DNA from: Desulfatiglandales bacterium
GTDB lineage: Bacteria; Desulfobacterota; DSM-4660; Desulfatiglandales; Desulfatiglandaceae
Direction of reading: 5' to 3'
Assembly: GCA_963666345.1 (NCBI GenBank)
Contig: OY762721.1
Span: 2,528,001-2,592,000, forward strand
DNA length: 64,000 bases
A program made the translations under genes and the position numbers. Shown here piece by piece: positions 1 to 64,000 of the stretch (within the stretch, counting starts at the first letter, position 1; the number at the start of each line of letters is the position of its first letter). The notes under the pieces were generated by a model. It was given only the letters and a program-made list of their open reading frames with translations, had not been told where the DNA came from and searched no databases.

Positions 1-38
1 ACTGTCAGCCTGACTTTGCGGATTGAAATGGAAAAGGC

Positions 39-1040
39 ATGAAAAAAGTATCCTCAAAACTTATAGACAAATACGGAAGAAAACTCAACTATCTGCGACT
101 TTCAATTACCGACAGATGTAATTTCAGATGCCTGTACTGCATGCCTAGCGAGGGTATTGACAAGAAGGGCCATGTGGATGTCCTCACCTATGAGGAACTG
201 CTGAGGATTTCTGAAATCGCGGTAAATATGGGTGTGGAGAAGATCAGACTTACCGGCGGAGAACCTTTGATAAGAAAGGGCATATATGACTTCCTTCCGC
301 GGCTTACGGCCCTCTCCGGCCTCAAGGATGTCTCTGTTACGACCAACGGCATGTTCCTCAAGGACAATATCGAAAAGATCAGATCAGCAGGTATAAACAG
401 GTTGAATATCAGTCTGGATTCACTGAAAAGGGAGAAATTCCGACTTATAACAGGAGAAGACGGGCTGAAGAATGTATGGGAGGGGATACTTGCCGCGGAA
501 AAGGCCGGGTTTTCCCCGATAAAGATCAATACGGTTGTGATAAAGGGGGTAAATGAAGATGAGATACCGGATCTGGCAAGACTGTCTTTTGATCATCCCT
601 TTCATATAAGGTTCATAGAATATATGCCTATGGACAGGGAAGACATGCGGATTCCCCTTTCCCATGTGTCAAATGCCCTCATAAAGGAGCGACTTTCCGC
701 ACTCGGAACACTTCAAAAGGTAAAGAAGAATTCATCAGACGGTCCTGCCGAAAGATTCAGATTTGAAGGTGCCGAAGGCGAAATAGGTTTTATAAGCGCC
801 CTTTCAAACCATTTCTGCGCCTCCTGCAACAGGTTGCGTCTTACGGCCACAGGCCACTTAAGGCCATGCCTTTTATCCGATATAGAGGTTGATATAAAAG
901 GGCTTGTCAGGCAGGGCGCCTCCGAGGCGGAGCTTGAAGGGATATTTTTAAAGGCGGCCTCTTTGAAACCTCACGCACACAACCTTATATCTGATGGACT
1001 TCCGTGCCTTTCAGGTAAGATGTCTTCCATAGGAGGCTGA
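39..1040 (+). CDS. moaA: GTP 3',8-cyclase MoaA (radical SAM)
   Basis: LRLSITDRCNFRCLYCMP CxxxCxxC motif, TGGEP, C-terminal FCASCNRLR cluster and terminal GG. Confidence 0.97.
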   Translation: MKKVSSKLIDKYGRKLNYLRLSITDRCNFRCLYCMPSEGIDKKGHVDVLTYEELLRISEIAVNMGVEKIRLTGGEPLIRKGIYDFLPRLTALSGLKDVSVTTNGMFLKDNIEKIRSAGINRLNISLDSLKREKFRLITGEDGLKNVWEGILAAEKAGFSPIKINTVVIKGVNEDEIPDLARLSFDHPFHIRFIEYMPMDREDMRIPLSHVSNALIKERLSALGTLQKVKKNSSDGPAERFRFEGAEGEIGFISALSNHFCASCNRLRLTATGHLRPCLLSDIEVDIKGLVRQGASEAELEGIFLKAASLKPHAHNLISDGLPCLSGKMSSIGG

Positions 1041-1051
1041 GCCGGCCCGGT

Positions 1052-1903
1052 TCACCCAGATTCGAGACCAAAAAACAGCGCGGCATTGGCCCCGGTGATT
1101 TTTTCCAGCGCGGCCTTTTCAAGGCCGCATGATTCCATTTCATCAAGGTACCTCTTTGGTCTTATAAGCGGAAAGTCACTTCCAAAGAGGATCTTTTCAG
1201 GGCCGATTATTTCCGCAGCCCTCAAGTATATCTCAGGGCTGTAGAGGAATGGTGAGGCGGCAGTATCCAACCACACATTTTTCATTACCTCCGGAACCTC
1301 CTTTTTCATGAGACAGTAGAAAAAGATTCCCCCTCCCCAGTGGGCAAGCACTATCCTGTTTTTGGGATAGGCCTTAACGAACCTGTAGATCTGGTAGAGT
1401 GTCATGGGGGCCTTTCCAGGGTATGAATGTCCCACCGGTTCATTCGTATGAAGCAAAAGAGGCACGTCCATACACTCGCAAAGCGACATCAGGTCTTTCA
1501 TCGAATCCAGAAAACGGGAAGAAAGCCCTGATCCGTAGACTGCGAGTTCCCCCACACCTGAAAGACCAGCCTCAAGGCACCGTTGTGCCTCAGTGGCGGG
1601 CTTTTGACAAAATGGGGAAAAGCAGGAAAGGCCTGTCAATCGATCAGGATAACGATTGACGGATTCGATTATATAGTCATTATGCCTTTTGTAATTATCC
1701 GGATCTTCCCATGGAAAACCGAATACGACCGACCGGTCGACCCCCTGCTCATCCATAGAATATATAAGCGTTTCAGCCTCAACCATCTTTGATCCGGGGG
1801 AGCCGTAAATGGATTCAAAGGCCTGTTCACCCTTAAAAAGCCTCTCCCTTTCCTTTACGCAAAAGGGAGGGAAGATGTGTGTATGGAAATCTATAATCGT
1901 CAC
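1052..1903 (-). CDS. amidohydrolase-family (Amidohydro_2/TIM-barrel) metal-dependent hydrolase
   Basis: N-terminal IDFHTH, LAHWGG, FGSDFP motifs. Confidence 0.85.
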   Translation of the reverse strand: MTIIDFHTHIFPPFCVKERERLFKGEQAFESIYGSPGSKMVEAETLIYSMDEQGVDRSVVFGFPWEDPDNYKRHNDYIIESVNRYPDRLTGLSCFSPFCQKPATEAQRCLEAGLSGVGELAVYGSGLSSRFLDSMKDLMSLCECMDVPLLLHTNEPVGHSYPGKAPMTLYQIYRFVKAYPKNRIVLAHWGGGIFFYCLMKKEVPEVMKNVWLDTAASPFLYSPEIYLRAAEIIGPEKILFGSDFPLIRPKRYLDEMESCGLEKAALEKITGANAALFFGLESG

Positions 1904-2412
1904 AATATCTTCTCCAGTGATTTTTCAAGCGCACCTGGATTGAATCCTTGATACTGTTCCACTATCTTTCCATCCCTGTCTATTATGAAAAGCGCCGGGA
2001 TCCCGAATTCCTTTTCCCCGAAATAGTCCTTGACGATTTCCCTGGTATATCTGAGCACGGAGTAATTAACATTCCTGTCTTTCATAAAGGACCTGAGACC
2101 TTGGTCGTTCATCCTTTCGGGATGATCCATCGATATCCCCAGTATGACCAGCCCATCCTCTCTTTTTTCCGCCTGAAGTTTTACAAGTTCTTCTATTGAC
2201 ATCCTGCAGGGGGGGCACCATGTAGCCCAGAAATCGAGTACAACCACCCTGCCCCGGTAATCACTAAGTGAAACGGTTTTTCCCGAAAGGTCTTTTATGG
2301 AAAAATCAGGGGCCTTATTACGCGCTCCGACCTCATCCTTACAGCCCATGGTAAAAAAGAAGATGGTAACAAGAAAAATGAACATGATCTTTCTGCCCGG
2401 TGAGCAATACAT
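1900..2412 (-). CDS. TlpA/ResA-family thiol-disulfide oxidoreductase, probable lipoprotein
   Basis: DFWATWCPPC active site, hydrophobic N-terminus with TMGC lipobox, AGGAG upstream of ATG. Confidence 0.9.
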   Translation of the reverse strand: MYCSPGRKIMFIFLVTIFFFTMGCKDEVGARNKAPDFSIKDLSGKTVSLSDYRGRVVVLDFWATWCPPCRMSIEELVKLQAEKREDGLVILGISMDHPERMNDQGLRSFMKDRNVNYSVLRYTREIVKDYFGEKEFGIPALFIIDRDGKIVEQYQGFNPGALEKSLEKIL

Positions 2413-2512
2413 ATCGACTCCTTTTGCAACTGATTAATATCAAAATAGCAGATCCACCCGGAAAGTGAATCAGATATCGGCTGCTTAGCAAAAGCCCAGC
2501 CTGTCAAACCTT

Positions 2513-2812
2513 GACGGCTTTGTAGAAAGTCCAATCCCGCGACACGCGGGATTACGCTTCATCCTCGCCCTGCTCAATTCTCGCTGCGCGAGACGGGCTA
2601 GCCGATTGAACAGGGTGAATCATTGCGACGTACTATAAGTACGTCGCATTCCTCAAGATTGTCCGAGCTTCGCTGGAGTCCCCACGCCGTTGGCGCGGGT
2701 CCCCGGTTTCTTTGCAAGGCCCTGTGGGCCCTGCTCAGTCCCACCCCTCAGCAGGCTCGGGGCGGGTTCCCGGAAGTGCAAGCCTTGCATTTGAACTTTC
2801 TACTGTGCCGTC
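2513..2812. mobile_element. MITE-like non-autonomous element with imperfect terminal inverted repeats and nested palindromes
   Basis: gacggctttgtagaaagtccaa (2513-2534) vs reverse complement of 2791-2812 gacggcacagtagaaagttcaa, 18/22 identical; internal perfect stems at 2533-2553 and 2624-2648; no transposase. Confidence 0.7.
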
Positions 2813-2989
2813 TCAGTTTCGACTTTTTATGAATGCGCCAATATCGGGTTCTCAATATGCCGACATTTTATAATAAGCATTCATAGCGAAAATTCTATTC
2901 AATTGTATCTTTTTGCCCGATATGGGTAATTATCGGATGGAGACGGAAAGTTTTATTCTTGAAACAGGGGGGCGCCTGATTTCAGGCTG

Positions 2990-5449
2990 TCAGAGCATCT
3001 GATAAGGGTCGATATCGATTACGAGATTCACGCCCATTGAGCGTAGTTGAGACCTTTTCATCGCCTCCACCTGTCCCAGAAAGACTCTCATAAGGGCCGG
3101 ATTTTTGCTTTTGACAAGTAACTGCCATCGGTATTTGCCCTTTATTTTGGATAAAGGCGCCTCAACCGGACCAAGCACCTGAATCTCTTTCCCCCTCCTG
3201 GGCCATTCGGAAAGGACCCACTTCATGTGCCTTCCGAGTTGATCGGCTGATTCGGCTGTACGGGCGCTGTCGTTTCCCTTAAGCCTCAGGCAGGCAAGAT
3301 ATGAAAAGGGGGGATATCCCAACTGGCCCCTAAGCTCTTTTTCTTCCTTGAAAAAGCCAGCATAATCATTTTCAGTAGCGGATCTTATCGCGTAATGCTC
3401 CGGATTGTAGGTCTGGATGATTACCCTGCCCCTGTCCCTGCCTCGGCCGGCCCTTCCCGCCACCTGAGATATGAGCTGGAAGGTACGTTCGGCAGCCCTG
3501 AAATCGGGAAACCCCAGGGAAAAATCCGCGTTGACGACACCCACAAGCGTAACCCCCGCGAAATCATATCCCTTGGCGATCATCTGGGTGCCTACAAGCA
3601 GGTCTATCGCGCCCTCGCCAAAGGCCTTCAGTATGTCCATCGCCACGCCCTTTTTCCTTGTGCTGTCTGTATCCATTCTGGCTATGCGGGCTTCGGGGAA
3701 TAAGACACCGAGTTCATGTTCCAGTTTCTCCGTTCCAAAGCCGAGGGCCTTAAGCTGACCCTTGCCGCAGGAGGGACACGCTGGAATTTCCCCGGCGTAA
3801 TACCCGCAATAATGGCACAGCAGTTTGTCTTCCTTCCTGTGATATGTAAGGGCAACGTCGCAATTCGGACAGCAGAGGGTCTTTCCGCAGGATCGACAGA
3901 GCATGATAGGATTAAATCCCCTGCGGTTAAGAAAGAGGATGGCCTGTTTCTTGTCATTCAGGTTTTTTTCTATCTCCTGTTTCAGCCTGGGGCTTATGAT
4001 TTCCGAGTCATGTGGGCCTTGTTCGAGGCCTTTCATGTCGACTATCTCGATATCGGGAAACGGCCTGCTTTCAACACGTTCCGGCATCTTAAGCAGTTGA
4101 TAGCGACCCGATTCGCAGTTATGAAAAGATTGAACAGAGGGGGTGCCGCCTCCAAGGACAACGACCGCCTTTTCCATTTTCGCCCTTACCACAGCCGCAT
4201 CCCTGGCCTGATATCTGGGGTTTGAATCCTGTTTATAGGAGTAATCATACTCCTCATCCACGATTATGAGCCGCAGCCTGGAAAGCGGGGCAAAAAGGGC
4301 GGAACGGGCACCTATTACAAGATCGACCTCACCCCTCACAATCCGCATCCATTGATCGTATCTCTCACCCTGACTCAGGCCGCTGTGATATATGGCGGTC
4401 CGTTTACCAAGACGTTCTCGGAACAGTCCCACCATGTAAAAGGAAAGCGATATCTCAGGCACCATTATTATGGCCTGCCCGCGCAACCTTATAACCTGCT
4501 CAACGGCCCGGAAATAGACTTCCGTCTTCCCGCTTCCTGTTACCCCGAAAAGGAGGCAGGAAGAAAAACTCCCTTTTTCAAGGCATGAGGTGAGATGGGC
4601 CACAACCTTTTCCTGTTGGCTGAAAAGCCTTTCAGGCACAGGGGGGGGCTTTATGGTCTTCCCGAACGGATCCCTGTAGACCTCGGCCCTGTATCTTGAA
4701 AGGAGCCCCTTTTTTACCCATTTTTCTACGAGATATGACCCGTTTGAAAACCTTTTTGTCAGTTCGCAGACAGGCACAGGCGAATCGGAAAGGGTCGCCT
4801 TTAAAAATTCCTTTTCCCCTGCAGCCTTTAGGACCTGCAGGTCATCTTTTATAAGCCTTTGAATTTCATTTTCGTCCGCAGCCCTCACAAAGCTTCTCAT
4901 TAAGGGCCCGGCTTCAGCCCTTTTGACCATGTCATCCACCTTGATGAGCCCGTCTTTAAGAAGTCTATTTAGCTGTTCAGATGCAAGGGGGCATCTTTTC
5001 CCCTGATTTTCCTCGACAGTTAAGAGGAGGGTTCTTTTGGGGCTGTCATGCGGTAATGATTCCAGGGCCTGCCTGCCTGTCCGCGTCAGTTTCGCGACCT
5101 TATAGGTCTTCCTTTTTAATCCCCCGGGAAGCAGGGACTGAATCAGCTTCCCCACCGGGTGCATGTAGTAATCGGACATCCATTTGAAAAAGGGAACCAT
5201 TGACTCATGGAAAAGAGGCCCCGGTTCAAGGACCTGTTCTATCTCCTTCAGCTCCACGCCCTTTTCAGGCCCTGTGGTTTCAATGATATACCCGGTTACC
5301 TTCCTGTTTTTAAAAGGGACCAGCACGGCACATCCGACCTGCGCCGTCCGGGCCAGGTTTTCCGGTACCGAATAGGAAAAACATTCCCTGACAGGCAACG
5401 ATACCGCTACTGTTACACACCGGCGGTTATGGTTTTCAGACTGGCTCAT
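2990..5449 (-). CDS. priA: primosomal protein N' (replication restart helicase)
   Basis: GVTGSGKTEVY Walker A, GARSALFAP, DEEY, four CxxC Zn motifs, QVAGRAGR. Confidence 0.97.
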   Translation of the reverse strand: MSQSENHNRRCVTVAVSLPVRECFSYSVPENLARTAQVGCAVLVPFKNRKVTGYIIETTGPEKGVELKEIEQVLEPGPLFHESMVPFFKWMSDYYMHPVGKLIQSLLPGGLKRKTYKVAKLTRTGRQALESLPHDSPKRTLLLTVEENQGKRCPLASEQLNRLLKDGLIKVDDMVKRAEAGPLMRSFVRAADENEIQRLIKDDLQVLKAAGEKEFLKATLSDSPVPVCELTKRFSNGSYLVEKWVKKGLLSRYRAEVYRDPFGKTIKPPPVPERLFSQQEKVVAHLTSCLEKGSFSSCLLFGVTGSGKTEVYFRAVEQVIRLRGQAIIMVPEISLSFYMVGLFRERLGKRTAIYHSGLSQGERYDQWMRIVRGEVDLVIGARSALFAPLSRLRLIIVDEEYDYSYKQDSNPRYQARDAAVVRAKMEKAVVVLGGGTPSVQSFHNCESGRYQLLKMPERVESRPFPDIEIVDMKGLEQGPHDSEIISPRLKQEIEKNLNDKKQAILFLNRRGFNPIMLCRSCGKTLCCPNCDVALTYHRKEDKLLCHYCGYYAGEIPACPSCGKGQLKALGFGTEKLEHELGVLFPEARIARMDTDSTRKKGVAMDILKAFGEGAIDLLVGTQMIAKGYDFAGVTLVGVVNADFSLGFPDFRAAERTFQLISQVAGRAGRGRDRGRVIIQTYNPEHYAIRSATENDYAGFFKEEKELRGQLGYPPFSYLACLRLKGNDSARTAESADQLGRHMKWVLSEWPRRGKEIQVLGPVEAPLSKIKGKYRWQLLVKSKNPALMRVFLGQVEAMKRSQLRSMGVNLVIDIDPYQML

Positions 5450-6244
5450 CTATTGATATTTTTCTTCAAGGAGTTTTATTTTGTCTAAAAAGTGCCTCTC
5501 GGTGCCTTCCTCTATTTCAGGTGAAATATCCCGGGGTGGAGCATATTCCTTGAGGTCTATCTCATAAAGGGGTGATCCCACAGGCAGATTTGCCTGAAGA
5601 TCAAGCACGCGGGCCTTTTCGGTGAATGCCTCTGTCGTGGAATAGATGGTCAGGTACGGGTACCATGCCTTATCAAGCCTTCTGAACTCTTCATATCTGA
5701 CTGTTATCCAGCCCAGGGTTTCGGAAGGGGATCTATACCTGAGAAGCAGAGGCAGAAAACGCCTTTTTTCCACGAAAAGTACCGGATTCTCAGGTCCTGT
5801 TCCGCCGATCCTGTAACAGACCACACCCTGTGTCCTGTCGAGTGAAATTTTGCCTGTGTCTATGCCCAGCCCGTAAAGAAACAGCATAAGATCATGGCTT
5901 TTCTGTGATAACAGCAACTTATGTGAAATCATCTCAGCGCTTGGGCGGGTTTCAGTATCCTGAAACCGCTCAATGATCTCAGCCCTGAAAAATCCGGGTG
6001 ATTTCAGCCTGATTTCTTCCTTCAGGAGGTTCTTTATTTCAAGGGTTTTTGTGTCTTCTCTTTCCACTGACCTGGTAATTACGAGTGTCTTTATTTCAGA
6101 GAAATTTTTTGCAGCATACTCCAGGACCTGCGCCGGAGGCATGATATAGGCACAGGCCTGTGCCGGAGACAATATGAAAAAGGTCGCCGCCGTAAACAAA
6201 TGAATCAAACCGCACTTTAAAAAAGGTAGATAATTTTTCAACAT
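5450..6244 (-). CDS. exported hypothetical protein, possibly LolA-like fold
   Basis: Signal peptide (AQACA), beta-rich; directly abuts priA start. Confidence 0.55.
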   Translation of the reverse strand: MLKNYLPFLKCGLIHLFTAATFFILSPAQACAYIMPPAQVLEYAAKNFSEIKTLVITRSVEREDTKTLEIKNLLKEEIRLKSPGFFRAEIIERFQDTETRPSAEMISHKLLLSQKSHDLMLFLYGLGIDTGKISLDRTQGVVCYRIGGTGPENPVLFVEKRRFLPLLLRYRSPSETLGWITVRYEEFRRLDKAWYPYLTIYSTTEAFTEKARVLDLQANLPVGSPLYEIDLKEYAPPRDISPEIEEGTERHFLDKIKLLEEKYQ

Positions 6245-6263
6245 AAATCCCTCCTAACAGCCC

Positions 6264-6965
6264 TTATTCCATCTGGCTGATCATGGCCTCCCTTACCCTG
6301 TCCATCAGAGCGTTCAGGTCCCTCTTATTATAGTCGGCAGTGCTTATCGGTTCACCAAAATGGATATGAAACGTCCCCCTGTTTATCTTAAGGCTTCCTT
6401 TGGGTACGATCCTGTAGCTGTCGCTTATGGCAATGGGAACAATTTCACAGCCTGATCTGAAGGCCAGATTGAACCCTCCTTTTTTGAACTCCTGGAGCCT
6501 TCCGTCAACGCTCCTTGTCCCCTCAGGGAAGATCAGGACCGAAGCACCATCCCTTATTTTACCGGCTGCCTCGTTCATGCTCTTTAAGGCCTTTTTGGGC
6601 TGGCTTCTTTCAATGCCTATATAGCGGGCCCTTTTAACGACAAAACCGAACAGGGGGATCCTCATAAGCTCCTGTTTCATGATAAACTTGAAGTTTACCG
6701 GCAGATGGGCGAGCAGGGCCATTATGTCGAAATAACTCTGATGATTCGACATATATATCCGGGGTCTGGACGGATCTATACGTTCAATTCCCTTTACTAT
6801 CACCTTTACGCCGCATATCCAGAGGATGATTCTGGCCCATGGAATTCCGGCGTAGCGGTGAATAATATCGCCTTTAGTGTCAAAGGGGGCCAGAAAAACA
6901 CTCCATATGCAAATAAAAATGGTGTGCAGCACGATAAAGCCGTTTAAAAGGAAAAATCTCAACAT
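6264..6965 (-). CDS. plsC: 1-acyl-sn-glycerol-3-phosphate acyltransferase
   Basis: NHQSYFD (HxxxxD) and FPEGTRS motifs. Confidence 0.93.
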   Translation of the reverse strand: MLRFFLLNGFIVLHTIFICIWSVFLAPFDTKGDIIHRYAGIPWARIILWICGVKVIVKGIERIDPSRPRIYMSNHQSYFDIMALLAHLPVNFKFIMKQELMRIPLFGFVVKRARYIGIERSQPKKALKSMNEAAGKIRDGASVLIFPEGTRSVDGRLQEFKKGGFNLAFRSGCEIVPIAISDSYRIVPKGSLKINRGTFHIHFGEPISTADYNKRDLNALMDRVREAMISQME

Positions 6966-7395
6966 GTCGAAGTCCGCCTCTGCTTTCCTAACCGATAAAG
7001 TCGGTTTTTCTCCAATTCAGATTGGAGAAAAGAGCCCAAGGGGTTAAGGATTCAACCGTTTGGGGTTTCCGGTTCACATTACCATATTGTCAATAAACTG
7101 CCACCCCTGATCCACCATCAAGAGGTAATGTGCGATTTATAGTTCGTAGGTCTCGCTCGTCGCTCCCTGGCGCCTTAAATCTGATAGCCTGCCGGTGGGG
7201 CCGGGGATTCGCCCGAATCCATTTGTCTTCCGGTATCCGATTTAGACGGTGGATTTGGGATCACCAAAGGGCTCGGCCTGTTTCTCAATCAATCCGCAGG
7301 GACAGGGATGGCCTTTAATACTTTGGGATTCCATGCGGTTATCTCATTATGGAAAATCCGGTCCCGTCAGCCGGGCCAGGGAAAAATGCCGGATT

Positions 7396-8097
7396 TCATG
7401 AAAGCAGGGGCATTTTGGCAATATCCCGGAGGATCTTTTTTTTGCGTTCCAGCACATAGGGCCCGGGTTTTACCGGAGACCACCTGTGAGGGCTCGGAAG
7501 TATGGCAGCAAGGGATGCGGCCTGAGAGGGAGTCAGCCATTTTGCCGAACGATTGAAATACCTCCTTGACGCCTCCTCAACTCCCATTATACCTGTGCCC
7601 CAGTCGACCGTATTCAGATACAGTTCAAAGATTCTTTCCTTTTTGCAGAAGAGTTCCAAAAGAACCGTATAATATGCCTCAAGAACCTTCCTGGCCAGAT
7701 TCCTGGAAGGCCATAGAAAAACCGTCCTTGCCGTCTGCATGGAAACGGTGCTCGCCCCTCTCATGGTCCCTTTCCTGAAAATATCCCTTACGGCCTTGTT
7801 CATCTCGATAAAGTCAAATCCATGGTGCTCAAGGAATCTCTGATCCTCTGCCGCAAGAACCGCCTTCCTGGCATTGGGTGATATGTCTTTAAGCTTTTTC
7901 CAGTTTTTTCTCGGACTTTCGTTTATGAGGGGGGTGCCGTCATTCACCCGTCTCAGTAACATTGAAAAGGTAAAGGGAGGATTTATCAGACTGACCGAAA
8001 TGACCTGCAAGACGCTTAATATCAAAAGTAATGCCGATATCTTCAGTGCCAGGATCATCAGCCTGGTTGAAAAAGGTCTTTTACTTTTCTTTGCCAA
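7396..8097 (-). CDS. mtgA: monofunctional peptidoglycan transglycosylase
   Basis: AEDQRFLEHHGFD, RGASTVSMQTA, ELYLN GT51 motifs; N-terminal TM. Confidence 0.93.
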   Translation of the reverse strand: MAKKSKRPFSTRLMILALKISALLLILSVLQVISVSLINPPFTFSMLLRRVNDGTPLINESPRKNWKKLKDISPNARKAVLAAEDQRFLEHHGFDFIEMNKAVRDIFRKGTMRGASTVSMQTARTVFLWPSRNLARKVLEAYYTVLLELFCKKERIFELYLNTVDWGTGIMGVEEASRRYFNRSAKWLTPSQAASLAAILPSPHRWSPVKPGPYVLERKKKILRDIAKMPLLS

Positions 8098-8104
8098 TGG
8101 TGCT

Positions 8105-8887
8105 CTACCCTTTCAGGTCCCGGCCTTTTCCCTGAACATTTTTGATTCCGCCTTCGCCACCTTCCTCCGGTCCATTTTTCGCCTCATCCGCCTTGCCACT
8201 GCCCATGCCGATCCGGTTGAGAAACGAGGCGGTCTTTTCCCTGAGAAGGTTTTCAGGGTTGAATCCCCACTTTCTGCTCATATTTACGGATGCAAACAGG
8301 AGTTCCCCCATCTGTTTTTCAAATCGATCTCCGTCCTGTTCGTCAATCGCGGCGGAAAGTCTTTCAACGGCACCTTTCATGTCCTTGAGATGATTGTCAG
8401 GGTCGTCATGGAAAAGCCCCATTTGTGATGATCTTTCCGTTATGCGGTGGGCCCTCTGAAGCGCCGGGAGATTCAGGGGAACAGAGTCAAGAGGGGAAGC
8501 CGTCTTTTCCTCCCTCTTTATCCTGTCCCAGTTTATCGTGACCTCTTCGGAGTTTGAAACCTTTTTATCACCAAAAACATGTGGATGCCGTCTTATCATC
8601 TTTGTCTCGATCCTTTCAAGTACCTCCACAAGGTCAAATTCCCCACGTTCCTCAGCCAGGTGCGAGAGAAACAGGATCTGGAACAACAGATCCCCCAGCT
8701 CTTCGCAGACATCCTGGGGGCATGAGGTTTCGACCGCCTCGACTACCTCATAGGCCTCTTCCAGGAGATAATTTTTTATGGATGAGTCTGTCTGCTCGGC
8801 ATCCCATGGGCAGCCGCCGGGGCCTCTCAGTTTTGACACAAGCCCCGCGAGTCTTGCTATGGCCTTTGAAAGTTTATCGGAATCCAT
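8105..8887 (-). CDS. mazG: nucleoside triphosphate pyrophosphohydrolase MazG
   Basis: LRGPGGCPWD, EEAYE, EELGDLL, RRHPHVF; start set at ATG 8887, 1 nt after the cvpA stop. Confidence 0.9.
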   Translation of the reverse strand: MDSDKLSKAIARLAGLVSKLRGPGGCPWDAEQTDSSIKNYLLEEAYEVVEAVETSCPQDVCEELGDLLFQILFLSHLAEERGEFDLVEVLERIETKMIRRHPHVFGDKKVSNSEEVTINWDRIKREEKTASPLDSVPLNLPALQRAHRITERSSQMGLFHDDPDNHLKDMKGAVERLSAAIDEQDGDRFEKQMGELLFASVNMSRKWGFNPENLLREKTASFLNRIGMGSGKADEAKNGPEEGGEGGIKNVQGKGRDLKG

Positions 8888-8888
8888 G

Positions 8889-9443
8889 TTATTCGGATGA
8901 CTTAGGGCCTCTGTTTCCAGGGTTTTCATTAAACGGGCTGTTTTTACCCAGGAGTTTCTCTCTCAGTTTCTGGTATGCCCCGGGTGATATGAGATTGACC
9001 AGTGACTGGTAGGAACTGATTATTACCGGAGCCATCCTGGACTCGGCGATGAGGGGTGCCTTTGACGGAACAAAGAAGGTGATAAGGATGATAGCGAAAT
9101 AGGTTATTATAAGACCCTTCAAAACGGCCAGCCCGGCGCCAAGGACCCTGTCCGCCCAGCCGAGAAAGGCCTTTTTGACCAGAAACCTGAGTCCCATTCC
9201 GAGGAGGCTGCAGGTAATGAAAACGATTATGAAGATCGCCCCGAAACTTATAAGAGGCAGGAATTTGACTGAAGGCAAATAGGCCTTAAGATATGATGTC
9301 AGGTGAGGCTGAAAGAGATTGGCCAGCCATAGACCTGATATAACACCGGCAAGGGAACCTATTTCTCTGAAAAAGCCTCGAAAAATACCACGGACGACAA
9401 AAAATATCATCGCTGCGATTATGCTTATGTCAAGGGGATTCAT
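8889..9443 (-). CDS. cvpA: CvpA family membrane protein
   Basis: MNPLDI..RGIFRGFFREI, DRVLGAGLA, four TM segments. Confidence 0.9.
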   Translation of the reverse strand: MNPLDISIIAAMIFFVVRGIFRGFFREIGSLAGVISGLWLANLFQPHLTSYLKAYLPSVKFLPLISFGAIFIIVFITCSLLGMGLRFLVKKAFLGWADRVLGAGLAVLKGLIITYFAIILITFFVPSKAPLIAESRMAPVIISSYQSLVNLISPGAYQKLREKLLGKNSPFNENPGNRGPKSSE

Positions 9444-9451
9444 GGTGGATT

Positions 9452-9479
9452 ATTATATTTGCCCCGGCGGATTCGTCAA
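9452..9479 (-). promoter_or_regulatory. putative sigma70 promoter of cvpA-mazG-mtgA
   Basis: Minus strand TTGACG (9479-9474), 16 bp, TATAAT (9457-9452). Confidence 0.5.
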
Positions 9480-9684
9480 GGTGAATGTATTTTATCCTGT
9501 TATTAAAGGCCTGATTCCATGAGCCGGGCCGGGGTTCTCTACTTTTTCAGCCGGAACAGCCTGATCCCTGCTGTGGGGAGTTTCATGCCGGATCAGTGCC
9601 GTTACAAGGTGCTGGATGTTTAACAGAGGGATATGGTAGGAAGACGAGTTAATCGGGTATTGTCTTGTTCAACCGGCTTAGATT

Positions 9685-12600
9685 ATGAAAGATCACAAAA
9701 TAAAAATCAACGGGGCCAGACAGCATAATCTCAAGAATCTTGATCTGGAGATCCCTATCAACCGGATAACGGCGGTAACGGGTGTAAGCGGTTCCGGGAA
9801 ATCCTCACTCGCCTTTGACACCCTCTATGCGGAAGGTCAGCGGCGCTATATAGAGACCTTTTCACCCTATGCGCGCCAGTTCATGGACAGGATGGACCGG
9901 CCGATGGTGAAAAGCATAGAGGGAATACCTCCCGCACTTGCCATCGACAGAAAAGACCCGGTGAGGACCTCCCGCTCCACAGTAGGAACAATGACCGAGA
10001 TTACCGACCATGTGAAGCTTCTTTACTTCAGACTGGGGCAGCTTCACTGCAGGAACTGCGGAAGGCCCGTTCGGCCCGACAGCCCCGAATCGGTATGGGA
10101 GAAGCTGGAAAAGCTGCAAGATGGCAGGGAGGTGATCGTCGCATTTCCTTATCCGATGGAGGGTGCGGGAAAAAAGGGGTCGGCCTTTCTGCGAAGCCTT
10201 GGTTATTCAAGATACATCGAAGACAGGGATATCAAGTCTCTTAATGATCAAACGCCTCGACGCAGCTCGACTCTTCAGGTCGTAGCGGACAGGCTGAGAT
10301 TTTCAGTCAGTGACCGCAAAAGGATAATCGATTCCCTGGAGCAGGCCTTTCGCTTTGGAAAGGGAGTTGCTGAAATCTGGTCGCCTCCCGACATCCATCT
10401 CCGGTTCAGCAACAGTAGGGAATGCGCCGACTGCCGGATATCCTACAGGGAGCCTCTTCAAAATCTTTTTTCCTTTAACAGTCCGATCGGGGCCTGTGAG
10501 ACCTGCCGGGGGTTCGGCAGAATAATCGACATAGACACGGACCTGATAATTCCCGACCAAAGACTTTCCATAGAAGAGGGCGCCGTAAAGCCGTGGGGAG
10601 GGAAATCGGAGGGGCGCAGGGAATATTACGATCTTGTCTCCTTTTGCGGCAATGAGGGTATCCATACGGATGTCGCCTTCAAAGACCTGGGAAAAGAGGA
10701 AAAAGAGGCAATTATTGAAGGTACTTCCGAGTATTACGGAATCAGGGGCTTTTTCAGGTGGGTTGAAACCAAGGCCTACAAGATGCATGTACGGGTATTT
10801 CTTTCACGTTACAGGGCGTACAAGGTCTGTCCTGAATGCGGAGGTGCCAGATTCAGGGAAGAGGCCCTGCTTTACCGCGTAAACGGGCTTTCCATAGACC
10901 AGGTTTACGCGATGAATGTGTCTGACGCGGGACGGTTTTTTGAGGGGGTCAAGATTCCTGCAGGCGACGATGCCTCCAAGCTGGTCCTAGAGCAGATAAA
11001 GGGAAGGGTAAGATACCTGAAGGAGGTAGGACTCGATTATCTTACCCTTGATCGTCAGTCGCGGACACTATCGGGCGGAGAGGTCCAGCGTGTAGCCCTG
11101 GCATCTTCAATAGGTTCCTCCCTTGTAAATACCCTTTACATCCTTGACGAACCGAGTATCGGTCTCCATCCCCGTGACGGCATGAGGCTTATAAGGATTC
11201 TCGAGGGTCTCAGGGACATGATGAACACGGTCGTAATTGTGGAGCATGATCCTGAAATAATCAGGGCCTCCGATTACATGCTGGAGCTTGGCCCGGGTGC
11301 CGGGGAAAATGGTGGAAACCTTGTATATTTCGGCCCGACAGCCGCGGCTGAGGGGTCATTGACGGGCGATTATCTGAAGGGAACAAGGAGGGTTCCCCTG
11401 CCGGAGAGCCGCAGGACCCCTAAAAGAGGCGAATGGATTACGATCAAGGCCCCTAAAGAGAATAATCTCAAAGGCATGGATGTCTTGATCCCTCTGAATC
11501 TGTTTGTCTGTCTGACCGGGGTATCAGGATCAGGGAAATCAACCCTTGCCGAAGAGATCCTCTATAAGGGCGTGAAATGGGCAAAGGGAAGGCCCTCTGG
11601 CAGGCCCGGCTCTTACATGGCCATAAAGGGGATCGACCATGTCACGGATGCCGTTCTCGTTGACCAGAGGCCCATAGGCAGAACACCCAGGGCCAATCCC
11701 CTCACCTATACAAAGGCCATGGACAGTGTAAGAAAGATAATGGCGGGAACGGACAAGGCCAAAGAGAAGGGATTCACCGCAAGCCATTTTTCTTTTAACA
11801 CGGAGCCGGGGCGCTGCAGCGCCTGCAGGGGGGAAGGTTTTGAAAAGGTGGAGATGCAGTTTCTTTCCGATGTCTTTGTCCTTTGTCCCGAATGCGGTGG
11901 AAAGCGTTTCACCAAGGAGGTCCTTGAGGTTACCTACCGGGGCATGAATATTTACGATATACTGACGATGACCGTGGAGCAGGCCTGCCAATTCTTCGAG
12001 GACAGGCCGAAGATCCTGTCCGCGCTCAGACCTCTTCGCGAGGTGGGGCTCGGCTACGTTCGTCTGGGCCAGCCGATAAACACCCTGTCCTGCGGAGAGT
12101 CCCAGAGGCTGAAACTGACGCCCTTTCTGAAGGAAAAACCGGAAAAGGGGAATCTCTTTATCTTTGACGAACCGACCACGGGGCTCCACTTCGAGGATAT
12201 CGAGAAGCTTCTCAGGTCTCTTCAAAGACTCGTGTCCCGGGGAAACACGGTCCTGGTGATTGAACACAATATGGATGTTATCAAAAATGCGGACTGGATA
12301 ATCGACCTGGGACCCGAAGGAGGAGAAAAGGGGGGAGAGGTAGTTGCAGCCGGTCCCCCGGAGGAGATCTCAGCCTCTGAGGTTTCCCACACGGGAAGGT
12401 TTCTGAAACAGAGTCTCAAGGCGCGGTCCATTCCTTACAGAAAGGAGAAAAAAGCCAAGGGCAAGCCGGATCAAGACAGGGAAATTATAAAGGTCAGCGG
12501 GGCAAGGGAACATAACCTCAAAGACCTTTCTCTTTCCATACCCCGAAACAAGCTTGTCGTTTTCACCGGTGTTTCAGGTTCGGGAAAATCAACCCTTGCC

Positions 12601-14949
12601 TTTGACATCCTCTTTGCAGAAGGTCAGCGCAGGTATCTTGACAGCCTTGCCCCGTACGTAAGACAGTACATGAAAATACTTGAGAGGCCCGATGTCGACG
12701 CGGTCACGGGGCTGCCGCCGTCTGTGGCCATAGAGCAGCGTATGAGCAGGTCGGGCCGCCGCTCAACAGTTGCGACCCTGACCGAGATCTATCACTTCAT
12801 GAGGCTGCTTTTCAGCAAGACGGGAAGGCAGCACTGCCCGGGATGCGGAAGGGCCCTTACCACCCGAACAAGAGAGAATATCATCCATATGGTTCAGGAC
12901 AGATACGGCGGCTCCAAAGCGCTTGTCCTGGCCCCCAAGGTTGCAGGGAAAAAAGGCTATCACAGGGAGGTCCTTTCGAAAGGGCTTTCAGGGGGTTATA
13001 AGACAGCTCGGATAGACGGCGTTTTGACAAGCCTCAAGAAGGGGCTTTGTCTTGATCGCTACAGAGAGCACTCAATAGAGTATGTGATCGGGGACATGAG
13101 TCGGGACGCCGATTCCATTATCAAAGATGCCCTGGTTGAGGGAGGAGGAAGTCTTATCGTGTCCTCGGGCAGGTCGGGTGAGGAGGTTTTCAGCCTTCAG
13201 GGGTTCTGTCCTTCCTGCGGTATAAGTCTGCCTGAGCTTGATCCGAGACTTTTTTCCTTTAACAGTTCACATGGGGCCTGCCGGTTCTGTGACGGCCTTG
13301 GTGAACTGGAGGACCCGGACACAGGCAGCAAAAGGACCTGCCCTGAATGCGGTGGAAGCAGGCTCAGGCCTGAGGCCCTGGCGGTAAAGATAGGAGGCCT
13401 TTCCATATGGGACCTGGTAAAAGAGCCTTCCCGTAAGATAACAGACATCTTAAGCACCCTTTCCTTTGAAATGAGGGATGAAAAGGTGGCGCGCCCAGTT
13501 ATCGAGGAGATCCTCCTGCGCCTTTCTCTTTTAAACCGCCTGGGGCTGTCCTATCTCGGGCTCAGCAGAAGCGGGGACACCCTGTCGGGAGGTGAGGCTC
13601 AAAGGGTAAGACTTTCGGCGCAGCTTGGCTCAAACCTGACAGGCGTCTGCTATATCCTTGACGAGCCGACGATCGGGCTTCATTCGAGGGACAATATGAT
13701 GCTTCTCGAAGCGCTCAAGGATCTCAGGCAGAGGGGAAATACGATCCTTGTGGTAGAGCATGACGAAGACACGATCAGGGAAGCGGATCATCTGATCGAT
13801 CTGGGCCCTGAAGCGGGAAGTGAAGGAGGCAGGCTGGTGGCCCAGGGGACGCTGGAGGATCTCAAGAGGGTCCCCTATTCCCAGACAGGCGCTTGCTTTA
13901 ACGGTCGTCCGCACAGGATAACATCCCGTTTCAGGGATTACGCGGGGGCTGAAAAACTGACCCTAAAAGGGGCCGGCAAACATAATCTAAAAAGGGTAAA
14001 TGTGAATTTTCCCCTTGGGACCTTGATATGTATCACCGGTGTTTCAGGTTCCGGGAAGTCGACACTGCTAAAGGAGGTTCTTTATAAAGGGCTTCAGGGG
14101 CTTGTCGGAAAAGACGGAGAGTATCCCCAAAATGTCGGAGCAATAGAGGGCTGGCAGCATATCGAACGTGTCCTTGAGGTGGATCACAGTCCCATAGGCA
14201 GGACACCCAGATCGGTGCCGGCGTCATATGTCGGATTCCTGACCCATATAAGAAAACTGTTTTCCCTTACGCCCGATTCGAGGACCAGGGGGTATGGCCC
14301 GGGCAGGTTCTCTTTTAATGTCGGATCGGGCAGATGCGCTACGTGCCGAGGGCATGGCAGTCTCAAGGTGGAGATGAGTTTTCTGCCGGATGTATACGTT
14401 GTCTGTGAGCAGTGCATGGGGAAAAGGTTCAATGAGGAGACCCTTGCCGCCACGTACAAGGGAAAGAACATATCCGAGGTGCTGGATCTTACCTTTGAGG
14501 AGGCGGCGTCCTTTTTTTCCGCTGTCCCTTTTATAAAAAGGGCGGTCAGGTTCGTATGCGATATCGGGCTTGGATATCTTCGTCTGGGTCAGCCCAGCCC
14601 TACTCTTTCAGGCGGTGAGGCACAGAGGATAAAACTGGCAAGGGAGCTTGCCAAAAAATCAAAGGGGCACACGTTATACATCCTGGATGAACCGACGACA
14701 GGGCTTCACCTTTCTGATGTCAGAAGACTTGCAGGCATATTTCAGTCTATCGTGGAAAAAGGAAACACCATCGTGGTAATCGAGCATAACATGGAGATAA
14801 TCAAGGAGGCCGATTATATAATAGATCTGGGACCTGAGGGAGGGGAGGCAGGTGGAAGGGTAGTTGCAAAGGGTTCTCCTCTGGAGATTATGGACATGGA
14901 CAAGATTTCTCATACCGGGAGATTTCTGAAAAAATATATAGGTGAGTAG
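9685..14949 (+). CDS. uvrA: double-length (tandem-fused) excinuclease ABC subunit A, 1754 aa
   Basis: Two complete UvrA units: GARxHNLK starts, four TGVSGSGKS Walker A, four LSxGE signatures, LDEP Walker B, Zn fingers. Confidence 0.95.
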   Translation: MKDHKIKINGARQHNLKNLDLEIPINRITAVTGVSGSGKSSLAFDTLYAEGQRRYIETFSPYARQFMDRMDRPMVKSIEGIPPALAIDRKDPVRTSRSTVGTMTEITDHVKLLYFRLGQLHCRNCGRPVRPDSPESVWEKLEKLQDGREVIVAFPYPMEGAGKKGSAFLRSLGYSRYIEDRDIKSLNDQTPRRSSTLQVVADRLRFSVSDRKRIIDSLEQAFRFGKGVAEIWSPPDIHLRFSNSRECADCRISYREPLQNLFSFNSPIGACETCRGFGRIIDIDTDLIIPDQRLSIEEGAVKPWGGKSEGRREYYDLVSFCGNEGIHTDVAFKDLGKEEKEAIIEGTSEYYGIRGFFRWVETKAYKMHVRVFLSRYRAYKVCPECGGARFREEALLYRVNGLSIDQVYAMNVSDAGRFFEGVKIPAGDDASKLVLEQIKGRVRYLKEVGLDYLTLDRQSRTLSGGEVQRVALASSIGSSLVNTLYILDEPSIGLHPRDGMRLIRILEGLRDMMNTVVIVEHDPEIIRASDYMLELGPGAGENGGNLVYFGPTAAAEGSLTGDYLKGTRRVPLPESRRTPKRGEWITIKAPKENNLKGMDVLIPLNLFVCLTGVSGSGKSTLAEEILYKGVKWAKGRPSGRPGSYMAIKGIDHVTDAVLVDQRPIGRTPRANPLTYTKAMDSVRKIMAGTDKAKEKGFTASHFSFNTEPGRCSACRGEGFEKVEMQFLSDVFVLCPECGGKRFTKEVLEVTYRGMNIYDILTMTVEQACQFFEDRPKILSALRPLREVGLGYVRLGQPINTLSCGESQRLKLTPFLKEKPEKGNLFIFDEPTTGLHFEDIEKLLRSLQRLVSRGNTVLVIEHNMDVIKNADWIIDLGPEGGEKGGEVVAAGPPEEISASEVSHTGRFLKQSLKARSIPYRKEKKAKGKPDQDREIIKVSGAREHNLKDLSLSIPRNKLVVFTGVSGSGKSTLAFDILFAEGQRRYLDSLAPYVRQYMKILERPDVDAVTGLPPSVAIEQRMSRSGRRSTVATLTEIYHFMRLLFSKTGRQHCPGCGRALTTRTRENIIHMVQDRYGGSKALVLAPKVAGKKGYHREVLSKGLSGGYKTARIDGVLTSLKKGLCLDRYREHSIEYVIGDMSRDADSIIKDALVEGGGSLIVSSGRSGEEVFSLQGFCPSCGISLPELDPRLFSFNSSHGACRFCDGLGELEDPDTGSKRTCPECGGSRLRPEALAVKIGGLSIWDLVKEPSRKITDILSTLSFEMRDEKVARPVIEEILLRLSLLNRLGLSYLGLSRSGDTLSGGEAQRVRLSAQLGSNLTGVCYILDEPTIGLHSRDNMMLLEALKDLRQRGNTILVVEHDEDTIREADHLIDLGPEAGSEGGRLVAQGTLEDLKRVPYSQTGACFNGRPHRITSRFRDYAGAEKLTLKGAGKHNLKRVNVNFPLGTLICITGVSGSGKSTLLKEVLYKGLQGLVGKDGEYPQNVGAIEGWQHIERVLEVDHSPIGRTPRSVPASYVGFLTHIRKLFSLTPDSRTRGYGPGRFSFNVGSGRCATCRGHGSLKVEMSFLPDVYVVCEQCMGKRFNEETLAATYKGKNISEVLDLTFEEAASFFSAVPFIKRAVRFVCDIGLGYLRLGQPSPTLSGGEAQRIKLARELAKKSKGHTLYILDEPTTGLHLSDVRRLAGIFQSIVEKGNTIVVIEHNMEIIKEADYIIDLGPEGGEAGGRVVAKGSPLEIMDMDKISHTGRFLKKYIGE

Positions 14950-15113
14950 GATCTCAGGATAAGTTGAAGTTGATCAGCCAAGATAGAGCAAAATTGGCTT
15001 TTGAGCGAAGGGGTTCGAGTGAACCGCTGAAGAATTACAAGCACCTGAGTCTTTGTTCGCCGCGGGAGGGACCCGGGGATGACCGATAAGACTTAACAGA
15101 GGATCATGGAAAG

Positions 15114-15596
15114 ATGGAACAAAAAAGCAGGTCCCGGATAAAAAAAGAGATGCTTGCCCTACAGAAGCTTGGAGAGCGGCTTGTGGAGCTTTCGCCTGAG
15201 ATGCTTTCGGAAATCGAAGTGCCCGGTCAACTGAGGGATGCCGTTATCGAGGCAAAGGCGATAAAGAAGCATGAGGCCCTTAGAAGACAGATGCAGTTTA
15301 TAGGCTCACTGATGAGGAAGACCGATGTTACCCCGATAAAAGATGCCCTTGACAATATAGCAAAGGGAAGAAAACAGGAGGCTGCGGCCTTTAAAAGGGT
15401 CGAAGATTTGAGAGACCGGCTTGTCGGGCAGGATGAAGAGGCCTTGGATAGGACATTTGAACAATTTCCTGATGCCGACAGGCGGACGTTAACTCAGCTT
15501 GTGAGAAACGCCAGGAAGGAAGAGATAAGAGGAGATTCCAGAAAGGCATACAAAAGTCTTTTCAGGTACCTAAGGGGTCTGACCTGGAAAAAATGA
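15114..15596 (+). CDS. yjgA: ribosome-associated protein YjgA/DarP (DUF615)
   Basis: KSRSRIKKEMLALQKLGERL, RRQMQFIGSLMR, LVRNARKE, LFRYLR. Confidence 0.9.
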   Translation: MEQKSRSRIKKEMLALQKLGERLVELSPEMLSEIEVPGQLRDAVIEAKAIKKHEALRRQMQFIGSLMRKTDVTPIKDALDNIAKGRKQEAAAFKRVEDLRDRLVGQDEEALDRTFEQFPDADRRTLTQLVRNARKEEIRGDSRKAYKSLFRYLRGLTWKK

Positions 15597-15806
15597 CGAT
15601 TTGCGTCTCAAGGGGTCCGGTTCATGAGGCAGGACGTGAACCATTCAAACAGGGTGTCTACGTCATATCAATGGGGTATTCCCTGCTTTCCTGATAGACG
15701 ACAGATACAGGGTGGTTTCTTTTACCGGCATGTGAGCGCCGATTGCCGGTATCACCAATACGGAAAAAGGATTTCGTGATTAGAAACGAACAATTGAGGA
15801 TGAAGA

Positions 15807-17039
15807 TTGAAAAAGCAACTCCATAGTTCTTTTGAAAAGGATTATGAGGTCGAAGCAAGACAACAAATCCGAAAGAGCAATCTGGGTCTTAACCAGGCCA
15901 TGGGCCCGGTGTTTCTGTTGACCTGTATCTTTTTTGTCCTCTTTTTGGCCAGACAGATGGCCGGTCCTTTCCTTCCTGCCATTGAAGAGGAGTTAGGCAT
16001 AAGCCATGCCTACAGCGGACTTTTTATTCTGTTTATGGGAATAGGCTTTTCCCTCAGCCAGCTTGGAGCGGCCTATATGGCGGGGGCATGGGGGTATAGG
16101 CCCTGCATCCTCTATTCCCTTTGGGGTTCCGCCTTTGCAATGGTCCTTGTGGGCCTTCTCATGTCTCCATGGACGCTATGTTTCGGCTTTTTTGTGCTGG
16201 GTATCGTGGGGGGAGTTTACGTGCCTACCGGCATTGCATTCATAACGGTGCTGATCAGACCCAGTGATTGGGGCAAGGCCATGGGGATACATGAAATAGC
16301 CCCCAATCTCGGATTGATTGCCGCGCCTTTTCTGGCTACCGCTGCTATTTACCTATGCTCCTGGCGTCTTGGATACTTCAGCATAGCTGCTGCCTCGGCC
16401 CTGTTGGGGGTGGTCTATGCCGGGAAGGGAATGGATGTGGAGGATAAACCTTCACCGCCCGATCTGAAGCGGATCAGGCAGACCGTTAGTAATCGCAGTT
16501 TCTGGGTGGTGGGTGTTTTGTTGAGCCTTGCGGTAGGAGTAGAGACAGGGGTTTATGCCATCCTCCCTCTGTTTCTCGTTAACGAGCGTGGTTTTGATCT
16601 GGCAGCGGCCAACCAGCTACTCGGTTGCTCACGACTCCCGGGTCTTTTAATGGTGCTTGTTTCCGGGTGGATAACCGACCGTCTTACCCCGAGGATAACA
16701 ATTTTGCTTGCCTTGTGCCTGTCAGGTGTCACAATAATCTTTCTGGGGCTCGGTCCGCGGAATATGCTTATTCCTGCTATTTTTCTGCAGGCTGCCGCCT
16801 CAGCCTGTCTGTTTCCTCCTATCCTGTCGGCGGCTTCAGGGATATCGACCCCTGAAAATCGTGCCTTGACCATTTCACTGAGTCTGGCCGTTGCACCGGT
16901 GGCAGGAGGAGGCCTGCTTCCCGCCGGTATCGCCCTGGCAGGGGACCTGGGTTCCTTTTCCTCAGGTTTGGCTGCGGCAGGGATTTTTGCCTTGTCAGGT
17001 ATGGTACTGATCCCTTTTCTAAAAAAGAAGGACTCTTAG
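15807..17039 (+). CDS. major facilitator superfamily transporter
   Basis: ~12 hydrophobic segments, GWITDRL loop, WGKAMGIHE; true start may lie downstream. Confidence 0.85.
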   Translation: MKKQLHSSFEKDYEVEARQQIRKSNLGLNQAMGPVFLLTCIFFVLFLARQMAGPFLPAIEEELGISHAYSGLFILFMGIGFSLSQLGAAYMAGAWGYRPCILYSLWGSAFAMVLVGLLMSPWTLCFGFFVLGIVGGVYVPTGIAFITVLIRPSDWGKAMGIHEIAPNLGLIAAPFLATAAIYLCSWRLGYFSIAAASALLGVVYAGKGMDVEDKPSPPDLKRIRQTVSNRSFWVVGVLLSLAVGVETGVYAILPLFLVNERGFDLAAANQLLGCSRLPGLLMVLVSGWITDRLTPRITILLALCLSGVTIIFLGLGPRNMLIPAIFLQAAASACLFPPILSAASGISTPENRALTISLSLAVAPVAGGGLLPAGIALAGDLGSFSSGLAAAGIFALSGMVLIPFLKKKDS

Positions 17040-17148
17040 AGCTTCACCTTTGGACTAAAGAAATTTGGGCACTGCCTGATTCATCCTCCAATTCTCAAGT
17101 TGTCGAATGAGCCTGTAGCGGCCTTTTTTGTGAAGGCAAAAGGATGTG

Positions 17149-17877
17149 TCAGAGAATATCACCCCTGGTGCCTATTACAACCTCTTCTATCGGGATATCT
17201 TTTCCGGCCGTATCCATCGCCTTTTTGAGTATCACGGGCATTGCAGAACAGCAGGGCACCTCCATAATCGCCACCTTTATGCCTTTGATCTCAGCCTGTT
17301 TGAATATATCAGCAAATTTTCTGATATATTCATCCGTATCATCGAATTTGGGACATCCCATCATTACGACCCTGCCGGCAATAAAGTCTCTGTGAAAGTC
17401 GGGATAGGCGATGGGGGTGCAGTCTGCGGCTATGAGAAGCTCGGCACCCTTGAGGAAGGGAGCGTCGGGCGGCACAAGCCTGATCTGAACTGGCCAGTGG
17501 GAAAGCCTTGATTCAATACCCTGAGCGGGCTCCTCCTTATTTCCGCCCGGGGCTGAAGGAATAAATGTCTGTATCTGAGTGGATGGACAGCCGCAGGCAA
17601 GGGACTCCGACTGAGGTCTTACGCCCTTTTCCTTTGCTTCGAGATAGACCTCCACCTCTTGTTCGTCAAAGTCTTCCGCCTCTCTTTCAATCATGGTGAT
17701 GGCGCCGTTAGGGCATTCCCCCAGGCAGGCGCCAAGGCCGTCGCAGTAGCTTTCCTTTACCAGTTTAGCCTTGCCGTCGACGATTTCAAGTGCCCCTTCC
17801 GCGCAACCCGGCACGCACTCACCGCAGCCGTCACAGAGTTCTTCATCTATATGAATGATTTTTCGCATTGCCTTCAT
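17149..17877 (-). CDS. 4Fe-4S dicluster protein with Cys-rich C-terminal domain (type often found in hcp/HcpR regulons)
   Basis: CDGCGECVPGC and CDGLGACLGECP ferredoxin motifs; ACGCP, WPVQ, AADC, GCPKFDD, MEVPCC. Confidence 0.88.
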   Translation of the reverse strand: MKAMRKIIHIDEELCDGCGECVPGCAEGALEIVDGKAKLVKESYCDGLGACLGECPNGAITMIEREAEDFDEQEVEVYLEAKEKGVRPQSESLACGCPSTQIQTFIPSAPGGNKEEPAQGIESRLSHWPVQIRLVPPDAPFLKGAELLIAADCTPIAYPDFHRDFIAGRVVMMGCPKFDDTDEYIRKFADIFKQAEIKGIKVAIMEVPCCSAMPVILKKAMDTAGKDIPIEEVVIGTRGDIL

Positions 17878-17889
17878 GTCTGCATCCCC

Positions 17890-18582
17890 TTATTTATCGT
17901 TTTCCTGTCTTAAAATACGCCTTGCCAGATCCTGGCCGCTTATGGTCAGAAATGAGGTTTTCAATATCTCGTCAAGTTCCCGGGTGCTCATCGGATTTTC
18001 CCCGGCCCTTCTTTCCAGCTTGGCGATCAGGCCTGCGTCGTGGGCGATCCTGATGCTCAGGTCGTCCTCATCTGATGCCTCCGGCAACCTGGAGATGATT
18101 TCAACGACCCGGTTTATGAGTTCCTCAGGGGCGTTTAATCCTCTGAGTATTTCTGCAGCAACGTCAGTGCCTTTCAGGATTGCCAGTTCATGGAGATAGG
18201 ATGCCGGGAGTATGACCGAAAGATCTCCTTTTTCCATTTTGGCTATTTTTTCAGCATGCCTTGCCATTTTCAGGACATTTCCGATCCTTTTAAAGTCCCT
18301 CCCCATGCGCCGCTTGGCCTCTATGGCGACCCTGTCTTTAAGAAGATCCTGCCTTCGGGCGATCAGCTCAGGAGGCAGATTCCCAATGCATTGATCAGCA
18401 TGCTGACAGTAAGCGGCGCATCCGAAATCCATCTCCGGGTTCAAAAACCTGTGACCGCAGTTGCCGCACCTGCGGGTCGTGTCATCCTTGAAAAATTCCA
18501 CTTTTTTACCGCACACCGGGCATTCGGCCTCAAATATCGCACCCGGTTTCCAGTAACGGCTGTCTTGTCCGGGACATTTCAT
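17890..18582 (-). CDS. Zn-ribbon/Cys-rich protein with degenerate HD-like domain
   Basis: MKCPGQD, CPVCG, CGNCG, CAAYCQHADQC; ASYLHE at HD position; GAGGAG SD supports ATG 18582. Confidence 0.75.
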   Translation of the reverse strand: MKCPGQDSRYWKPGAIFEAECPVCGKKVEFFKDDTTRRCGNCGHRFLNPEMDFGCAAYCQHADQCIGNLPPELIARRQDLLKDRVAIEAKRRMGRDFKRIGNVLKMARHAEKIAKMEKGDLSVILPASYLHELAILKGTDVAAEILRGLNAPEELINRVVEIISRLPEASDEDDLSIRIAHDAGLIAKLERRAGENPMSTRELDEILKTSFLTISGQDLARRILRQENDK

Positions 18583-18636
18583 GGCTTTTCTCCTCAGTTT
18601 TTGTCTTGACATTAGGGGAAAGAGGTTGATTATGCC

Positions 18637-18650
18637 TTGACTTAAGTCAA
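18637..18650. promoter_or_regulatory. Crp/Fnr (HcpR-type) binding site TTGAC-ttaa-GTCAA
   Basis: Perfect 14 bp palindrome; centred -41.5 relative to a minus-strand TAATGT -10 box at 18614-18609. Confidence 0.8.
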
Positions 18651-18768
18651 AAAAAGGTATTTTTTTTGAAGACAGCATCTTTTTTTTTAAAATGATGTTT
18701 ATAGAAATTAATGTTGGTAATGGTTTTTACAAGGGAATGCGCCTGCGGCACAGGTTAAGAAGAGATAA

Positions 18769-19449
18769 ATGGATATAATAGATCAGCTTTCATCCGGTTC
18801 CTTTTTCAAGGGCCTGCCCAGGGAACAGCTCAAATCGCTTTCCGGGATAGTCGTTGACAGAGGGGTGGAAAAGGGACAGCTTATCTTTTCAGAGGGAGAG
18901 GAAGGGATAGGCTTTTTTGTAGTGACCTGTGGGAGAATAAAGGTGTTTAAGATCTCTCCTGATGGAAAGGAGCAGATACTTCATATATTCGGCGTCGGAG
19001 AACCTTTCGGTGAGGTCCCCGTATTTGAGGGGAAAAGTTTCCCGGCCAGCGCAGAGGCCCTGGAAAGGGGCCGGGTCCTGTTCTTTCCCAGAGAGGCCTT
19101 TATAGATCAGATAAGAAAAAATCCCGATTTTGCCCTGAGCATGCTGGCAATTCTCTCAAAAAGGCTAAGGGTCTTTACTCGTCTTATTGAAGATCTTTCC
19201 CTGAAAGAGGTGCCGGCAAGGCTGGCGGCATACCTTCTGCATCTCAGGGATCTCAGAGGGGCCGGAGATAAGCTGGAACTTGATATCTCAAAGGCGCAAC
19301 TGGCAAGTATCCTTGGAACCATACCTGAAACCCTGTCGAGGATATTGGGGAAACTGAAAAGAAGGGGAATCATCGACATATCGGGTGGGACTATAAGTAT
19401 CCTGGACACCGGGATGCTGGAGCAGTTGGCTGAAACGGGAGCCCTTTAA
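18769..19449 (+). CDS. hcpR: Crp/Fnr family transcriptional regulator, HcpR-like
   Basis: cNMP-binding domain (GKEQILH, FGEVP), HTH recognition helix GTIPETLSRIL, divergent from Fe-S gene. Confidence 0.8.
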   Translation: MDIIDQLSSGSFFKGLPREQLKSLSGIVVDRGVEKGQLIFSEGEEGIGFFVVTCGRIKVFKISPDGKEQILHIFGVGEPFGEVPVFEGKSFPASAEALERGRVLFFPREAFIDQIRKNPDFALSMLAILSKRLRVFTRLIEDLSLKEVPARLAAYLLHLRDLRGAGDKLELDISKAQLASILGTIPETLSRILGKLKRRGIIDISGGTISILDTGMLEQLAETGAL

Positions 19450-19456
19450 TTAGTGC

Positions 19457-19485
19457 ACATACAGAAATGGAACATTTCTGTATGT
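19457..19485 (+). terminator. 13 bp perfect hairpin after hcpR-like gene
   Basis: acatacagaaatg-gaa-catttctgtatgt; only weak U-tract. Confidence 0.45.
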
Positions 19486-19486
19486 T

Positions 19487-19572
19487 GCTTTCAGCCGTCA
19501 GCTATCTGCAAGTAACCAATAAGTTGATATTTCGAATGTTCCACTGACGGCTGAGAGCTGATTGCTGATAGC
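19487..19572. repeat. inverted repeat built from gctga(n)2 heptamer units
   Basis: gctttcagccgtcag (19487-19501) vs ctgacggctgagagc (19544-19558), 14/15 complementary, followed by tgattgctgatagc. Confidence 0.55.
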
Positions 19573-19874
19573 ATGAGTCGATAAATCTTGATTTATGGAT
19601 GAATCCAATTAAGGCCTTGAGCATACCTTAAATTGTTGCAACCTGTTTATTGGAAGGGCGGCATTATAGGGGAAAAACGAGTTTTTTATAGAAATTTGAA
19701 AAATTGTGCCTATAATATTCAGGGAAGCATTTAGGGTTGCGTTACAACTCTGCCATACCGTAAAAGCGCTTTGGAAAATTCCTATACCAAGGATCGCCAG
19801 GGGGAAGAATAAGCGGTAATTCAATCCTTCTGGCGATTTAAATTAATGCATAAGTTACCTGGAGGTTAAACAAA

Positions 19875-21716
19875 TTGAACCCATTTTATAAAAATCTTGC
19901 CCTGTGGCTTGTCATCAGTCTTATGATGGTAATGCTCTTCCAGATATTTAAACAACCCAGTACGGGAAGTATTCCTGTAAGTTACAGCGATTTTCTGAAC
20001 ATGGTTCAGGAGGAAAGCGTCAATCAGGTTGTTATCCAGGGCGACACCATAACAGGAATGTCGGCAAGGGGCCCCTTCAAGACCTACGCCCCTAAAGATC
20101 CCGAACTGATCAAACTTCTCACCAACAAGGGCGTTGAGATAACAGCCAAGCCTGAAGAGGATTCCTCCTGGTTTCAGGTCTTTTTGTCATGGGTACCGAT
20201 GCTCCTTTTGATAGGTGTATGGATTTTTTTCATGCGCCAGATGCAGGCGGGCGGAGGAAAGGCCATGTCTTTTGGAAAGAGCAGGGCCAGATTGATGTCC
20301 GATTCCCAGGAGAAGGTCACCTTTGATGATGTAGCCGGAATCGACGAGGCAAAGGAAGAACTGCAGGAAATAGTTGAGTTTCTACGGGACCCTAAGAAGT
20401 TTACCCGGCTTGGTGGAAGGATTCCAAAGGGTGTCCTTCTGGTCGGTTCGCCCGGAACAGGAAAAACCCTGCTTGCCAGGGCAATCGCGGGTGAGGCGGA
20501 CGTGCCTTTTTTCAGCATAAGCGGGTCCGATTTTGTCGAGATGTTCGTGGGAGTCGGGGCTTCAAGGGTCAGGGACCTCTTTGTCCAGGGGAAAAAGAGC
20601 GCCCCCTGTATCATATTTATAGATGAGATAGACGCTGTAGGAAGACACAGGGGCGCAGGCCTTGGGGGGGGGCATGACGAACGGGAGCAGACCCTGAACC
20701 AGTTGCTTGTGGAGATGGACGGCTTTGAATCCAACGAGGGGGTTATACTGATATCGGCTACCAACAGGCCTGATGTCCTTGACCCGGCGCTGTTAAGACC
20801 AGGAAGATTCGACCGGCAGGTAATGGTTCCGGTTCCCGACCTAAGGGGAAGGGAGGGCATACTAAAGGTCTATCTCAACAAAAAACTTGCCGCGGACAAT
20901 GTGGATGCGCATGTGCTTGCAAGGGGCACGCCGGGTTTTACAGGCGCCGACATAGAGAACATGGTAAATGAAGCGGCCCTTATGGCGGCAAGACGCGGCA
21001 AGGACCGTGTTGAAATGGAGGACTTCGAGGACGCCAAAGACAAGGTGCTCATGGGCGCCGAGCGGAGGAGCATGATAATTAGCGATGATGAGAAGAAGAT
21101 AACCGCCTATCATGAATCCGGCCACACCCTGGTTGCCAGGCTTCTTCCCGGTACGGACCCCATACACAAGGTCACGATCATACCGAGGGGAAGGGCACTT
21201 GGCCTGACCCAGCAGCTTCCGCTGGATGAAAAACACACATATCCGAAAGAGTATCTCCTGAACAATATCTCGATCCTTATGGGGGGAAGGGCGGCTGAGC
21301 AGATTATCCTCAACACGCAGACCACCGGAGCAGGAAATGACATTGAGCGGGCCTCCGACCTTGCCAGGAAAATGGTATGCGAATTTGGAATGAGTGATGA
21401 ATTGGGACCTCTTACCTTCGGGAAAAAGGATGAGCAGATTTTTCTGGGCCGCGAAATCTCTCAGCACAGGGACTACAGTGAGTCTACAGCCCAGAAGATC
21501 GATGCCGAGGTCAGGGGTATCATAACAAGGGCGTATGATGAAACATGCGGGCTGATAAGGGATAATCTGGATACTGTCCACCGGATGGCGCAGGCCCTTC
21601 TTGAAAAAGAGACCCTTGACAGCAAGGCCATTGATGAAATAATCGCAGGCGCGGGCAAGAGCGAGGTCAAAGAGTCGGAAAAGGAGACCGAAACGCCTGG
21701 TGACGGCTTGGCCTGA
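19875..21716 (+). CDS. ftsH: ATP-dependent zinc metalloprotease FtsH
   Basis: 2 [45 protein letters not shown] start after GGAGG. Confidence 0.98.
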
Positions 21717-21732
21717 CAGGAAACGATAAGCA

Positions 21733-22578
21733 ATGTCGAGCATCCTTGAATGGGCAGGTTACAGCCTGAATATCGGCAAACGAACCCATATAATGGGTAT
21801 CCTGAATGTCACACCTGATTCCTTTTCAGACGGGGGCCGCTATCTTGCGAAGGAAAAGGCGATAGCTCACGGCCTTGAGATGGCAGCCGACGGTGCGGAT
21901 ATTATCGACGTGGGGGGTGAATCAACAAGGCCCTACTCGGAAAAAGTTTCAGCATCGGAGGAGATCGACAGGGTTGTGCCTGTTATTGAGGCCCTGAAAA
22001 GGGATGTTTCTATTCCCATCAGCATAGATACTAGGAAATCGGAGGTGGCAAAAGAGGCGCTAAAGGCCGGGGCCTCCATGGTGAATGATGTAAGCGCGCT
22101 TACATTTGATCCTTTAATGGCAAGAACGGTATCAGAGGCGGAAGTCCCAGTGGTTCTGATGCATATGAAGGGCAGCCCCGAGACGATGCAGGATAAACCT
22201 GTATATGATGACCTTCTCGCGGAAATAATCGAATATCTTGAATCCGCAATCAAAAGGGCCTTGGATGCCGGAATCAGGGAAGATCTCACCATCGTGGATC
22301 CTGGAATAGGTTTTGCCAAGACCTTTGAGCACAACCTGAGACTAATAAACAGACTGTCCGAGTTAAGATGCCTTAACAGGCCAATACTGCTCGGTACCTC
22401 AAACAAGGCATTCATAGGCCACCTCCTTGACAAGGACGCTGCTGAAAGAGATACGGGCTCAATGGCCACGGTAGCCGCCGGCATAATGAGGGGGGCCGAC
22501 ATAGTCCGCGTACACGACGTTAAAAAGGCCCGGGATACTGTGATCATGATTGATGCCGTCATGAAGGAGAAGGCCTAG
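21733..22578 (+). CDS. folP: dihydropteroate synthase
   Basis: MGILNVTPDSFSDGG, DVGGESTRP, DPGIGFAK, VRVHDV. Confidence 0.97.
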   Translation: MSSILEWAGYSLNIGKRTHIMGILNVTPDSFSDGGRYLAKEKAIAHGLEMAADGADIIDVGGESTRPYSEKVSASEEIDRVVPVIEALKRDVSIPISIDTRKSEVAKEALKAGASMVNDVSALTFDPLMARTVSEAEVPVVLMHMKGSPETMQDKPVYDDLLAEIIEYLESAIKRALDAGIREDLTIVDPGIGFAKTFEHNLRLINRLSELRCLNRPILLGTSNKAFIGHLLDKDAAERDTGSMATVAAGIMRGADIVRVHDVKKARDTVIMIDAVMKEKA

Positions 22579-22613
22579 AACAATAAATCTCGGCTCTTTT
22601 ATGAGGAAGTCTT

Positions 22614-23381
22614 ATGCTTTTCTGTGTGGATATAGGCAACACTAACATAGTGCTTGGTGTTTCGGACGATGAAAAGGTGGTTGAGTACTGGAGGATAAGG
22701 ACCGATAAGAGGACAACCGAAGATGAGCTGGCGATCCTTGTGTCCAGCCTCCTGGATTCGGCGGACATAAAAACAGATGATATCAGTGATGTGATAATAT
22801 CCTGCGTGGTCCCTCCCCTTTTGAACACATTTGAAAAGTATTGCCGCAGGTATCTGGGCCTGGTTCCGATGATAGTGGGACCTGAACTTGATGTTGGTAT
22901 GCCGATCAGATATGAAAACCGTAAGGAAGTGGGGGCGGACCGCATCGTAAATTCGGTGGCGGCCTACGAAAAATATGGGTCAGCCCTGATCGTCGTTGAT
23001 TTCGGCACCGCTACAACCTTTGATTTTGTCTCCGGCAGGGGAGAATATATGGGAGGAGCGATCGCGCCCGGGATATCGATATCGTGCGAAGCTCTTTTCC
23101 AAAGCGCCTCCAAACTACCCAGGGTGGATTTTTCAACCCCCCCCAAGGAGGTCATAGCAAAGGAGACCTCCAGAAGTATGGCTGCGGGTATCGTCTTCGG
23201 TTATGCCGGTCTGGTCGACGGAATAGTGGAGCGCATGAAAAAGGAGTCCGGGGACAGCCCCAGGGTCATAGCCACAGGCGGGCTGGCCTCTGTCATCTGC
23301 GGAGTTTCGAACACGATAGAACTCGTTGAGGAGAATCTGACCCTCAACGGCCTGATGATTATCTTCAACCGGAACAAGTAA
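22614..23381 (+). CDS. coaX: type III pantothenate kinase
   Basis: [30 protein letters not shown]. Confidence 0.95.
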
Positions 23382-23465
23382 CGGCCCTTCCCAGCGGTGT
23401 CTGTCTTTATCTGAAAAGTCTCAAAGCCGGTCATTCATAAGCGTGGACAAACGGGTCACAATATT

Positions 23466-24389
23466 ATGGAAAGATTACCTCTTATGATACCTCGGATGCT
23501 TGAAAAGGGTGACAGGGTTGGAGTAATCTCCCCTTCCGGACCTGTCCATGAGTCTGAACTTGAGCAGGGGCTCGATATGCTGAAGTCTTCAGGCTATGAA
23601 GTTGTCCTTGGATCAGGTGTCTATCTGCGGCATGGATACATGGCAGGAGAAGACGGCCTCAGGTTGGCCGATTTTCACGACATGTTTGCAGACCCTGAAA
23701 TAAAAGCCGTTTTCTGCAGTCGCGGCGGATATGGGGCGATGCGGCTGCTGAGGAATATCGATTATGAACTGGTCAGGAATAATCCCAAGTTATTTATAGG
23801 GTACAGTGACATTACCGCCCTTCACATGGCACTGCATCTGCGTACCGGTCTTGTATCTTTTCACGGGCCCGTTGTAAGGGGATTTCATGAAAATAAGGGG
23901 GCCAATTTTAAAAAAATGATTGAGGTTGTCTCCAACCCTCAGCCTCAGCCGCTGTCACTTAAAATGGGATCCGTCCTTGCCGCAGGCAAGGCGAAGGGAC
24001 CCTTGATGGGAGGAAATCTCAGCGTGATCTGCAGCCTTCTCGGAACCCCGTATCTTCCCTCTTTCAAGGGGAGTGTTTTTTTTATGGAAGACAGGGGAGA
24101 GCAGCCTTACCGCGTGGACAGGATGTTGACCCAGCTTCTGATGAGCGGGAAGATCGATGATATAAGCTGCCTTTTATTGGGCGAATTCAGGGAATGCGGC
24201 GAAGATGAAGCGATTGCAGATCTGATGAAAGAAAGGCTGGCAGGGCTGGGGATTCCTGTAATCAAAGGTCTTCCCGTGGGTCATGGGGCAAATAACCTTG
24301 CACTGCCTATAGGCGTCAACGTTGAAATCGACAGCAGCAGCATGGCCCTTTCGTTTATACAGAAACCTGTTTCAAACAGGCCGGATTAA
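23466..24389 (+). CDS. ldcA: LD-carboxypeptidase (peptidase S66)
   Basis: RGGYG, GYSDIT nucleophile, GGNLS, ED, PVGH. Confidence 0.92.
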   Translation: MERLPLMIPRMLEKGDRVGVISPSGPVHESELEQGLDMLKSSGYEVVLGSGVYLRHGYMAGEDGLRLADFHDMFADPEIKAVFCSRGGYGAMRLLRNIDYELVRNNPKLFIGYSDITALHMALHLRTGLVSFHGPVVRGFHENKGANFKKMIEVVSNPQPQPLSLKMGSVLAAGKAKGPLMGGNLSVICSLLGTPYLPSFKGSVFFMEDRGEQPYRVDRMLTQLLMSGKIDDISCLLLGEFRECGEDEAIADLMKERLAGLGIPVIKGLPVGHGANNLALPIGVNVEIDSSSMALSFIQKPVSNRPD

Positions 24390-24502
24390 CGTGGAAGGGC
24401 TGATTCTTAAATACAACCTTGATCCCCCGGGTCCCTGGACCCTCTTCTGCAATCAAGTTGGAGAAGAACCAAATATTTAAGAAAGAGTGTGATCTTGTTT
24501 TT

Positions 24503-27500
24503 ATGACTCATCCTTTAGATAACCATATCGCCACCCTTGAAAACAGAATAAAAAAAGGCGACAGGAGTGTAAAAGTTGCAGGTATTTCAGGCGCGGCCCT
24601 TTCCTATTTTTTTTCAAGATTTTTAAAGCAACTTGAAAATCCCTGTGTAGTGGTTCTTCCGAAAAGAAAGGATGCCGAGTTGTTACTCAGAGAACTCGGT
24701 TTTTTTTCCGCCATTAACGGACAAGGACACCGTAACGGCTGTCAGGGTATGTACGAGTATCCGCCATATGACATGACCCCCCTTACAGGGCTAAGCCCGC
24801 ATATGGAGGTGATTTCAAGGCGACTTGAAGCGCTTTATGCCCTGATGACCGAAAAACGGCCTGTAATTGTTACCTCGGTCGAGGCCGTTTCATTTAAGAC
24901 TCTTCCCAAATCGTCGCTTGCCGCATCTCTTGAATATCTTGAGGTAGGAGAAGATGTGGAAAGGGATGATTTATTGAAAAGGCTTGAAGACATGGGGTAT
25001 CAGCGCAGCTCACTTGTCGAGGCAAGAGGGGATTATTCGGTCAGAGGAGGAGTAATAGACCTTTTCCCTCCGCTTTATGATCTGCCGTTGCGCATAGAGT
25101 TCTGGGGTGACCATGTCGAATCCATACGTGCCTTTGATGCCCTGAGCCAGAGATCACAGGAAGATGTGAAAGAGATCTCGATTCTGCCTTCTTCAGAGAT
25201 AATTCGGGGAGAAGAAAATATAAAGAGGGCAAGGTCCATGGGAAGGCTTCCGGTTGAAGGTGAATTCGGCAGGGGTTTTCCAGGGCAGGAAGCGTGGATG
25301 AATCATTTTTATCCCTGCCTTGATTCCCTTTTTGACTATATCCCGGATAACGGAGTATTAGCCCTTTTTGAACCGCATCGATTTGAAGCTGTCTCAAAAG
25401 GGATTGAAAAGAAATTCGATGAAGACCTGGAAAGATTTCGAAAAGAATCGAGCACAAAGGGAAAACCCTTTCCTGTTGCTGAAGGGTGCCTGATCGGTTC
25501 AGCGGAAATGTCAGCATACCTGCAGGGAATTCAGCGGCTCGAGTTCTCGCAGCTGGGTTTGACGCCCGAATCAGAAGATATTCCCGGGATTTCGATAAAG
25601 GGCAACTTTTCATCCTTTGAGACCCTCGATATCGCTATCGCAGGCAAGGGCAGAATCTCTCTTGCTCCGCTTGCCGAAAAAGTTTCAACCTGGGTCGGTT
25701 CAGGTGCCAGGGTAGTGATTGTCAGCAGGACGATGCAGCAGGCAAATCGTATAGGAGAAATACTTGAAAACTATGATGTGAGAGTGGATGAGACGGTGCA
25801 AAACTGGTCCCGGGTATCAGGTGGAGCAGGAATAACTGTTTGCCTGGGAAGACTTTCAAAGGGATTCACCTGGCCCGATATAGGGCTCTATATAATTAGT
25901 GAAGATGAGATCTTCGGTCCGAAGAGCAGTTCGAGACCCAGAAAAAGGAGGGCGAGTGAGAATGTCGTTTCCTGGTCCTCTTTCAGTCAGCTCAGGAATG
26001 GTGATTTTGTGGTTCACGAGGATCATGGAATCGGCCGGTACGGCGGACTGATCAAGATGGAGGTGGAAAACAAGGCGAATGATTTTGTGATTATCGAGTA
26101 TGCAGACAGAGACAGACTATATGTCCCTGCGGATCGATTGAGCATCCTTCAAAAATATGCAGGCGCAGACGAAGGCGATCCCAGGGTTGATCTTCTGGGA
26201 GGGCGTTCATGGAAAGTCGCCAAACAGAAGGCCAGAAAATCCGTCAAGAGGATTGCAAAGCAGCTTGTTGAGATATACGCGCTCAGGAAATATAGGAGCG
26301 GGTTCTCTTTTTCTCCCCCCGACGGCTATTTCAGGGAGTTTGAGGCGACTTTCGCTTATGAGGAAACAAACGACCAGCTAAAGGCGATTGATGACGTGCT
26401 TGAGGATATGTCTTCCGAGCGCCCCATGGATCGTCTGATATGCGGGGATGTGGGATTCGGAAAGACGGAGGTGGCGCTAAGGGCGGCATTTAAGGCCGTG
26501 TCCGACGGAAAGCAGGTGGCCATCCTTGTCCCCACAACCGTGCTGGCGGAACAGCACTATGAGACTTTCAGGAGTAGGATGGCCCCGTTTTCCGTTCGTG
26601 TCGGCCTGATGAGTCGATTCAGGGCGAGAAAGGATCAGTCTGAAGTCGCTGGAAAGGTCAGGGCTGGAAAGATAGATGTCCTGGTCGGAACACACAGGAT
26701 ACTTCAAAAAGATGTCGGCTTCAGGGACCTTGGGCTTCTGATAATAGATGAAGAGCAGAGATTCGGGGTAAAGCAAAAGGAGTTGCTCAAAAAGTACCGG
26801 TCCCTTGTTGATGTCCTTGCAATAACCGCTACTCCTGTGCCTAGGACGCTTCATTTGTCCATGATGGGGGTTCGTGACATCAGCATTATAGAGACCCCTC
26901 CTGAAGACAGGCAGGCAGTAGAAACCTATCTGTCTCCTTATGACGATGCCCTTGTAATCCGTTCAATACAGACGGAGCTTGAAAGAAATGGCCAGGTGTT
27001 TTTTGTTCACAACAGGGTCAAGGACATAGGGGCGGTTGCGGATCATTTGAGGGAATTGATGCCGGATGTCAGATTTGCCGTAGCCCACGGGCAGATGAAG
27101 GAAAAGGATCTCGAGAAGACGATGATGCATTTTCTCGAAAAACAGATCGATGTGCTCGTATGCACCACCATAATAGAGTCAGGGCTGGATATCCCCTCAG
27201 CCAATACCATAATAATCGACCGGGTTGAACGCCTGGGTCTTGCCCAGATATACCAGTTAAGAGGAAGGGTTGGCAGGTCAAAGGAAAAGGCATATGCCTA
27301 TCTGCTGCTGTCTGTCGGTTCCACCCTGACAAAGGACGCTGAAAAAAGGCTGAGGGCGCTCATGGATTTTTCACATCTTGGCGCCGGTCTTCATCTTGCC
27401 ATGCATGACCTCAAAATCAGGGGAGGAGGAAATATCCTGGGATTTGCTCAATCTGGTCACATCTCAGCCGTAGGGTATGAAATGTATCTTAAATTTATTG

Positions 27501-27985
27501 AACGTGCCGTTTCCGAATTAAAGGGAGAGGAGCGGTATGAGCATATTGATCCTGAAATAAATGCTGATATAGCGGCCTTTTTGCCTGAGGATTATATAAT
27601 TGATACTGATGTCAGGCTCAATATCTACAGGCGGCTTTCAACGCTAAGAGAAAAAATCGAACTTGAAACCATCTCCAGGGAGATCAGGGACCGTTTCGGG
27701 ATCCTGCCTGAGGAGGCGGAGAACCTCCTGGCCCTTATGGCCCTCAGATTGATGTTGAGGGACCTTGGTATAAGAAGGCTGGATATAGGCAGGAATTCTT
27801 TTGTGCTGACTTTTTCGGAAGATGGAAGGGTCAAACCTGATAAGCTGGTTGAGGCAGTGGCCGGTAAACCTAACGGATATAGATTCATATCTCAGAACAG
27901 ATTAAAGATCTCCATGGTCCGTTTATCTCTTCCCGGTGACCTTCGGAGAATAGAAGAATCGATTAATTCCCTTAATCTTCAATAG
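24503..27985 (+). CDS. mfd: transcription-repair coupling factor
   Basis: VRGGVIDLFP, VVHEDHGIGRY, CGDVGFGKTEVA, DEEQRFG, QLRGRVGR; start set at ATG 24503. Confidence 0.97.
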   Translation: MTHPLDNHIATLENRIKKGDRSVKVAGISGAALSYFFSRFLKQLENPCVVVLPKRKDAELLLRELGFFSAINGQGHRNGCQGMYEYPPYDMTPLTGLSPHMEVISRRLEALYALMTEKRPVIVTSVEAVSFKTLPKSSLAASLEYLEVGEDVERDDLLKRLEDMGYQRSSLVEARGDYSVRGGVIDLFPPLYDLPLRIEFWGDHVESIRAFDALSQRSQEDVKEISILPSSEIIRGEENIKRARSMGRLPVEGEFGRGFPGQEAWMNHFYPCLDSLFDYIPDNGVLALFEPHRFEAVSKGIEKKFDEDLERFRKESSTKGKPFPVAEGCLIGSAEMSAYLQGIQRLEFSQLGLTPESEDIPGISIKGNFSSFETLDIAIAGKGRISLAPLAEKVSTWVGSGARVVIVSRTMQQANRIGEILENYDVRVDETVQNWSRVSGGAGITVCLGRLSKGFTWPDIGLYIISEDEIFGPKSSSRPRKRRASENVVSWSSFSQLRNGDFVVHEDHGIGRYGGLIKMEVENKANDFVIIEYADRDRLYVPADRLSILQKYAGADEGDPRVDLLGGRSWKVAKQKARKSVKRIAKQLVEIYALRKYRSGFSFSPPDGYFREFEATFAYEETNDQLKAIDDVLEDMSSERPMDRLICGDVGFGKTEVALRAAFKAVSDGKQVAILVPTTVLAEQHYETFRSRMAPFSVRVGLMSRFRARKDQSEVAGKVRAGKIDVLVGTHRILQKDVGFRDLGLLIIDEEQRFGVKQKELLKKYRSLVDVLAITATPVPRTLHLSMMGVRDISIIETPPEDRQAVETYLSPYDDALVIRSIQTELERNGQVFFVHNRVKDIGAVADHLRELMPDVRFAVAHGQMKEKDLEKTMMHFLEKQIDVLVCTTIIESGLDIPSANTIIIDRVERLGLAQIYQLRGRVGRSKEKAYAYLLLSVGSTLTKDAEKRLRALMDFSHLGAGLHLAMHDLKIRGGGNILGFAQSGHISAVGYEMYLKFIERAVSELKGEERYEHIDPEINADIAAFLPEDYIIDTDVRLNIYRRLSTLREKIELETISREIRDRFGILPEEAENLLALMALRLMLRDLGIRRLDIGRNSFVLTFSEDGRVKPDKLVEAVAGKPNGYRFISQNRLKISMVRLSLPGDLRRIEESINSLNLQ

Positions 27986-28108
27986 ATTTTTGAGATCAGT
28001 CAAAAAGGCTCCCTGAAAAAATCTGCTTGCAATTTCCATCATTACTGGTAGTTTTATCAATTTAGGATTTTCTTGTTTTTAATTGAAATATTCCAGATAT
28101 ATTGAAAA

Positions 28109-29083
28109 ATGTACCTTCATGCGCCTCATAACGTGTCTTTTCTCTTGATCTCGAAGATCTTTGCGGGTGCACTATGTTTGCTTTTGATGACAGGCACAGG
28201 TTGCAGTCCGCAGGAGGGCGCGGAAGGCAGTGTGGCCCTTGAAGTGGGATCGAGAAGGATCCATCTGGGGGAGCTTAAAAAGGATATCTTATTCATAAGC
28301 GCCGGCGCCTGTTCGACAACAGGCATGGACGGTAAAATCCGGGAAAGGATCCTGAACCTGATAATTGAACATTATCTGGTGCTTGAATATGGAGACAGGA
28401 AGGGAATCCGCATAGATGAAAGGGAAATGCGGGACCTGTTGGATACCATTATGCTCGGCTATACAGCGGAATCCTTTAAAGAGGTGATGCTCAGAAATTG
28501 CGTTGACCGCGAAGAGTGGGAAGACAAGATAAGGGAAAAACTCCTCGTAGAAAAGGTCATTGAAGGGGTAACCGGAAATATCACCCCCCCCAGTTATAAC
28601 GAAATCAAGCGATATTTTGATGCTAATTGTGAGGAATTCAGATATCCGAGCATGGTCAGATTAAGACAGATATTAACGTCCACGGAAAAAGAGGCTGAAA
28701 AACTCCTGGATAGGATCAAAAACGGCGAAGGACTGGGAGAGCTTGCCAGATCGCATTCCATCGCACCTGAAGCGGAACGTGGGGGTGAAGTCGGATGGAT
28801 CGAAAGGGGCACACTGCCTGAAAAGATCGAGAATATGGTTTTTTCCATGAAGATCGGTGAAGTAAGCCGTGTGTTCAAAAGTGAATACGGTTATCACCTG
28901 TTTGAGGTGACCGGCTTTAAAGAGGCCGGCAGCAGGACGCTTTACGAGGTGATAGATGAAATAGAGAGGAGGCTTACGTCTGAGAGGCGTATCCAATTCT
29001 GCAGGGAATGGATCAAGGAACTGAGAGACAGTTATAGGGTGAAGGTTAACGGAGAGACCTTGAGAAGACTGGAGTTTTCATAA
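28109..29083 (+). CDS. parvulin-type peptidyl-prolyl isomerase, probable lipoprotein
   Basis: LARSHS, GGEVGW, SEYGYHLF PpiC motifs; GTGC lipobox. Confidence 0.85.
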   Translation: MYLHAPHNVSFLLISKIFAGALCLLLMTGTGCSPQEGAEGSVALEVGSRRIHLGELKKDILFISAGACSTTGMDGKIRERILNLIIEHYLVLEYGDRKGIRIDEREMRDLLDTIMLGYTAESFKEVMLRNCVDREEWEDKIREKLLVEKVIEGVTGNITPPSYNEIKRYFDANCEEFRYPSMVRLRQILTSTEKEAEKLLDRIKNGEGLGELARSHSIAPEAERGGEVGWIERGTLPEKIENMVFSMKIGEVSRVFKSEYGYHLFEVTGFKEAGSRTLYEVIDEIERRLTSERRIQFCREWIKELRDSYRVKVNGETLRRLEFS

Positions 29084-29084
29084 A

Positions 29085-30059
29085 ATGAAGCCATCAAGAT
29101 CGTTTTTGCATCTGTTATGCATATTGTTTATCCCCTTTTTCACTATGCCTTCTGTATCGGCCGAGGTGTGCAACAGGGTCGTCGCATTCGTAAACGGTGA
29201 TGTCGTAACGCTATACGAACTTAACCGCAGGATTAAACTGGCAACCGGAATCGAACCTTTTCAGATGAAGACGGAGGATAACGACGCCTATATCGAGACA
29301 CGCCGGAATGCCCTCGATCAGCTTATAGACGAAAAGATTGCCAAAGAGAAGACAAAAGAGCTGGGCATAGAGATATCGGAGAAGGAACTTGATGAAACAA
29401 TAGAAAGGATCAAAAAACAAAATTCTCTTACCCATGAGGACCTTCTTGAAGATCTCAGGAAAGAGGGCCTTACCATCAAAAAATACAGGCAAAACCTCAG
29501 GTCTGAAATCGAAAGGATGCGGCTTATAAACCGGGAGGTCAAGTCAAAGATAATTATCAGGGAGGAAAACGTATCCGACTACTATGACAGGCATAAATCC
29601 GATTTTTCAAAGGCCGAGAGGTTGCGCCTGGCTGCAATCTTCCTGAAGGCCAAGGGTCCATCCAGTGCAAATGGACCGGAAAACATGGAAGATAAGGTAC
29701 GGGAAATCTTAAGGCTGCTTGAACAGGGAATGGACTTCACGGCCTTAGCAATAAGGTTTTCCCAGGGTCCTGGTGCTGAAGAGGGAGGGGATCTCGGATA
29801 TTTCAAGTCTTCGCAACTCGATGGGCCGCTTACGGAAGTATTAGGCCGGATGAAGCCTGGAGAGGTGAGTGAACCAATAATGAGACCTTATGGAGTCCAG
29901 ATAATAAAATTATTGGAGAGGGAGTCGGGAACGGTCAAGCCTTTTAAAGAGGTGCGGGATGCCATCTACAGTATCCTTTACAAAGAAGAGGTCAACAAGA
30001 GATATCTGGCATGGATAAAGGAGCTGAGGGAAAAGGCCTATATAAAAATAATTTTCTGA
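29085..30059 (+). CDS. surA: SurA-like periplasmic chaperone/PPIase
   Basis: NRVVAFVNGDVVT SurA N-domain, GGDLGYF parvulin domain. Confidence 0.82.
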   Translation: MKPSRSFLHLLCILFIPFFTMPSVSAEVCNRVVAFVNGDVVTLYELNRRIKLATGIEPFQMKTEDNDAYIETRRNALDQLIDEKIAKEKTKELGIEISEKELDETIERIKKQNSLTHEDLLEDLRKEGLTIKKYRQNLRSEIERMRLINREVKSKIIIREENVSDYYDRHKSDFSKAERLRLAAIFLKAKGPSSANGPENMEDKVREILRLLEQGMDFTALAIRFSQGPGAEEGGDLGYFKSSQLDGPLTEVLGRMKPGEVSEPIMRPYGVQIIKLLERESGTVKPFKEVRDAIYSILYKEEVNKRYLAWIKELREKAYIKIIF

Positions 30060-30074
30060 TGGAAAATTCGCCTA

Positions 30075-31028
30075 ATGACCGAAAGAGATAGCCAAGCGGA
30101 CAATGAAAACGGGGAAAAGGAATTCCCCTCAGACAGCGGTATCGGGCTTCTTTTTAAAAAAAGGAGAGAAGAGCTGGGGCTGAGCCATGACCAGATCTCA
30201 GAGATGACCAGACTGAGGCCCCGTTTCCTTGCATGTATTGAAAAGGAGGAATGGGAGGGCCTTCCTTCGCCGGCTTTTGTGCCGGGTTTTATAAGGACTT
30301 ATGCTAGGGCCATAGGAATAGACGAGGATAGGGCTGTGGGACTCTATCAGGAGACCCCCACAGTGGAACTCAATCCTCTTAAACCACTTATAATGCCCGG
30401 AAGGAAAAGAAAAGGAAAATATCTTTTCGTCCTTTTATTAGCGGGGATAATAGCCTTTTCCTATTACTTCTGGAAAGAATACGATCACTCTTCCAAAAAT
30501 GTATCGAAACTGCCCGAAAAAGCGGTGGACCTGTCTTCAGAGATGAAAAGGGAGATTGGGATAACTGAAAATGAGGAAAGTCAGGTTAAGGGTGAATTGG
30601 TTGAAGAGAAAAAGCCTCCGGTTGTTAAAGAAATTAGTGATGAATCCGTACCAAAACCGCCGGAAGATATAATAGGGGCGGAAGCGGTCTCAGGACCTGA
30701 TGAACCCGCTCAGACTGAAAAGGACGTCATACCCCCTGAAGATACTGCAAAAGAGAAAGAGGGACAAAAATTCCTTCTCAAGGCAGATGTCAAGGAAAGG
30801 ACATGGGTTAAAATAAGGATAGATGGCCGTGAGCCGAAGGAGTATGTCTTTTCACCCGGGAGCCAGCCCGAATGGGAGGCAAAAGAAGGTTTTGAGCTGT
30901 TGATAGGCAATGCGGGGGGGCTTGATTTCATGCTCAACGGGGAGGAGATGAAAGATCTGGGGAATCCCGGTCAGGTGATAAGGTTGAAGTTCCCGGAAGA
31001 TTTTGAAAGGAGGGGTACAGATAATTAA
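30075..31028 (+). CDS. rodZ: cytoskeleton protein RodZ
   Basis: N-terminal HTH (GFIRTYAR), single TM, C-terminal DUF4115 (TWVKI, IGNAGG). Confidence 0.85.
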   Translation: MTERDSQADNENGEKEFPSDSGIGLLFKKRREELGLSHDQISEMTRLRPRFLACIEKEEWEGLPSPAFVPGFIRTYARAIGIDEDRAVGLYQETPTVELNPLKPLIMPGRKRKGKYLFVLLLAGIIAFSYYFWKEYDHSSKNVSKLPEKAVDLSSEMKREIGITENEESQVKGELVEEKKPPVVKEISDESVPKPPEDIIGAEAVSGPDEPAQTEKDVIPPEDTAKEKEGQKFLLKADVKERTWVKIRIDGREPKEYVFSPGSQPEWEAKEGFELLIGNAGGLDFMLNGEEMKDLGNPGQVIRLKFPEDFERRGTDN

Positions 31029-31029
31029 A

Positions 31030-32262
31030 GTGGAAAATGCTATTAACATCCTTGAGCATAGAGGTTTTGTAGAACAGGTTACCGACAGAAAACTGGTCTC
31101 GGAACTGCTTGATTCACCCTGCTCCTGCTATATCGGATTTGATTCTACCGCAAAGAGCCTTCATGTGGGTCATCTTTTGCCGATCATGTCTCTTGTGCAC
31201 ATGCAGAGCTGCGGACACAGGCCGATTATAGTCATAGGCGGGGGCACGACCCTTATCGGTGATCCGAGCGGCAAGACGGAGTCTCGTCCACTTCTGTCAA
31301 GGGAAGAGATCGACGAGAATGCGGAGGCCCTGAAAAAGCAGCTTTCAAATTTCATAGATTTCAGCGACGGCAAGGCCCTTATGGTCAATAACGCCGACTG
31401 GCTTGTCGATCTTCGGTACATAGAGTTCCTTCGCGACATCGGCAGGCATTTCAGCGTTAACAGGATGCTGGCTGCCGAATCCTACAAGGCGCGGCTTGAA
31501 ACGGGGCTTAATTTCCTGGAGTTCAATTATATGCTTCTGCAGGCCTATGATTTTTGGTTCCTGTTCAAAAATTACGGCTGTCGCCTCCAGATGGGGGGTA
31601 ATGACCAGTGGGGGAATATCCTTGCAGGTGCGGATCTGACCAGGAGGCTTGAGGGGGAGGATATTTACGGCCTTACATTTCCATTACTTACGACCTCCTC
31701 CGGAATTAAGATGGGAAAGACTCATAAGGGTGCCGTATGGTTCGATCCGGAACTTACCTCGCCCTATGAATATTACCAGTTCTGGATAAACCAGGACGAT
31801 AGAGACATCCCTTTTTTTCTATCGATCTTTACGCTTCTGCCGATGGAGGAGATCAACAGGCTAGGCAAATTAAAAGATGAAAAAATAAGGGAGGCAAAAG
31901 AAATCCTTGCCTATGAGGCCACAAGCCTCTGCCATGGAAAGGAAAATGCCGACAGGGCGCGTGAGGCTTCAAAACGGCTCTTCGGGAAAAACAGTGAAGA
32001 TTTCGCAGATGGCGCTCCCAACTATGAGCTGGATGGAGGGGAGCTTGAGCAGGGCATCCCAGCCTATATCCTTTTTGAGAAGACCGGCCTCAGAAAGACC
32101 AGAAGTGAGGCCAGGAGGCTTATTTCTCAGGGAGGGGGTTATCTTAACGGAACGAAGATAGAGTCCTATGATCAGATTATAGGAGTTGACAATCTGGTAG
32201 ACGGCTCAATGCTCTTAAGGGCGGGGAAAAAGAAATATATGCGTATTATGCGGAGCAGTTAG
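31030..32262 (+). CDS. tyrS: tyrosine--tRNA ligase
   Basis: YIGFDSTAKSLHVGH, QAYDF, GGNDQWGN, KMGKT, S4 domain; GTG start at 31030 assumed. Confidence 0.97.
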   Translation: MENAINILEHRGFVEQVTDRKLVSELLDSPCSCYIGFDSTAKSLHVGHLLPIMSLVHMQSCGHRPIIVIGGGTTLIGDPSGKTESRPLLSREEIDENAEALKKQLSNFIDFSDGKALMVNNADWLVDLRYIEFLRDIGRHFSVNRMLAAESYKARLETGLNFLEFNYMLLQAYDFWFLFKNYGCRLQMGGNDQWGNILAGADLTRRLEGEDIYGLTFPLLTTSSGIKMGKTHKGAVWFDPELTSPYEYYQFWINQDDRDIPFFLSIFTLLPMEEINRLGKLKDEKIREAKEILAYEATSLCHGKENADRAREASKRLFGKNSEDFADGAPNYELDGGELEQGIPAYILFEKTGLRKTRSEARRLISQGGGYLNGTKIESYDQIIGVDNLVDGSMLLRAGKKKYMRIMRSS

Positions 32263-32363
32263 ATTCCGTCCGAGACGGGACGGTCCGACTTTTACCAGGT
32301 TGTTATTAACCGGACGTGGAAATCGGGAAAAAGTGAATCTGAGATGCGGGTGAAGACCTTATT

Positions 32364-33329
32364 ATGAAAAAAGCTAAAGATATGGAAAAGACGGATCTGA
32401 GCGGAAAAGAGAAAAAATCCGGAAGGCTTTATCCCACAACCTCCGCAGATGCGAAAGAAAAATCTCTTGTTCCTTATGATCCTCTCCAGATGTATCTGAT
32501 GGAGATAAAACAGTACAATCTTCTTACAAGGGAAGAAGAAACGGAACTTGCCACCCGTGTCAGGGAAAACAATGATGAAAAGGCCGCTTACAGGCTCGTT
32601 ACATCCAACCTCAGGCTGGTTGTCAAGATTGCAATGGATTTTCATCGGTATTGGACCAAAAATCTGCTGGATCTTATTCAGGAAGGCAATCTGGGATTGC
32701 TGCAGGCTGTAAAAAAATTCGATCCCTACAGGGGAATAAAGTTTTCCTATTATGCCTCATTCTGGATCAAGGCATATATGCTCAAGTTTATCATGGATAA
32801 TTGGAAGCTGGTAAAGATCGGAACAACCCAGAGCCAGAGAAAACTATTCTTCAATCTGGCAAAGGAAAGGGACAAGCTTATTGCCCAGGGTTTTGAACCG
32901 GAACCGAGGCTTCTGGCTGAACGGCTTGATGTCAAGGAGGAAGAGGTAGTTGAGATGAGCCAGCGACTGGGAGGCTGGGAGATATCTCTTAGTGCGCCCG
33001 TTGGAGATGAATCGAGGGAATCCTATGAGGCCCTTCTGCCCGATCCGGGGATCGGCGTTGACGAGCTGCTCTCCGACCATCAGAGCTCCAAGATACTCAA
33101 AGACAGCCTTAAGGAATTCAGGAAAACCCTTTCAGGAAAAGAGGCGGAGATATTCGACAAAAGGATTATGGCAGAAAAACCGGTTACGCTTCAGGATCTT
33201 GGAGATAAGTATAGTATCTCAAGGGAAAGGGTCAGACAAATTCAGGAAAAGACCGTGAAAAACATCAAAAAATATCTGAAAGAGCAGATCCCCAATTTTG
33301 AAGAGGAGTATTACAAGTTTCTAAAGTGA
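32364..33329 (+). CDS. rpoH: RNA polymerase sigma-32 factor
   Basis: SNLRLVVKIA, DLIQEGN, RpoH box QRKLFFNL, ISRERVRQI. Confidence 0.92.
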   Translation: MKKAKDMEKTDLSGKEKKSGRLYPTTSADAKEKSLVPYDPLQMYLMEIKQYNLLTREEETELATRVRENNDEKAAYRLVTSNLRLVVKIAMDFHRYWTKNLLDLIQEGNLGLLQAVKKFDPYRGIKFSYYASFWIKAYMLKFIMDNWKLVKIGTTQSQRKLFFNLAKERDKLIAQGFEPEPRLLAERLDVKEEEVVEMSQRLGGWEISLSAPVGDESRESYEALLPDPGIGVDELLSDHQSSKILKDSLKEFRKTLSGKEAEIFDKRIMAEKPVTLQDLGDKYSISRERVRQIQEKTVKNIKKYLKEQIPNFEEEYYKFLK

Positions 33330-33550
33330 CAGGGATAGGAAAGGCTGTCTGCTGTTTTTTTGTTGATGTGCTTATCTTCCAAGACCGTTCAGACTGCCAA
33401 GCAGAGATATCCATGCGATGCTGGTACTTTTGTGTATCGGCATTTTTTTCAACGAGAAAAAAGGGTTAAGGGGTAAATCAATACCCGGTCCTTTGGGCCG
33501 GTCTTAATCCGAAGAGCCTATACAAAACAGGAACTATCCCGGTTTATAAA

Positions 33551-35344
33551 ATGTATGCATACTATCTGAAAAAGAGATGGAAATTTCCAAAGACCTTTGA
33601 GGGCCTTGGGACGAAATTGTCCATTTTTATTGCCCTTTTGGGCATGGTGTCGTGCTCTCATTATGAGGCCCGATTTCCGGAGGCCCACGAAACCGTCTTT
33701 TCAGCGGAGAAGGAAGTCGCGGAAGATCAGGAAAAGGACTCGGTTCAGGAAGCCTACCGCTATTTCGCACTTTCCTCATTCGCGATAAGCCATGGCGATT
33801 ATGAGCAGGCCAAGAAGTTTCTTGAGGGTGCGCTTGAACAGGATCCCGATTCCCTTTTCCTCTGCAAGAGGATGGCCCTTATTTTGAAGAGACTCAAAAA
33901 ATATGAAAAGGCTCTGGACTATGCCCTTCGCTCCGCGGCAATCAATCCCAGTGATGAGAAAAGCCTTGTATTAGTGGCGGATCTGTACGCGTTGAAGGGG
34001 GAGGAGGGCCTTGCCATGGATTATTATGAGAAGGCCCTGGTTCTTGAGCCGGATGACCAGAGGGTGCGGCTGCAGCTGAGCACCATTCTTATGAAAAACG
34101 ATCGGTATCCCGAGGCGCTGCAGCAACTTGAAAAGGTTGCCGATGCGGGGCCTCAGCAGATCCTGGCGCATTATTACCGCGGAAGAATCTTTCTTTCCAC
34201 AAAGAGATTCGAAGAGGCGGAGAAGGCGTTTCTTGAATCTCTCGAGCTTGACAGGGCTTTTGAGCCGGCACTCTTTGATCTTGGAACCCTCTACCAGATT
34301 ATCGCCAGAGACGATGATGCCGTAAAGGTGTATGAAAGGCTTCTGGGATACCATCCTGATAATATACCTGCAAGAGAGAGGCTGATAGATCTCTATTTCA
34401 AGCTGGCTAGGATGGAAAAGGCCTTAAGGCATATGGAGCTCTTGAAAAAACAATCCGAGCCCGGGGACCCTGAAAGAAAAGCCTTGGGCCTTATCTACCT
34501 GAGACATGGTAAAATAGATGAATCGATCGAAGAGCTGGGCCTTGCGGTTGCAGTGAATCCGAAGGATTTTAAATCAAGGCATTTTCTCGCGACGGCCTAT
34601 GAGACCGGAGGAAACAATAACAAGGCCCTGGAGCACTTCAGGCTTATAGAACAGGAATCTGAATACTATATCGAGGCCCAGCTTCACATAGCCTATATCC
34701 TGGATGAAGAGGATAAGACCCGGGAGGCCATAGAGATCCTTGACAAGGCCCTTGCGCTTGAAAGAGAGAGGATCGAGATCTACCGGATGCTGTCCGCTCT
34801 GTACGAGTCCGAAAAAAATTATGACAAGGCCATGGAGATTATCGGAAAGGGGCTGAAGATTGATGGTGAAAATATCGCCCTTATTTTCAGGCTTGGCGTG
34901 GTGTTGGACAAAAGGGGCGATAAGGAAAAGGCATTGGATCAGATGAAGAGAATCCTTGAGATCAATCCGGATCACGCGGAATCACTTAATTACATAGGCT
35001 ATACGTATGCGGATCAGGGCATAAGGCTTGATGAGGCCAAGGTGCTTATTGAAAAGGCACTAAGGATAAAACCTGACAGCGGTTATATCCTGGACAGCCT
35101 CGGGTGGGTCTATTTTAAGAAAGGCCAATATGGTGAAGCGGTAAGATACCTTGAGAAGGCTATAGGCATTAATCCCGAAGACCCCACAATAAATGAGCAT
35201 CTGGGAGATGCCTACCTGGAGATGAAAAGTTATGCCAGGGCCCTTGAACGATACAGGAAGGCCTTTTCTCTGAATAAAGAGGGAAAGGGGAATATAAAGG
35301 CAAAAATATTAAGGGTGGAAAGGTTTTTAAACGTTACAAATTGA
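33551..35344 (+). CDS. tetratricopeptide repeat lipoprotein
   Basis: MVSC lipobox, many TPRs, LNYIGYTYAD and DSLGWVYF motifs. Confidence 0.9.
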   Translation: MYAYYLKKRWKFPKTFEGLGTKLSIFIALLGMVSCSHYEARFPEAHETVFSAEKEVAEDQEKDSVQEAYRYFALSSFAISHGDYEQAKKFLEGALEQDPDSLFLCKRMALILKRLKKYEKALDYALRSAAINPSDEKSLVLVADLYALKGEEGLAMDYYEKALVLEPDDQRVRLQLSTILMKNDRYPEALQQLEKVADAGPQQILAHYYRGRIFLSTKRFEEAEKAFLESLELDRAFEPALFDLGTLYQIIARDDDAVKVYERLLGYHPDNIPARERLIDLYFKLARMEKALRHMELLKKQSEPGDPERKALGLIYLRHGKIDESIEELGLAVAVNPKDFKSRHFLATAYETGGNNNKALEHFRLIEQESEYYIEAQLHIAYILDEEDKTREAIEILDKALALERERIEIYRMLSALYESEKNYDKAMEIIGKGLKIDGENIALIFRLGVVLDKRGDKEKALDQMKRILEINPDHAESLNYIGYTYADQGIRLDEAKVLIEKALRIKPDSGYILDSLGWVYFKKGQYGEAVRYLEKAIGINPEDPTINEHLGDAYLEMKSYARALERYRKAFSLNKEGKGNIKAKILRVERFLNVTN

Positions 35345-36153
35345 AAATTCCCTCCAAAGATCGTCCGGCTCCGGTTATCCTTCTGGGGATCCTTCTTTTG
35401 GCAGCTCAATATTGTGCGCCCATGCCTCATAGGATTTCTGAATCCTTTGATAAAAGGGATGTCGCTGGCATTGTTTCAGCCTTTAAAGATCAGGAAACAA
35501 TGGTGGATTCATTCGTTTCGACAGGCAGACTGGAGGTGGAAGATGAAACATCCAGATGGGGTTTTGACGCCCTCATAATAGGAGAAAGAAACCCGCTCAG
35601 GATAAAAATCGAGGTTACCCACGCCTGGGGCAGGCCTGTGGTTCATTGCCTTATAAGCGAGGATAAGATGCTCGTCCTTTATTTCCCGGATAAGACAATC
35701 TATTCCGGAAGGCCCGGTCGGCCTTCATCAAGCCCCTTTTTCTTTGACCGCATGGAGTTGTCTCAGCTATGGGGCCTTTTGCGAGGGTTTCCGGTGCTTC
35801 CGAAGGGTGCCTTGTCCTTTATTTCGGAAGGGCCAGGGATCATACCTCTGGATAAAGAGGGGAGGGCGCTCCAGCGTATAAAAATCGATGCTGAGACTCT
35901 GGTTCCCCGATCGGTCAATGATGAAGCCTTGGGACTTGAGACCGTCTATCCCGGATTTGAAGATCGCAAGGGCATCCTGTATGCGGAAAAAAGATGGTTA
36001 AAGGATCTCAAAAACAACAATAAAATCAGATTGAGTTCAAAAAAAATATCTTTCAATCAACCTCTGCCTGAAGCTGTTTTTGATCTGAAAATCCCTCACG
36101 ATTTTAGAGAGATGCCGCTTGACAGGCTTGACAGGTTTTCTCCTTTCAAATAG
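35341..36153 (+). CDS. LolB-like/DUF4292-type putative lipoprotein
   Basis: Signal with Cys; overlaps TPR gene stop, typical TPR-LolB-like pairing. Confidence 0.55.
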   Translation: MKIPSKDRPAPVILLGILLLAAQYCAPMPHRISESFDKRDVAGIVSAFKDQETMVDSFVSTGRLEVEDETSRWGFDALIIGERNPLRIKIEVTHAWGRPVVHCLISEDKMLVLYFPDKTIYSGRPGRPSSSPFFFDRMELSQLWGLLRGFPVLPKGALSFISEGPGIIPLDKEGRALQRIKIDAETLVPRSVNDEALGLETVYPGFEDRKGILYAEKRWLKDLKNNNKIRLSSKKISFNQPLPEAVFDLKIPHDFREMPLDRLDRFSPFK

Positions 36154-36182
36154 AACTCCTAAATGTTATTAAAAAGGGGCTG

Positions 36183-36292
36183 TTTCCCGATCAGTTGAAG
36201 CTGATCAGGTAAGTTAAGTGAGCATCTGCAACTGAGTAGATGTGCCCTTTGAGGATCTAATACTTGGAATTTTTTCCTGTTAGATCGGGAAA
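36183..36292. repeat. small 110 bp element bounded by perfect 10 bp inverted repeats
   Basis: tttcccgatc (36183-36192) / gatcgggaaa (36283-36292); internal 20-mer 18/20 identical to 14958-14977. Confidence 0.45.
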
Positions 36293-36387
36293 AACCTTAA
36301 GCAAATGAATTTGACCAAATCGGCCTTTTACGCATCCTGATTATGAAATTATCCACCATAGTAATGAAATCCAGGTATTTTTATTAG

Positions 36388-38205
36388 ATGATAGATCGAA
36401 TCCTCGGCAAGGGTATTGCCACCTATGTAAAACGGCACCGTGGGCTGGTGGTGTGCGCACTTTTTCTGACCGCTGTGGCCTCACTTTTTGTCGTCATTCC
36501 TGCCTATCTTCTCCAGCCCTTTGTCGACGCCGGAATGAAGAGCGGTACCGATCCGGTCTCCTGGAAGGTCCCCTGGATAACCTTTGAGTCGGGTTCCTGG
36601 CTTTCCTGGCAGAAAACCGAAAAGGTTATAGTTGACAACATATCGCCAAACCGGCTCCTTGTAATTTTGACCGGAGTGGCCTTCGTGTCCGTCTTCATAA
36701 AATCGATTGCCGTCTATTTGAGCGGCCTTGCGGCCGCCGCGCTATCCAACAGGGCGGTTCTTTCTTTGAGGGTTGATCTTTACAGAAAATTTATTTCCCT
36801 GCCTCTCAGTTTTCATAACAGGGAAAAATCAGGGGAACTGCTTGCTAGGGCCACGGCCGACCTGACGGTAATGCAGGGCCTCATTGCCAATGTGATAATC
36901 GGCCTTATCGAACACCCGCTCACGGCAGTGGTCTTTCTCTGTTTCCTGCTGATCATGAACTACAAATTGACTCTTCTCGTGGTTTTTGTGGTTCCCGTTA
37001 TTATCGGCCTGGTAAGGCTTTTCGGTCGAAAGGTCAAAAAGCATGCGATAATATTGCAGGATGATACGGCAAGGGTCACCGGCGCTTATGAAGAGACCCT
37101 TGTCTGCCTTAAGATCATTCAGGGTTTCTTCACGGGGAAACAGGAAGTGGAAAGATTTGAGCTCCTCACCAAACAGCTCTACAAGACCGTTATGAGATGG
37201 AACAGATGGTTCCTAGGCCTCGGGCCGATGATGGATTCCACTGTATTTCTTGTCCTGCCCGCCGTATTGATTGCAGGAAAAATATATTTCAACCATTCCC
37301 TTGGAGAACTTATGGCCATGATTTATGCCTTTTCCAAGGTGTATAGCCCCATAAAGAAACTGGCCCTTGTCAATAACAATCTGAAGACTCTTCAGGGCGC
37401 GACAAACAGGGTGTTCGGGATAATGGGTACCGTGCCGGCGATTCAGGATCCTCCCTCTGCGGTTGAGCTTCCCAGACATAATAAATCCATTGAATTCAAG
37501 GAGGTGTCTTTCGGATACTCCCCTGATGATATGATTCTTGAAAATATTTCCTTCAGGGCGAAAGCCGGCGAGATGGTGGCATTTGTGGGGGCTACCGGTG
37601 CCGGCAAGAGCACTCTTCTGGATCTCGTGCCCCGTTTCTATGATGTCACGGACGGCAGCATAGAAATCGACGGTGTGGATATCCGAAACGGTACGATTGA
37701 GTCTTTGAGGACCCAGATAGGCATAGTAAATCAGGAGGTGCTGCTCTTTAACGACACAATCGCGAACAATATTTCATATGGGGCCAGAGGGAAAGGCTTT
37801 GAAGAGATAGTCTCCGCTGCAAAGGCCGCGCATGCTCATGGATTCATAACCGCCCAGCCGAAGGGGTATGAGACGGTCGTGGGGGACAGGGGTTCCCTGC
37901 TTTCAGGGGGCCAGAGGCAGAGGATTGCGATCGCTAGGGCGATCCTTGTTGATCCTTCCATCCTGATCCTTGACGAGGCGGCCTCAGCCCTTGATACGAA
38001 AAGCGAAAGGCTTGTTCAGGAGGCACTTGAAAAGCTTAAAGGAGGACCCACCATACTTACCGTGGCCCACAGGCTTAGTACAATCGCCAAGGCGAACAGG
38101 ATATATGTGCTGGAAAAGGGGAGGATCGTTGAATCCGGATCAAGGGAAGAACTGCTGGCTCTGGGCGGGCGGTTCAAGATGCTGTATGACATGCAGTTCA
38201 GCTGA
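36388..38205 (+). CDS. msbA: MsbA-like ABC transporter (TMD+NBD)
   Basis: GATGAGKS, LSGGQRQR, ILDEA, AHRLST; heads LPS locus. Confidence 0.8.
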   Translation: MIDRILGKGIATYVKRHRGLVVCALFLTAVASLFVVIPAYLLQPFVDAGMKSGTDPVSWKVPWITFESGSWLSWQKTEKVIVDNISPNRLLVILTGVAFVSVFIKSIAVYLSGLAAAALSNRAVLSLRVDLYRKFISLPLSFHNREKSGELLARATADLTVMQGLIANVIIGLIEHPLTAVVFLCFLLIMNYKLTLLVVFVVPVIIGLVRLFGRKVKKHAIILQDDTARVTGAYEETLVCLKIIQGFFTGKQEVERFELLTKQLYKTVMRWNRWFLGLGPMMDSTVFLVLPAVLIAGKIYFNHSLGELMAMIYAFSKVYSPIKKLALVNNNLKTLQGATNRVFGIMGTVPAIQDPPSAVELPRHNKSIEFKEVSFGYSPDDMILENISFRAKAGEMVAFVGATGAGKSTLLDLVPRFYDVTDGSIEIDGVDIRNGTIESLRTQIGIVNQEVLLFNDTIANNISYGARGKGFEEIVSAAKAAHAHGFITAQPKGYETVVGDRGSLLSGGQRQRIAIARAILVDPSILILDEAASALDTKSERLVQEALEKLKGGPTILTVAHRLSTIAKANRIYVLEKGRIVESGSREELLALGGRFKMLYDMQFS

Positions 38206-38469
38206 TTTCCCGCCGGGACCGGGCACGTTCCCGGAGGGTTCAAGATTCAAGGCCCGTCCTGTCGCGACACGGTGATTGATTGATAAACAGGCGGAGCTTC
38301 ATGGTGATGATAGTCTATTGAGAATATGGCAATGTTTATCGGTCCGGGCCATGGGTTAGGGCGAAATGCAAAAGATTACAAAGATTTTAAGTTATGGCGG
38401 AAGTAACAGGGCCTCTGCGTGGAGATATGGAATAACGGTAAAATCATCAAAGAAAGATAAGAAACAATA

Positions 38470-39396
38470 ATGGAAGTTGAGATTTCACTTGTAATAGTAA
38501 ACTGGAACACAAAAGATCTTTTGATGGAGTGCCTCACTTCTGTTTTTGAAACCATCAGGGGAATCCCCTTTGAGGTGTGGGTGGTGGACAATGGCTCGGT
38601 TGATGGCAGTGTCTCTGCCGTGCGGAAAAAATTCCCCCAGGTATCCATTTTAGAAAACGGCAGAAATCTCGGTTTTGCGGTTGCGAACAACCGGGCATTT
38701 GAAAAGATGAACGGCCGGTATGCGGTTCTTCTGAATACGGATGCGGTTCTTACCGAAGGTGCTGTGGAAAAACTGCATGGTTTCATGGAAAAAACCCCTG
38801 AGGCTGCGATGGCATGCGGCCAGCTCCTAAACAGAGACGGCTCCAAGCAGAATTCCTTTGCCAATTTCCCTGCCCTTACCGCCCTGCTTGCCAATGAGAC
38901 CCTTCTGAGGATTTTTTTCCCTGAAAAATTTCCCAGCAAGAGAAGAGATTACAAGGAACCGATTGAAGTGGATTCCTGTGTTGGCGCCTGCATGATGGTG
39001 AGAAAAGAGGCGATGGACAAGGTGGGTCTGTTTGACGAGGATTATTTTTTCTTTTTTGAGGAGACAGACTGGGCCTACCGGATGAAGCAGGCGGACTGGA
39101 AGGTCTTTTTCGTGCCGTCTTCCTTTATATATCATCTGCAGGGGAAAAGTGCCGGGGTAAAGGCCTCGGCAAGGATCATGTTTTACCGCTCAAGGTATAT
39201 ATATTTTTCAAAGTGGCGGCCGAAGGATTTTATCACCGTTCATATTATCCTTTTTTTCAGACTTCTTGTTAATTTCATTTTAAACTTGGCAGGTTTAGCG
39301 GTAACCCTCGGCTTTAGCAGGCGGATAAAAACAAGGCTGTCCGTCTACACGCAATTGCTCCTCTGGCATCTGTCCGGCTGTCCGGACAACAGATAG
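38470..39396 (+). CDS. glycosyltransferase family 2
   Basis: VIVNWN, VVDNGSVDGS, NLGFA, LNTD, FEETDW. Confidence 0.92.
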   Translation: MEVEISLVIVNWNTKDLLMECLTSVFETIRGIPFEVWVVDNGSVDGSVSAVRKKFPQVSILENGRNLGFAVANNRAFEKMNGRYAVLLNTDAVLTEGAVEKLHGFMEKTPEAAMACGQLLNRDGSKQNSFANFPALTALLANETLLRIFFPEKFPSKRRDYKEPIEVDSCVGACMMVRKEAMDKVGLFDEDYFFFFEETDWAYRMKQADWKVFFVPSSFIYHLQGKSAGVKASARIMFYRSRYIYFSKWRPKDFITVHIILFFRLLVNFILNLAGLAVTLGFSRRIKTRLSVYTQLLLWHLSGCPDNR

Positions 39397-39408
39397 GTAT
39401 TTTTTTAA

Positions 39409-40512
39409 ATGATTATAAAGGGTAAAGCCTCATTATTCGTTAAACCTAAAGCGATTCTGCTTATACAGCTGGGTGATATCGGGGATGTAATAGTATCCGT
39501 TCCATGCATAAGGGCCCTTAAGGAATGTTTCCCCAACGCGGTAATCGTTGTTGCCGTAAGGGATAAGGCGGCTGGATTGATCCGGGACCTGCCCTGGGTG
39601 GACGAGGCGATCAGTGTAGAGAAAAAGGGCCGTCACCTTATAGAAGCGATAATATATCAGATCCGGTTTTTTACCCATCTGAGGAATCTGCATCTTGATC
39701 TTGCAATAGACCTTCGGATGGGTACACGGGGCGGCATAATGGTGTTTCTGTCAGGGGCTTCTGAGAGAATAGGAGTATACGATTCAAGGGGCACGTTTCG
39801 AAACAGGTTTTTCACCCATCTCTGCCTTCCGGAGGTAATGCCTGGCCGGCATATGGCCAAACATTGTCTGGGCCTTCTGGAACAATACGGCATTTCAACC
39901 GAGGATGAACGGCCCGAACTGGTCGTGAGCGATGAATGTGCCGGAAGGGTTCGCCAATTGCTTGCCGGTGAGGGAGTCTCGGAAGATGAAACTTTAATCG
40001 CGGTTCAGCCCTTTTCTCTGTGGGCCTACAAGGACTGGGGGATTTCAAAGTATGCGGGGCTTATCGAATGGATCAGATCAAGGTATGGGGTTCCGGTCCT
40101 GATTACCGGGTCTGAATCGGAAAGAGAGCAGTCGGATGTGATTTGCGCTAAAACCGGAGGCCGTGTGTATAATATGGCGGGGAAAACCTCTATCGGGGAG
40201 TTGGCCGGCCTTTTGAAGTGCTGTGGCCTTTTCATAGGAGGTGACAGCGCGGGTCTTCATATCGCGGCTGCAGTAGGGACCCCCACAGTGGGGATATACG
40301 GGCCCTCTTCTTCCGAGGCGTGGGCGCCCAGGGGTGAAAAACATTGTGTTGTCAGCAAGGATATGCCGTGCATGCCCTGCAGCCGGAAAGGTTGCAGTGA
40401 CAGCGGAATCAGCCGATGCATGGAGGAGCTTTCCCTGGAAGAGGTCATCGCGGACATTGATGGCCATATTGAGAAACTTCTAGAAGTAAAGAAACGTGAG
40501 ATAAGTCTATGA
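39409..40512 (+). CDS. glycosyltransferase family 9 (heptosyltransferase-like)
   Basis: GDIGDV, GGDSAGLHIAAAVGTPTVGIYGP. Confidence 0.92.
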   Translation: MIIKGKASLFVKPKAILLIQLGDIGDVIVSVPCIRALKECFPNAVIVVAVRDKAAGLIRDLPWVDEAISVEKKGRHLIEAIIYQIRFFTHLRNLHLDLAIDLRMGTRGGIMVFLSGASERIGVYDSRGTFRNRFFTHLCLPEVMPGRHMAKHCLGLLEQYGISTEDERPELVVSDECAGRVRQLLAGEGVSEDETLIAVQPFSLWAYKDWGISKYAGLIEWIRSRYGVPVLITGSESEREQSDVICAKTGGRVYNMAGKTSIGELAGLLKCCGLFIGGDSAGLHIAAAVGTPTVGIYGPSSSEAWAPRGEKHCVVSKDMPCMPCSRKGCSDSGISRCMEELSLEEVIADIDGHIEKLLEVKKREISL

Positions 40513-41321
40513 AAAGTTTTTTCAAAAATATCGCAAGCGCCCTCCTGTATCTTCTGCCATCCGAGATGAGATATGAGATCTGCCGTCACCATGCGAACAA
40601 GGAATTTGCGGAAAACAGGAGTGATTTCAGGAGCAACGGCGAACTATGGTTAATGGAGAAGATCATCCCCGGGGTTTCCACTGTTTTCGATGTGGGGGCC
40701 CATAGGGGCGAATGGGCGTCAGAGGCGTTGAGAATAAACAAAGATATCGAGCTTCATTGTTTTGAGCCGTGCAGCCGTTCCTATTCGGAACTTGAAAAGG
40801 GTGAATTCGGAGAAAAGATCTTTCTCAATAATTTCGGCCTGGGTTCGCAGCAATGTGAAAAGACGATGTATATCTTTGATGGCTCAGGTGAAGGAAATTC
40901 TCTTTTTATCCGTTCCGGGCTTGAATTAAGGAAGGATTATTCTCCGCAGGACAGATCCGAGACCGTGCGGATTGAAACCCTGGACGACTATTGTACGGAT
41001 AAAGGGATAGGTAATATCGATTTTCTGAAAATCGATGTCGAGGGTAATGAACTGGCAGTGATTGAAGGGGCAAAGGGGCTTTTCGGTCATGAGGCTATAG
41101 GGGTTGCTGTCTTTGAATATGGCGGCGCCTATATAGATTCAAGGATACTTCTGAAAGATTTTTTTCAGTTTTTTTCTGAAACCGATTACGACATTTTTCT
41201 CCTGTATCCCGACAAGGTGGCTCCCATACCGATATATGACTGCAGGCTGGAAAATTTTCAGTACAAAAATTTTCTTATCGTCAACAGGGCCATAACAGAG
41301 AAAATAGGCATTTTCAGCTGA
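40509..41321 (+). CDS. FkbM family methyltransferase
   Basis: FDVGAHRGEW, CFEP, LKIDVEGNE. Confidence 0.9.
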   Translation: MKSFFKNIASALLYLLPSEMRYEICRHHANKEFAENRSDFRSNGELWLMEKIIPGVSTVFDVGAHRGEWASEALRINKDIELHCFEPCSRSYSELEKGEFGEKIFLNNFGLGSQQCEKTMYIFDGSGEGNSLFIRSGLELRKDYSPQDRSETVRIETLDDYCTDKGIGNIDFLKIDVEGNELAVIEGAKGLFGHEAIGVAVFEYGGAYIDSRILLKDFFQFFSETDYDIFLLYPDKVAPIPIYDCRLENFQYKNFLIVNRAITEKIGIFS

Positions 41322-41326
41322 TTCAA

Positions 41327-42484
41327 ATGAAAGACCCTCTGAAAATATACAGAAAAAGATTCAGGTCCTGGAAAAACAATGTCCGGCTTGAAAGGGAGAA
41401 GATTTACTATTCTTCAATGTTTAAGGAAAAAAATCTCAGCCTTATCGGACAAGGGGATATAAAGGAAGAAATAGCAACAGGGCGACCCGGAATTAAACCA
41501 ACGCCCAAAGGGTTTTTAAATATCGCCGCCATATATCACCATTATAACTGGGAGGATTATTCACTCAAACCGTCACTTGAAAAATTCGGGGCTGTTCGCC
41601 GTTATGATTGGTTTGAGAAATTCAATCATCAAATGCCGAATTGGCACAAATCGGAAAAGGCAAAGATGAACAATGACATGGTTGACCGGATCAAGCAGTG
41701 GAATAAAGAGTCAAAAATCGATGTCATATTTTCATATTTATCAGGAGCGCTTGTATCTCCGGAATCCTTGAAGGAATTGTCTTTCCTCTGCATCCCCATG
41801 GTAAATCTTTCGTTGAACGATAAGGAGTATTTCGTGGGTAAGTTGAGGAAGGGGATAGCGATGGGGCAGAGGGACATATGCCGGTATTTCGATCTGTGCT
41901 GGACGAGCACTGAAGATTCTCTTGTAAAATACCGCGTTGAAGGGGCCACCCCTGTTTACCTTCCCGAGGGCGCCAATCCCGCGGTTCACAAACCTTATGA
42001 TGAGGCAAAAACAATTGATGTCTCCTTTGTGGGGCAGTGCTACGGTGAACGGCCAAGAATTATTGCAGGACTGAGGGAAAAGGGAATCAAAGTCGAGGCA
42101 TTCGGCTACGGCTGGCCCAACGGGCCTTTGAGCGTGGATGAAATGGTTCGATTGTATTCCAGAAGCAGGATCAATCTCGGCTTCGGCGGTGTTGCGGACC
42201 TGAAAGACACCTATTGCCTCAAAGGAAGGGATTTCGAGGTGCCTATGAGCGGAGGGCTGTACCTGACGGAATATCATGCCGAGCTGGAAAGGTTTTTTGA
42301 ATTAGGCAAAGAGATTGCTGTTTACAGTAATTTTGATGATCTGGCGGAAAAAATCAGGTATTACCTGAGTCATACTGAAGAAGCCGATGCGATAAGGAAA
42401 AGAGGGCTTGCCAGGGCACGTGATGAACACACATGGGAAAGACGCTTTGAGAGAATTTTTCGGCTTTTGAACCTCCTCAATTAA
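41327..42484 (+). CDS. CgeB-like glycosyltransferase (GT-B)
   Basis: DVSFVG, KGRDFEVPMSGG, HTWERR. Confidence 0.85.
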   Translation: MKDPLKIYRKRFRSWKNNVRLEREKIYYSSMFKEKNLSLIGQGDIKEEIATGRPGIKPTPKGFLNIAAIYHHYNWEDYSLKPSLEKFGAVRRYDWFEKFNHQMPNWHKSEKAKMNNDMVDRIKQWNKESKIDVIFSYLSGALVSPESLKELSFLCIPMVNLSLNDKEYFVGKLRKGIAMGQRDICRYFDLCWTSTEDSLVKYRVEGATPVYLPEGANPAVHKPYDEAKTIDVSFVGQCYGERPRIIAGLREKGIKVEAFGYGWPNGPLSVDEMVRLYSRSRINLGFGGVADLKDTYCLKGRDFEVPMSGGLYLTEYHAELERFFELGKEIAVYSNFDDLAEKIRYYLSHTEEADAIRKRGLARARDEHTWERRFERIFRLLNLLN

Positions 42485-42533
42485 ATGCCGGGCACTTTAA
42501 CCTTCAGCAAGAGAAAGAGCGGAAAACTGTTTC

Positions 42534-43412
42534 ATGGATATAAAAAATAAGAGCAATGAATCAATCGCTTCTGGAAATAACTGGCTTAAGGAATGTTCCA
42601 ATAATATTTTTTCGCAGTTTGGAGAGGATGGGATAATAGAAAAGATCTTTTCCATGCTTCCCGATTCAAACAGATGGTGTGTGGAATTCGGGGCGTGGGA
42701 TGGGAAGCACCTTAGCAATACCCATCTGCTGCTCAGCCAAAAAGGATGGTCCGGTGTATTGTTCGAGGCAAGCCGGGAAAGATTCGGAGATCTCCTTCGA
42801 ACATATGATGGTAATGAAAAAATAATCTGTATTAACAAGATGGTAGCCTTTGAAGGCAAAAATACCCTTGACCGGCTCCTTGCTATAACCCCGGTCCCTG
42901 AAGATTTCGACCTTCTTTCCATTGATGTAGACGGGAACGATTATCATATATGGCGGTCGCTGGAAAAATACAGGCCCCGTGTCGTGATTATAGAGTTCAA
43001 TAACACTATCCCGAATTCCGTGGAGTTTATCCAGCCGGCTGATCCGTCGGTCAATCAGGGCTCTTCTCTTCTTGCCATGTGCAACCTGGGCAAAGAAAAG
43101 GGATACGAACTTATCGCGGTAACGGATTCTAACGCTTTCTTTGCAGACGCCAAGTACTTCGAATTTTTCCAGATAGGAGAAAATTCACCTGAGGCTATGA
43201 ACGGGGACCAGAAATATCTGACCCATATCTTTCAGCTTTATGACGGTACCCTGGTTGCTGAAGGAAATCTGAAACTTTTGTGGCATGGAATACCTATTGA
43301 CCAGAAAAAGATTCAGGTCCTTCCCAGCTCATTCAGGTATTTTCCGGAGAAAAAAGTGAACCCTTTAATTAAGTTTGCTTTTTCCATATACAGGAAGCTG
43401 TTTTTAAAGTGA
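42534..43412 (+). CDS. FkbM-related methyltransferase-fold protein
   Basis: SQFGEDGII, VEFGAWDG, LSIDVDGNDY. Confidence 0.75.
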   Translation: MDIKNKSNESIASGNNWLKECSNNIFSQFGEDGIIEKIFSMLPDSNRWCVEFGAWDGKHLSNTHLLLSQKGWSGVLFEASRERFGDLLRTYDGNEKIICINKMVAFEGKNTLDRLLAITPVPEDFDLLSIDVDGNDYHIWRSLEKYRPRVVIIEFNNTIPNSVEFIQPADPSVNQGSSLLAMCNLGKEKGYELIAVTDSNAFFADAKYFEFFQIGENSPEAMNGDQKYLTHIFQLYDGTLVAEGNLKLLWHGIPIDQKKIQVLPSSFRYFPEKKVNPLIKFAFSIYRKLFLK

Positions 43413-43462
43413 ATAAAATGGATTTGTCTATATTGCTTCTAGCCTAGGGAAAGAGGCTCTAA

Positions 43463-44200
43463 TTGAAAATTGATATTATGCGACCTGTAAAACGAGTTAC
43501 CTTTTACAAGGATTACTCGACCTTTAAGGGGCAGGCAAAAAGATCGAAAGAGCTGTTTCCTTTGGGAAAACCATATCCCTGCCTGGATGAAAAAAATGAG
43601 CAAAGCGGAACTGCTGCGGGGCACTACTTTCATCAGGATCTTCTTGTGGCCCAGAAGATATTCCATAATAGACCTGAAAGACATGCCGATGTAGGTTCAA
43701 GAATAGATGGATTTGTGGCCCATGTGGCGTCTTTCAGGGAAATCGAAGTCTTTGATGTCCGTCCCCTGGAGATTGATATTCCGAATATAAAATTCAGACA
43801 GGCAAATTTCATGGAAAAAGATTTTGATCTCTTAGACTGCTTCCCTTCCATTTCATGCCTTCACGCGATAGAGCATTTCGGCCTTGGAAGATATGGGGAT
43901 AAAATCGATTTCGAAGGTCACCTGAAGGGGTTGGATAACATATACGGGATGCTTCAAAAGGGAGGGAAATTTTACTTCTCAGTGCCTATCGGTCCCCAGC
44001 GGATAGAATTTAATGCGCACAGGATTTTTTCGATGAGATATCTTATCGATCTTATTGAACCGAAGTACAAAATCGATTCTTTTTCATATGTAAATGATGA
44101 CGGCAATTTGGTAAAAGATGCGGCTCTTCATGAAAAAGATATCAGAAACAACTATTTTTGTAATTATGGTTGCGGTATTTTCGAACTTACAAAGAAATAG
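43463..44200 (+). CDS. DUF268 domain protein (SAM-methyltransferase-like)
   Basis: HYFHQD, DVGSRIDGFV, SCLHAIEHFGLGRYGD, FNAHRI. Confidence 0.8.
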   Translation: MKIDIMRPVKRVTFYKDYSTFKGQAKRSKELFPLGKPYPCLDEKNEQSGTAAGHYFHQDLLVAQKIFHNRPERHADVGSRIDGFVAHVASFREIEVFDVRPLEIDIPNIKFRQANFMEKDFDLLDCFPSISCLHAIEHFGLGRYGDKIDFEGHLKGLDNIYGMLQKGGKFYFSVPIGPQRIEFNAHRIFSMRYLIDLIEPKYKIDSFSYVNDDGNLVKDAALHEKDIRNNYFCNYGCGIFELTKK

Positions 44201-44278
44201 AAACAAATTTATCCTGTTATTCCTGTAATCATAGCACTTTGTTTAAAATAACATTTGAGAGGTTGATTTATCAAGCCT

Positions 44279-44875
44279 ATGTTTGACTACATGCAAAAGC
44301 TCAGATACCGATGGAACTATAAGAAATGGAGTTCAAAGGGAAAACCTGAACCTGTTCCACACTTTGTAAAGCAGATGGTGGTACTTGAATATGCCGCCAA
44401 ATCGGGTATCGATATCTTTATCGAGACCGGGACATATCTGGGTGATATGCTTAAAGCGGTAAAAAGAAGGTTCGACATGATCTATTCCATAGAACTCAGT
44501 GAAGAGTATTTCAACCGGGCCAAAAGGAAATTTCAAAGACATAGGCACATAGAAATATTTCAGGGTGACAGCACCGATGTCCTTCCTATGTTAGTGAGTA
44601 AGATTGAAAGGCCTGCTTTATTCTGGCTGGATGCGCATTATTCCTCGGGGAAAACCGCAAGGGGAAAAAAGGACACCCCGATAATTGAAGAGTTAAAGAC
44701 AATCTTTGACTCTAAAATAAGCGGGCATGTTATTCTGATAGATGATGCCAGATGTTTCACCGGGGAAAACGACTATCCCGAAATAGAGGATCTGAAGGCT
44801 TTTACAGTCGAAAAATATCCCAAAAGCTCATTTGAGCTGCAAGATGATATAATAAGGATACTTACCTTCAGATGA
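44279..44875 (+). CDS. SAM-dependent methyltransferase-like hypothetical protein
   Basis: FIETGTYLGD, SIEL, GDS, FWLDAH, ILIDD. Confidence 0.7.
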   Translation: MFDYMQKLRYRWNYKKWSSKGKPEPVPHFVKQMVVLEYAAKSGIDIFIETGTYLGDMLKAVKRRFDMIYSIELSEEYFNRAKRKFQRHRHIEIFQGDSTDVLPMLVSKIERPALFWLDAHYSSGKTARGKKDTPIIEELKTIFDSKISGHVILIDDARCFTGENDYPEIEDLKAFTVEKYPKSSFELQDDIIRILTFR

Positions 44876-45045
44876 TAATAGGGTGAGCCCTGTATTTAGA
44901 GGCATAGAAGGTTTTAAGGAAAGACGCCTGCTTTTATGATAAATTTAGAAACTTTTCCGGCATTGACCGCGATATTGAGTTTATCGACCGAACGCGGGAA
45001 GAGCAATAAAGGAAGGGCTGGAGTTTTCAGTAGGGGGAATGAATT

Positions 45046-45423
45046 TTGAGAGGATTTTTGACCGGATATCTTTGCATCCTGGGCACCGTGTTATTAACCG
45101 TTTATGGACAGTTGGTTATTAAATGGCAGATAATTAAAGCCGGGGCTTTCCCGGAAGGAATTACAGAAAGGGTATGGTTTCTTTTGCGTATGGTGTTCAA
45201 TCCGTGGGTGATAAGCTGCCTGGCCGCGGCCTTTCTGGCTTTTCTCTTATGGATGGTGGCTATGACAAGATTTGAATTAAGCCATGCATATCCGTTTGTG
45301 AGCATGTCATTTGTGGTTGTCCTTGTATTGAGCGGCCTTTTTTTCCATGAATCAATAACAGTGCCTAAACTGCTGGGGGTATTGTTGATAATGTCAGGTA
45401 TTATTGTAGGGGCTCAGGGATGA
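45046..45423 (+). CDS. SMR/EamA small membrane protein, ArnE/ArnF-like undecaprenyl-P-sugar flippase
   Basis: 125 aa, 4 TM, ELSHAYPF motif. Confidence 0.8.
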   Translation: MRGFLTGYLCILGTVLLTVYGQLVIKWQIIKAGAFPEGITERVWFLLRMVFNPWVISCLAAAFLAFLLWMVAMTRFELSHAYPFVSMSFVVVLVLSGLFFHESITVPKLLGVLLIMSGIIVGAQG

Positions 45424-46295
45424 AGGTATGCCTGTCATGCGGGCAGCGATTTTCAGCCCAAGACTGGCGGTGTCCTTCCTGCAATAAATATCCTGAAACG
45501 GTTGATGACTTTCTTTCCTTTGCTCCTGATCTTGTGTCGGAAAACGACGGGTTTGAAGCGAAATCCTTTGAAATGCTTTTCAAGGTTGAGGCTGCGAATT
45601 TCTGGTTCAGGTCACGTAACAGACTATTGATTTGGACATTGCGGAAATATTTCCCAAATGCGAAAAGTCTTTTTGAGATTGGATGCGGCACCGGCTATGT
45701 CTTGTCCGGAATTCAAAGCGAATTACCGGGCCTTCATTTATATGGAAGCGATATCTTCAGTAACGGTTTGTCGTTTGCTGATAAGCGTCTGTTCGATGTC
45801 TCGCTTTTTCAGATGGATGCAAGGCTGATACCCTTTGAAGAGGAATTCGATGTAATTGGCGCGTTTGACGTCCTGGAGCATATTGCTGAAGACGATGTCG
45901 TGCTTCAACAGATGTTCCAGGCGGTAAAACCGGGGGGGGGGGTAATAATAACTGTTCCGCAGCACAGGTTTTTATGGAGCATAGTGGATGCATACTCATT
46001 TCACAAACGACGATACACGAAAACGGAACTGATAAAAAAAGTGAAAGATGCGGGGTTCCAAGTTATGTATTCTACCTCCTTTGTCTCTTTTCTGCTGCCC
46101 CTTATGCTTCTTTCACGTATGAAAAGGCATGTCTCTACAGACAAGTTTGATCCCCTGGCGGAACTTAGAATCGGACGGGCTGCAAACAGGGTGTTGGAAA
46201 AGATCCTTGCTGTGGAAAGGCGATGCATCAAGTTGGGTGTGTCTTTGCCAGCAGGTGGATCGCTTCTTGTCATAGCAAAACGAAGCAGGAGGTGA
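45420..46295 (+). CDS. class I SAM-dependent methyltransferase with N-terminal Zn ribbon
   Basis: CLSC/CPSC, EIGCGTG, FDVLEHI, KPGG. Confidence 0.88.
   Translation: MKVCLSCGQRFSAQDWRCPSCNKYPETVDDFLSFAPDLVSENDGFEAKSFEMLFKVEAANFWFRSRNRLLIWTLRKYFPNAKSLFEIGCGTGYVLSGIQSELPGLHLYGSDIFSNGLSFADKRLFDVSLFQMDARLIPFEEEFDVIGAFDVLEHIAEDDVVLQQMFQAVKPGGGVIITVPQHRFLWSIVDAYSFHKRRYTKTELIKKVKDAGFQVMYSTSFVSFLLPLMLLSRMKRHVSTDKFDPLAELRIGRAANRVLEKILAVERRCIKLGVSLPAGGSLLVIAKRSRR
45932..45942 (+). repeat. G11 homopolymer within methyltransferase CDS
   Basis: aaaccGGGGGGGGGGGtaata, in frame (P-G-G-G-V). Confidence 0.9.
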
Positions 46296-46298
46296 TAA

Positions 46299-47447
46299 TT
46301 GAGCACTTTGATTTCTTTTAACAGGCCTTTTATCGTAGGCAAGGAATTATACTATATCGCGCAGGCGGTTCAGGACGGTCATCTGGCGGGAGACGGCAAT
46401 TTTACAAAGAAGTGCAATGAGTGGATGGAGCGGACCTTCCAGGCAAAAAAGATTCTGCTTACTCATTCAGGCTCCGGGGCTCTTGATATATGTGCCATGC
46501 TTTGCGATATAAAGCCCGGTGATGAAGTCATAATGCCCTCCTTTACTTTCGTTTCAACCGCCAACCCTTTTGTCCTGGGAGGGGCGCGCATCAGGTTCGT
46601 TGATATCCGTCCCGATACCCTGAATATCGATGAGACTCTGATCGAAGCTGCTGTCAACGAACATACCAGGGTGATTGTGCCGATGCATTATGCGGGTGTC
46701 GGCTGCGAGATGGATTCGATCATGGATATAGCGCACAGGCATGATCTGCTTGTCGTGGAGGACGCGGCCCAGGGGGTGAATGCTACTTACAAGAAGCGAT
46801 ACCTTGGAACAATCGGTCATCTGGGTGCTTACAGCTTTCATGAGACCAAGAATTTTATAAGCGGCGAGGGCGGGGCACTTGTTGTAAATGATGAGAGGTT
46901 TATTGAACGAGCTGAAATTATCAGGGAAAAGGGGACCAATCGAAACAAGTTTTTCCGCGGAGAGGTGGATAAGTATACCTGGGTGGACATTGGATCGTCA
47001 TTTCTGCCCTCGGAGCTGGTTGCGGCGTTTCTTTACGCTCAGCTTGAAGAGGCTGATGTCATAACGATGAAGAGGAGCGCGATATTCAGCTATTACTTGG
47101 AACAGCTTTCTCCGCTATGTGAAAAAGGGCATATCCGTATACCATCATGCCCCTCTGAATGTCGGCATAACGCCCACCTCTTTTATCTTTTAATTGATAA
47201 TGCTCTGGGCGATCGTGACCGGTTGATTGCATATTTAGAAAAGAGAAATATTAATGCGGTATTTCACTATATCCCACTACATACATCGCCAGTGGGTATT
47301 GGAATGGGCTACAGAGAAGGAGAGCTGCCGGTTACAGAGGATTTGAGCGAGAGACTTGTGCGGCTTCCCTGTTATTATGAACTGACAAGGGAAGATCAGG
47401 ACAGGGTAATTGACGGGGTCTATGAATTTTTCGGATTCCACAGGTAA
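46299..47447 (+). CDS. wecE: dTDP-4-amino-4,6-dideoxygalactose transaminase (DegT family)
   Basis: PSFTFVSTAN, EDAAQG, SFHETKN PLP lysine, REKGTNR, DKYTWVDIGSS. Confidence 0.9.
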   Translation: MSTLISFNRPFIVGKELYYIAQAVQDGHLAGDGNFTKKCNEWMERTFQAKKILLTHSGSGALDICAMLCDIKPGDEVIMPSFTFVSTANPFVLGGARIRFVDIRPDTLNIDETLIEAAVNEHTRVIVPMHYAGVGCEMDSIMDIAHRHDLLVVEDAAQGVNATYKKRYLGTIGHLGAYSFHETKNFISGEGGALVVNDERFIERAEIIREKGTNRNKFFRGEVDKYTWVDIGSSFLPSELVAAFLYAQLEEADVITMKRSAIFSYYLEQLSPLCEKGHIRIPSCPSECRHNAHLFYLLIDNALGDRDRLIAYLEKRNINAVFHYIPLHTSPVGIGMGYREGELPVTEDLSERLVRLPCYYELTREDQDRVIDGVYEFFGFHR

Positions 47448-47454
47448 ATGTTTT

Positions 47455-47533
47455 TCTTATCGTGGCTGTCTGGAACGGCTATGGAACCGCGGCTTGAAAC
47501 AGTTATAAAGAATGACGGAATCTACCGATAGAC
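47455..47533 (+). repeat. left copy of direct repeat flanking AT-rich cassette
   Basis: 26 bp aagaatgacggaatctaccgatagac (47508-47533) identical to 55298-55323; 47455-47495 is 33/41 identical to 55232-55272. Confidence 0.9.
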
Positions 47534-47701
47534 AGGCAAATAAGAAGAACAACTAGGCGGCTTTTATTCCCTCTCTAAAGTGGATGGTGGAGATGACAAA
47601 GTTTGAAATATTTTTCCCTGCCCTTTTGTGAGGTTGAATCTCATTGTCATGTATTATCAGAATCGGAGTTGAAAAGAGATGGTGGAGGGATCAAGGAGAA
47701 A

Positions 47702-48886
47702 ATGACGAAACAACCCAAGATGCTTATTGCAGGAGGTGGATATGCGGATATACCTCTTATATTGGCAGCTAAAAAAATCGGCTACTATGTAATTACAAGC
47801 GGCAATCGACCCGATGAGCTTGGTCATAATTATTCGGATGAATATCAGAAAGCAGATTTTTCTGATTCAGATGCGATGTTTGAACTTGCCCGAAGTATGA
47901 AAATATCAGCTATCTGCCCGTGTTGCAATGACTTTTCTGCGCTTTCATGCGCTTATGTCGCTGAAAAATTGGGGTTGCCTGGTCATGATTCACTGGAAGT
48001 GGCAAAGATTATACATCACAAAGATCGATACAGGGACTTCGCGATTAAAAATGGCATACCTACGCCGCGTGCCAAATGGTCGAGCAATGTAAAGGACGCA
48101 CTTAAAGCAGTTAATTCACTAACATTTCCTTTAATCATTAAACCGGTCGATCTAACCGGCGGTAAGGGCGTTTCGACAATTTACGCGCAAGAACAGGCAA
48201 AAGGTGCCATAGAGAAGGCATTCCAAATATCTCGTGCAAAACGTATGGTTATTGAGGAGTATTTAGAGGGAAGCCGTCATGGTTTTTCGGCATTTTTGAG
48301 AAAAGGAAAAGTTGCCTTCTATTTTTCAGACAACGAACACTACTATTTAAATCCCTATCTTGTGTCTGCAGCCTCTGTTCCCGGTATTGTTCCTATCGAT
48401 ACAGTGAAACAGCTTTGTGATATGTCTGAGAAAATAGCGTTATTACTGTCTTTAAAAACAGGTATTTTTCACATTCAATATATACTGCATAAAGGTCAAC
48501 CTGTTATTATCGAAATATGTCGAAGAGCACCTGGTGATTTATATGTCAGGTTGGTGGAAATCGCAACAGGGGTGGATTACGCAAAATGGATCGTGAGGGC
48601 TTCAGCAGGATTAGGCTGTGAAGAATTGGAATATGTCGAACCAAAAGGCTTTTTTACTCGTCACTGTGTCATGGCATCACGAATTGGTATTATTCAAAAT
48701 ATTAACTTTGACCGATCTCTTGACGACATGATTGTTGAGAAGATGATGTGGTGGAAACATGGCGACCGAGTGACGGATGTTTTAACTACTAAATTTGGAA
48801 TTGTATTTGTGAAATTTGATTCACAGAATGAAATGATGGAAAAAACGGAAAGACTTCACGATTTGATTTATTGCCGGATAGAGTGA
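47702..48886 (+). CDS. ATP-grasp ligase
   Basis: IAGGGYADIP, HHKDRYR, IIKPVDLTGGKG, IEEYLEG, IIEICRRAPGD; AAGGAG SD before ATG 47702. Confidence 0.88.
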   Translation: MTKQPKMLIAGGGYADIPLILAAKKIGYYVITSGNRPDELGHNYSDEYQKADFSDSDAMFELARSMKISAICPCCNDFSALSCAYVAEKLGLPGHDSLEVAKIIHHKDRYRDFAIKNGIPTPRAKWSSNVKDALKAVNSLTFPLIIKPVDLTGGKGVSTIYAQEQAKGAIEKAFQISRAKRMVIEEYLEGSRHGFSAFLRKGKVAFYFSDNEHYYLNPYLVSAASVPGIVPIDTVKQLCDMSEKIALLLSLKTGIFHIQYILHKGQPVIIEICRRAPGDLYVRLVEIATGVDYAKWIVRASAGLGCEELEYVEPKGFFTRHCVMASRIGIIQNINFDRSLDDMIVEKMMWWKHGDRVTDVLTTKFGIVFVKFDSQNEMMEKTERLHDLIYCRIE

Positions 48887-48915
48887 AATTTGAAGTAATT
48901 GCAGGGAGAGAGTCG

Positions 48916-49659
48916 ATGTTAAAAAACAAAGTGGCCATAGTAACCGGAGGATCTCGAGGAATCGGTAGAGCAATAGCTCAAAAATTTGCCGAAAATGGAG
49001 CATCCTTACTCCTTGTCGCTTTGCACGAAGCAAACTTATCGAATGCAAAACAAGAAATGAACAATATGGGTCTTAATGTTAATACATTATGCGGAGATAT
49101 TTCCGAACCGGCCTTTTCGCAACATATTATGGCGCATACCCTGGGAACATTCGGCACTGTGGATATACTGGTAAACTGTGCGGGCATGATAACACGGACA
49201 CCGTTTGCAGGCCTTTCGCTGGAGGAGTGGCACAGAGTTATCAATGTAAACCTGCATGGGACATTCTATTTAAGCCAGGCGGTGCTACCTGCAATGTGTA
49301 AAAATAATTATGGGAAGATAATCAACATTACTTCACAAATGGCAAGGGTGCCTCATCCTAATGCCTCTCCCAGTTATGAGGTTTCAAAGGCTGGTATGGC
49401 CGCTTTGACACGGCATTTAGCGTATCATTATGCAAAATATAACATCTGTGTGAACTCTATCGCTCCCGGATCGATTGACACTGATTTACCGAAAAGCATG
49501 GGTACAGAATCGCGTCAAAAACTCAAAAGTGCCGTTCCGCTTGGGCGATTGGGAAAATCGGAAGAGGTTGGATCTCTGGCCTTGTTTCTTGCATCGGATA
49601 ATTCTAATTATATTACGGGTACTACCATAAATATCAATGGCGGTTCGTTAATGGATTAG
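48916..49659 (+). CDS. short-chain dehydrogenase/reductase
   Basis: TGGSRGIG, NCAG, YEVSK (YxxxK), NSIAPG; start set at ATG 48916. Confidence 0.92.
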   Translation: MLKNKVAIVTGGSRGIGRAIAQKFAENGASLLLVALHEANLSNAKQEMNNMGLNVNTLCGDISEPAFSQHIMAHTLGTFGTVDILVNCAGMITRTPFAGLSLEEWHRVINVNLHGTFYLSQAVLPAMCKNNYGKIINITSQMARVPHPNASPSYEVSKAGMAALTRHLAYHYAKYNICVNSIAPGSIDTDLPKSMGTESRQKLKSAVPLGRLGKSEEVGSLALFLASDNSNYITGTTININGGSLMD

Positions 49660-49760
49660 GATGAGCGTAAGGATTATTTCACAAAACCAATTCCATGTAG
49701 CTTTGCTGCGGGGTTAGATCTAAAATAGTTAATTTTTATTGTCGGTGTAAAACAGGGAAG

Positions 49761-50516
49761 ATGTCATCATACCTTGCAGCTTTGCTGTGTGAAAAGTTCA
49801 TCAAAAAATACATGAGGGTTTTTATGAAAGAGATTCCGCCGGAAGTTTCTAAGAGTGATAGTAATTTGATCCATGAAATATCGTCCCGGAAGCTATCACT
49901 CGGATCATTCCAGAATTTGGCTGCTACGGTTATAGCATGTAGATATCTTCTTAAAAATAAAATCGAAGGAGATTTTGTTGAATGCGGTGTCTGGCGAGGA
50001 GGGCAATCCATTATTGCAGCCAAGATTTTAGGTGAAGGCATGTATAGAAATTATTGGCTCTTTGATACGTTTTGCGGGATGACTCCGCCGACAAAGCTGG
50101 ATGTTGATTATCTGGGAAGGGAGGCGAAAAACAAGGCAGGGAAACAGGATGATGTGATTGAAAATGACTGGGTTTATGCAGAAAAGCACCAAGTCATAGA
50201 CAATATTAAAAATTTTGGACTTGATATCGGAAGATTCAAACTAATTGCCGGAGATGTCGTTGATACCTTAAAGGAATTGGATAATCTCCCCCCAAAAATA
50301 TCGTTGCTCCGTTTAGACACTGATTGGTACGAGTCTACAAAGGTTGAACTTGATGCGCTTTATGACTTGATCGTTCCAAAGGGAATTTTGATAATCGATG
50401 ATTACGGGCATTGGAAAGGAGCAAGAGAGGCGGTTGATGAGTTTTTCGAAAAACGCTTTGCCCCTTTGTTAATCCCTGTAGACTATACATGCCGTATCGT
50501 AATAAAGGCCGAATAA
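49761..50516 (+). CDS. TylF/MycF/NovP family O-methyltransferase
   Basis: GDFVECGVWRGG, FDTFCG, LRLDTDWYES, IDDYGHW. Confidence 0.92.
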   Translation: MSSYLAALLCEKFIKKYMRVFMKEIPPEVSKSDSNLIHEISSRKLSLGSFQNLAATVIACRYLLKNKIEGDFVECGVWRGGQSIIAAKILGEGMYRNYWLFDTFCGMTPPTKLDVDYLGREAKNKAGKQDDVIENDWVYAEKHQVIDNIKNFGLDIGRFKLIAGDVVDTLKELDNLPPKISLLRLDTDWYESTKVELDALYDLIVPKGILIIDDYGHWKGAREAVDEFFEKRFAPLLIPVDYTCRIVIKAE

Positions 50517-50588
50517 ATAGCAATACATATTAATTATATTTTCACATTTGTCTGGAGTTGTTCGTTAATGATTCAAGAGGTTTAACGT

Positions 50589-51689
50589 ATGCTAACAGAA
50601 AAAATAGTTTCTCAGTCAGATATAGATGAACGCTTATCGCATATTAATGAATTAAGCACGTTTCCCATTGTATTATATGGTGCTGGGTTACATGCGTCTG
50701 AAATCGAGTCTTATTTACAGGGGAAAAAGATTTGTATATCTGGCTGCTTTGTTGATGACAGGTATTTGAATTTTGAGCATCGTGTCTCACTTCCTGTCCA
50801 TTCTTTTGACACCATAAAAGAGACTTTCGACAAATTTAATGTTGTTGTAGGATTTTGCAACGATCCGGTTGTTGTGCACGAAAGGTTCAACAGAATCAAA
50901 GGGGAAAAAGTTAATTCAGTGCAGTTTATTGACTGCCGTTTTTGGCAAGAATTTGAAAAGCTGGATCTTGCTTCTATAAAGAAGAATGAAAATAATTACA
51001 ATAAAGTGTGCGCATTCTTCTCAGATGAAAAATCACAAAATACGTACGTTGAATTTATAAATGCAAAATTGACACATGATCCATCAAGGCTTTATGGTCT
51101 GTATTCAAAGCCTCAGTATTTTCCGGATGATCTCCCCATATTTATTCCAACATCTGATGATATATACATTGATGGCGGAGCATATACGGGGGATACGTTG
51201 ATTGATGTCATGGCAATGACTGGTGCCAGGGGTTGTGCAAAATATTATGCTTTTGAACCTGATGCGAAAAATGCTGAAAAATTACGGTCAGTTGTTGATG
51301 CGCGTCACTGGAATTTTGTTAAAGTTATTGAAAAAGGTCTTTGGAGCCAGCCATCGAGGGTTAACTTCGCAGAAAACAACGATACCGGTTCGGCTGTCAA
51401 TGCAATTGGAAATGTACAGATAGATGTGGATGCTATTGATACGTTTAATATTCCGGCGTCATTCATCAAGATGGATATTGAGGGATCCGAGTATAAAGCC
51501 CTTGTCGGAGCAAGAGAGACAATTCTCAAATACCGACCCAATTTGCTTATCTCCCTTTATCATAAGCCTGAGGATTTGCTGCAGATTCCGCTCTATATCA
51601 AGTCTTTGTGCCCTGAATATCGTTTATATTTGAGAATACATGGTTATTACACCGAAGAATTGGTGTTATATGCGACTGTAGGCGATTAG
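50589..51689 (+). CDS. FkbM family methyltransferase with N-terminal Rossmann-like domain
   Basis: LYGAG, IDGGAYTGDT, AFEPD, IKMDIEGSE. Confidence 0.9.
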   Translation: MLTEKIVSQSDIDERLSHINELSTFPIVLYGAGLHASEIESYLQGKKICISGCFVDDRYLNFEHRVSLPVHSFDTIKETFDKFNVVVGFCNDPVVVHERFNRIKGEKVNSVQFIDCRFWQEFEKLDLASIKKNENNYNKVCAFFSDEKSQNTYVEFINAKLTHDPSRLYGLYSKPQYFPDDLPIFIPTSDDIYIDGGAYTGDTLIDVMAMTGARGCAKYYAFEPDAKNAEKLRSVVDARHWNFVKVIEKGLWSQPSRVNFAENNDTGSAVNAIGNVQIDVDAIDTFNIPASFIKMDIEGSEYKALVGARETILKYRPNLLISLYHKPEDLLQIPLYIKSLCPEYRLYLRIHGYYTEELVLYATVGD

Positions 51690-51718
51690 CATGTTTAAAT
51701 ATATTCCAAAGGGATTAG

Positions 51719-52657
51719 ATGGTACTTAAAATGAAATTATCAATAATTAGCCCAATATATCACTCAATAAACAGTATTATCCCTCTCTATGAGCAAATTA
51801 CAGGGTCAATAAAGTCAATATCCGACTTCTCGGATTATGAGATAATTATGGTTGAGGATTGTGGCGGTGATGGATCTTGGGAACTTATTAACAAATTGGC
51901 AGTGAACGACGTGCATGTCAAGGGTATTAAATTAAGTAGAAATTTCGGCCAGCATCATGCGATTACTGCCGGAATGGATTTATGTACGGGAGATTGGGTT
52001 GTAGTCATGGATTGCGACCTCCAGGATGATCCATCTGCGATTGCTAAGTTATGGGAAAAGGCAAAGGAAGGATATGATGTCGTCAATGTTAGACGGAAGG
52101 AACGTAAAGACTCTTTTATTAAAAAAACTCGTTCCAGGCTGTACCATGTCTTTTTTAGGTGGTTAACGGGATTTTCTTACGACCCTCAAATAGCCAATTT
52201 TCATATTATGAGCAGGAAGGTGGTCGACACCTACAAAACCATGCGTGAAAGTTTTAGAGGTATCAACATTCAAATTCATTGGTTAGGTTTCTCCACCTCC
52301 AGCATAGATTTTCCGCATATGCCGCGCTACGATGGGAAGAGTTCATACACTTTAGGTAAGCTATTGGCGCTGGCTCTTGACGTAGCGGTCTCCTATTCCA
52401 ATAAACCTTTACATATTTCAATCATGATTGGCCTTATTATTTCATTTTCTTCGATGGGAATAGCGCTTTGGTTTTTTATTCGTCAGCTTATATGGAAAAT
52501 TCCGATCACAGGATGGACAAGTCTGATAGTATCAATTTGGTTTCTTGGAGGCTGTATCATCGCTAATCTGGGCGTTATAGGTATCTATATAGGTAAAATT
52601 TATAATGAAACCAAACATAGACCTATCTATGTAATTGATAAGAAAGTGAATTATTAA
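51719..52657 (+). CDS. GT2 polyprenol-phosphate glycosyltransferase (GtrB/ArnC-like)
   Basis: LSRNFGQHHAITAG, MDCDLQDDP, two C-terminal TMs, GWTSL, RPIY. Confidence 0.9.
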   Translation: MVLKMKLSIISPIYHSINSIIPLYEQITGSIKSISDFSDYEIIMVEDCGGDGSWELINKLAVNDVHVKGIKLSRNFGQHHAITAGMDLCTGDWVVVMDCDLQDDPSAIAKLWEKAKEGYDVVNVRRKERKDSFIKKTRSRLYHVFFRWLTGFSYDPQIANFHIMSRKVVDTYKTMRESFRGINIQIHWLGFSTSSIDFPHMPRYDGKSSYTLGKLLALALDVAVSYSNKPLHISIMIGLIISFSSMGIALWFFIRQLIWKIPITGWTSLIVSIWFLGGCIIANLGVIGIYIGKIYNETKHRPIYVIDKKVNY

Positions 52658-52690
52658 TTAGAATATGAATCTATTAATATACGGATATAA

Positions 52691-53740
52691 ATGGAACTGC
52701 CAGAATATATAAATATCTCACCATGTCCAGCCGATATGTTGGGAAATATTATCGGACAGATAAAACCGACTAAAATATTTCTGATAACAGACACAAATGT
52801 CCATAAATATTGCTATTCACTTATTTCAGAAAATATTCCGCCGCATAATGTCGTGACTATATTACCGGGTGAAGACCAGAAGAATCTGCAGACATGCATT
52901 GATATCTGGAAGGCTATGACAGATGCCTGTTTGGACAGACACTCCGTTGTTATCAACCTTGGTGGTGGAGTAATTTGCGACATGGGTGGATTCTGCGCTT
53001 CGGTCTATAAACGGGGCCTCTCATTCATTCACTGTCCGACTACACTTTTATCTCAGGTGGACGCCTCTATTGGCGGCAAACTTGGAATTGATTTTGAAAA
53101 TTACAAAAATCAGATAGGTGCGTTTAATAATCCAAATTATGTAATTTTATCAAATGCTTTTCTGAAAACATTGCCGTTAAATGAACTACGATGCGGTTAT
53201 GCCGAAATGATCAAGCACGCGCTGATTAATAGCGTAGAAGACTGGGAAAAACAACTGTCAATGGACTTATCAGAAATTCCATCCGAAGAACAAATAATTA
53301 ATTCTATCAGCATTAAATACCAGGTTGTGTTACAGGATCCAAAGGAAACCGGAGTCAGAAAAGCACTTAATTTTGGCCATACCATAGGTCATGCCGTAGA
53401 AAGTATTCTTTTGGATGGCAAACAAATATCGATTACACACGGGGATGCAGTGGTTGTCGGATTGATTGCCGAATCCTGGTTAAGCTATAAGTGTTTAGGA
53501 TTAAAAAAGTCGGAATTGCACAGTATTTGTAGTTACATTACAAATTATTATCCCGAAATAGAGCTAAATGGAATTTCCGAACAAGATTTTTTTAATGCAT
53601 TGCTTCAGGATAAGAAAAACATTGGAAATAGAATCCTGCCTTCATTAATTAAAAGCATAGGCGAATGTATTGTTAGCGTTTCAGTATCTGCGGAATCATG
53701 CCTGGAAGCACTTAATTTTTATCGAACTATCTACAAGTAA
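52691..53740 (+). CDS. aroB: 3-dehydroquinate synthase
   Basis: GGGVICDMGGF, PTTLLSQVDASIGGK, KNQIG, AEMIKH, RKALNFGHTIGHA, HGDAV, DKKN. Confidence 0.9.
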   Translation: MELPEYINISPCPADMLGNIIGQIKPTKIFLITDTNVHKYCYSLISENIPPHNVVTILPGEDQKNLQTCIDIWKAMTDACLDRHSVVINLGGGVICDMGGFCASVYKRGLSFIHCPTTLLSQVDASIGGKLGIDFENYKNQIGAFNNPNYVILSNAFLKTLPLNELRCGYAEMIKHALINSVEDWEKQLSMDLSEIPSEEQIINSISIKYQVVLQDPKETGVRKALNFGHTIGHAVESILLDGKQISITHGDAVVVGLIAESWLSYKCLGLKKSELHSICSYITNYYPEIELNGISEQDFFNALLQDKKNIGNRILPSLIKSIGECIVSVSVSAESCLEALNFYRTIYK

Positions 53741-53760
53741 ACATTTACTAAGGTTAAAGC

Positions 53761-55104
53761 ATGGGAAATCATAAATGGACTAAAAACAGTTGGCGGTCAT
53801 TTCCCGCCGAGCAGCAACCACACTGGCCGGATATCCAATGCTATGAAGATGTTTTAAAGAAACTATCTGAATTACCATCTCTTGTGTTTGCAGGAGAAAC
53901 TCGCGCATTAAAACGACAATTGGCCGGTGCAGCCGAGGGAAATACTTTTGTATTGCAATGTGGTGACTGCTCCGAAGATTTTTCGAGATGTACCGGACCA
54001 CGTATCCATGCACTGATCAAAGTTGTTCTGCAAATGTCAATTATTCTTGCTTATGCAGGTGAAAAACGAGTTGTGAATATCGGCAGGTTGGCAGGACAGT
54101 ATGCAAAGCCACGTTCTTTAGATGTCGAGGTTGTGGGGGACAAAGAGCTACCTTGCTACCGTGGTGACATGGTAAATAGCTGCGAACCAAACCTGCAGGC
54201 TAGAACTCCAGATCCGCAAAGAATAATAGAAGGTTATTTCAGGTCAACCGCCACCCTCAATCTTGTAAGGGCTTTTACCAGCGGGGGCTATGCAGCACTT
54301 GATATGGTTGACGCATGGCATAAAGACTTTATCGATATGTTCCCGGCAAACCGGAAATACGAAAATCTTGCCAAGGATATCCGAAAAGCATTGACCTTCT
54401 CAAATGCCATCGGAATCGATATCCATGCTCCGCAGGCAAATCAAATCGTTCTATACACTTCCCATGAGGCTCTTTTGCTCGGTTATGAGGAAGCCATGAC
54501 CAGGATAGACACAACTACCGGCGACTGGTTTGATACCAGCGCACACCTGCTATGGATCGGAGATAGGACACGTCAATTAAATGGGGCACATGTCGAGTTT
54601 CTCCGTGGTATCGGTAATCCGATTGGCGTTAAGATCGGTCCTGACTATCAAATTGATGACATAAAAAAAATTGTACAAAGGCTGAATCCCTCCAATGTGC
54701 CCGGGAAGGTTACTCTGATTACTCGTTTTGGTTCAAAAAAAATAGCCAGTCTCCTGCCACAATTGCTGCAGGAAATGAAACGTGAGGGGTTTCAGATCGT
54801 GTGGCTCTGTGATCCGATGCACGGGAACACTTATAAGAATAGCATTCCCATAAAAACTCGAAATTTCGATGATATATTAGAAGAAACCCGCATATTTTTT
54901 GATATCCATAAATCAGAAGATACTGTTGCCGGAGGTGTTCATCTTGAATTGACAGGAGAAAACGTGACAGAATGTATCGGCGGCAGGCGCAACTTTCTTG
55001 CTCAGGACCTGCAAACAAACTATCAAACCACCTGCGATCCGCGCCTTAATGCTGAACAGGCAGTGGAGTTGGCTTTTGAGCTTGCAAATATTTTAAACAG
55101 ATGA
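53761..55104 (+). CDS. class II DAHP synthase
   Basis: GRLAGQYAKPRS, SHEALLLGYE, WIGDRTRQ, CDPMHGN, GGVHLELTG, CDPRLN. Confidence 0.93.
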   Translation: MGNHKWTKNSWRSFPAEQQPHWPDIQCYEDVLKKLSELPSLVFAGETRALKRQLAGAAEGNTFVLQCGDCSEDFSRCTGPRIHALIKVVLQMSIILAYAGEKRVVNIGRLAGQYAKPRSLDVEVVGDKELPCYRGDMVNSCEPNLQARTPDPQRIIEGYFRSTATLNLVRAFTSGGYAALDMVDAWHKDFIDMFPANRKYENLAKDIRKALTFSNAIGIDIHAPQANQIVLYTSHEALLLGYEEAMTRIDTTTGDWFDTSAHLLWIGDRTRQLNGAHVEFLRGIGNPIGVKIGPDYQIDDIKKIVQRLNPSNVPGKVTLITRFGSKKIASLLPQLLQEMKREGFQIVWLCDPMHGNTYKNSIPIKTRNFDDILEETRIFFDIHKSEDTVAGGVHLELTGENVTECIGGRRNFLAQDLQTNYQTTCDPRLNAEQAVELAFELANILNR

Positions 55105-55231
55105 GGACGAGCCTCACGGAATTAAGCAGGAGACGATAATTGACCCGATTGATTCCTTTCAATCTCCGACCCCTTTGGGTGAGCGTTCGCTTCGCCGATA
55201 TCCGATTCGACGGCGTGAATATTGATGCGAG

Positions 55232-55323
55232 TCTTACCATGGCTGTCTGAAACGAAAATGGAAACGCAGCTTTAGAAAACCTTTTTAGAAAACCTTGAAG
55301 AATGACGGAATCTACCGATAGAC
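55232..55323 (+). repeat. right copy of direct repeat, containing a 13 bp tandem duplication
   Basis: Matches 47455-47533; tttagaaaacctt repeated at 55271-55283 and 55284-55296. Confidence 0.9.
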
Positions 55324-55356
55324 TTGGCTTGCATCTGCCGGGGATAGTTTAATAAT

Positions 55357-56853
55357 ATGGGAGCAATAAGTTTCGCTGATAATCGGTTGAAGAAGACGGC
55401 AAGATTTTTAACGATAATCCTTGTTCTTATTTCAGTTTGTATGCTGGGCAGATTTCTGTCATACGAATATAAACTCTTGAAGTATCCCTACCAGCTGATG
55501 GTGAGAGAATCACTGCAGTTGAATCACGCGATAATCATATCCGAAGGTAAGCCGTTATACGAAATAACCAAGGACCCGCCTCTTGCGATTGAACCTTACG
55601 GCCCCTTATACCCCGCCCTTGTTGCTCCTTTTATAAAGGTCTTAGGCAGGAGTCTGTTTGCTCCCCGTCTTGTTTCTTTAGGCTTTTTCTTATTGCTGGT
55701 TTTTTTTACCGCCTGCGCCGTATTCAGCCTGACTCGAAGCTGGCGCTTTGTGCTTATATCCATCGGCTTGAACGTCTTCATGTTGAACTGGGCAAGGTGG
55801 TTATTGATATGCAAGCCTGACAGCCTGGGAAACTTTTTATTGTTTATCACCCTGTTCATTCACTGGAAGTGGCCTTACAAAAAAACCGCTATTGCATCCA
55901 CCTTGATTGCCGGCATGCTCGGTTTTTTTTCAAAGGCCTATTTTGTATCAGGATTCGGTGCCATAGTCTTAAATTACTGGTTTATTCACAGGGACAAAAA
56001 GATGGCGCTTTCATATCTTCTGTATGGAAGCGCGGCCATAATTATTTCAATATTGGCAGCGGATTATATCACGGGGGGGCTATATTCCCTTTTCACGTTT
56101 AAAATCATGGCTGGCTGGGCCTCAAACAGCTATTCTTTTGCCTACCTGCTTTCAAAGCTGAAGGAGCTTGTATCTTATTTTTTACCGATACTGGTATTGA
56201 TTCCATATTGTATGCTGACAAAATCTTTTGATTATAAGCGTTATGGCCCTTTTTTTACGCATCTGGTGGTCGGGCTCCCTTTATTCGCGTTTCTTCTCGG
56301 TAATCCTGGAGCCGGTAACTACTACTGGTATTGCGTTATTCCGGCACTGATAGTAGTGGGCTGTGACCTCATAAAGAAAAGCCGGCCTGGAAATTTCAAG
56401 GTCATCATACCTTTATTACTGGCCCTCATTCTTATTATGGGTAACCGGGGCTATAGGGATTTGGTGCGAAATAAACTTGTCATACCGTCATCGGAACTGG
56501 CCGGTGAATGGACACCTGTTGCGGAACTGGTAGCCGCTGCAAAAGGACCTGTGATGAACGATGACGCTACCGCCATCCTCAATATTCATGAGGGGAAAAC
56601 CCTGTTTATGGAGGGATTGGGTTATTTTCAAAGCAGGGATTATCTTGTACGCAGGCATGGGTATTCTTTTATTGATGTCAACGAGCAGGTTGCGCAACAA
56701 AAATTCTCACTGATCATAAATCCTCAAAAGGAAATAGAGACTGAGGTTCTGAAATACTATAAACCGATCGGCAGCTACTCCGTCAGCCACCAATTCGGTG
56801 ATCACAGGCACAGCCTTGATCTTTTTGTTCCAAAAACCATTGCTGATTTGTAA
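55357..56853 (+). CDS. polytopic membrane protein, putative GT-C (ArnT/PMT-like) glycosyltransferase
   Basis: ~11-12 TM, periplasmic loop with RE and YGPLYP, PRLVS, KPD motifs; last gene of glycan locus. Confidence 0.65.
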   Translation: MGAISFADNRLKKTARFLTIILVLISVCMLGRFLSYEYKLLKYPYQLMVRESLQLNHAIIISEGKPLYEITKDPPLAIEPYGPLYPALVAPFIKVLGRSLFAPRLVSLGFFLLLVFFTACAVFSLTRSWRFVLISIGLNVFMLNWARWLLICKPDSLGNFLLFITLFIHWKWPYKKTAIASTLIAGMLGFFSKAYFVSGFGAIVLNYWFIHRDKKMALSYLLYGSAAIIISILAADYITGGLYSLFTFKIMAGWASNSYSFAYLLSKLKELVSYFLPILVLIPYCMLTKSFDYKRYGPFFTHLVVGLPLFAFLLGNPGAGNYYWYCVIPALIVVGCDLIKKSRPGNFKVIIPLLLALILIMGNRGYRDLVRNKLVIPSSELAGEWTPVAELVAAAKGPVMNDDATAILNIHEGKTLFMEGLGYFQSRDYLVRRHGYSFIDVNEQVAQQKFSLIINPQKEIETEVLKYYKPIGSYSVSHQFGDHRHSLDLFVPKTIADL

Positions 56854-56987
56854 GAGAAGCTGCGTTATTTTTTGAAAGGTAATTCAGAAGAAGGTAAGTT
56901 CCCTGAAAAAGGATCTGGACCGTCTCATAATAAGCGGGACCTGGAACTTGGGGCGAGAATATGGGAGCTGATCTGCCGTATCTCAAC

Positions 56988-57020
56988 AAAGAAGGCCCCT
57001 TATTCTAAGGGGCCTTCTTT
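56988..57020. terminator. bidirectional intrinsic terminator between convergent operons
   Basis: aaagaaggcccctta-ttc-taaggggccttcttt perfect 15 bp stem. Confidence 0.8.
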
Positions 57021-57032
57021 CGTCTTAAGGTT

Positions 57033-58532
57033 TTATCGGATCTTTTTAGCCGGTTTTTTTGCCATACGCCATATGAAAAAGGCCGTAAGGATTATAAAAC
57101 CGCAGCTTATCGGCCTTTGAAGCACTATGAATGGGTTGTTCCTGCTCATTATGAGGGTCTGCTGGAAGGACAGCTCAAGCATGGGGGTCAGCACAAAACC
57201 TATGATAAAGGTTATGAAGCTTATCTTCAGCTTTTTCAGGAGAAAACCGAGAAAGGCGAAACCGAACATCATATATACGTTGAATATGCTGTTGTTGGCC
57301 ATATAGGCGCCGGTCATACATACGAACATTATGATGGGAAAGACTATGGCGCTTGATATGCTGAGGGCTTTTGCAAAGAATCTGAGCCCTATATTTCCGA
57401 TCAGAAGGTTTAAGACGTTGGCAATAAGCATTGCACCGTAGATGCCGTAGATGAGCTGTCCGTTTTCTTCAAAAAGAAGAGGTCCTGGTGTTACCCCGTG
57501 AATGATGAAAGCCCCGATAAGCATTGCAGATGCGACGTTTCCCGGAATACCCAGTGTGAAAAGGGGAATGAGATTGGCCCCGATGACCGCGTTATTGGCT
57601 GCCTCCGCCGCCGCTACGCCCTCTATGTTTCCTTTTCCAAATGAATCGGGGTCCTTGCTTGCCCTTTTGGCCGCGCCATAGCCTAGAAAGCTGGCGATGG
57701 TGGCCCCCAGTCCCGGAAGGGCGCCAAGGGCTGTCCCTATAAGACTGGAGCGGAAAATCGTTTTACCGCAGCTGCGGTATTCGGCCCAGGAGATGGTACG
57801 GTCGGCCTTGCTTATGTTTTTATCGAAAATGAGGCCGTTATCGCCTTGCTGTGCGTCATGCTTCATTTCTTCCAAACGAACTATTATTTCACTCAGCGCC
57901 AGAAGACCTATTCCCACCGTGATAACACTTATGCCCTCTTCAAGTTCCATGATGTCAAAGGCAAGACGAGGCATGGCGGACACTGGATCAAGGCCCACAC
58001 AGGCAAATGTTATACCCAGACATGCCCCTATGAGTCCTTTCAGCAGGGAGTCCGCTTCAAGACCGGCAATCATGGCAAGGGCGAAGACGATAACGGCGAA
58101 GATCTCCGGCGGCCCCATTTTAAGAGCGAGTGTGGCTATCGGCGCTGCAACGAAAATGAGCACAAGATCGGAAAAGGTGTCTCCTGTTACCGACGCATAA
58201 AGGCTTATCTTAAGAGCCTTTTCTCCCTTTCCCTGTTTTGCAAGCGGGTATCCGTCAAAGCAGGTAGCCGCGGCCTCCGGAGTCCCGGGGGTATTTAAGA
58301 GGATCGCAGCGATCGAGCCCCCAAAGGAGGCGCCTTTGTTGAGACCGATAAGAAAGGCCACTGCGATCAACGGGCCCATATAATATGTTATAGGCACCAT
58401 CAAGGCGATTGCCATGGGGCCGTTAAGACCCGGCAGGGCGCCCACGATGACACCTATGCCTACCCCCAGGGCAAGATATATTATGTTCCCCAGAGTAAAG
58501 GCGTCTGCAAAACCGGCGAGAATAGCTTCCAT
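57033..58532 (-). CDS. tctA: tripartite tricarboxylate transporter large subunit
   Basis: GALPGL, NTPGTP, FDGYPLAKQG, EAANNA, LGIPG. Confidence 0.93.
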   Translation of the reverse strand: MEAILAGFADAFTLGNIIYLALGVGIGVIVGALPGLNGPMAIALMVPITYYMGPLIAVAFLIGLNKGASFGGSIAAILLNTPGTPEAAATCFDGYPLAKQGKGEKALKISLYASVTGDTFSDLVLIFVAAPIATLALKMGPPEIFAVIVFALAMIAGLEADSLLKGLIGACLGITFACVGLDPVSAMPRLAFDIMELEEGISVITVGIGLLALSEIIVRLEEMKHDAQQGDNGLIFDKNISKADRTISWAEYRSCGKTIFRSSLIGTALGALPGLGATIASFLGYGAAKRASKDPDSFGKGNIEGVAAAEAANNAVIGANLIPLFTLGIPGNVASAMLIGAFIIHGVTPGPLLFEENGQLIYGIYGAMLIANVLNLLIGNIGLRFFAKALSISSAIVFPIIMFVCMTGAYMANNSIFNVYMMFGFAFLGFLLKKLKISFITFIIGFVLTPMLELSFQQTLIMSRNNPFIVLQRPISCGFIILTAFFIWRMAKKPAKKIR

Positions 58533-58570
58533 AGATTAAAGTAACTCCAAGTTTCCAAAAATGTCACAAG

Positions 58571-59032
58571 TTAAGGCAAAGGCATACTGAGGCCGTACCA
58601 GAGTGCCGCATACATGATAAGGGGTCCGGCTACGGCAACTGCCGATATCAGCGCAGGCCTTCTTTCTCCGCAGACAACCATCCCGGCTGCAATGGTAACG
58701 ATGCCCCCTGCGATATAGCCGAGAAATGAGAACACCAGGGTGCCGCATGCGAAAAGTCCAGCGTATTTTGCAAGGTGAATCCATGAGCCCCTGTTAATGG
58801 GGGCAGGGTCTTCATCTTCCTTTTTCCATGTGCCCGGCAGGTTTTTCAGGAGTAACAGCAGGGAAAGTATCCCCGTTACCGCCATGGCCGTAATCGGTAG
58901 TACATCGGATGGGGCGCCGAATTCTCCCGCCTCGGGGCACCATGCCGGGATAATAAAGAAAATCATTGCAATACTGAAACCGATAAGCATCAGGGCAACG
59001 ATAAAATCAGTCTTACGCATACCTTTCCTCAT
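58571..59032 (-). CDS. tctB: tripartite tricarboxylate transporter small subunit
   Basis: 4 TM, C-terminal LSMPLP, between tctC and tctA. Confidence 0.8.
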   Translation of the reverse strand: MRKGMRKTDFIVALMLIGFSIAMIFFIIPAWCPEAGEFGAPSDVLPITAMAVTGILSLLLLLKNLPGTWKKEDEDPAPINRGSWIHLAKYAGLFACGTLVFSFLGYIAGGIVTIAAGMVVCGERRPALISAVAVAGPLIMYAALWYGLSMPLP

Positions 59033-59086
59033 TTTATGGGGAATGAAAGGGGGAGGGGATGGTTTTTCCTCTCCCCTTTTTTTCGG

Positions 59087-60031
59087 TTATTTCCCAAGCA
59101 GTTTCTTAAAACCTGCTGCGTCTTTTTCTATTTGCATCAGGGTATCGGCAGGTCCTTTGAAGACCTTGAGCCAGTGGACCTTACTCTGAATGAGATCGGT
59201 CAGTTCCTTGTCCTGGGCTGCCTTTTGCATGGCGCCGGAAAGTTTTTCCAGAATGCCTTTGTCAACCCCTTTGGGTGTGTAAACAAAGCAGTAGTTGACA
59301 AAATCAATATCATAGCCGAGTGATTTGAGTGTAGGTATCTCAGGAAAGTCCACAAGGCCTTTACTTGAAAGGGCTGCGAGGATTTTTGCCTTCCCGGCCT
59401 TTACATATGAATAGTGAATTCCTCCGCTGAAGCCGAAGTCCACATGTTTTCCCATAACGGCACTTATGACGGCCGCGCCACCCTTTGTGGGAACCGGTTG
59501 AATCGTAAGCCCTTCTTTGGAACTGATGGCTTTGGTAAAAATCTTGTCGATCGGTATAAGGGATGCGTAGTTTACAAAACCATTCTTTTTCCCATAATCA
59601 ATCATTTCCCGCCATGTGGAAAACGGCGCATCAGCGTAAGTCACGAATGCCTCCTGAGACTGACAGATGCTTCCCACAACATCAAAGTCCTGGTAAGTGA
59701 AAGGGGCCTTTTTTGCAAAATAGGGATTAAAGGTCAGTGCGGTTATCATGTTGATGCCTATGGTATAGCCGTCCGGTTTGGCCATCTTCAGGCTCTTTGC
59801 ACCCAGTGAGCCGCCTGCGCCCCCCTTGTTTTCCACTATCACCGGCTGTCCCAGTTCGTCAGCCATATGCTTTGCAAGTATCCGTGCGATAGTATCGACA
59901 TTGCCACCCGCCCTGAAGGCCGCAATCATCTTTATAGGCCTTTGAGGGTATTCGGCAAAACAGGTTGATGAAAAGGAAAGACATAAAATAAAAAAAGATG
60001 TCAAGAGGGTTAAGGTTCCGATTTTTTTCAT
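59087..60031 (-). CDS. tctC: TTT substrate-binding protein (Bug family)
   Basis: Signal peptide, YPQRPI, AGGNVDTIAR, VENKGGAGG, KPDGYT, PEIPTLK. Confidence 0.92.
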   Translation of the reverse strand: MKKIGTLTLLTSFFILCLSFSSTCFAEYPQRPIKMIAAFRAGGNVDTIARILAKHMADELGQPVIVENKGGAGGSLGAKSLKMAKPDGYTIGINMITALTFNPYFAKKAPFTYQDFDVVGSICQSQEAFVTYADAPFSTWREMIDYGKKNGFVNYASLIPIDKIFTKAISSKEGLTIQPVPTKGGAAVISAVMGKHVDFGFSGGIHYSYVKAGKAKILAALSSKGLVDFPEIPTLKSLGYDIDFVNYCFVYTPKGVDKGILEKLSGAMQKAAQDKELTDLIQSKVHWLKVFKGPADTLMQIEKDAAGFKKLLGK

Positions 60032-60062
60032 GATGGGTTCCTCCTTGAAATATAAAAAGTGT

Positions 60063-60878
60063 TTAATTTTCTACCCCTGCCAGACGGTAGGCGCCCTCAG
60101 GATGTGACGTATCGCCACAAGCGCCCCTACGGGTCATTTCTGTAAAATAGATCTCGTCCCACTCCACGTTTGCAAGATTTACATGGGTGCCGAATTTGCT
60201 TACCATCCAGAAGAGTATCTGGGTCTTGTACGACTTGGTTACATCCGGAAGATACTGAACCGGAAGTTCGAACATGAGCTTTTCAGCAGGTATCTTTTGC
60301 ATTAATTCCTCTATTACATCTTCGCGGATGTCTCCATGGAACAGCTCATGGGCCTCCAGCAGGACGCACTTGCATCCAGCCTCCATGCATAGTTCGCAGT
60401 CGGCGATAATTTCATCCCCGCTCATAACGCCCTCTTTGCGGCCAACCTCTCCCATCACCACAAGTCCGAAATCATTGACCGCCTTTTTTATGGCCGCCCT
60501 TTTGTCGCCTGGTGAAAGTTTTATGAGATTGTCGCTAACTTCGATCCCTGAAAAGCCGAGATCAATTGATTCCTGAAGGTATTTTTCAAAGTTGCCCTGT
60601 ACAAGGGCAAGCTCGGCAAAAAGACCGCCTGGGAAGACAAAGATCCCGGCGTCCTTGTAGGCATTGATCTTTTTTTCGAGGTAGGGCTTTGGTGTAACTC
60701 CGGCAATGGATCCGGCTATCTTGGCCTCGTCCACGTAGAGACCCTGGCTTTCGATCAGGTCCAGCTGCATGTTAAAGGGGAGACCCCAGTCGATCATCAT
60801 GGTCTGCCCCTTGGTTCTTGGTTTGTCTTCCCTTTCGGGCATCGGGATGCTTCCATAGGCAAATGTAAGTTCACTCAT
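60063..60878 (-). CDS. comA: phosphosulfolactate synthase (ComA) family protein
   Basis: KPRTKGQTMMIDWG, IEVSDN, EVGRKE, FELP, VNLANV, RRGACGDT. Confidence 0.8.
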   Translation of the reverse strand: MSELTFAYGSIPMPEREDKPRTKGQTMMIDWGLPFNMQLDLIESQGLYVDEAKIAGSIAGVTPKPYLEKKINAYKDAGIFVFPGGLFAELALVQGNFEKYLQESIDLGFSGIEVSDNLIKLSPGDKRAAIKKAVNDFGLVVMGEVGRKEGVMSGDEIIADCELCMEAGCKCVLLEAHELFHGDIREDVIEELMQKIPAEKLMFELPVQYLPDVTKSYKTQILFWMVSKFGTHVNLANVEWDEIYFTEMTRRGACGDTSHPEGAYRLAGVEN

Positions 60879-61671
60879 TCATATTCTCCTTAAGATCCTG
60901 TTTCTTTTTAACTGGTTGTGGGTAATAGCCCAGGTTGTATGAGATTTCTCCTGCCGCACCTCTCAGCTCACCGGCTAGGGTTTCAATTTGATCCCCGAGC
61001 ACCTTTACCGTGAGGCCTGACAGACTGATGGCCCCGAGCGGTCTGCCTTCCGGGCCCAGGATAGGAACACCGAGGCCGGATTGACCCAGAAGTGCTTCTT
61101 CCTCGGAAATGGAATAGCCCCGCTCTTTAGTCGTATCAAGTTCCTTCCTGATATCATTGACGTCGGTAATGGTGCGTGGTGTATAGGGTAGAGGGACAAG
61201 AGAATCCAGGTATCCATCCAGTTCCTCCTTTGAGACCGAAGAGAGAAAGGCCTTTCCCAGGGCCGTGCAGTATGCGGGAACTCGAGGGCCAAGCCGGCTC
61301 GGCTGCTCTGCGTGAGCCATCGGGGTGGATTGAAGGGATACGAGTATGGAGTCCCTATCCCAGATCCCTATCCTGCAAACAACACCGGCGTCATTTGCCA
61401 GCCGGCAGGCTATCTCTCTTCCTTCCCTGTTTATCCTCAGGTTCTTTACGACAATTCCACCCAGCTCAATATATTTGGCTGCCAGCATGTAATGGGCCTT
61501 TTTTTTGTCATAATCGAGATAGCCTGTTTCCCGCATGGTTGTCATGATTCCGTAGGCTGTTGCCTTGGCAAGTCCGAGTTCTTTTGAAACCTCCGCTAGA
61601 GTTAGTACCGGCTTGTTTGAGCTGAAAAGGGATAAAATGGAAAATGCGCGGCTGACGGATTGTATTGGCAT
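60871..61671 (-). CDS. IclR family transcriptional regulator
   Basis: IQSVSRAFSIL HTH, YCTALGKA, YTPRT, RGYS. Confidence 0.93.
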   Translation of the reverse strand: MPIQSVSRAFSILSLFSSNKPVLTLAEVSKELGLAKATAYGIMTTMRETGYLDYDKKKAHYMLAAKYIELGGIVVKNLRINREGREIACRLANDAGVVCRIGIWDRDSILVSLQSTPMAHAEQPSRLGPRVPAYCTALGKAFLSSVSKEELDGYLDSLVPLPYTPRTITDVNDIRKELDTTKERGYSISEEEALLGQSGLGVPILGPEGRPLGAISLSGLTVKVLGDQIETLAGELRGAAGEISYNLGYYPQPVKKKQDLKENMNE

Positions 61672-61702
61672 GAGTCCTCCTTATAATGTCGAATGGTATA
61701 CG

Positions 61703-61731
61703 ATTATATTTTATGCAAAAAGTCATGTCAA
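61703..61731 (-). promoter_or_regulatory. consensus sigma70 promoter of iclR-comA-tctCBA
   Basis: Minus strand TTGACA (61731-61726), 17 bp, TATAAT (61708-61703); GGAGG SD before ATG. Confidence 0.8.
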
Positions 61732-61829
61732 ACAAAAATCCAATTTTCCGTTAATATCATGTAATATATTGAAACAACTATTATTATAGCTAAATAAATG
61801 GAATAATACTCTTGATTTGAAAGAGTTTC

Positions 61830-61859
61830 TTGACAGCAGAAAGAAAAAATAAATAGAAT
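61830..61859 (+). promoter_or_regulatory. sigma70 promoter of sulfatase-like operon
   Basis: TTGACA (61830-61835), 18 bp, TAGAAT (61854-61859). Confidence 0.65.
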
Positions 61860-61923
61860 ATCATTCGATAATGTTTAATACCAAATTGAAATATGACTGA
61901 ATTAAGAAAGGAGTATATCGCAA

Positions 61924-63339
61924 ATGAACCTTATTTTGGTTATCATCGATTCTCTCAGAAAAGATCATGTGGGTGCCTATGGCAATGAATGGATACATAC
62001 CCCTAATCTGGACAGCTTTTTTTCAGAGAGCATGAGGTTTACCAGTGCCTATCCTGAATCGCTTCCCACACTTCCGATGCGGAGGTCGATACATACCGGC
62101 ATCAGGACATTTCCCTTCAGAGGCTGGAAGGGACAGCCCACAAGCTATCCTCTTACCACAATGTTCGGGTCCAAGGTCTGGATCCCCGGCTGGACCGCCA
62201 TACCGTGGGAGCAGAAGACCCTTGCCGAGCATCTCAATGAATACAATTACGATTCCGGCTATTTTACAGACTGTTTTCATCAGGACTATGCGGGAATGAA
62301 CTTTCACCGGGGATTTCACGCCTGGGAGATGATCCGGGGGCAGGAGTGGGACTGCTGGAAGACCGATCCCGGAATGGCAAAAAGCGACATCGCGGCAAAG
62401 CATTTCACAAAGGGCATGGAATGGGAAAAGCGCAAGACATGGGAGCTTACCAGGTATCTTACAAACAACAGCCATCGTCAGAGCGAAGAGGACTATTTCC
62501 CGGCCCAGGTGTTCAGGGCCGCCACCCGCTGGATTGAAAAAAACAGGGACGCTGAGAATATCTTCGCGTGTGTCGACTGCTTTGATCCTCATGAACCTTG
62601 GGATCCCCCGAAACATTACAGGGAGCTTTATGATCCGGGATACAAGGGAACGGAGGTGATAATGCCGCTGTATTATGACAAGGCGGACAAGTACCTTACA
62701 CCTGAGGAGCTTAACCATATGAAGGCCATGTATGCGGGCGAATGCAGCATGGTGGATCGCTGGTTCGGTTTCTTTATGGATACGGTAAGACTCCTGGGGC
62801 TTGACAAAAATTCCATTATAGTAGTTACAAGTGATCACGGCCACCAGCTGGGGGAAAAGAACATGACGGGAAAGCTTCCCTGGGGGTTAATGCCCTGTCT
62901 GCTTGACCTGGTTATGGGGATACGCCATCCGCAAGGCGAAGGTGCTGGAAAGACCTGTGACGCCTATGCCATGAATCATGATATCATGCCTACCGTTCTT
63001 TCCATGATGGGTATTGATGTACCTGATCAGTGCGAGGGTGAGAACCTGTGGCCTGTCGCCATGGGGAAGGAAAACTCCAAGCGCGATCATGTGAGCACTA
63101 TTTTCAAGGATTACCTATGGACCGCGAATGATTCCTGGGCCCTGATTACAAGAAACAACAAGACCGAGATGGAACTCTACGACATTAAAAAGGACCCTGA
63201 ATATTTAAAAGACGTGTCGGCTGATCACCCGGAGGTGGTTGAACAGATGTGGAAAACCCTTCTTGAGGATGCAGGAGGTGACATCCCGATACCTGAAGGT
63301 GCAAGTGAGGCGATACTCGAAAAGGGCGGTATGAAGTAG
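61924..63339 (+). CDS. sulfatase-like alkaline-phosphatase-superfamily hydrolase with Thr at nucleophile position
   Basis: IIDSLRKD, TPNLD, TLPMRRSIHTG (T-x-P-x-R), DPHEPW, TSDHG, ELYD. Confidence 0.85.
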   Translation: MNLILVIIDSLRKDHVGAYGNEWIHTPNLDSFFSESMRFTSAYPESLPTLPMRRSIHTGIRTFPFRGWKGQPTSYPLTTMFGSKVWIPGWTAIPWEQKTLAEHLNEYNYDSGYFTDCFHQDYAGMNFHRGFHAWEMIRGQEWDCWKTDPGMAKSDIAAKHFTKGMEWEKRKTWELTRYLTNNSHRQSEEDYFPAQVFRAATRWIEKNRDAENIFACVDCFDPHEPWDPPKHYRELYDPGYKGTEVIMPLYYDKADKYLTPEELNHMKAMYAGECSMVDRWFGFFMDTVRLLGLDKNSIIVVTSDHGHQLGEKNMTGKLPWGLMPCLLDLVMGIRHPQGEGAGKTCDAYAMNHDIMPTVLSMMGIDVPDQCEGENLWPVAMGKENSKRDHVSTIFKDYLWTANDSWALITRNNKTEMELYDIKKDPEYLKDVSADHPEVVEQMWKTLLEDAGGDIPIPEGASEAILEKGGMK

Positions 63340-63363
63340 GGACCTTTTAAAGGGGCAGCACTT

Positions 63364-64000
63364 ATGGAACTGAATTTTTTCCCCATATTACTTCTGGGAA
63401 TACTCTGGTTTATAGGAACCCGTTTCTGGCCTTGTGTCCATGAAACGGGTGTAACCCTTTATGACAGGGAAAGGGCCTTTGATGGTTTTACACTCTGGGC
63501 TCCGCTTGAGGCGGATAACAGCGGGATAGAGCCCTGGCAGAGACCCGGCATGGTTTATCTCATGAATATGAATGGGGATTGTGTCCATTCATGGAATACC
63601 CCCTTTCCTGTCTGTTATGCGCGCCTTGAAAAAGACGGACATATTGTCACGGGGATGAGAAGCGGTGATGCCTCGGATCCGGAAAGGCCCGGCATAGGCG
63701 GATACCCGATGGGGGGGGCCACCGGATGGCTCTGGGAGCTTGATTGGGAAGGAAACACCCTTTTCAGCCATTTTGATCCATGCATGCACCATGATTTCCG
63801 CAGGCTTGAGAATGGAAATTACATCTATCTCGGATGGGAAAAGGTGCCTGCTGATCTTGCCTTAAGCATAAGAGGCGGATTTTCAGGCAGCGAACATGCA
63901 GGAGGGGTTATCTTCAGCGACTATATCAGGGAAATAGATCCTTCAGGAAATATCACGTGGGAGTGGCATGCCACGGGTCACATGGACACTGATACGGATA
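63364..64000 (+). CDS. aryl-sulfate sulfotransferase (ASST)-like beta-propeller protein, truncated by window end
   Basis: Own translation from ATG 63364, open to end: TGVTLYDRERAFDGFTL, VYLMNMNGDCVHSW, ELDWEG, MHHDFRRLENGN, EIDPSGNITWEW. Confidence 0.8.
   Translation, partial: MELNFFPILLLGILWFIGTRFWPCVHETGVTLYDRERAFDGFTLWAPLEADNSGIEPWQRPGMVYLMNMNGDCVHSWNTPFPVCYARLEKDGHIVTGMRSGDASDPERPGIGGYPMGGATGWLWELDWEGNTLFSHFDPCMHHDFRRLENGNYIYLGWEKVPADLALSIRGGFSGSEHAGGVIFSDYIREIDPSGNITWEWHATGHMDTDTD

Follow-up and report, generated by a model that had tools for sequence, protein, structure and literature searches.

Class II DAHPS and 3-dehydroquinate synthase within a recurrent amino-sugar gene cassette of a Desulfatiglandales bacterium

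Gene content of the locus

The window, that is, the whole 64-kb stretch of DNA analysed, contains between 46.3 and 55.1 kb a set of intact, co-directional plus-strand genes encoding a WecE-type aminotransferase, an ATP-grasp ligase, an SDR, TylF- and FkbM-type methyltransferases, an ArnC/GtrB-like GT2, AroB, and a class II DAHPS (Table 1), in agreement with the gene content and orientation given in a preliminary description of the locus. An ArnE/F-like candidate flippase and a GT-C-like membrane protein border this set. The gap between the GT2 and AroB genes is 33 nt and that between AroB and DAHPS 20 nt. From the ATP-grasp gene to AroB the GC content is 0.38–0.43, against 0.48 for the genome, and AroB and DAHPS share the low GC of the neighbouring genes. 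A domain search recognised no aroD/E/K/A/C gene among the ORFs scanned across the window, nor was an acetyl- or formyltransferase domain found among them, as had also been claimed. The envelope-glycan genes further upstream, along which GC drops from 0.51 to 0.40, are context only and do not accompany the cassette at other loci.

Table 1. Genes of the cassette and of the upstream string
Feature	Position	Strand	Evidence and remarks
Upstream envelope-glycan string: MsbA-type ABC exporter, GT2, GT9 (heptosyltransferase family), FkbM methyltransferase	36388..44875	+	
Rest of the same string: GT1-like, FkbM-like, DUF268 methyltransferase, 198-aa protein without family match	36388..44875	+	Pfam
EamA/SMR-type small four-helix membrane protein	45046..45423	+	PF00892; ArnF NF002816 53.5 bits, below cut-off 99
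Class I SAM methyltransferase	45420..46295	+	Methyltransf_23/11/25
WecE-type dTDP-4-keto-6-deoxyhexose 4-aminotransferase	46299..47447	+	NF008687 593.5 bits (cut-off 375); TIGR02379 579 bits (cut-off 434.85)
ATP-grasp carboxylate-amine ligase (predicted)	47702..48886	+	ATP-grasp Pfam families; alternative starts 47603, 47720
Classical FabG-like SDR	48871..49659	+	adh_short_C2 6.9e-62; proposed ketoreductase
TylF-family O-methyltransferase	49761..50516	+	PF05711 5.6e-33
Two-domain FkbM-family methyltransferase	50589..51689	+	TIGR01444 58.5 bits; weak PglD_N 21.1 bits, below cut-off
ArnC/GtrB/PgfS-like GT2	51719..52657	+	PF00535; PgfS 207.5, ArnC 167.9 bits, both below equivalog cut-offs
AroB, 3-dehydroquinate synthase	52691..53740	+	TIGR01357 310.6 bits (cut-off 305)
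Class II DAHPS	53761..55104	+	PF01474 636.8 bits; TIGR01358 610.8 bits (cut-off 614.7)
Polytopic membrane protein, GT-C-like (ArnT/PMT_2-like) fold	55357..56853	+	No Pfam match; at least 6 hydrophobic segments

The ATP-grasp ligase is the signature gene of the cassette. Its longest ORF spans 47603–48886, homologues align from about the ATG of MTKQPKM... at 47702, and the public annotation starts a 388-aa protein at 47720. A Foldseek search with the AF2 model of the ligase (pLDDT 94.7) placed 4dim at the top, followed by the L-amino-acid ligases 3vot, BacD, and RizA and by PurT; the matches to PurT and the L-amino-acid ligases had E-values of 1e-24 to 1e-27 and TM-scores of about 0.8 at a sequence identity of only 15–17%. 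Judged from this model, the nearest characterised folds are carboxylate-amine ligases, amino-acid ligases among them. At least 2031 homologues were found at E <= 1e-10, none of which bears a functional name. For the tailoring enzymes, the SDR has good profile-search scores against KduD-like models, the sole PDB relative of the FkbM-type protein is 2py6, and the PDB matches of the class I SAM methyltransferase are weak and generic. SDR, Gfo, and FkbM enzymes commonly have sugars as substrates, a point against the action on a DHQ-derived acid proposed below.

RmlA and RmlB are encoded elsewhere in the genome. The small EamA/SMR-type protein has four hydrophobic segments and is an ArnE/ArnF-like candidate flippase for an Und-P-linked sugar, and the GT2, with two C-terminal hydrophobic segments (230–255 and 263–282), is proposed to be a polyprenyl-phosphate glycosyltransferase. 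The polytopic protein has an ESM Atlas feature score of 0.99 to clusters with PMT_2 in 16–33% and TM-scores of 0.76–0.87 to clusters that bear the automatic names "ArnT family glycosyltransferase" and "Dol-P-Man protein mannosyltransferase", a model-based lead to a candidate GT-C transferase acting on the final acceptor. The route through Und-P, flippase, and GT-C enzyme put forward in the preliminary description is plausible, judged from this gene set.

Shikimate genes of the host and recurrence of the cassette

The AroB and DAHPS of the window are the single matches to these enzymes in the genome, the sole other PF00793 protein being KdsA. The best PDB matches of AroB are true DHQS (3clh, 4e-50), well above EEVS, DOIS, and DDGS (DDGS 5tpr, 4.9e-20), and its identity is 36–42% to the AroB of relatives and 51% to the cassette AroB of locus L048. 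The DAHPS conserves 98 of the 99 invariant columns of the alignment and is of the long form (493 bits with its best match 5uxm, versus 272 bits with 6bmc, an enzyme of the short PhzC type). Class II DAHPS was found in none of 20 relatives, whose DAHPS is of a different type, and in 18 members of a 401-genome sample of the phylum. A quick tree separates 18 cassette DAHPS from 16 non-cassette DAHPS of the phylum (SH-aLRT 100) with the window enzyme inside the cassette branch, and none of 500 label shuffles was as clustered as observed.

Profile searches of the genome, whose completeness is estimated at 96.7%, gave no match for aroC, aroD, aroQ, or aroK and only sub-threshold matches for aroA and aroE (84 and 25 bits). 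The trp genes were not found in it either, and tblastn against it with proteins of the relatives' aro-trp operon returned only the window AroB, KdsA, and paralogues; aroC is present in 16 of the 20 relatives. No deletion scar was found for the missing aro-trp genes, the loss of which could be recent, with the cassette left stranded. Since the other shikimate and tryptophan genes were not found in the genome, the window aroB and DAHPS cannot be housekeeping genes serving aromatic amino-acid synthesis. The preliminary description had named separate housekeeping copies as a sign of a dedicated role. There are none, which taken alone speaks against it, but the logic is reversed by the likewise missing downstream genes, and a dedicated glycan-linked pathway for the DAHPS and DHQS, as originally claimed, is supported.

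The comparison covered 83 other loci. A set of 74 non-redundant ligase loci includes 13 with flanks of 6 kb or more on either side of that gene. These 13 well-flanked loci encode WecE in 12 cases, a GT2 in 11, an oxidoreductase (Gfo/Idh/MocA or SDR) in 11, and a class II DAHPS in 8, where its distance from the ligase never exceeds 5.6 kb, consistent with the earlier expectation that the association would recur in glycan loci. Because the gene set recurs in unrelated contigs, its co-location is not due to chance. Among all related loci an SDR is found in 16 and a Gfo/Idh/MocA protein in 35, never both and mostly directly beside the ligase. The FkbM-type methyltransferase is a conserved member (35 of 83 loci), homologues of the class I SAM methyltransferase occur in 17 of 83, usually beside WecE in the cassette, and TylF, found in none of the 83, is an accessory gene specific to the window. 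Homologues of the ArnE/F-like protein are present in 19 of the 83 loci, others carrying GtrA (PF04138) or LPG_synthase_TM proteins instead; the GT-C-like protein is not conserved beyond the window, and the large multi-helix proteins encoded at the other loci are different ones. RmlA and RmlB sit with the WecE-type enzyme in several loci, and in more distant variants an aldehyde dehydrogenase, an acid-forming enzyme, lies beside the ligase.

The shikimate enzymes themselves are less constant. DAHPS is present in 16 of the 74 non-redundant loci and is not in view in 58 of them (5 of the 13 well-flanked loci). AroB lies within the cassette at only 2 of the 83 other loci, adjoining DAHPS in both and belonging to two lineages (51% and 28% identity); 18 of 20 DAHPS-bearing loci have no AroB. 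All four other hosts tested, whose cassettes carry no AroB, have a housekeeping AroB, and all four have aroC. In the cassettes, Pfam recognised no aroD/Q/E/K/A/C gene among representatives of the recurrent families, the ORFs that adjoin DAHPS at several loci, and a minority of the single-locus ORFs. Because DAHPS is not in view in most cassettes and so few have AroB, the shikimate enzymes are accessory to the cassette and could merely boost flux to any downstream acid.

Proposed pathway and alternatives

We propose, with about even confidence, that a horizontally acquired, operon-like cassette (about 45.0–56.9 kb) assembles a decorated 4-amino-4,6-dideoxyhexose on a lipid carrier for transfer to an envelope glycan, the decoration being an amide derived from DHQ. 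RmlA, RmlB, and WecE would supply dTDP-4-amino-4,6-dideoxyhexose, and the cassette DAHPS and DHQ synthase would form 3-dehydroquinate, for which the host has no other user. The ring ketone would be reduced by the SDR (by Gfo/Idh/MocA in most other versions) and the product O-methylated by FkbM/TylF, in either order. From its fold class, the ATP-grasp enzyme may then convert the carboxylate to an acyl phosphate and join it to the 4-amino group of the sugar. By analogy with the Arn and Gtr systems, the ArnC-like GT2 would load the sugar on undecaprenyl phosphate, the ArnE/F-like protein would flip it, and the GT-C-like protein would attach it to LPS or to some other surface glycan. Of the preliminary reading, the dedicated pathway and the conserved association are upheld and the lipid-carrier route is plausible, while we infer that the acyl group is a dehydroquinate, reduced and O-methylated and joined by an amide bond, and that the target is LPS. 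The evidence for a branch point at DHQ rather than at a later intermediate comes from one genome.

The ligase might instead attach a chorismate-derived acid, such as a hydroxybenzoate or aminobenzoate, or else an aromatic amino acid, with DAHPS and sometimes AroB only raising flux through the shikimate pathway, like the dedicated DAHPS genes of phenazine and glycopeptide clusters, and with the present cassette stranded by aro-trp loss. The aroB and aroC genes of all four other hosts tested, the restriction of DAHPS to part of the cassettes, and the L-amino-acid ligases among the closest folds would fit this explanation, and the O-methyltransferase could equally act on a phenol. However, the cassette ORFs scanned include no recognisable chorismate-using or aromatising enzyme, the ORFs of the present cassette are all intact, including a DAHPS that retains all but one invariant column, AroB was recruited next to DAHPS at least twice, and the conserved ketoreductase-type enzyme would have no obvious role on an aromatic acid. 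We consider this explanation rather unlikely.

The ATP-grasp enzyme could also activate the ring enol of a DHQ-derived, O-methylated cyclohexenone, as MysC does with 4-deoxygadusol, with the sugar amine adding to the ring to give a UV-absorbing enaminone and not a carboxamide. The enzyme logic of a cyclase, an O-methyltransferase, and a nitrogen-adding ATP-grasp enzyme matches, and papers on mycosporine-like amino acids (MAAs) were the only literature matches to the gene combination, one of which, in its available portion, names 3-DHQ as the branch point to MAAs and an ATP-grasp enzyme as the nitrogen-adding step on 4-deoxygadusol (PMC7693272). Given an AroB of the true DHQS type far from DDGS, hosts that are anaerobes of sediments and digesters (from record titles and run labels), and a cassette with nothing to reduce the carboxylate, such coupling appears improbable.

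It is very doubtful that reduction, methylation, and ligation act on a heptulosonate (DAH or DAHP) in place of DHQ. The AroB-less majority of DAHPS-bearing loci would agree with a branch at this level, as would the SDR and Gfo families, which often act on keto-sugar acids, and the KduD-like matches of the SDR. Against it, AroB is tightly packed by DAHPS here and lies beside DAHPS in two other cassettes, it remains intact although nothing else in this host would need it, and the tested hosts of AroB-less cassettes each have an AroB of their own.

An aminoshikimate route to an amino-hydroxybenzoate, as in AHBA synthesis, would draw on overlapping families, in that RifH, RifG, RifK, and RifL are mirrored by the class II DAHPS, the AroB homologue, the DegT/DnrJ-family PLP enzyme, and the Gfo/Idh/MocA oxidoreductase of most cassettes. 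The PLP enzyme is nevertheless a WecE equivalog, encoded together with RmlA and RmlB at several loci, searches of the genome found neither type of dehydroquinate dehydratase, and no kinase or phosphatase was seen among the cassette ORFs scanned, making this route highly improbable. That housekeeping AroB and DAHPS genes adjoin an LPS locus by chance is scarcely credible even though they are the genome's only copies, given that the remaining pathway was not found in the genome, the adjacency is repeated in unrelated contigs, the low GC is shared with the neighbours, the DAHPS belongs to the cassette branch, and the relatives have another DAHPS type and only distantly similar AroB proteins.

For the favoured DHQ-derived amide, no description of such a cassette was found in the literature. 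A sediment sulfate reducer without a detectable remaining aromatic pathway keeps its first two enzymes in a transferable amino-sugar decoration cassette, which points to an undescribed surface-sugar decoration derived from dehydroquinate.

Relation to known systems

The Arn (PmrHFIJKLM) pathway adds L-Ara4N to lipid A. There, the 4-amino sugar nucleotide comes from a DegT-family aminotransferase and is acylated at its amine; an ArnC-like GT2 then loads the sugar on Und-P, and the last steps fall to a small EamA/SMR-type flippase and a GT-C transferase. The cassette has the DegT-family aminotransferase, the proposed N-acylation before loading, the ArnC-like GT2, the EamA/SMR-type candidate flippase, and the GT-C-like protein in common with it, but would use a dTDP-6-deoxyhexose (WecE type) in place of UDP-Ara4N, lacks ArnA and ArnD, and is proposed to acylate with an ATP-grasp ligase and a pathway-made acid where Arn uses transient formylation. 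Its scores against the Arn equivalogs are all below cut-off (ArnC 167.9/529, ArnF 53.5/99, ArnB 207/631 bits). The three-component Und-P systems GtrA/GtrB/GtrC and CsbB/GtcA/YfhO, consisting of a GT2, a small flippase, and a polytopic GT-C, move plain glucose or GlcNAc. The three-part architecture is the same, and other cassette versions use a GtrA-family flippase, but the cassette carries a whole sugar-tailoring pathway.

PhzC and RifH are pathway-specific class II DAHPS enzymes in the secondary-metabolite clusters that they feed. Like them, the cassette DAHPS travels with its consumer cluster, and it forms its own lineage in the tree; it differs in its long form (versus the short PhzC type), in having a glycan-modification cassette as consumer, and in a host pathway that appears to stop at DHQ. 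In PurT and L-amino-acid ligases, an amine attacks an acyl phosphate, the amine of PurT being borne on a sugar phosphate. PurT, BacD/YwfE, BL00235, and RizA are the nearest characterised folds to the ligase at the low identity given above, and the closest structure, 4dim, is uncharacterised. With mys (MAA) biosynthesis, as far as the available part of the source describes it, the cassette has in common a DHQS-family cyclase, an O-methyltransferase, and an ATP-grasp enzyme adding a nitrogen nucleophile to a cyclitol-derived core (PMC7693272). The cassette cyclase is a true DHQS fed by DAHPS, whereas the mys cyclase is a DDGS acting on sedoheptulose 7-phosphate. Unlike in mys, an amino sugar nucleotide would provide the amine and the hosts are anaerobes; the likeness between the ligase and the mys ATP-grasp enzyme is drawn at the level of enzyme class.

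Composition of the locus and its enzymes

Every sizeable ORF between 36.4 and 56.9 kb of the window lies on the plus strand (see table). Pfam and NCBIfam searches bore out the gene set of the preliminary description, in which an ATP-grasp ligase, a short-chain dehydrogenase/reductase (SDR), TylF, FkbM, a GT2, AroB and DAHP synthase (DAHPS) follow wecE, and domain scans of the window agreed with its statement that aroD, aroE, aroK, aroA and aroC as well as acetyl- and formyltransferase domains are absent from this stretch. The GT2 and AroB genes are separated by 33 nt and the AroB and DAHPS genes by 20 nt, and the GC content from the ATP-grasp gene to AroB is 0.38–0.43 versus 0.48 for the genome. 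Scanning 44.0–57.5 kb for promoters and terminators gave counts that match those of shuffled sequences (32 versus 32.6 and 15 versus 12.1, respectively), and operon boundaries are not callable from them. Near-identical pieces of the cassette were present in three marine-sediment metagenome runs, none spanning the whole stretch, with 8 differing positions, too few for a selection test.

Features of the plus-strand glycan locus and the family evidence for each
Feature	Position (nt)	Strand	Evidence
MsbA-type exporter	36388-38205	+	Pfam/NCBIfam
GT2 (upstream)	38470-39396	+	Pfam/NCBIfam
GT9	39409-40512	+	Pfam/NCBIfam
Several methyltransferases and a GT1-like protein	40509-44875	+	Pfam/NCBIfam
ArnE/F-like small membrane protein	45046-45423	+	Pfam/NCBIfam
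Class I methyltransferase	45420-46295	+	Pfam/NCBIfam
WecE	46299-47447	+	NF008687, 593.5 bits (cut-off 375)
ATP-grasp enzyme	47702-48886	+	Pfam
FabG-like SDR	48871-49659	+	Pfam/NCBIfam
TylF	49761-50516	+	Pfam/NCBIfam
Two-domain FkbM methyltransferase	50589-51689	+	Pfam/NCBIfam
ArnC/PgfS-like GT2	51719-52657	+	Pfam/NCBIfam
AroB	52691-53740	+	TIGR01357, 310.6 bits (cut-off 305)
Class II DAHP synthase	53761-55104	+	PF01474, 636.8 bits
498-aa polytopic membrane protein	55357-56853	+	No Pfam match

WecE exceeds the equivalog cut-off of its NCBIfam model, and homologues of RmlA and RmlB (61% and 53% identity) are encoded elsewhere in the genome; together, these enzymes are a putative supply of a dTDP-4-amino-4,6-dideoxyhexose of either C4 configuration. 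Firm family assignments and a conserved architecture make it highly probable that the locus encodes an undecaprenyl phosphate (Und-P) amino-sugar system. The upstream MsbA and GT9 suggest LPS as the acceptor in this bacterium, and the acceptor would differ between hosts, as a Bacillaceae genome (locus L008) carries the cassette too. In the Atlas, the 498-aa protein matched PMT_2/ArnT-like GT-C clusters (TM 0.76–0.87), which offers a lead to a candidate ArnT-like GT-C transferase. Searches of the PDB and NCBIfam with the Gfo/Idh/MocA enzyme of related cassettes and the SDR returned uncharacterized oxidoreductases, FabG-like proteins and sugar or inositol dehydrogenase models, with no substrate-naming model above its cut-off. 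The predicted structure of the FkbM-type methyltransferase has a pLDDT of 72.8 (50–70 in the N-terminal domain) and is matched over both domains only by the uncharacterized 2py6, and PDB matches of the WecE-adjacent methyltransferase were weak and generic.

The substrates of the ATP-grasp enzyme are predicted from its fold and neighbors, which point to a carboxylate-amine ligase. The protein matches six ATP-grasp Pfam families, and a Foldseek search with its AF2 model (pLDDT 94.7) placed the uncharacterized 4dim first, followed by L-amino-acid ligases (3vot, BacD/YwfE and RizA) and PurT. L-amino-acid ligases and PurT convert a carboxylate to an acyl phosphate that is handed to an amine, and the amine of PurT is carried on a sugar phosphate. 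An Atlas search returned generic ATP-grasp clusters only, and at least 2031 homologues at E ≤ 1e-10 are named only as "ATP-grasp", "biotin carboxylase" or "PurD".

Six methyltransferase genes with family matches (two FkbM, one FkbM-like, DUF268, class I and TylF) lie at 40509–51689 (+) within this single glycan locus, a density that suggests a heavily methylated surface glycan; a 198-aa protein without a family match in the same stretch was noted by eye as a possible seventh. Downstream and on the opposite strand, 57033–63339 encodes a TctABC tricarboxylate-type transporter, a homologue of the ComA-family (2R)-phospho-3-sulfolactate synthase and an IclR regulator, followed on the plus strand by a sulfatase, a gene set with a possible role in sulfonated-compound handling. 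Elsewhere in the window (9685–14949, +), a 1754-aa protein combines several ABC ATPase regions with the DNA-binding and interaction domains of UvrA; its length, about twice that usual for UvrA, suggests a paralogue that arose by duplication or fusion.

Recurrence of the cassette

Close relatives of the ATP-grasp protein were identified in two Smithella MAGs and in Robertmurraya mangrovi. These three genomes and 80 stretches, kept from 97 metagenome stretches with ligase relatives, gave 83 loci that were searched by tblastn with the window proteins. Matches were obtained for the GT2 in 45 loci, WecE in 36, the FkbM-type methyltransferase in 35, class II DAHPS in 20, the ArnE/F-like protein in 19, the WecE-adjacent methyltransferase in 17 and AroB in 2; a Gfo/Idh/MocA oxidoreductase was found in 35 and an SDR in 16. 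TylF and the 498-aa protein matched in none of the 83, many of which are short. Removal of 9 near-identical loci left 74, in 13 of which the ligase gene is flanked by 6 kb or more on each side. The preliminary description had proposed a search of genomes for AroB, class II DAHPS and ATP-grasp genes within glycan loci, and among the well-flanked loci the gene association is conserved: WecE is present in 12 of the 13, the GT2 in 11, FkbM and DAHPS in 8 each and AroB in 2, and 11 carry an oxidoreductase, either Gfo (8) or SDR (3) and never both. The commonest order is GT2, ligase, Gfo/SDR, FkbM, DAHPS, flippase, methyltransferase, WecE and a large multi-helix protein, with a flippase of the GtrA, ArnE/F-like or LPG_synthase_TM type; RmlA and RmlB are encoded within the cassette in several loci.

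Among 401 sampled genomes of the phylum, the ligase was found in 2, too few for a within-phylum contingency test, and class II DAHPS was found in 18; within the order, the genome under study was the only one of the sample with either. In a quick maximum-likelihood tree (IQ-TREE; unrooted, with an outgroup from one phylum), the 18 cassette DAHPS sequences, including that of the window, were separated from 16 non-cassette sequences of the phylum with an SH-aLRT of 100, and none of 500 label shuffles was as clustered. The DAHPS is very probably tied to the cassette in function.

More distant variants, in which the ligase is 38–46% identical (L088, L094, L097, L098 and L100), also sit with WecE and a GT2, but Gfo, FkbM and DAHPS are replaced by a radical-SAM/SPASM protein and an aldehyde dehydrogenase. 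An aldehyde dehydrogenase is an acid-forming enzyme, which fits a cassette that supplies its ligase with an acid of its own making, and these variants probably place another kind of acyl group on the shared sugar scaffold. B12-binding radical-SAM genes of the class B methyltransferase type were observed within the cassette or next to it, 13 of them across 11 loci that include L025, L030, L032, L046, L058 and L077. Insertion sequence genes (IstB of IS21 and DDE transposases) lie inside two cassettes beside DAHPS or AroB (L048:12376-15634 and L039:11685-12710), consistent with modular shuffling of a shikimate sub-cassette.

Early shikimate enzymes and the branch point

The ORFs of both early shikimate enzymes of the window are intact. 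AroB exceeds its equivalog cut-off, and its nearest PDB entry is the 3-dehydroquinate synthase (DHQS) 3clh (4.2e-50) versus EEVS 4p53 (7e-26), DOIS 2d2x (8e-25) and DDGS 5tpr (5e-20). Alignment with the Helicobacter pylori DHQS showed that the motifs GGGV..D, PTTLL..VD.S.GGK, KN.IG.F, E..K, R..LNFGHT.GHA.E and HG.AV, which we take to be metal- and substrate-binding residues, are kept. Of 79 columns invariant among the AroB proteins of 8 relatives, 62 are retained, compared with 56 and 60 in the other cassette AroBs. The DAHPS matches PF01474 over its full length (positions 1–438 of 438; cut-off 27 bits), scores slightly below the cut-off of TIGR01358 (610.8 versus 614.7 bits) and retains 98 of 99 columns invariant in 33 other class II enzymes.

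The genome is a single contig of 4.16 Mb with 96.7% completeness. The only AroB and the only class II DAHPS recovered by family searches are those of the window; tblastn revealed no paralogue of either, and the sole other PF00793 protein is KdsA (NF003543, 407.6 bits, cut-off 242). Profile searches did not find aroC, shikimate kinase or a dehydroquinase of type I (aroD) or type II (aroQ), whereas the same searches matched in 7 to 14 of 14 control genomes. The AroE search reached only 25 bits (cut-off 200) and the AroA search only 84 bits (cut-off 287), the latter a match that we take to be a related enzyme. Sole copies in the genome had been expected to speak against a dedicated pathway; the copies are indeed sole, but with the later pathway genes not found, this result counts against a housekeeping role. 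Because no enzyme was found to take 3-dehydroquinate (DHQ) onward, AroB and DAHPS cannot be making aromatic amino acids.

Among 20 relatives, aroC is present in 16 and class II DAHPS in none, and the window AroB, used as query, matched the AroB of 9 relatives at only 36–42% identity. Two relatives carry their aro and trp genes in one operon-like string, whose products matched in the genome only the window AroB (34–37% identity), KdsA and paralogues by tblastn; the aroC ORFs of relatives had no match. Since relatives cluster these genes, the missing set may have been lost in one event. No clean deletion scar was found, gene order around the aro-trp operon being too poorly shared with the same-family relative G002 to reveal one; an assembly gap is a formal possibility as the cause of the absence. 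FolP, a dihydropteroate synthase (Pterin_bind, window 21733–22578), is still encoded, and this enzyme requires p-aminobenzoate. With the aro-trp set apparently absent and FolP kept, the prediction is that the bacterium relies on an outside supply of aromatic amino acids and p-aminobenzoate or on aryl-acid salvage. MqnA/MqnD (PF02621) and MenD were not found in the genome; MqnA/MqnD occur in 5 of 12 same-family relatives and MenD exceeds its cut-off in none. Menaquinone genes are thus uninformative on chorismate demand, because 7 of the 12 relatives also lack MqnA/MqnD.

No dehydroquinase, shikimate dehydrogenase, kinase, EPSP synthase, chorismate synthase or chorismate-using enzyme was recognized in the cassette ORFs scanned with Pfam, which comprised representatives of the recurrent families and the DAHPS-adjacent ORFs of several loci and few single-locus ORFs. 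AroB adjoins DAHPS in the window, in locus L048 (51% identical, same order) and in locus L069 (28% identical, opposite order), differences that indicate at least two recruitments. All four other testable hosts, whose cassettes lack AroB, encode a housekeeping AroB above the cut-off, as a branch at the level of DHQ predicts. All four also have aroC, so only the genome under study separates DHQ from later intermediates. The main rival draws on this point: AroB and DAHPS would boost flux toward a chorismate-derived acid or an amino acid, and the copies studied here would have been stranded by recent loss of the pathway. We consider this unlikely, and DHQ the somewhat favored branch point.

Proposed pathway and comparison with known systems

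In the pathway that we propose, WecE would provide a dTDP-4-amino-6-deoxyhexose, while DAHPS and AroB would provide DHQ. The SDR or Gfo enzyme would reduce the ring ketone and methyltransferases would O-methylate the product, which the ATP-grasp enzyme would join to the amino sugar as an amide. The GT2, the flippase and the GT-C enzyme would then carry the sugar via Und-P to an envelope glycan. This five-step chain, taken whole, has about an even chance of being correct. In a slightly more tentative reading, anaerobes of sediments and digesters share a widespread, transferable cassette that would divert DHQ, supplied through a DAHPS lineage of its own, to a reduced O-methylated cyclitol acid or a mycosporine-like cyclohexenone, which a new family of ATP-grasp ligases would attach to the dTDP-4-amino-6-deoxyhexose for delivery via Und-P to the surface.

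A mycosporine-like ring coupling would share with the cassette the succession of a cyclase, an O-methyltransferase and an ATP-grasp enzyme (PMC7693272), but AroB is of the true DHQS type, and we regard this alternative as improbable. In a mycosporine-like amino acid (mys) cluster the cyclase, MysA, is of the DDGS/EEVS type, whereas AroB is far nearer to DHQS than to 5tpr or 4p53 and is paired with DAHPS. Such a cluster also has a MysC-type ATP-grasp enzyme and a second ligase (MysD or MysE); neither an NRPS nor a second ATP-grasp enzyme was found in the cluster of the window. As a natural knockout without later shikimate genes, the genome narrows the precursor candidates to DAHP or DHQ, which is directly testable in vitro; that DAHP itself serves as the acid is very improbable. 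An amino-hydroxybenzoate-like (AHBA, aminoshikimate) route, which needs an AHBA synthase and an aminoDHQ dehydratase, has only a slight chance, as the DegT-family enzyme is a WecE equivalog and no dehydroquinase of either type was found in the genome, and coincidence, set beside the conserved gene association, has next to none.

If the proposal is true, it would provide the first demonstrated case of a glycan substituent taken from the shikimate pathway ahead of aromatization, and pre-aromatic shikimate intermediates would become a new class of building block for the surface glycans of bacteria. A large, so far unnamed ATP-grasp family of at least 2031 homologues would gain defined substrates, and the association of a dedicated class II DAHPS lineage with glycan genes would be explained.

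In the literature searched, with subscription journals largely outside, no link was found between DAHPS/DHQS or quinate- or shikimate-type acyl groups and O-antigen/LPS amino sugars, and neither a shikimate-branch supply nor ATP-grasp N-acylation is described there for Arn/Gtr-type systems. The Arn pathway, which adds L-Ara4N to lipid A, has ArnA and ArnD, whereas the cassette lacks both: the ORFs of 36.4–56.9 kb contain no formyltransferase, UDP-GlcA decarboxylase or polysaccharide-deacetylase domain. The remaining components score below the Arn equivalog cut-offs (ArnB, 207.1 of 631 bits; ArnC, 167.9 of 529; ArnF, 53.5 of 99; ArnE, 34.7 of 92) and are relatives of the Arn proteins, not members. 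The cassette would nonetheless work much like the Arn and Gtr/CsbB three-component lipid-carrier modification systems, without being a member of either.

Follow-up and report, generated by a model that had tools for sequence, protein, structure and literature searches.

A non-canonical ComA-like protein in a conserved, putatively catabolic organosulfur locus of a Desulfatiglandales bacterium

The end of the 64,000-nucleotide stretch of DNA analysed here (the window) raises the question of what a homologue of the phosphosulfolactate (PSL) synthase ComA does between a regulator and an importer. On the minus strand the genes follow each other in the order iclR, comA-like, tctC, tctB and tctA. The first gene of this operon (60871..61671) encodes an IclR-family regulator (IclR_C, 104.9 bits; HTH_IclR, 50.9 bits), and its stop codon region overlaps the start of the comA-like gene (60063..60878) by 8 nt (ATGAGTGA); the sequence AAGGAG was found 7 nt 5' of the comA-like ATG. 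The ComA-like protein (P0001, 271 aa) matched the Pfam family ComA with 183.9 bits (cut-off 25.2). The tripartite tricarboxylate transporter (TTT) is encoded by tctC (59087..60031; PF03401, 155.4 bits), the periplasmic solute-binding protein with a signal peptide-like N-terminus, tctB (58571..59032; PF07331, 39.6 bits), the small membrane subunit, and tctA (57033..58532; PF01970, 476.5 bits), the large membrane subunit. A consensus scan placed a terminator-like hairpin with a weak T-run 3' of tctA, between convergent genes (56996..57011, minus strand). A preliminary description had reported a comA homologue coupled to iclR and ahead of a TTT importer, and the reading frames, the protein families and the 8-nt overlap all agreed with this.

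Two genes diverge from this operon on the plus strand. The first (61924..63339) encodes a predicted cytoplasmic S1-sulfatase-like hydrolase of the alkaline phosphatase superfamily (P0002, 471 aa; PF00884, 87.8 bits). The second (63364..64000) encodes an ASST-like beta-propeller protein of 414 aa with a hydrophobic N-terminal segment, and about 608 bases of it continue beyond the end of the window. The fragment in the window scored 19.6 bits with the ASST profile, below the cut-off of 24.2, while the full protein from the genome reached 67.8 bits.

By consensus match, the iclR operon has a sigma-70-like promoter at 61703..61731 on the minus strand (TTGACA, 17 nt, TATAAT; 12/12), and the sulfatase-like/ASST-like unit has one at 61830..61859 on the plus strand (TTGACA, 18 nt, TAGAAT; 11/12). 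Each of the two divergent promoters carries one copy of a 13-nt operator-like motif, recognised by motif match: TCGAATGGTATAC between the iclR -10 box and ribosome binding site (61689..61701, plus strand), and TCGAATGATATTC overlapping the -10 box of the plus-strand promoter (61856..61868, minus strand). No further exact copy occurs in the 4.16-Mb genome. With up to two mismatches, the motif was present 27 to 36 nt upstream of the iclR start in seven of 33 other loci, compared with 1.65% of random 320-bp windows. In related loci (L009 and L026 from one MAG, and L091) the genes for IclR, the ASST-like protein, the Thr-type hydrolase described below, the ComA-like protein and TctCBA are co-directional. 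As relatives have a single co-directional operon and both divergent promoters share the motif, these seven genes probably form one unit.

The neighbourhood of the ComA-like clade was conserved. Within the flanking DNA available, TTT genes were present at 31 and sulfatase-type genes at 32 of 43 genome loci, and 11-12 loci had neither. Among 73 metagenome loci, many of them on short contigs, 42 had TTT genes, 41 sulfatase-type genes and 30 both. Many unrelated genomes and metagenome contigs share the arrangement of IclR, ComA and TctCBA with a sulfatase-like gene, which is therefore more than chance. The tie of this ComA to importer genes and a putative local repressor, part of the earlier proposal, is conserved across phyla. 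Up to four kinds of sulfate-ester enzyme accompany the clade: a Cys-type S1 enzyme resembling choline sulfatase, an MBL protein with an alkylsulfatase dimerisation domain, an MBL protein closest to the arylsulfatase structure 8gyg, and ASST. The Cys-type sulfatases of sister loci were closest to choline sulfatase, with 213 bits to PDB 6fny and 284 bits to TIGR03417, the latter below its cut-off of 433. Since the conserved partners are sulfate-ester enzymes, they point to an O-sulfated substrate. In the preliminary description sulfatases had been named, as far as the interpretation is concerned, only in the title.

The ComA-like protein itself is not a canonical PSL synthase, judging from three lines of sequence comparison. 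It scored 154.4 bits with the NCBIfam equivalog arch_ComA, about half of the cut-off of 280. The scores of 118 full-length family representatives were bimodal, with 28 at 250 bits or more, one at 213 and 89 at 99-190 bits. In a FastTree phylogeny of 175 rows, a branch with support 98 set the 28 canonical rows apart from all others, and the window protein lay inside a 44-row clade (support 99). Signature residues were also lost, as described below. This assignment rests on the low equivalog score, the position outside the canonical clade and the missing residues, and the three agreed with the earlier view of a non-canonical ComA. That view had named clustering with canonical CoM enzymes, together with comBCDE elsewhere in the genome, as evidence against it; the protein did not cluster in this way, and such a gene set was not found. 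No comB, comC or comDE lies within the window, as noted before, and the genome had no match to the Ldh_2/ComC family and none above the cut-off to sulfopyruvate decarboxylase beta (ComDE), so that a CoM pathway was not detected in the genome by these searches.

A lone ComB-family gene, the sole match in the genome, is located about 420 kb away in a housekeeping context, between genes for a class II tRNA synthetase and a phosphotyrosine phosphatase.

The comA-like gene was also rare: in samples of 150 further genomes of the order and 54 of the family, it had a match (E ≤ 1e-40) in one and in none, respectively. A true PSL synthase for sulfolactate or CoM biosynthesis or for sulfite trapping, with a transporter next to it by accident, would be in line with the clear Pfam match, the ComB-family phosphatase and the presence of sulfite as an intermediate in a host that carries dsrA (574 bits; cut-off 393). 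Such a role is nevertheless extremely unlikely for a rare gene whose product falls short of the equivalog cut-off, branches apart from the canonical clade and has lost the signature residues, in a genome without detected ComC and ComDE and with its ComB-like gene far off among housekeeping genes. The operon with a solute-binding-protein-dependent importer and a putative local repressor, conserved across phyla, argues against it as well.

The fold of ComA was retained. The AF2 model had a pLDDT of 89 and a Foldseek TM score of 0.80 to M. jannaschii ComA (1qwg), with which the protein shares 32% identity. K53, E89, E113, S115, D116, E144, K148, E175, E178, E204, N234, N237 and R250 are common to all groups, and this core includes the counterparts of Glu103 and Lys137, the Mg ligand and the general acid of archaeal ComA. 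The alignment to 1qwg bore out the three motif differences noticed earlier, KIAGSI, GGL and EAHE in the window protein versus KFGWGT, GGT and EGRE. Both solved PSL synthases (1qwg and B. subtilis YitD, 1u83) retain GWGT, GGT, E-x-R-E, QQ and the C-terminal Arg. The canonical residues K31, T58, T86, G117, R177, Q221, Q222 and R254 are present in 22-28 of the 28 canonical representatives; at these positions the clade (40 sequences) has W, I, L, N, Y/H, V/I, A/T and A/G. The eight replaced positions are hydrophobic or small in the ComA-like proteins, whereas six of them are polar or charged in the canonical enzymes. The clade also has a 13-residue loop inserted after strand 7, with an invariant Lys in all 40 sequences. 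While the window protein shares Pfam family, fold and the invariant acidic and lysine core with 1qwg and 1u83, it differs from both in its separate clade, the eight replacements, the insert, and a context in which genes for an importer, a putative repressor and sulfatases take the place of comB/C/DE. In the predicted structure the replacements come after the C-terminal ends of the strands of the barrel, and the pocket is more hydrophobic (W31, I58, L86, L118, F180, L205). It appears to have been rebuilt for a substrate without phosphate; that the phosphate pocket has been lost is what we infer from the barrel topology of the model.

The neighbouring hydrolase P0002 has Thr at the formylglycine position (TLPMR), as do all 120 of its nearest homologues. 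According to the account in PMC5066984, formylglycine is not obtainable from Thr, which makes the Thr-type hydrolase at most a putative sulfatase. The locus could on these grounds be a phosphate-ester module, with the Thr-type protein as phosphatase or phosphodiesterase and the ComA-like protein acting on a phosphorylated acid; the DUF3604, Metallophos and HAD esterase folds encoded near remoter ComA-like genes are likewise phosphoesterase-like. However, P0002 keeps the P and R of the sulfatase-type motif (T-x-P-x-R), and sister loci fill the same operon position with Cys-type choline-sulfatase-like enzymes, alkylsulfatase-type enzymes and ASST. The ComA-like pocket has also lost R177, R254 and K31, cationic residues that one would expect to bind a phosphate, and we regard a phosphate-ester module as quite improbable.

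A similar pairing has been described in SAR11, where the TTT 'Tct-1' lies in a flexible island between two phosphosulfolactate synthase genes and is read as catabolic (PMC11796062). In that account phosphosulfolactate is the proposed substrate, and the text on this island gives no enzyme, residue or sulfatase analysis; the likeness to our locus lies in the pairing as described. In the present locus, import of phosphosulfolactate and its conversion to PEP and sulfite by the ComA homologue would be the reversal of a known reaction, and a Thr nucleophile, as in the neighbouring hydrolase, is typical of phosphoesterases in the alkaline phosphatase superfamily. Against this stand the replacement of residues kept by both solved PSL synthases and by most canonical representatives, the equivalog score of about half the cut-off, and sulfatase partners that would be superfluous on such a route. 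Phosphosulfolactate is also not known as an environmental solute, and this route is highly improbable.

TctA was 62-70% identical to TctA of four Desulfobacterales-type loci, and the best solved relative of TctC was BugD (E 9e-34). TctC shared 41-49% identity with TctC of eight related loci, but only 26-32% with that of alphaproteobacterial loci. As Desulfobacterales-type and alphaproteobacterial TctC share only 26-32% identity, the substrate may differ between sub-clades. That some TTT systems import sulfolactate, as stated earlier, is in print for SlcHFG (PMC5812351), in which tctB is described after tctA, unlike the order C-B-A of the window. In Roseovarius nubinhibens and Chromohalobacter salexigens the logic of SuyAB with SlcHFG may match that of the present locus, with uptake of a C3 sulfo-acid through a TTT and its cleavage to sulfite and pyruvate by a lyase in the cytoplasm, but these clusters are not described with sulfatases. 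SuyAB belongs to the altronate-dehydratase-type family and not to the ComA fold. Choline-O-sulfate utilisation (BetC) is comparable in that the cell takes up a small sulfate ester and has it cleaved in the cytoplasm by an S1 sulfatase, under a local regulator; it differs in that the window has an importer for carboxylates, a Thr-type hydrolase and an additional ComA-like enzyme.

Where the sulfatases have taken off the sulfur beforehand, the reaction of the ComA-like protein could be one without sulfur. The locus might then serve the breakdown of a sulfated hydroxy-carboxylate, with the ComA-like protein performing a racemisation, epimerisation, hydration or dehydration for ordinary dehydrogenases. 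Desulfation would be covered by the conserved partners, all of them sulfate-ester enzymes, and the pocket has gained hydrophobicity. The genome has another module with TTT and Thr-type hydrolase, in which a LarAH5-type malate racemase (542 bits; cut-off 462) takes the place of the ComA-like protein as accessory enzyme. Just past the window, a GlcD/CCG-type 2-hydroxyacid oxidase, IorAB and an ADP-forming acyl-CoA synthetase (ACD) could together consume a 2-hydroxy acid, although a separate IclR (34% identical) belongs to this cluster, which lies beside none of the related loci mapped. The sole known chemistry of the ComA family is, however, C-S bond formation with sulfite, and in one sub-lineage without importers and without sulfatase (L020, L138, L139 and L141) a TauE/SafE gene lies directly 3' of the comA-like gene. 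A link to a sulfur oxyanion is also suggested by remoter importer-linked comA-like genes, which adjoin genes for TauD, an aminotransferase, alanine dehydrogenase or a 2-hydroxyacid dehydrogenase. In five alpha- and betaproteobacterial genomes, none of 40 TauE-family matches fell within the range of the ComA-like locus. On balance a role of the ComA-like protein unrelated to sulfur is unlikely, though conceivable.

We return to the reading of the locus as a catabolic organosulfur module rather than the site of a PSL synthase, which we hold with good confidence. For the fuller proposal, that the module is IclR-repressed, handles an imported sulfated or sulfonated carboxylate and uses the ComA-like protein for an enolate step, most likely the beta-elimination of a sulfur oxyanion, the chances are about even. 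The twelve features located here would then belong to one uptake and breakdown module for an anionic organosulfur carboxylate. TctCBA would carry the compound into the cytoplasm, where sulfatase-type enzymes would strip an O-sulfate, in this locus presumably the Thr-type S1-like hydrolase and the ASST-like protein; in relatives FGly-type, alkylsulfatase-type and AtsA-type MBL enzymes would add to this set. The ComA-like protein would keep the family machinery by which an enolate adjacent to a carboxylate is formed and stabilised by Mg2+. It would remove the alpha-proton and then expel the sulfur oxyanion by beta-elimination, leaving an enol or 2-oxo acid; this assignment is tentative, somewhat short of even chances. 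A C-sulfonate, as in a 3-sulfolactate-type acid, would give sulfite as the oxyanion, and sulfate is the alternative. We know of no natural carboxylate with both an O-sulfate and a sulfonate. Of the catabolic role proposed in the preliminary description, the direction is supported by importer, regulator and non-canonical ComA, and the release of sulfite by ComA only partly, with TauE/SafE as the one hint from the neighbourhood. As a sediment sulfate reducer that carries dsrA, the host could respire either anion, and the combination of an importer, a sulfatase-like enzyme and an unusual ComA recurs in many marine and sediment bacteria.

The feature at 57033-64000 consists of two divergent transcription units. 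The preliminary description of a ComA homologue coupled to iclR, together with a tripartite tricarboxylate transporter (TTT) and divergently oriented genes, was confirmed in its genes and families. On the minus strand, iclR (60871-61671) encodes a protein with both diagnostic domains, an N-terminal HTH_IclR domain (50.9 bits) and a C-terminal IclR effector domain (104.9 bits). No NCBIfam equivalog was reached by this protein, the top match being the PcaR/PobR subfamily with 136.6 bits against a cut-off of 284.75. The ATG of the ComA-family gene (60063-60878, minus, PF02679) has an 8-nt overlap with the iclR stop and is preceded 7 nt upstream by AAGGAG. All three TTT subunits, the SBP and the small and large membrane proteins, were recognized by Pfam in adjacent genes of the same strand: tctC (59087-60031, PF03401), tctB (58571-59032, PF07331) and tctA (57033-58532, PF01970), each above the cut-off. 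The plus strand carries a sulfatase-family gene (61924-63339, PF00884, 87.8 bits) and an ASST-like gene that begins at 63364 and runs off the window end. The full ASST-like protein, taken from the genome, has 414 aa and matched PF05935 with 67.8 bits and PF14269 with 36.2 bits (beta-propeller).

The intergenic region between iclR and the sulfatase-like gene comprises 252 bp. Judged by consensus matches only, it contains one sigma-70-like promoter facing iclR (12/12) and one facing the sulfatase-like gene (11/12). The sequence TCGAATGRTATWC is present in one copy per promoter, in inverted orientation and at or just after the -10 box, and no further exact copy exists in the 4.16-Mb genome. A survey covered the DNA upstream of 34 iclR genes from related loci, one of which belonged to the organism's own metagenome contig. 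A copy of the motif with no more than 2 mismatches was located 27-36 nt before the iclR start codon in 7 of the 33 other loci, against a background of 1.65% of 2000 random 320-bp windows. From its position and recurrence the 13-nt motif is read as a putative IclR operator, through which both divergent units would be repressed. A wider regulon was dropped and cannot be claimed, because the 17 further genome sites of TCGAATGRTATWC with one mismatch, compared with 14 for a control pattern, are at chance level.

The ComA-like protein aligned with the whole of PF02679 (profile positions 1-243 of 243) at 183.9 bits, and its AF2 model (pLDDT 89) predicted a TIM barrel of the ComA fold. The top fold matches in the PDB were 1qwg, the ComA of M. 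jannaschii (TM 0.80, 32% identity), 9cm1 (TM 0.80), a designed nanoparticle filed as phosphosulfolactate synthase, and 1u83, YitD of B. subtilis (TM 0.76). On the NCBIfam equivalog TIGR03849 (arch_ComA) the protein reached 154.4 bits, which is below the cut-off of 280, while canonical representatives scored 250-344 bits. A family search of 1.84 billion representatives gave 864 members at E <= 0.001. The arch_ComA scores of the 118 proteins with a length of 235-330 aa among the best 150 of these 864 were bimodal, with 28 at 250 bits or more, one at 213 and 89 at 99-190 bits. A FastTree phylogeny was calculated from 175 rows, namely the window protein, 110 representatives and 64 locus-encoded proteins; eight representatives with a partial or fused match and locus proteins that were shorter than 240 aa or contained a stop (including those of L019 and L026) were left out. 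The 28 canonical rows formed one side of a branch with a support of 98, and the window protein was placed within a clade of 44 rows with a support of 99 (local SH-like values only). Despite its full-length family match and fold, the window ComA homologue is not a canonical enzyme.

The same separation was apparent from the residues. Thirteen alignment columns (K53, E89, E113, S115, D116, E144, K148, E175, E178, E204, N234, N237 and R250) are kept in every group. The first ten of them, K53 to E204, represent the conserved catalytic core, with its lysines and acidic side chains at the ends of the strands, and this core is present in the window protein. Canonical proteins have K31, T58, T86, G117, R177, Q221, Q222 and R254 (each in 22-28 of 28 rows) and are gapped at 207-219. 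The corresponding residues in 40 rows of the clade are W31, I58, L86, N117, Y/H177, V/I221, A/T222 and A/G254, and a 13-residue insert with an invariant K218 (40/40) follows strand 7. At three of these positions the window protein differs from most of the clade, namely T219 (H in 32 of 40), L222 and C254. The signature common to the two solved phosphosulfolactate synthases (EC 4.4.1.19) and the canonical clade (GWGT, GGT, SDG, E-x-R-E, QQ, a C-terminal R and no insert) is absent from it; its equivalents are AGSI, GGL, SDN, EAHE, IL and C, with the 13-residue insert. B. subtilis YitD has the canonical GWGT, GGT, E-A-R-E, QQ and Arg. The three motif differences named beforehand were correct, as KIAGSI, GGL and EAHE stand opposite KFGWGT, GGT and EGRE in the alignment with M. 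jannaschii ComA. In the AF2 model the changed positions are predicted to lie after the C-terminal ends of the barrel strands, where the active sites of TIM barrels are found. E113, K148 and residue 177 align with Glu103, Lys137 and Arg170 of the archaeal enzyme, which we take to be, in that order, a ligand of Mg, the general acid and an arginine of the active site. The enolate-forming machinery would accordingly seem to be retained, and the pocket for a highly charged phospho-sulfo substrate appears to have been rebuilt for a less charged ligand.

The host genome is a single contig of 4.16 Mb with 48% G+C and contains dsrA (574 bits, cut-off 393). The CoM/sulfolactate-pathway partners of a canonical ComA (comB, comC and comDE) were looked for, and such a set was not found: family searches of the genome detected no Ldh_2/ComC and no sulfopyruvate decarboxylase beta above the cut-off. 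The single ComB-family gene is located 420 kb away in a housekeeping context, between genes for a tRNA synthetase and a phosphotyrosine phosphatase. Few relatives encode the clade protein: at E <= 1e-40, a sample of 150 other genomes of the same order contained it once, and 54 genomes of the same family did not contain it. In the literature covered on phosphosulfolactate synthase, no catabolic reaction is assigned to any ComA homologue beyond a guess for SAR11, made in a passage of PMC11796062, that phosphosulfolactate is imported; this guess fits poorly with the residues and context of the window protein. PMC5812351 treats SlcHFG, and in PMC9136965 a ComA homologue is proposed to supply a sulfoacetyl group. 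True phosphosulfolactate synthesis by the window enzyme likewise fits the residue data and the context poorly.

The sulfatase-family protein possesses a PF00884 domain and no signal peptide. Its motif is T-L-P-M-R, in which the Cys or Ser of C/S-x-P-x-R is replaced by a Thr that aligns with the nucleophile (formylglycine) position of 6psm. Thr was found in all 120 nearest homologues, as T-x-P-x-R in 102 and as T-x-Q-x-R in 18; some of these homologues are named as Asgard archaea or Armatimonadota. The SulfAtlas paper (PMC5066984) states that Thr variants exist within PF00884, that formylglycine formation from threonine was never demonstrated, and that, as long as evidence is lacking, members of an uncharacterised T-x-N-x-E group cannot be classed as functional sulfatases. 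The Mn arylsulfatase described in PMC12421950 uses Cys. In view of the Thr at the formylglycine position and the SulfAtlas statements (PMC5066984), the window protein may be a sulfatase with a Thr nucleophile or a phosphoesterase. The Thr-type family appears to be large and uncharacterised.

The genome encodes eight PF00884 proteins, of which six have the Thr motif and lack a signal peptide. The Thr-type sites are 795759, 2774804, 3665317, 3701950 and 4075177 on the genome contig G000:C1 (loci L080-L085) and 61924-63339 in the window. Each of the eight genes is part of a module that has a binding-protein-dependent importer, of the TTT type for four, ABC for three (one of them shared by two sulfatase genes) and TRAP for one, and every module also has a local regulator; the organism therefore seems to be specialised in small imported esters. 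Among these modules only that of the window contains a ComA-like gene. One of the others (L083, G000:C1:3625001-3645000) combines two sulfatase-family genes with an NMT1-type ABC importer, GntR, an MttB-family methyltransferase, a corrinoid protein and a PAPS-reductase-domain protein, and so resembles a system for utilising a sulfated quaternary amine, for instance choline-O-sulfate. Another (L082, G000:C1:788001-806000) comprises a TTT importer, a Thr-type hydrolase, a LarAH5 malate racemase (542 bits, cut-off 462), a split galactarate/altronate-dehydratase-type protein, a tartronate-semialdehyde-reductase-like dehydrogenase and an aldehyde:ferredoxin oxidoreductase, and possibly handles a sulfated C4 hydroxy-dicarboxylate. 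A SuyAB-type sulfolactate lyase was dropped for this locus, as NCBIfam names only a distant galactarate-dehydratase relative and the LarAH5 malate racemase.

The neighbourhood of the clade, which the preliminary description had named as a check on its reading, was analysed in other genomes. A pattern scan with one genome per species gave 74 loci; ORFs were called crudely and clustered, clusters were named by Pfam, NCBIfam and PDB searches, and families were mapped back by tblastn. In the 43 loci of the clade (L003-L043, L059 and the window's own), TTT genes were present in the sequence around 31, in 26 cases within 3 kb, and at least one sulfatase-type gene around 32. An IclR or MarR gene was found within 6 kb in 31 of the 43. 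Eleven to twelve had no TTT, sulfatase-type or IclR/MarR genes, two of these being short contigs that end beside the gene. The recurrent partners were a cytoplasmic Cys-type S1 sulfatase nearest to choline sulfatase (284 bits, cut-off 433; 213 bits to PDB 6fny), an MBL protein with an alkylsulfatase dimerisation domain, an MBL protein whose top solved relative is the arylsulfatase 8gyg, ASST-like propellers, and DUF3604, for which no solved relative was found by sequence. The clade includes Desulfobacterales-type MAGs with the IclR form, and Rhodospirillales, Rhodobacteraceae, Granulosicoccus, Hyphomicrobiales and Pseudacidovorax with the MarR form. A metagenome scan added 80 loci; the contig of the organism itself, a duplicate and five distant loci were excluded from these. 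Many of the contigs of the remaining 73 measure just 1-5 kb; TTT genes were detected in 42, sulfatase-type genes in 41 and both in 30.

Among the genomes, the closest relative is a MAG divided between L009 and L026, in which IclR, a Thr-type hydrolase (61% identical to that of the window, with the same T-L-P-x-R), ComA-like, TctC, TctB, TctA and ASST-like genes are all co-directional. The metagenome locus L091 has the order IclR, ASST, Thr-type hydrolase, ComA-like, TctC and TctA, and in two further loci (L087 and L089) the Thr-type hydrolase gene immediately precedes the ComA-like gene. The seven genes of the window are one set, with the hydrolase/ASST pair merely inverted and an operator-like motif in common. 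The feature was confirmed: it is real, it is conserved, and it places a ComA-family enzyme from a distinct clade within putative sulfate-ester uptake operons. TctC is 41-49% identical within the Desulfobacterales type and 26-32% identical to the others, and is not clearly one orthologous lineage across phyla.

Genes beyond this set were also inspected. Just past the window (L077:8682-17679, window-equivalent 64682-73679) lie convergent IorB/IorA genes (IorA 775 bits, cut-off 651), a second iclR, a divergent gene for an 875-aa GlcD-type FAD oxidase fused to Fe-S/CCG domains and one for an ADP-forming acyl-CoA synthetase, which could form a route from a 2-hydroxyacid through acyl-CoA to ATP. This cluster was kept out of the ComA module because it has a separate IclR (34% identical to the first) and is beside none of the mapped related loci. 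A 498-aa ORF (55357-56853, plus), convergent with tctA, had no match in Pfam or NCBIfam that passed the thresholds applied. The G+C content is 0.38-0.39 over 50000-54000 (glycosyltransferase/methyltransferase and AroB genes), compared with 0.45-0.53 in the ComA module and a genome mean of 0.48.

Some ComA-like genes have other surroundings. In one marine Rhodospirillaceae-type lineage (L020, 7974-9531; L138, L139 and L141) the clade gene is present without importer or sulfatase and is immediately followed by a gene for TauE/SafE, an anion exporter; the pair is located between an acetyl-CoA-synthetase-like gene and rsmB. The MAG of L020 also carries the TTT/sulfatase version (L015). In Rhodospirillales MAGs (L023-L030) three or four S1 sulfatase genes belonging to different sub-types surround the ComA-like gene, together with an FAA-hydrolase-family gene and one for a xanthine-dehydrogenase-type molybdenum enzyme; this set points to a substrate there with several sulfate groups. 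Remoter ComA-like genes (31-39% identity) also occur beside TAXI-TRAP, DctPQM or TTT importers, and are adjoined by genes for TauD, AcnX, Metallophos, an aminotransferase, alanine dehydrogenase or a 2-hydroxyacid dehydrogenase.

To our knowledge, ComA is known solely as a sulfonate-building enzyme. Binding-protein-dependent TTT systems import, and importer operons controlled by IclR or MarR are typically catabolic. Alongside the observed parts, gene order, clade separation, residue pattern and conserved synteny, we infer a route in which the imported compound would be an acid with a sulfate ester, and possibly a sulfonate too. It would be de-esterified in the cytoplasm, and the ComA-like enzyme would then abstract the proton next to the carboxylate and eliminate a beta sulfur oxyanion. 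A sulfur-linked step is favoured because of the family precedent, the TauE/SafE genes behind the clade gene in L020, L138, L139 and L141, and the sulfonate-type neighbours of remoter members. It is weighed against by the sulfatases, which could account for all sulfur, and by TauE itself, since none of its 40 matches in five alphaproteobacterial/betaproteobacterial genomes has coordinates inside the ComA-like locus ranges; we also know of no natural substrate that fits such a step. The main rival is a sulfur-free enolate reaction, in which the hydroxy acid left after desulfation would undergo racemisation, epimerisation or a hydratase reaction, and in another module of the genome (L082) the LarAH5 malate racemase takes that role.

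A more far-reaching form of the sulfur-linked reading, which we regard as improbable, is that the importer-linked clade is a new cofactor-independent, Mg2+-dependent C-S lyase that, together with cytoplasmic sulfatases including the Thr-nucleophile type, mineralises a small acid bearing both O-sulfate and C-sulfonate, such as O-sulfated 3-sulfolactate. We know of no described natural product with both groups of such a kind. If true, this route would provide sulfate reducers with sulfite without ATP activation, and the acid would be an unrecognised currency of the marine sulfur cycle.

The apparently rebuilt pocket, the presumably inducible uptake operons and up to four kinds of sulfate-ester enzymes concern the whole clade, whose hosts are sulfate reducers, Rhodospirillales, roseobacters and other marine and sediment bacteria. 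The locus is a handle on what the Thr-type 'sulfatase' family hydrolyses, because six members are present in the genome, each in an importer module. Once solved, the reaction of the ComA-like enzyme would end the routine mis-annotation as 'phosphosulfolactate synthase', of which a methane-related reading in a sponge metatranscriptome is an example, and would supply a missing enzyme, and probably a missing substrate too, for organosulfur cycling.
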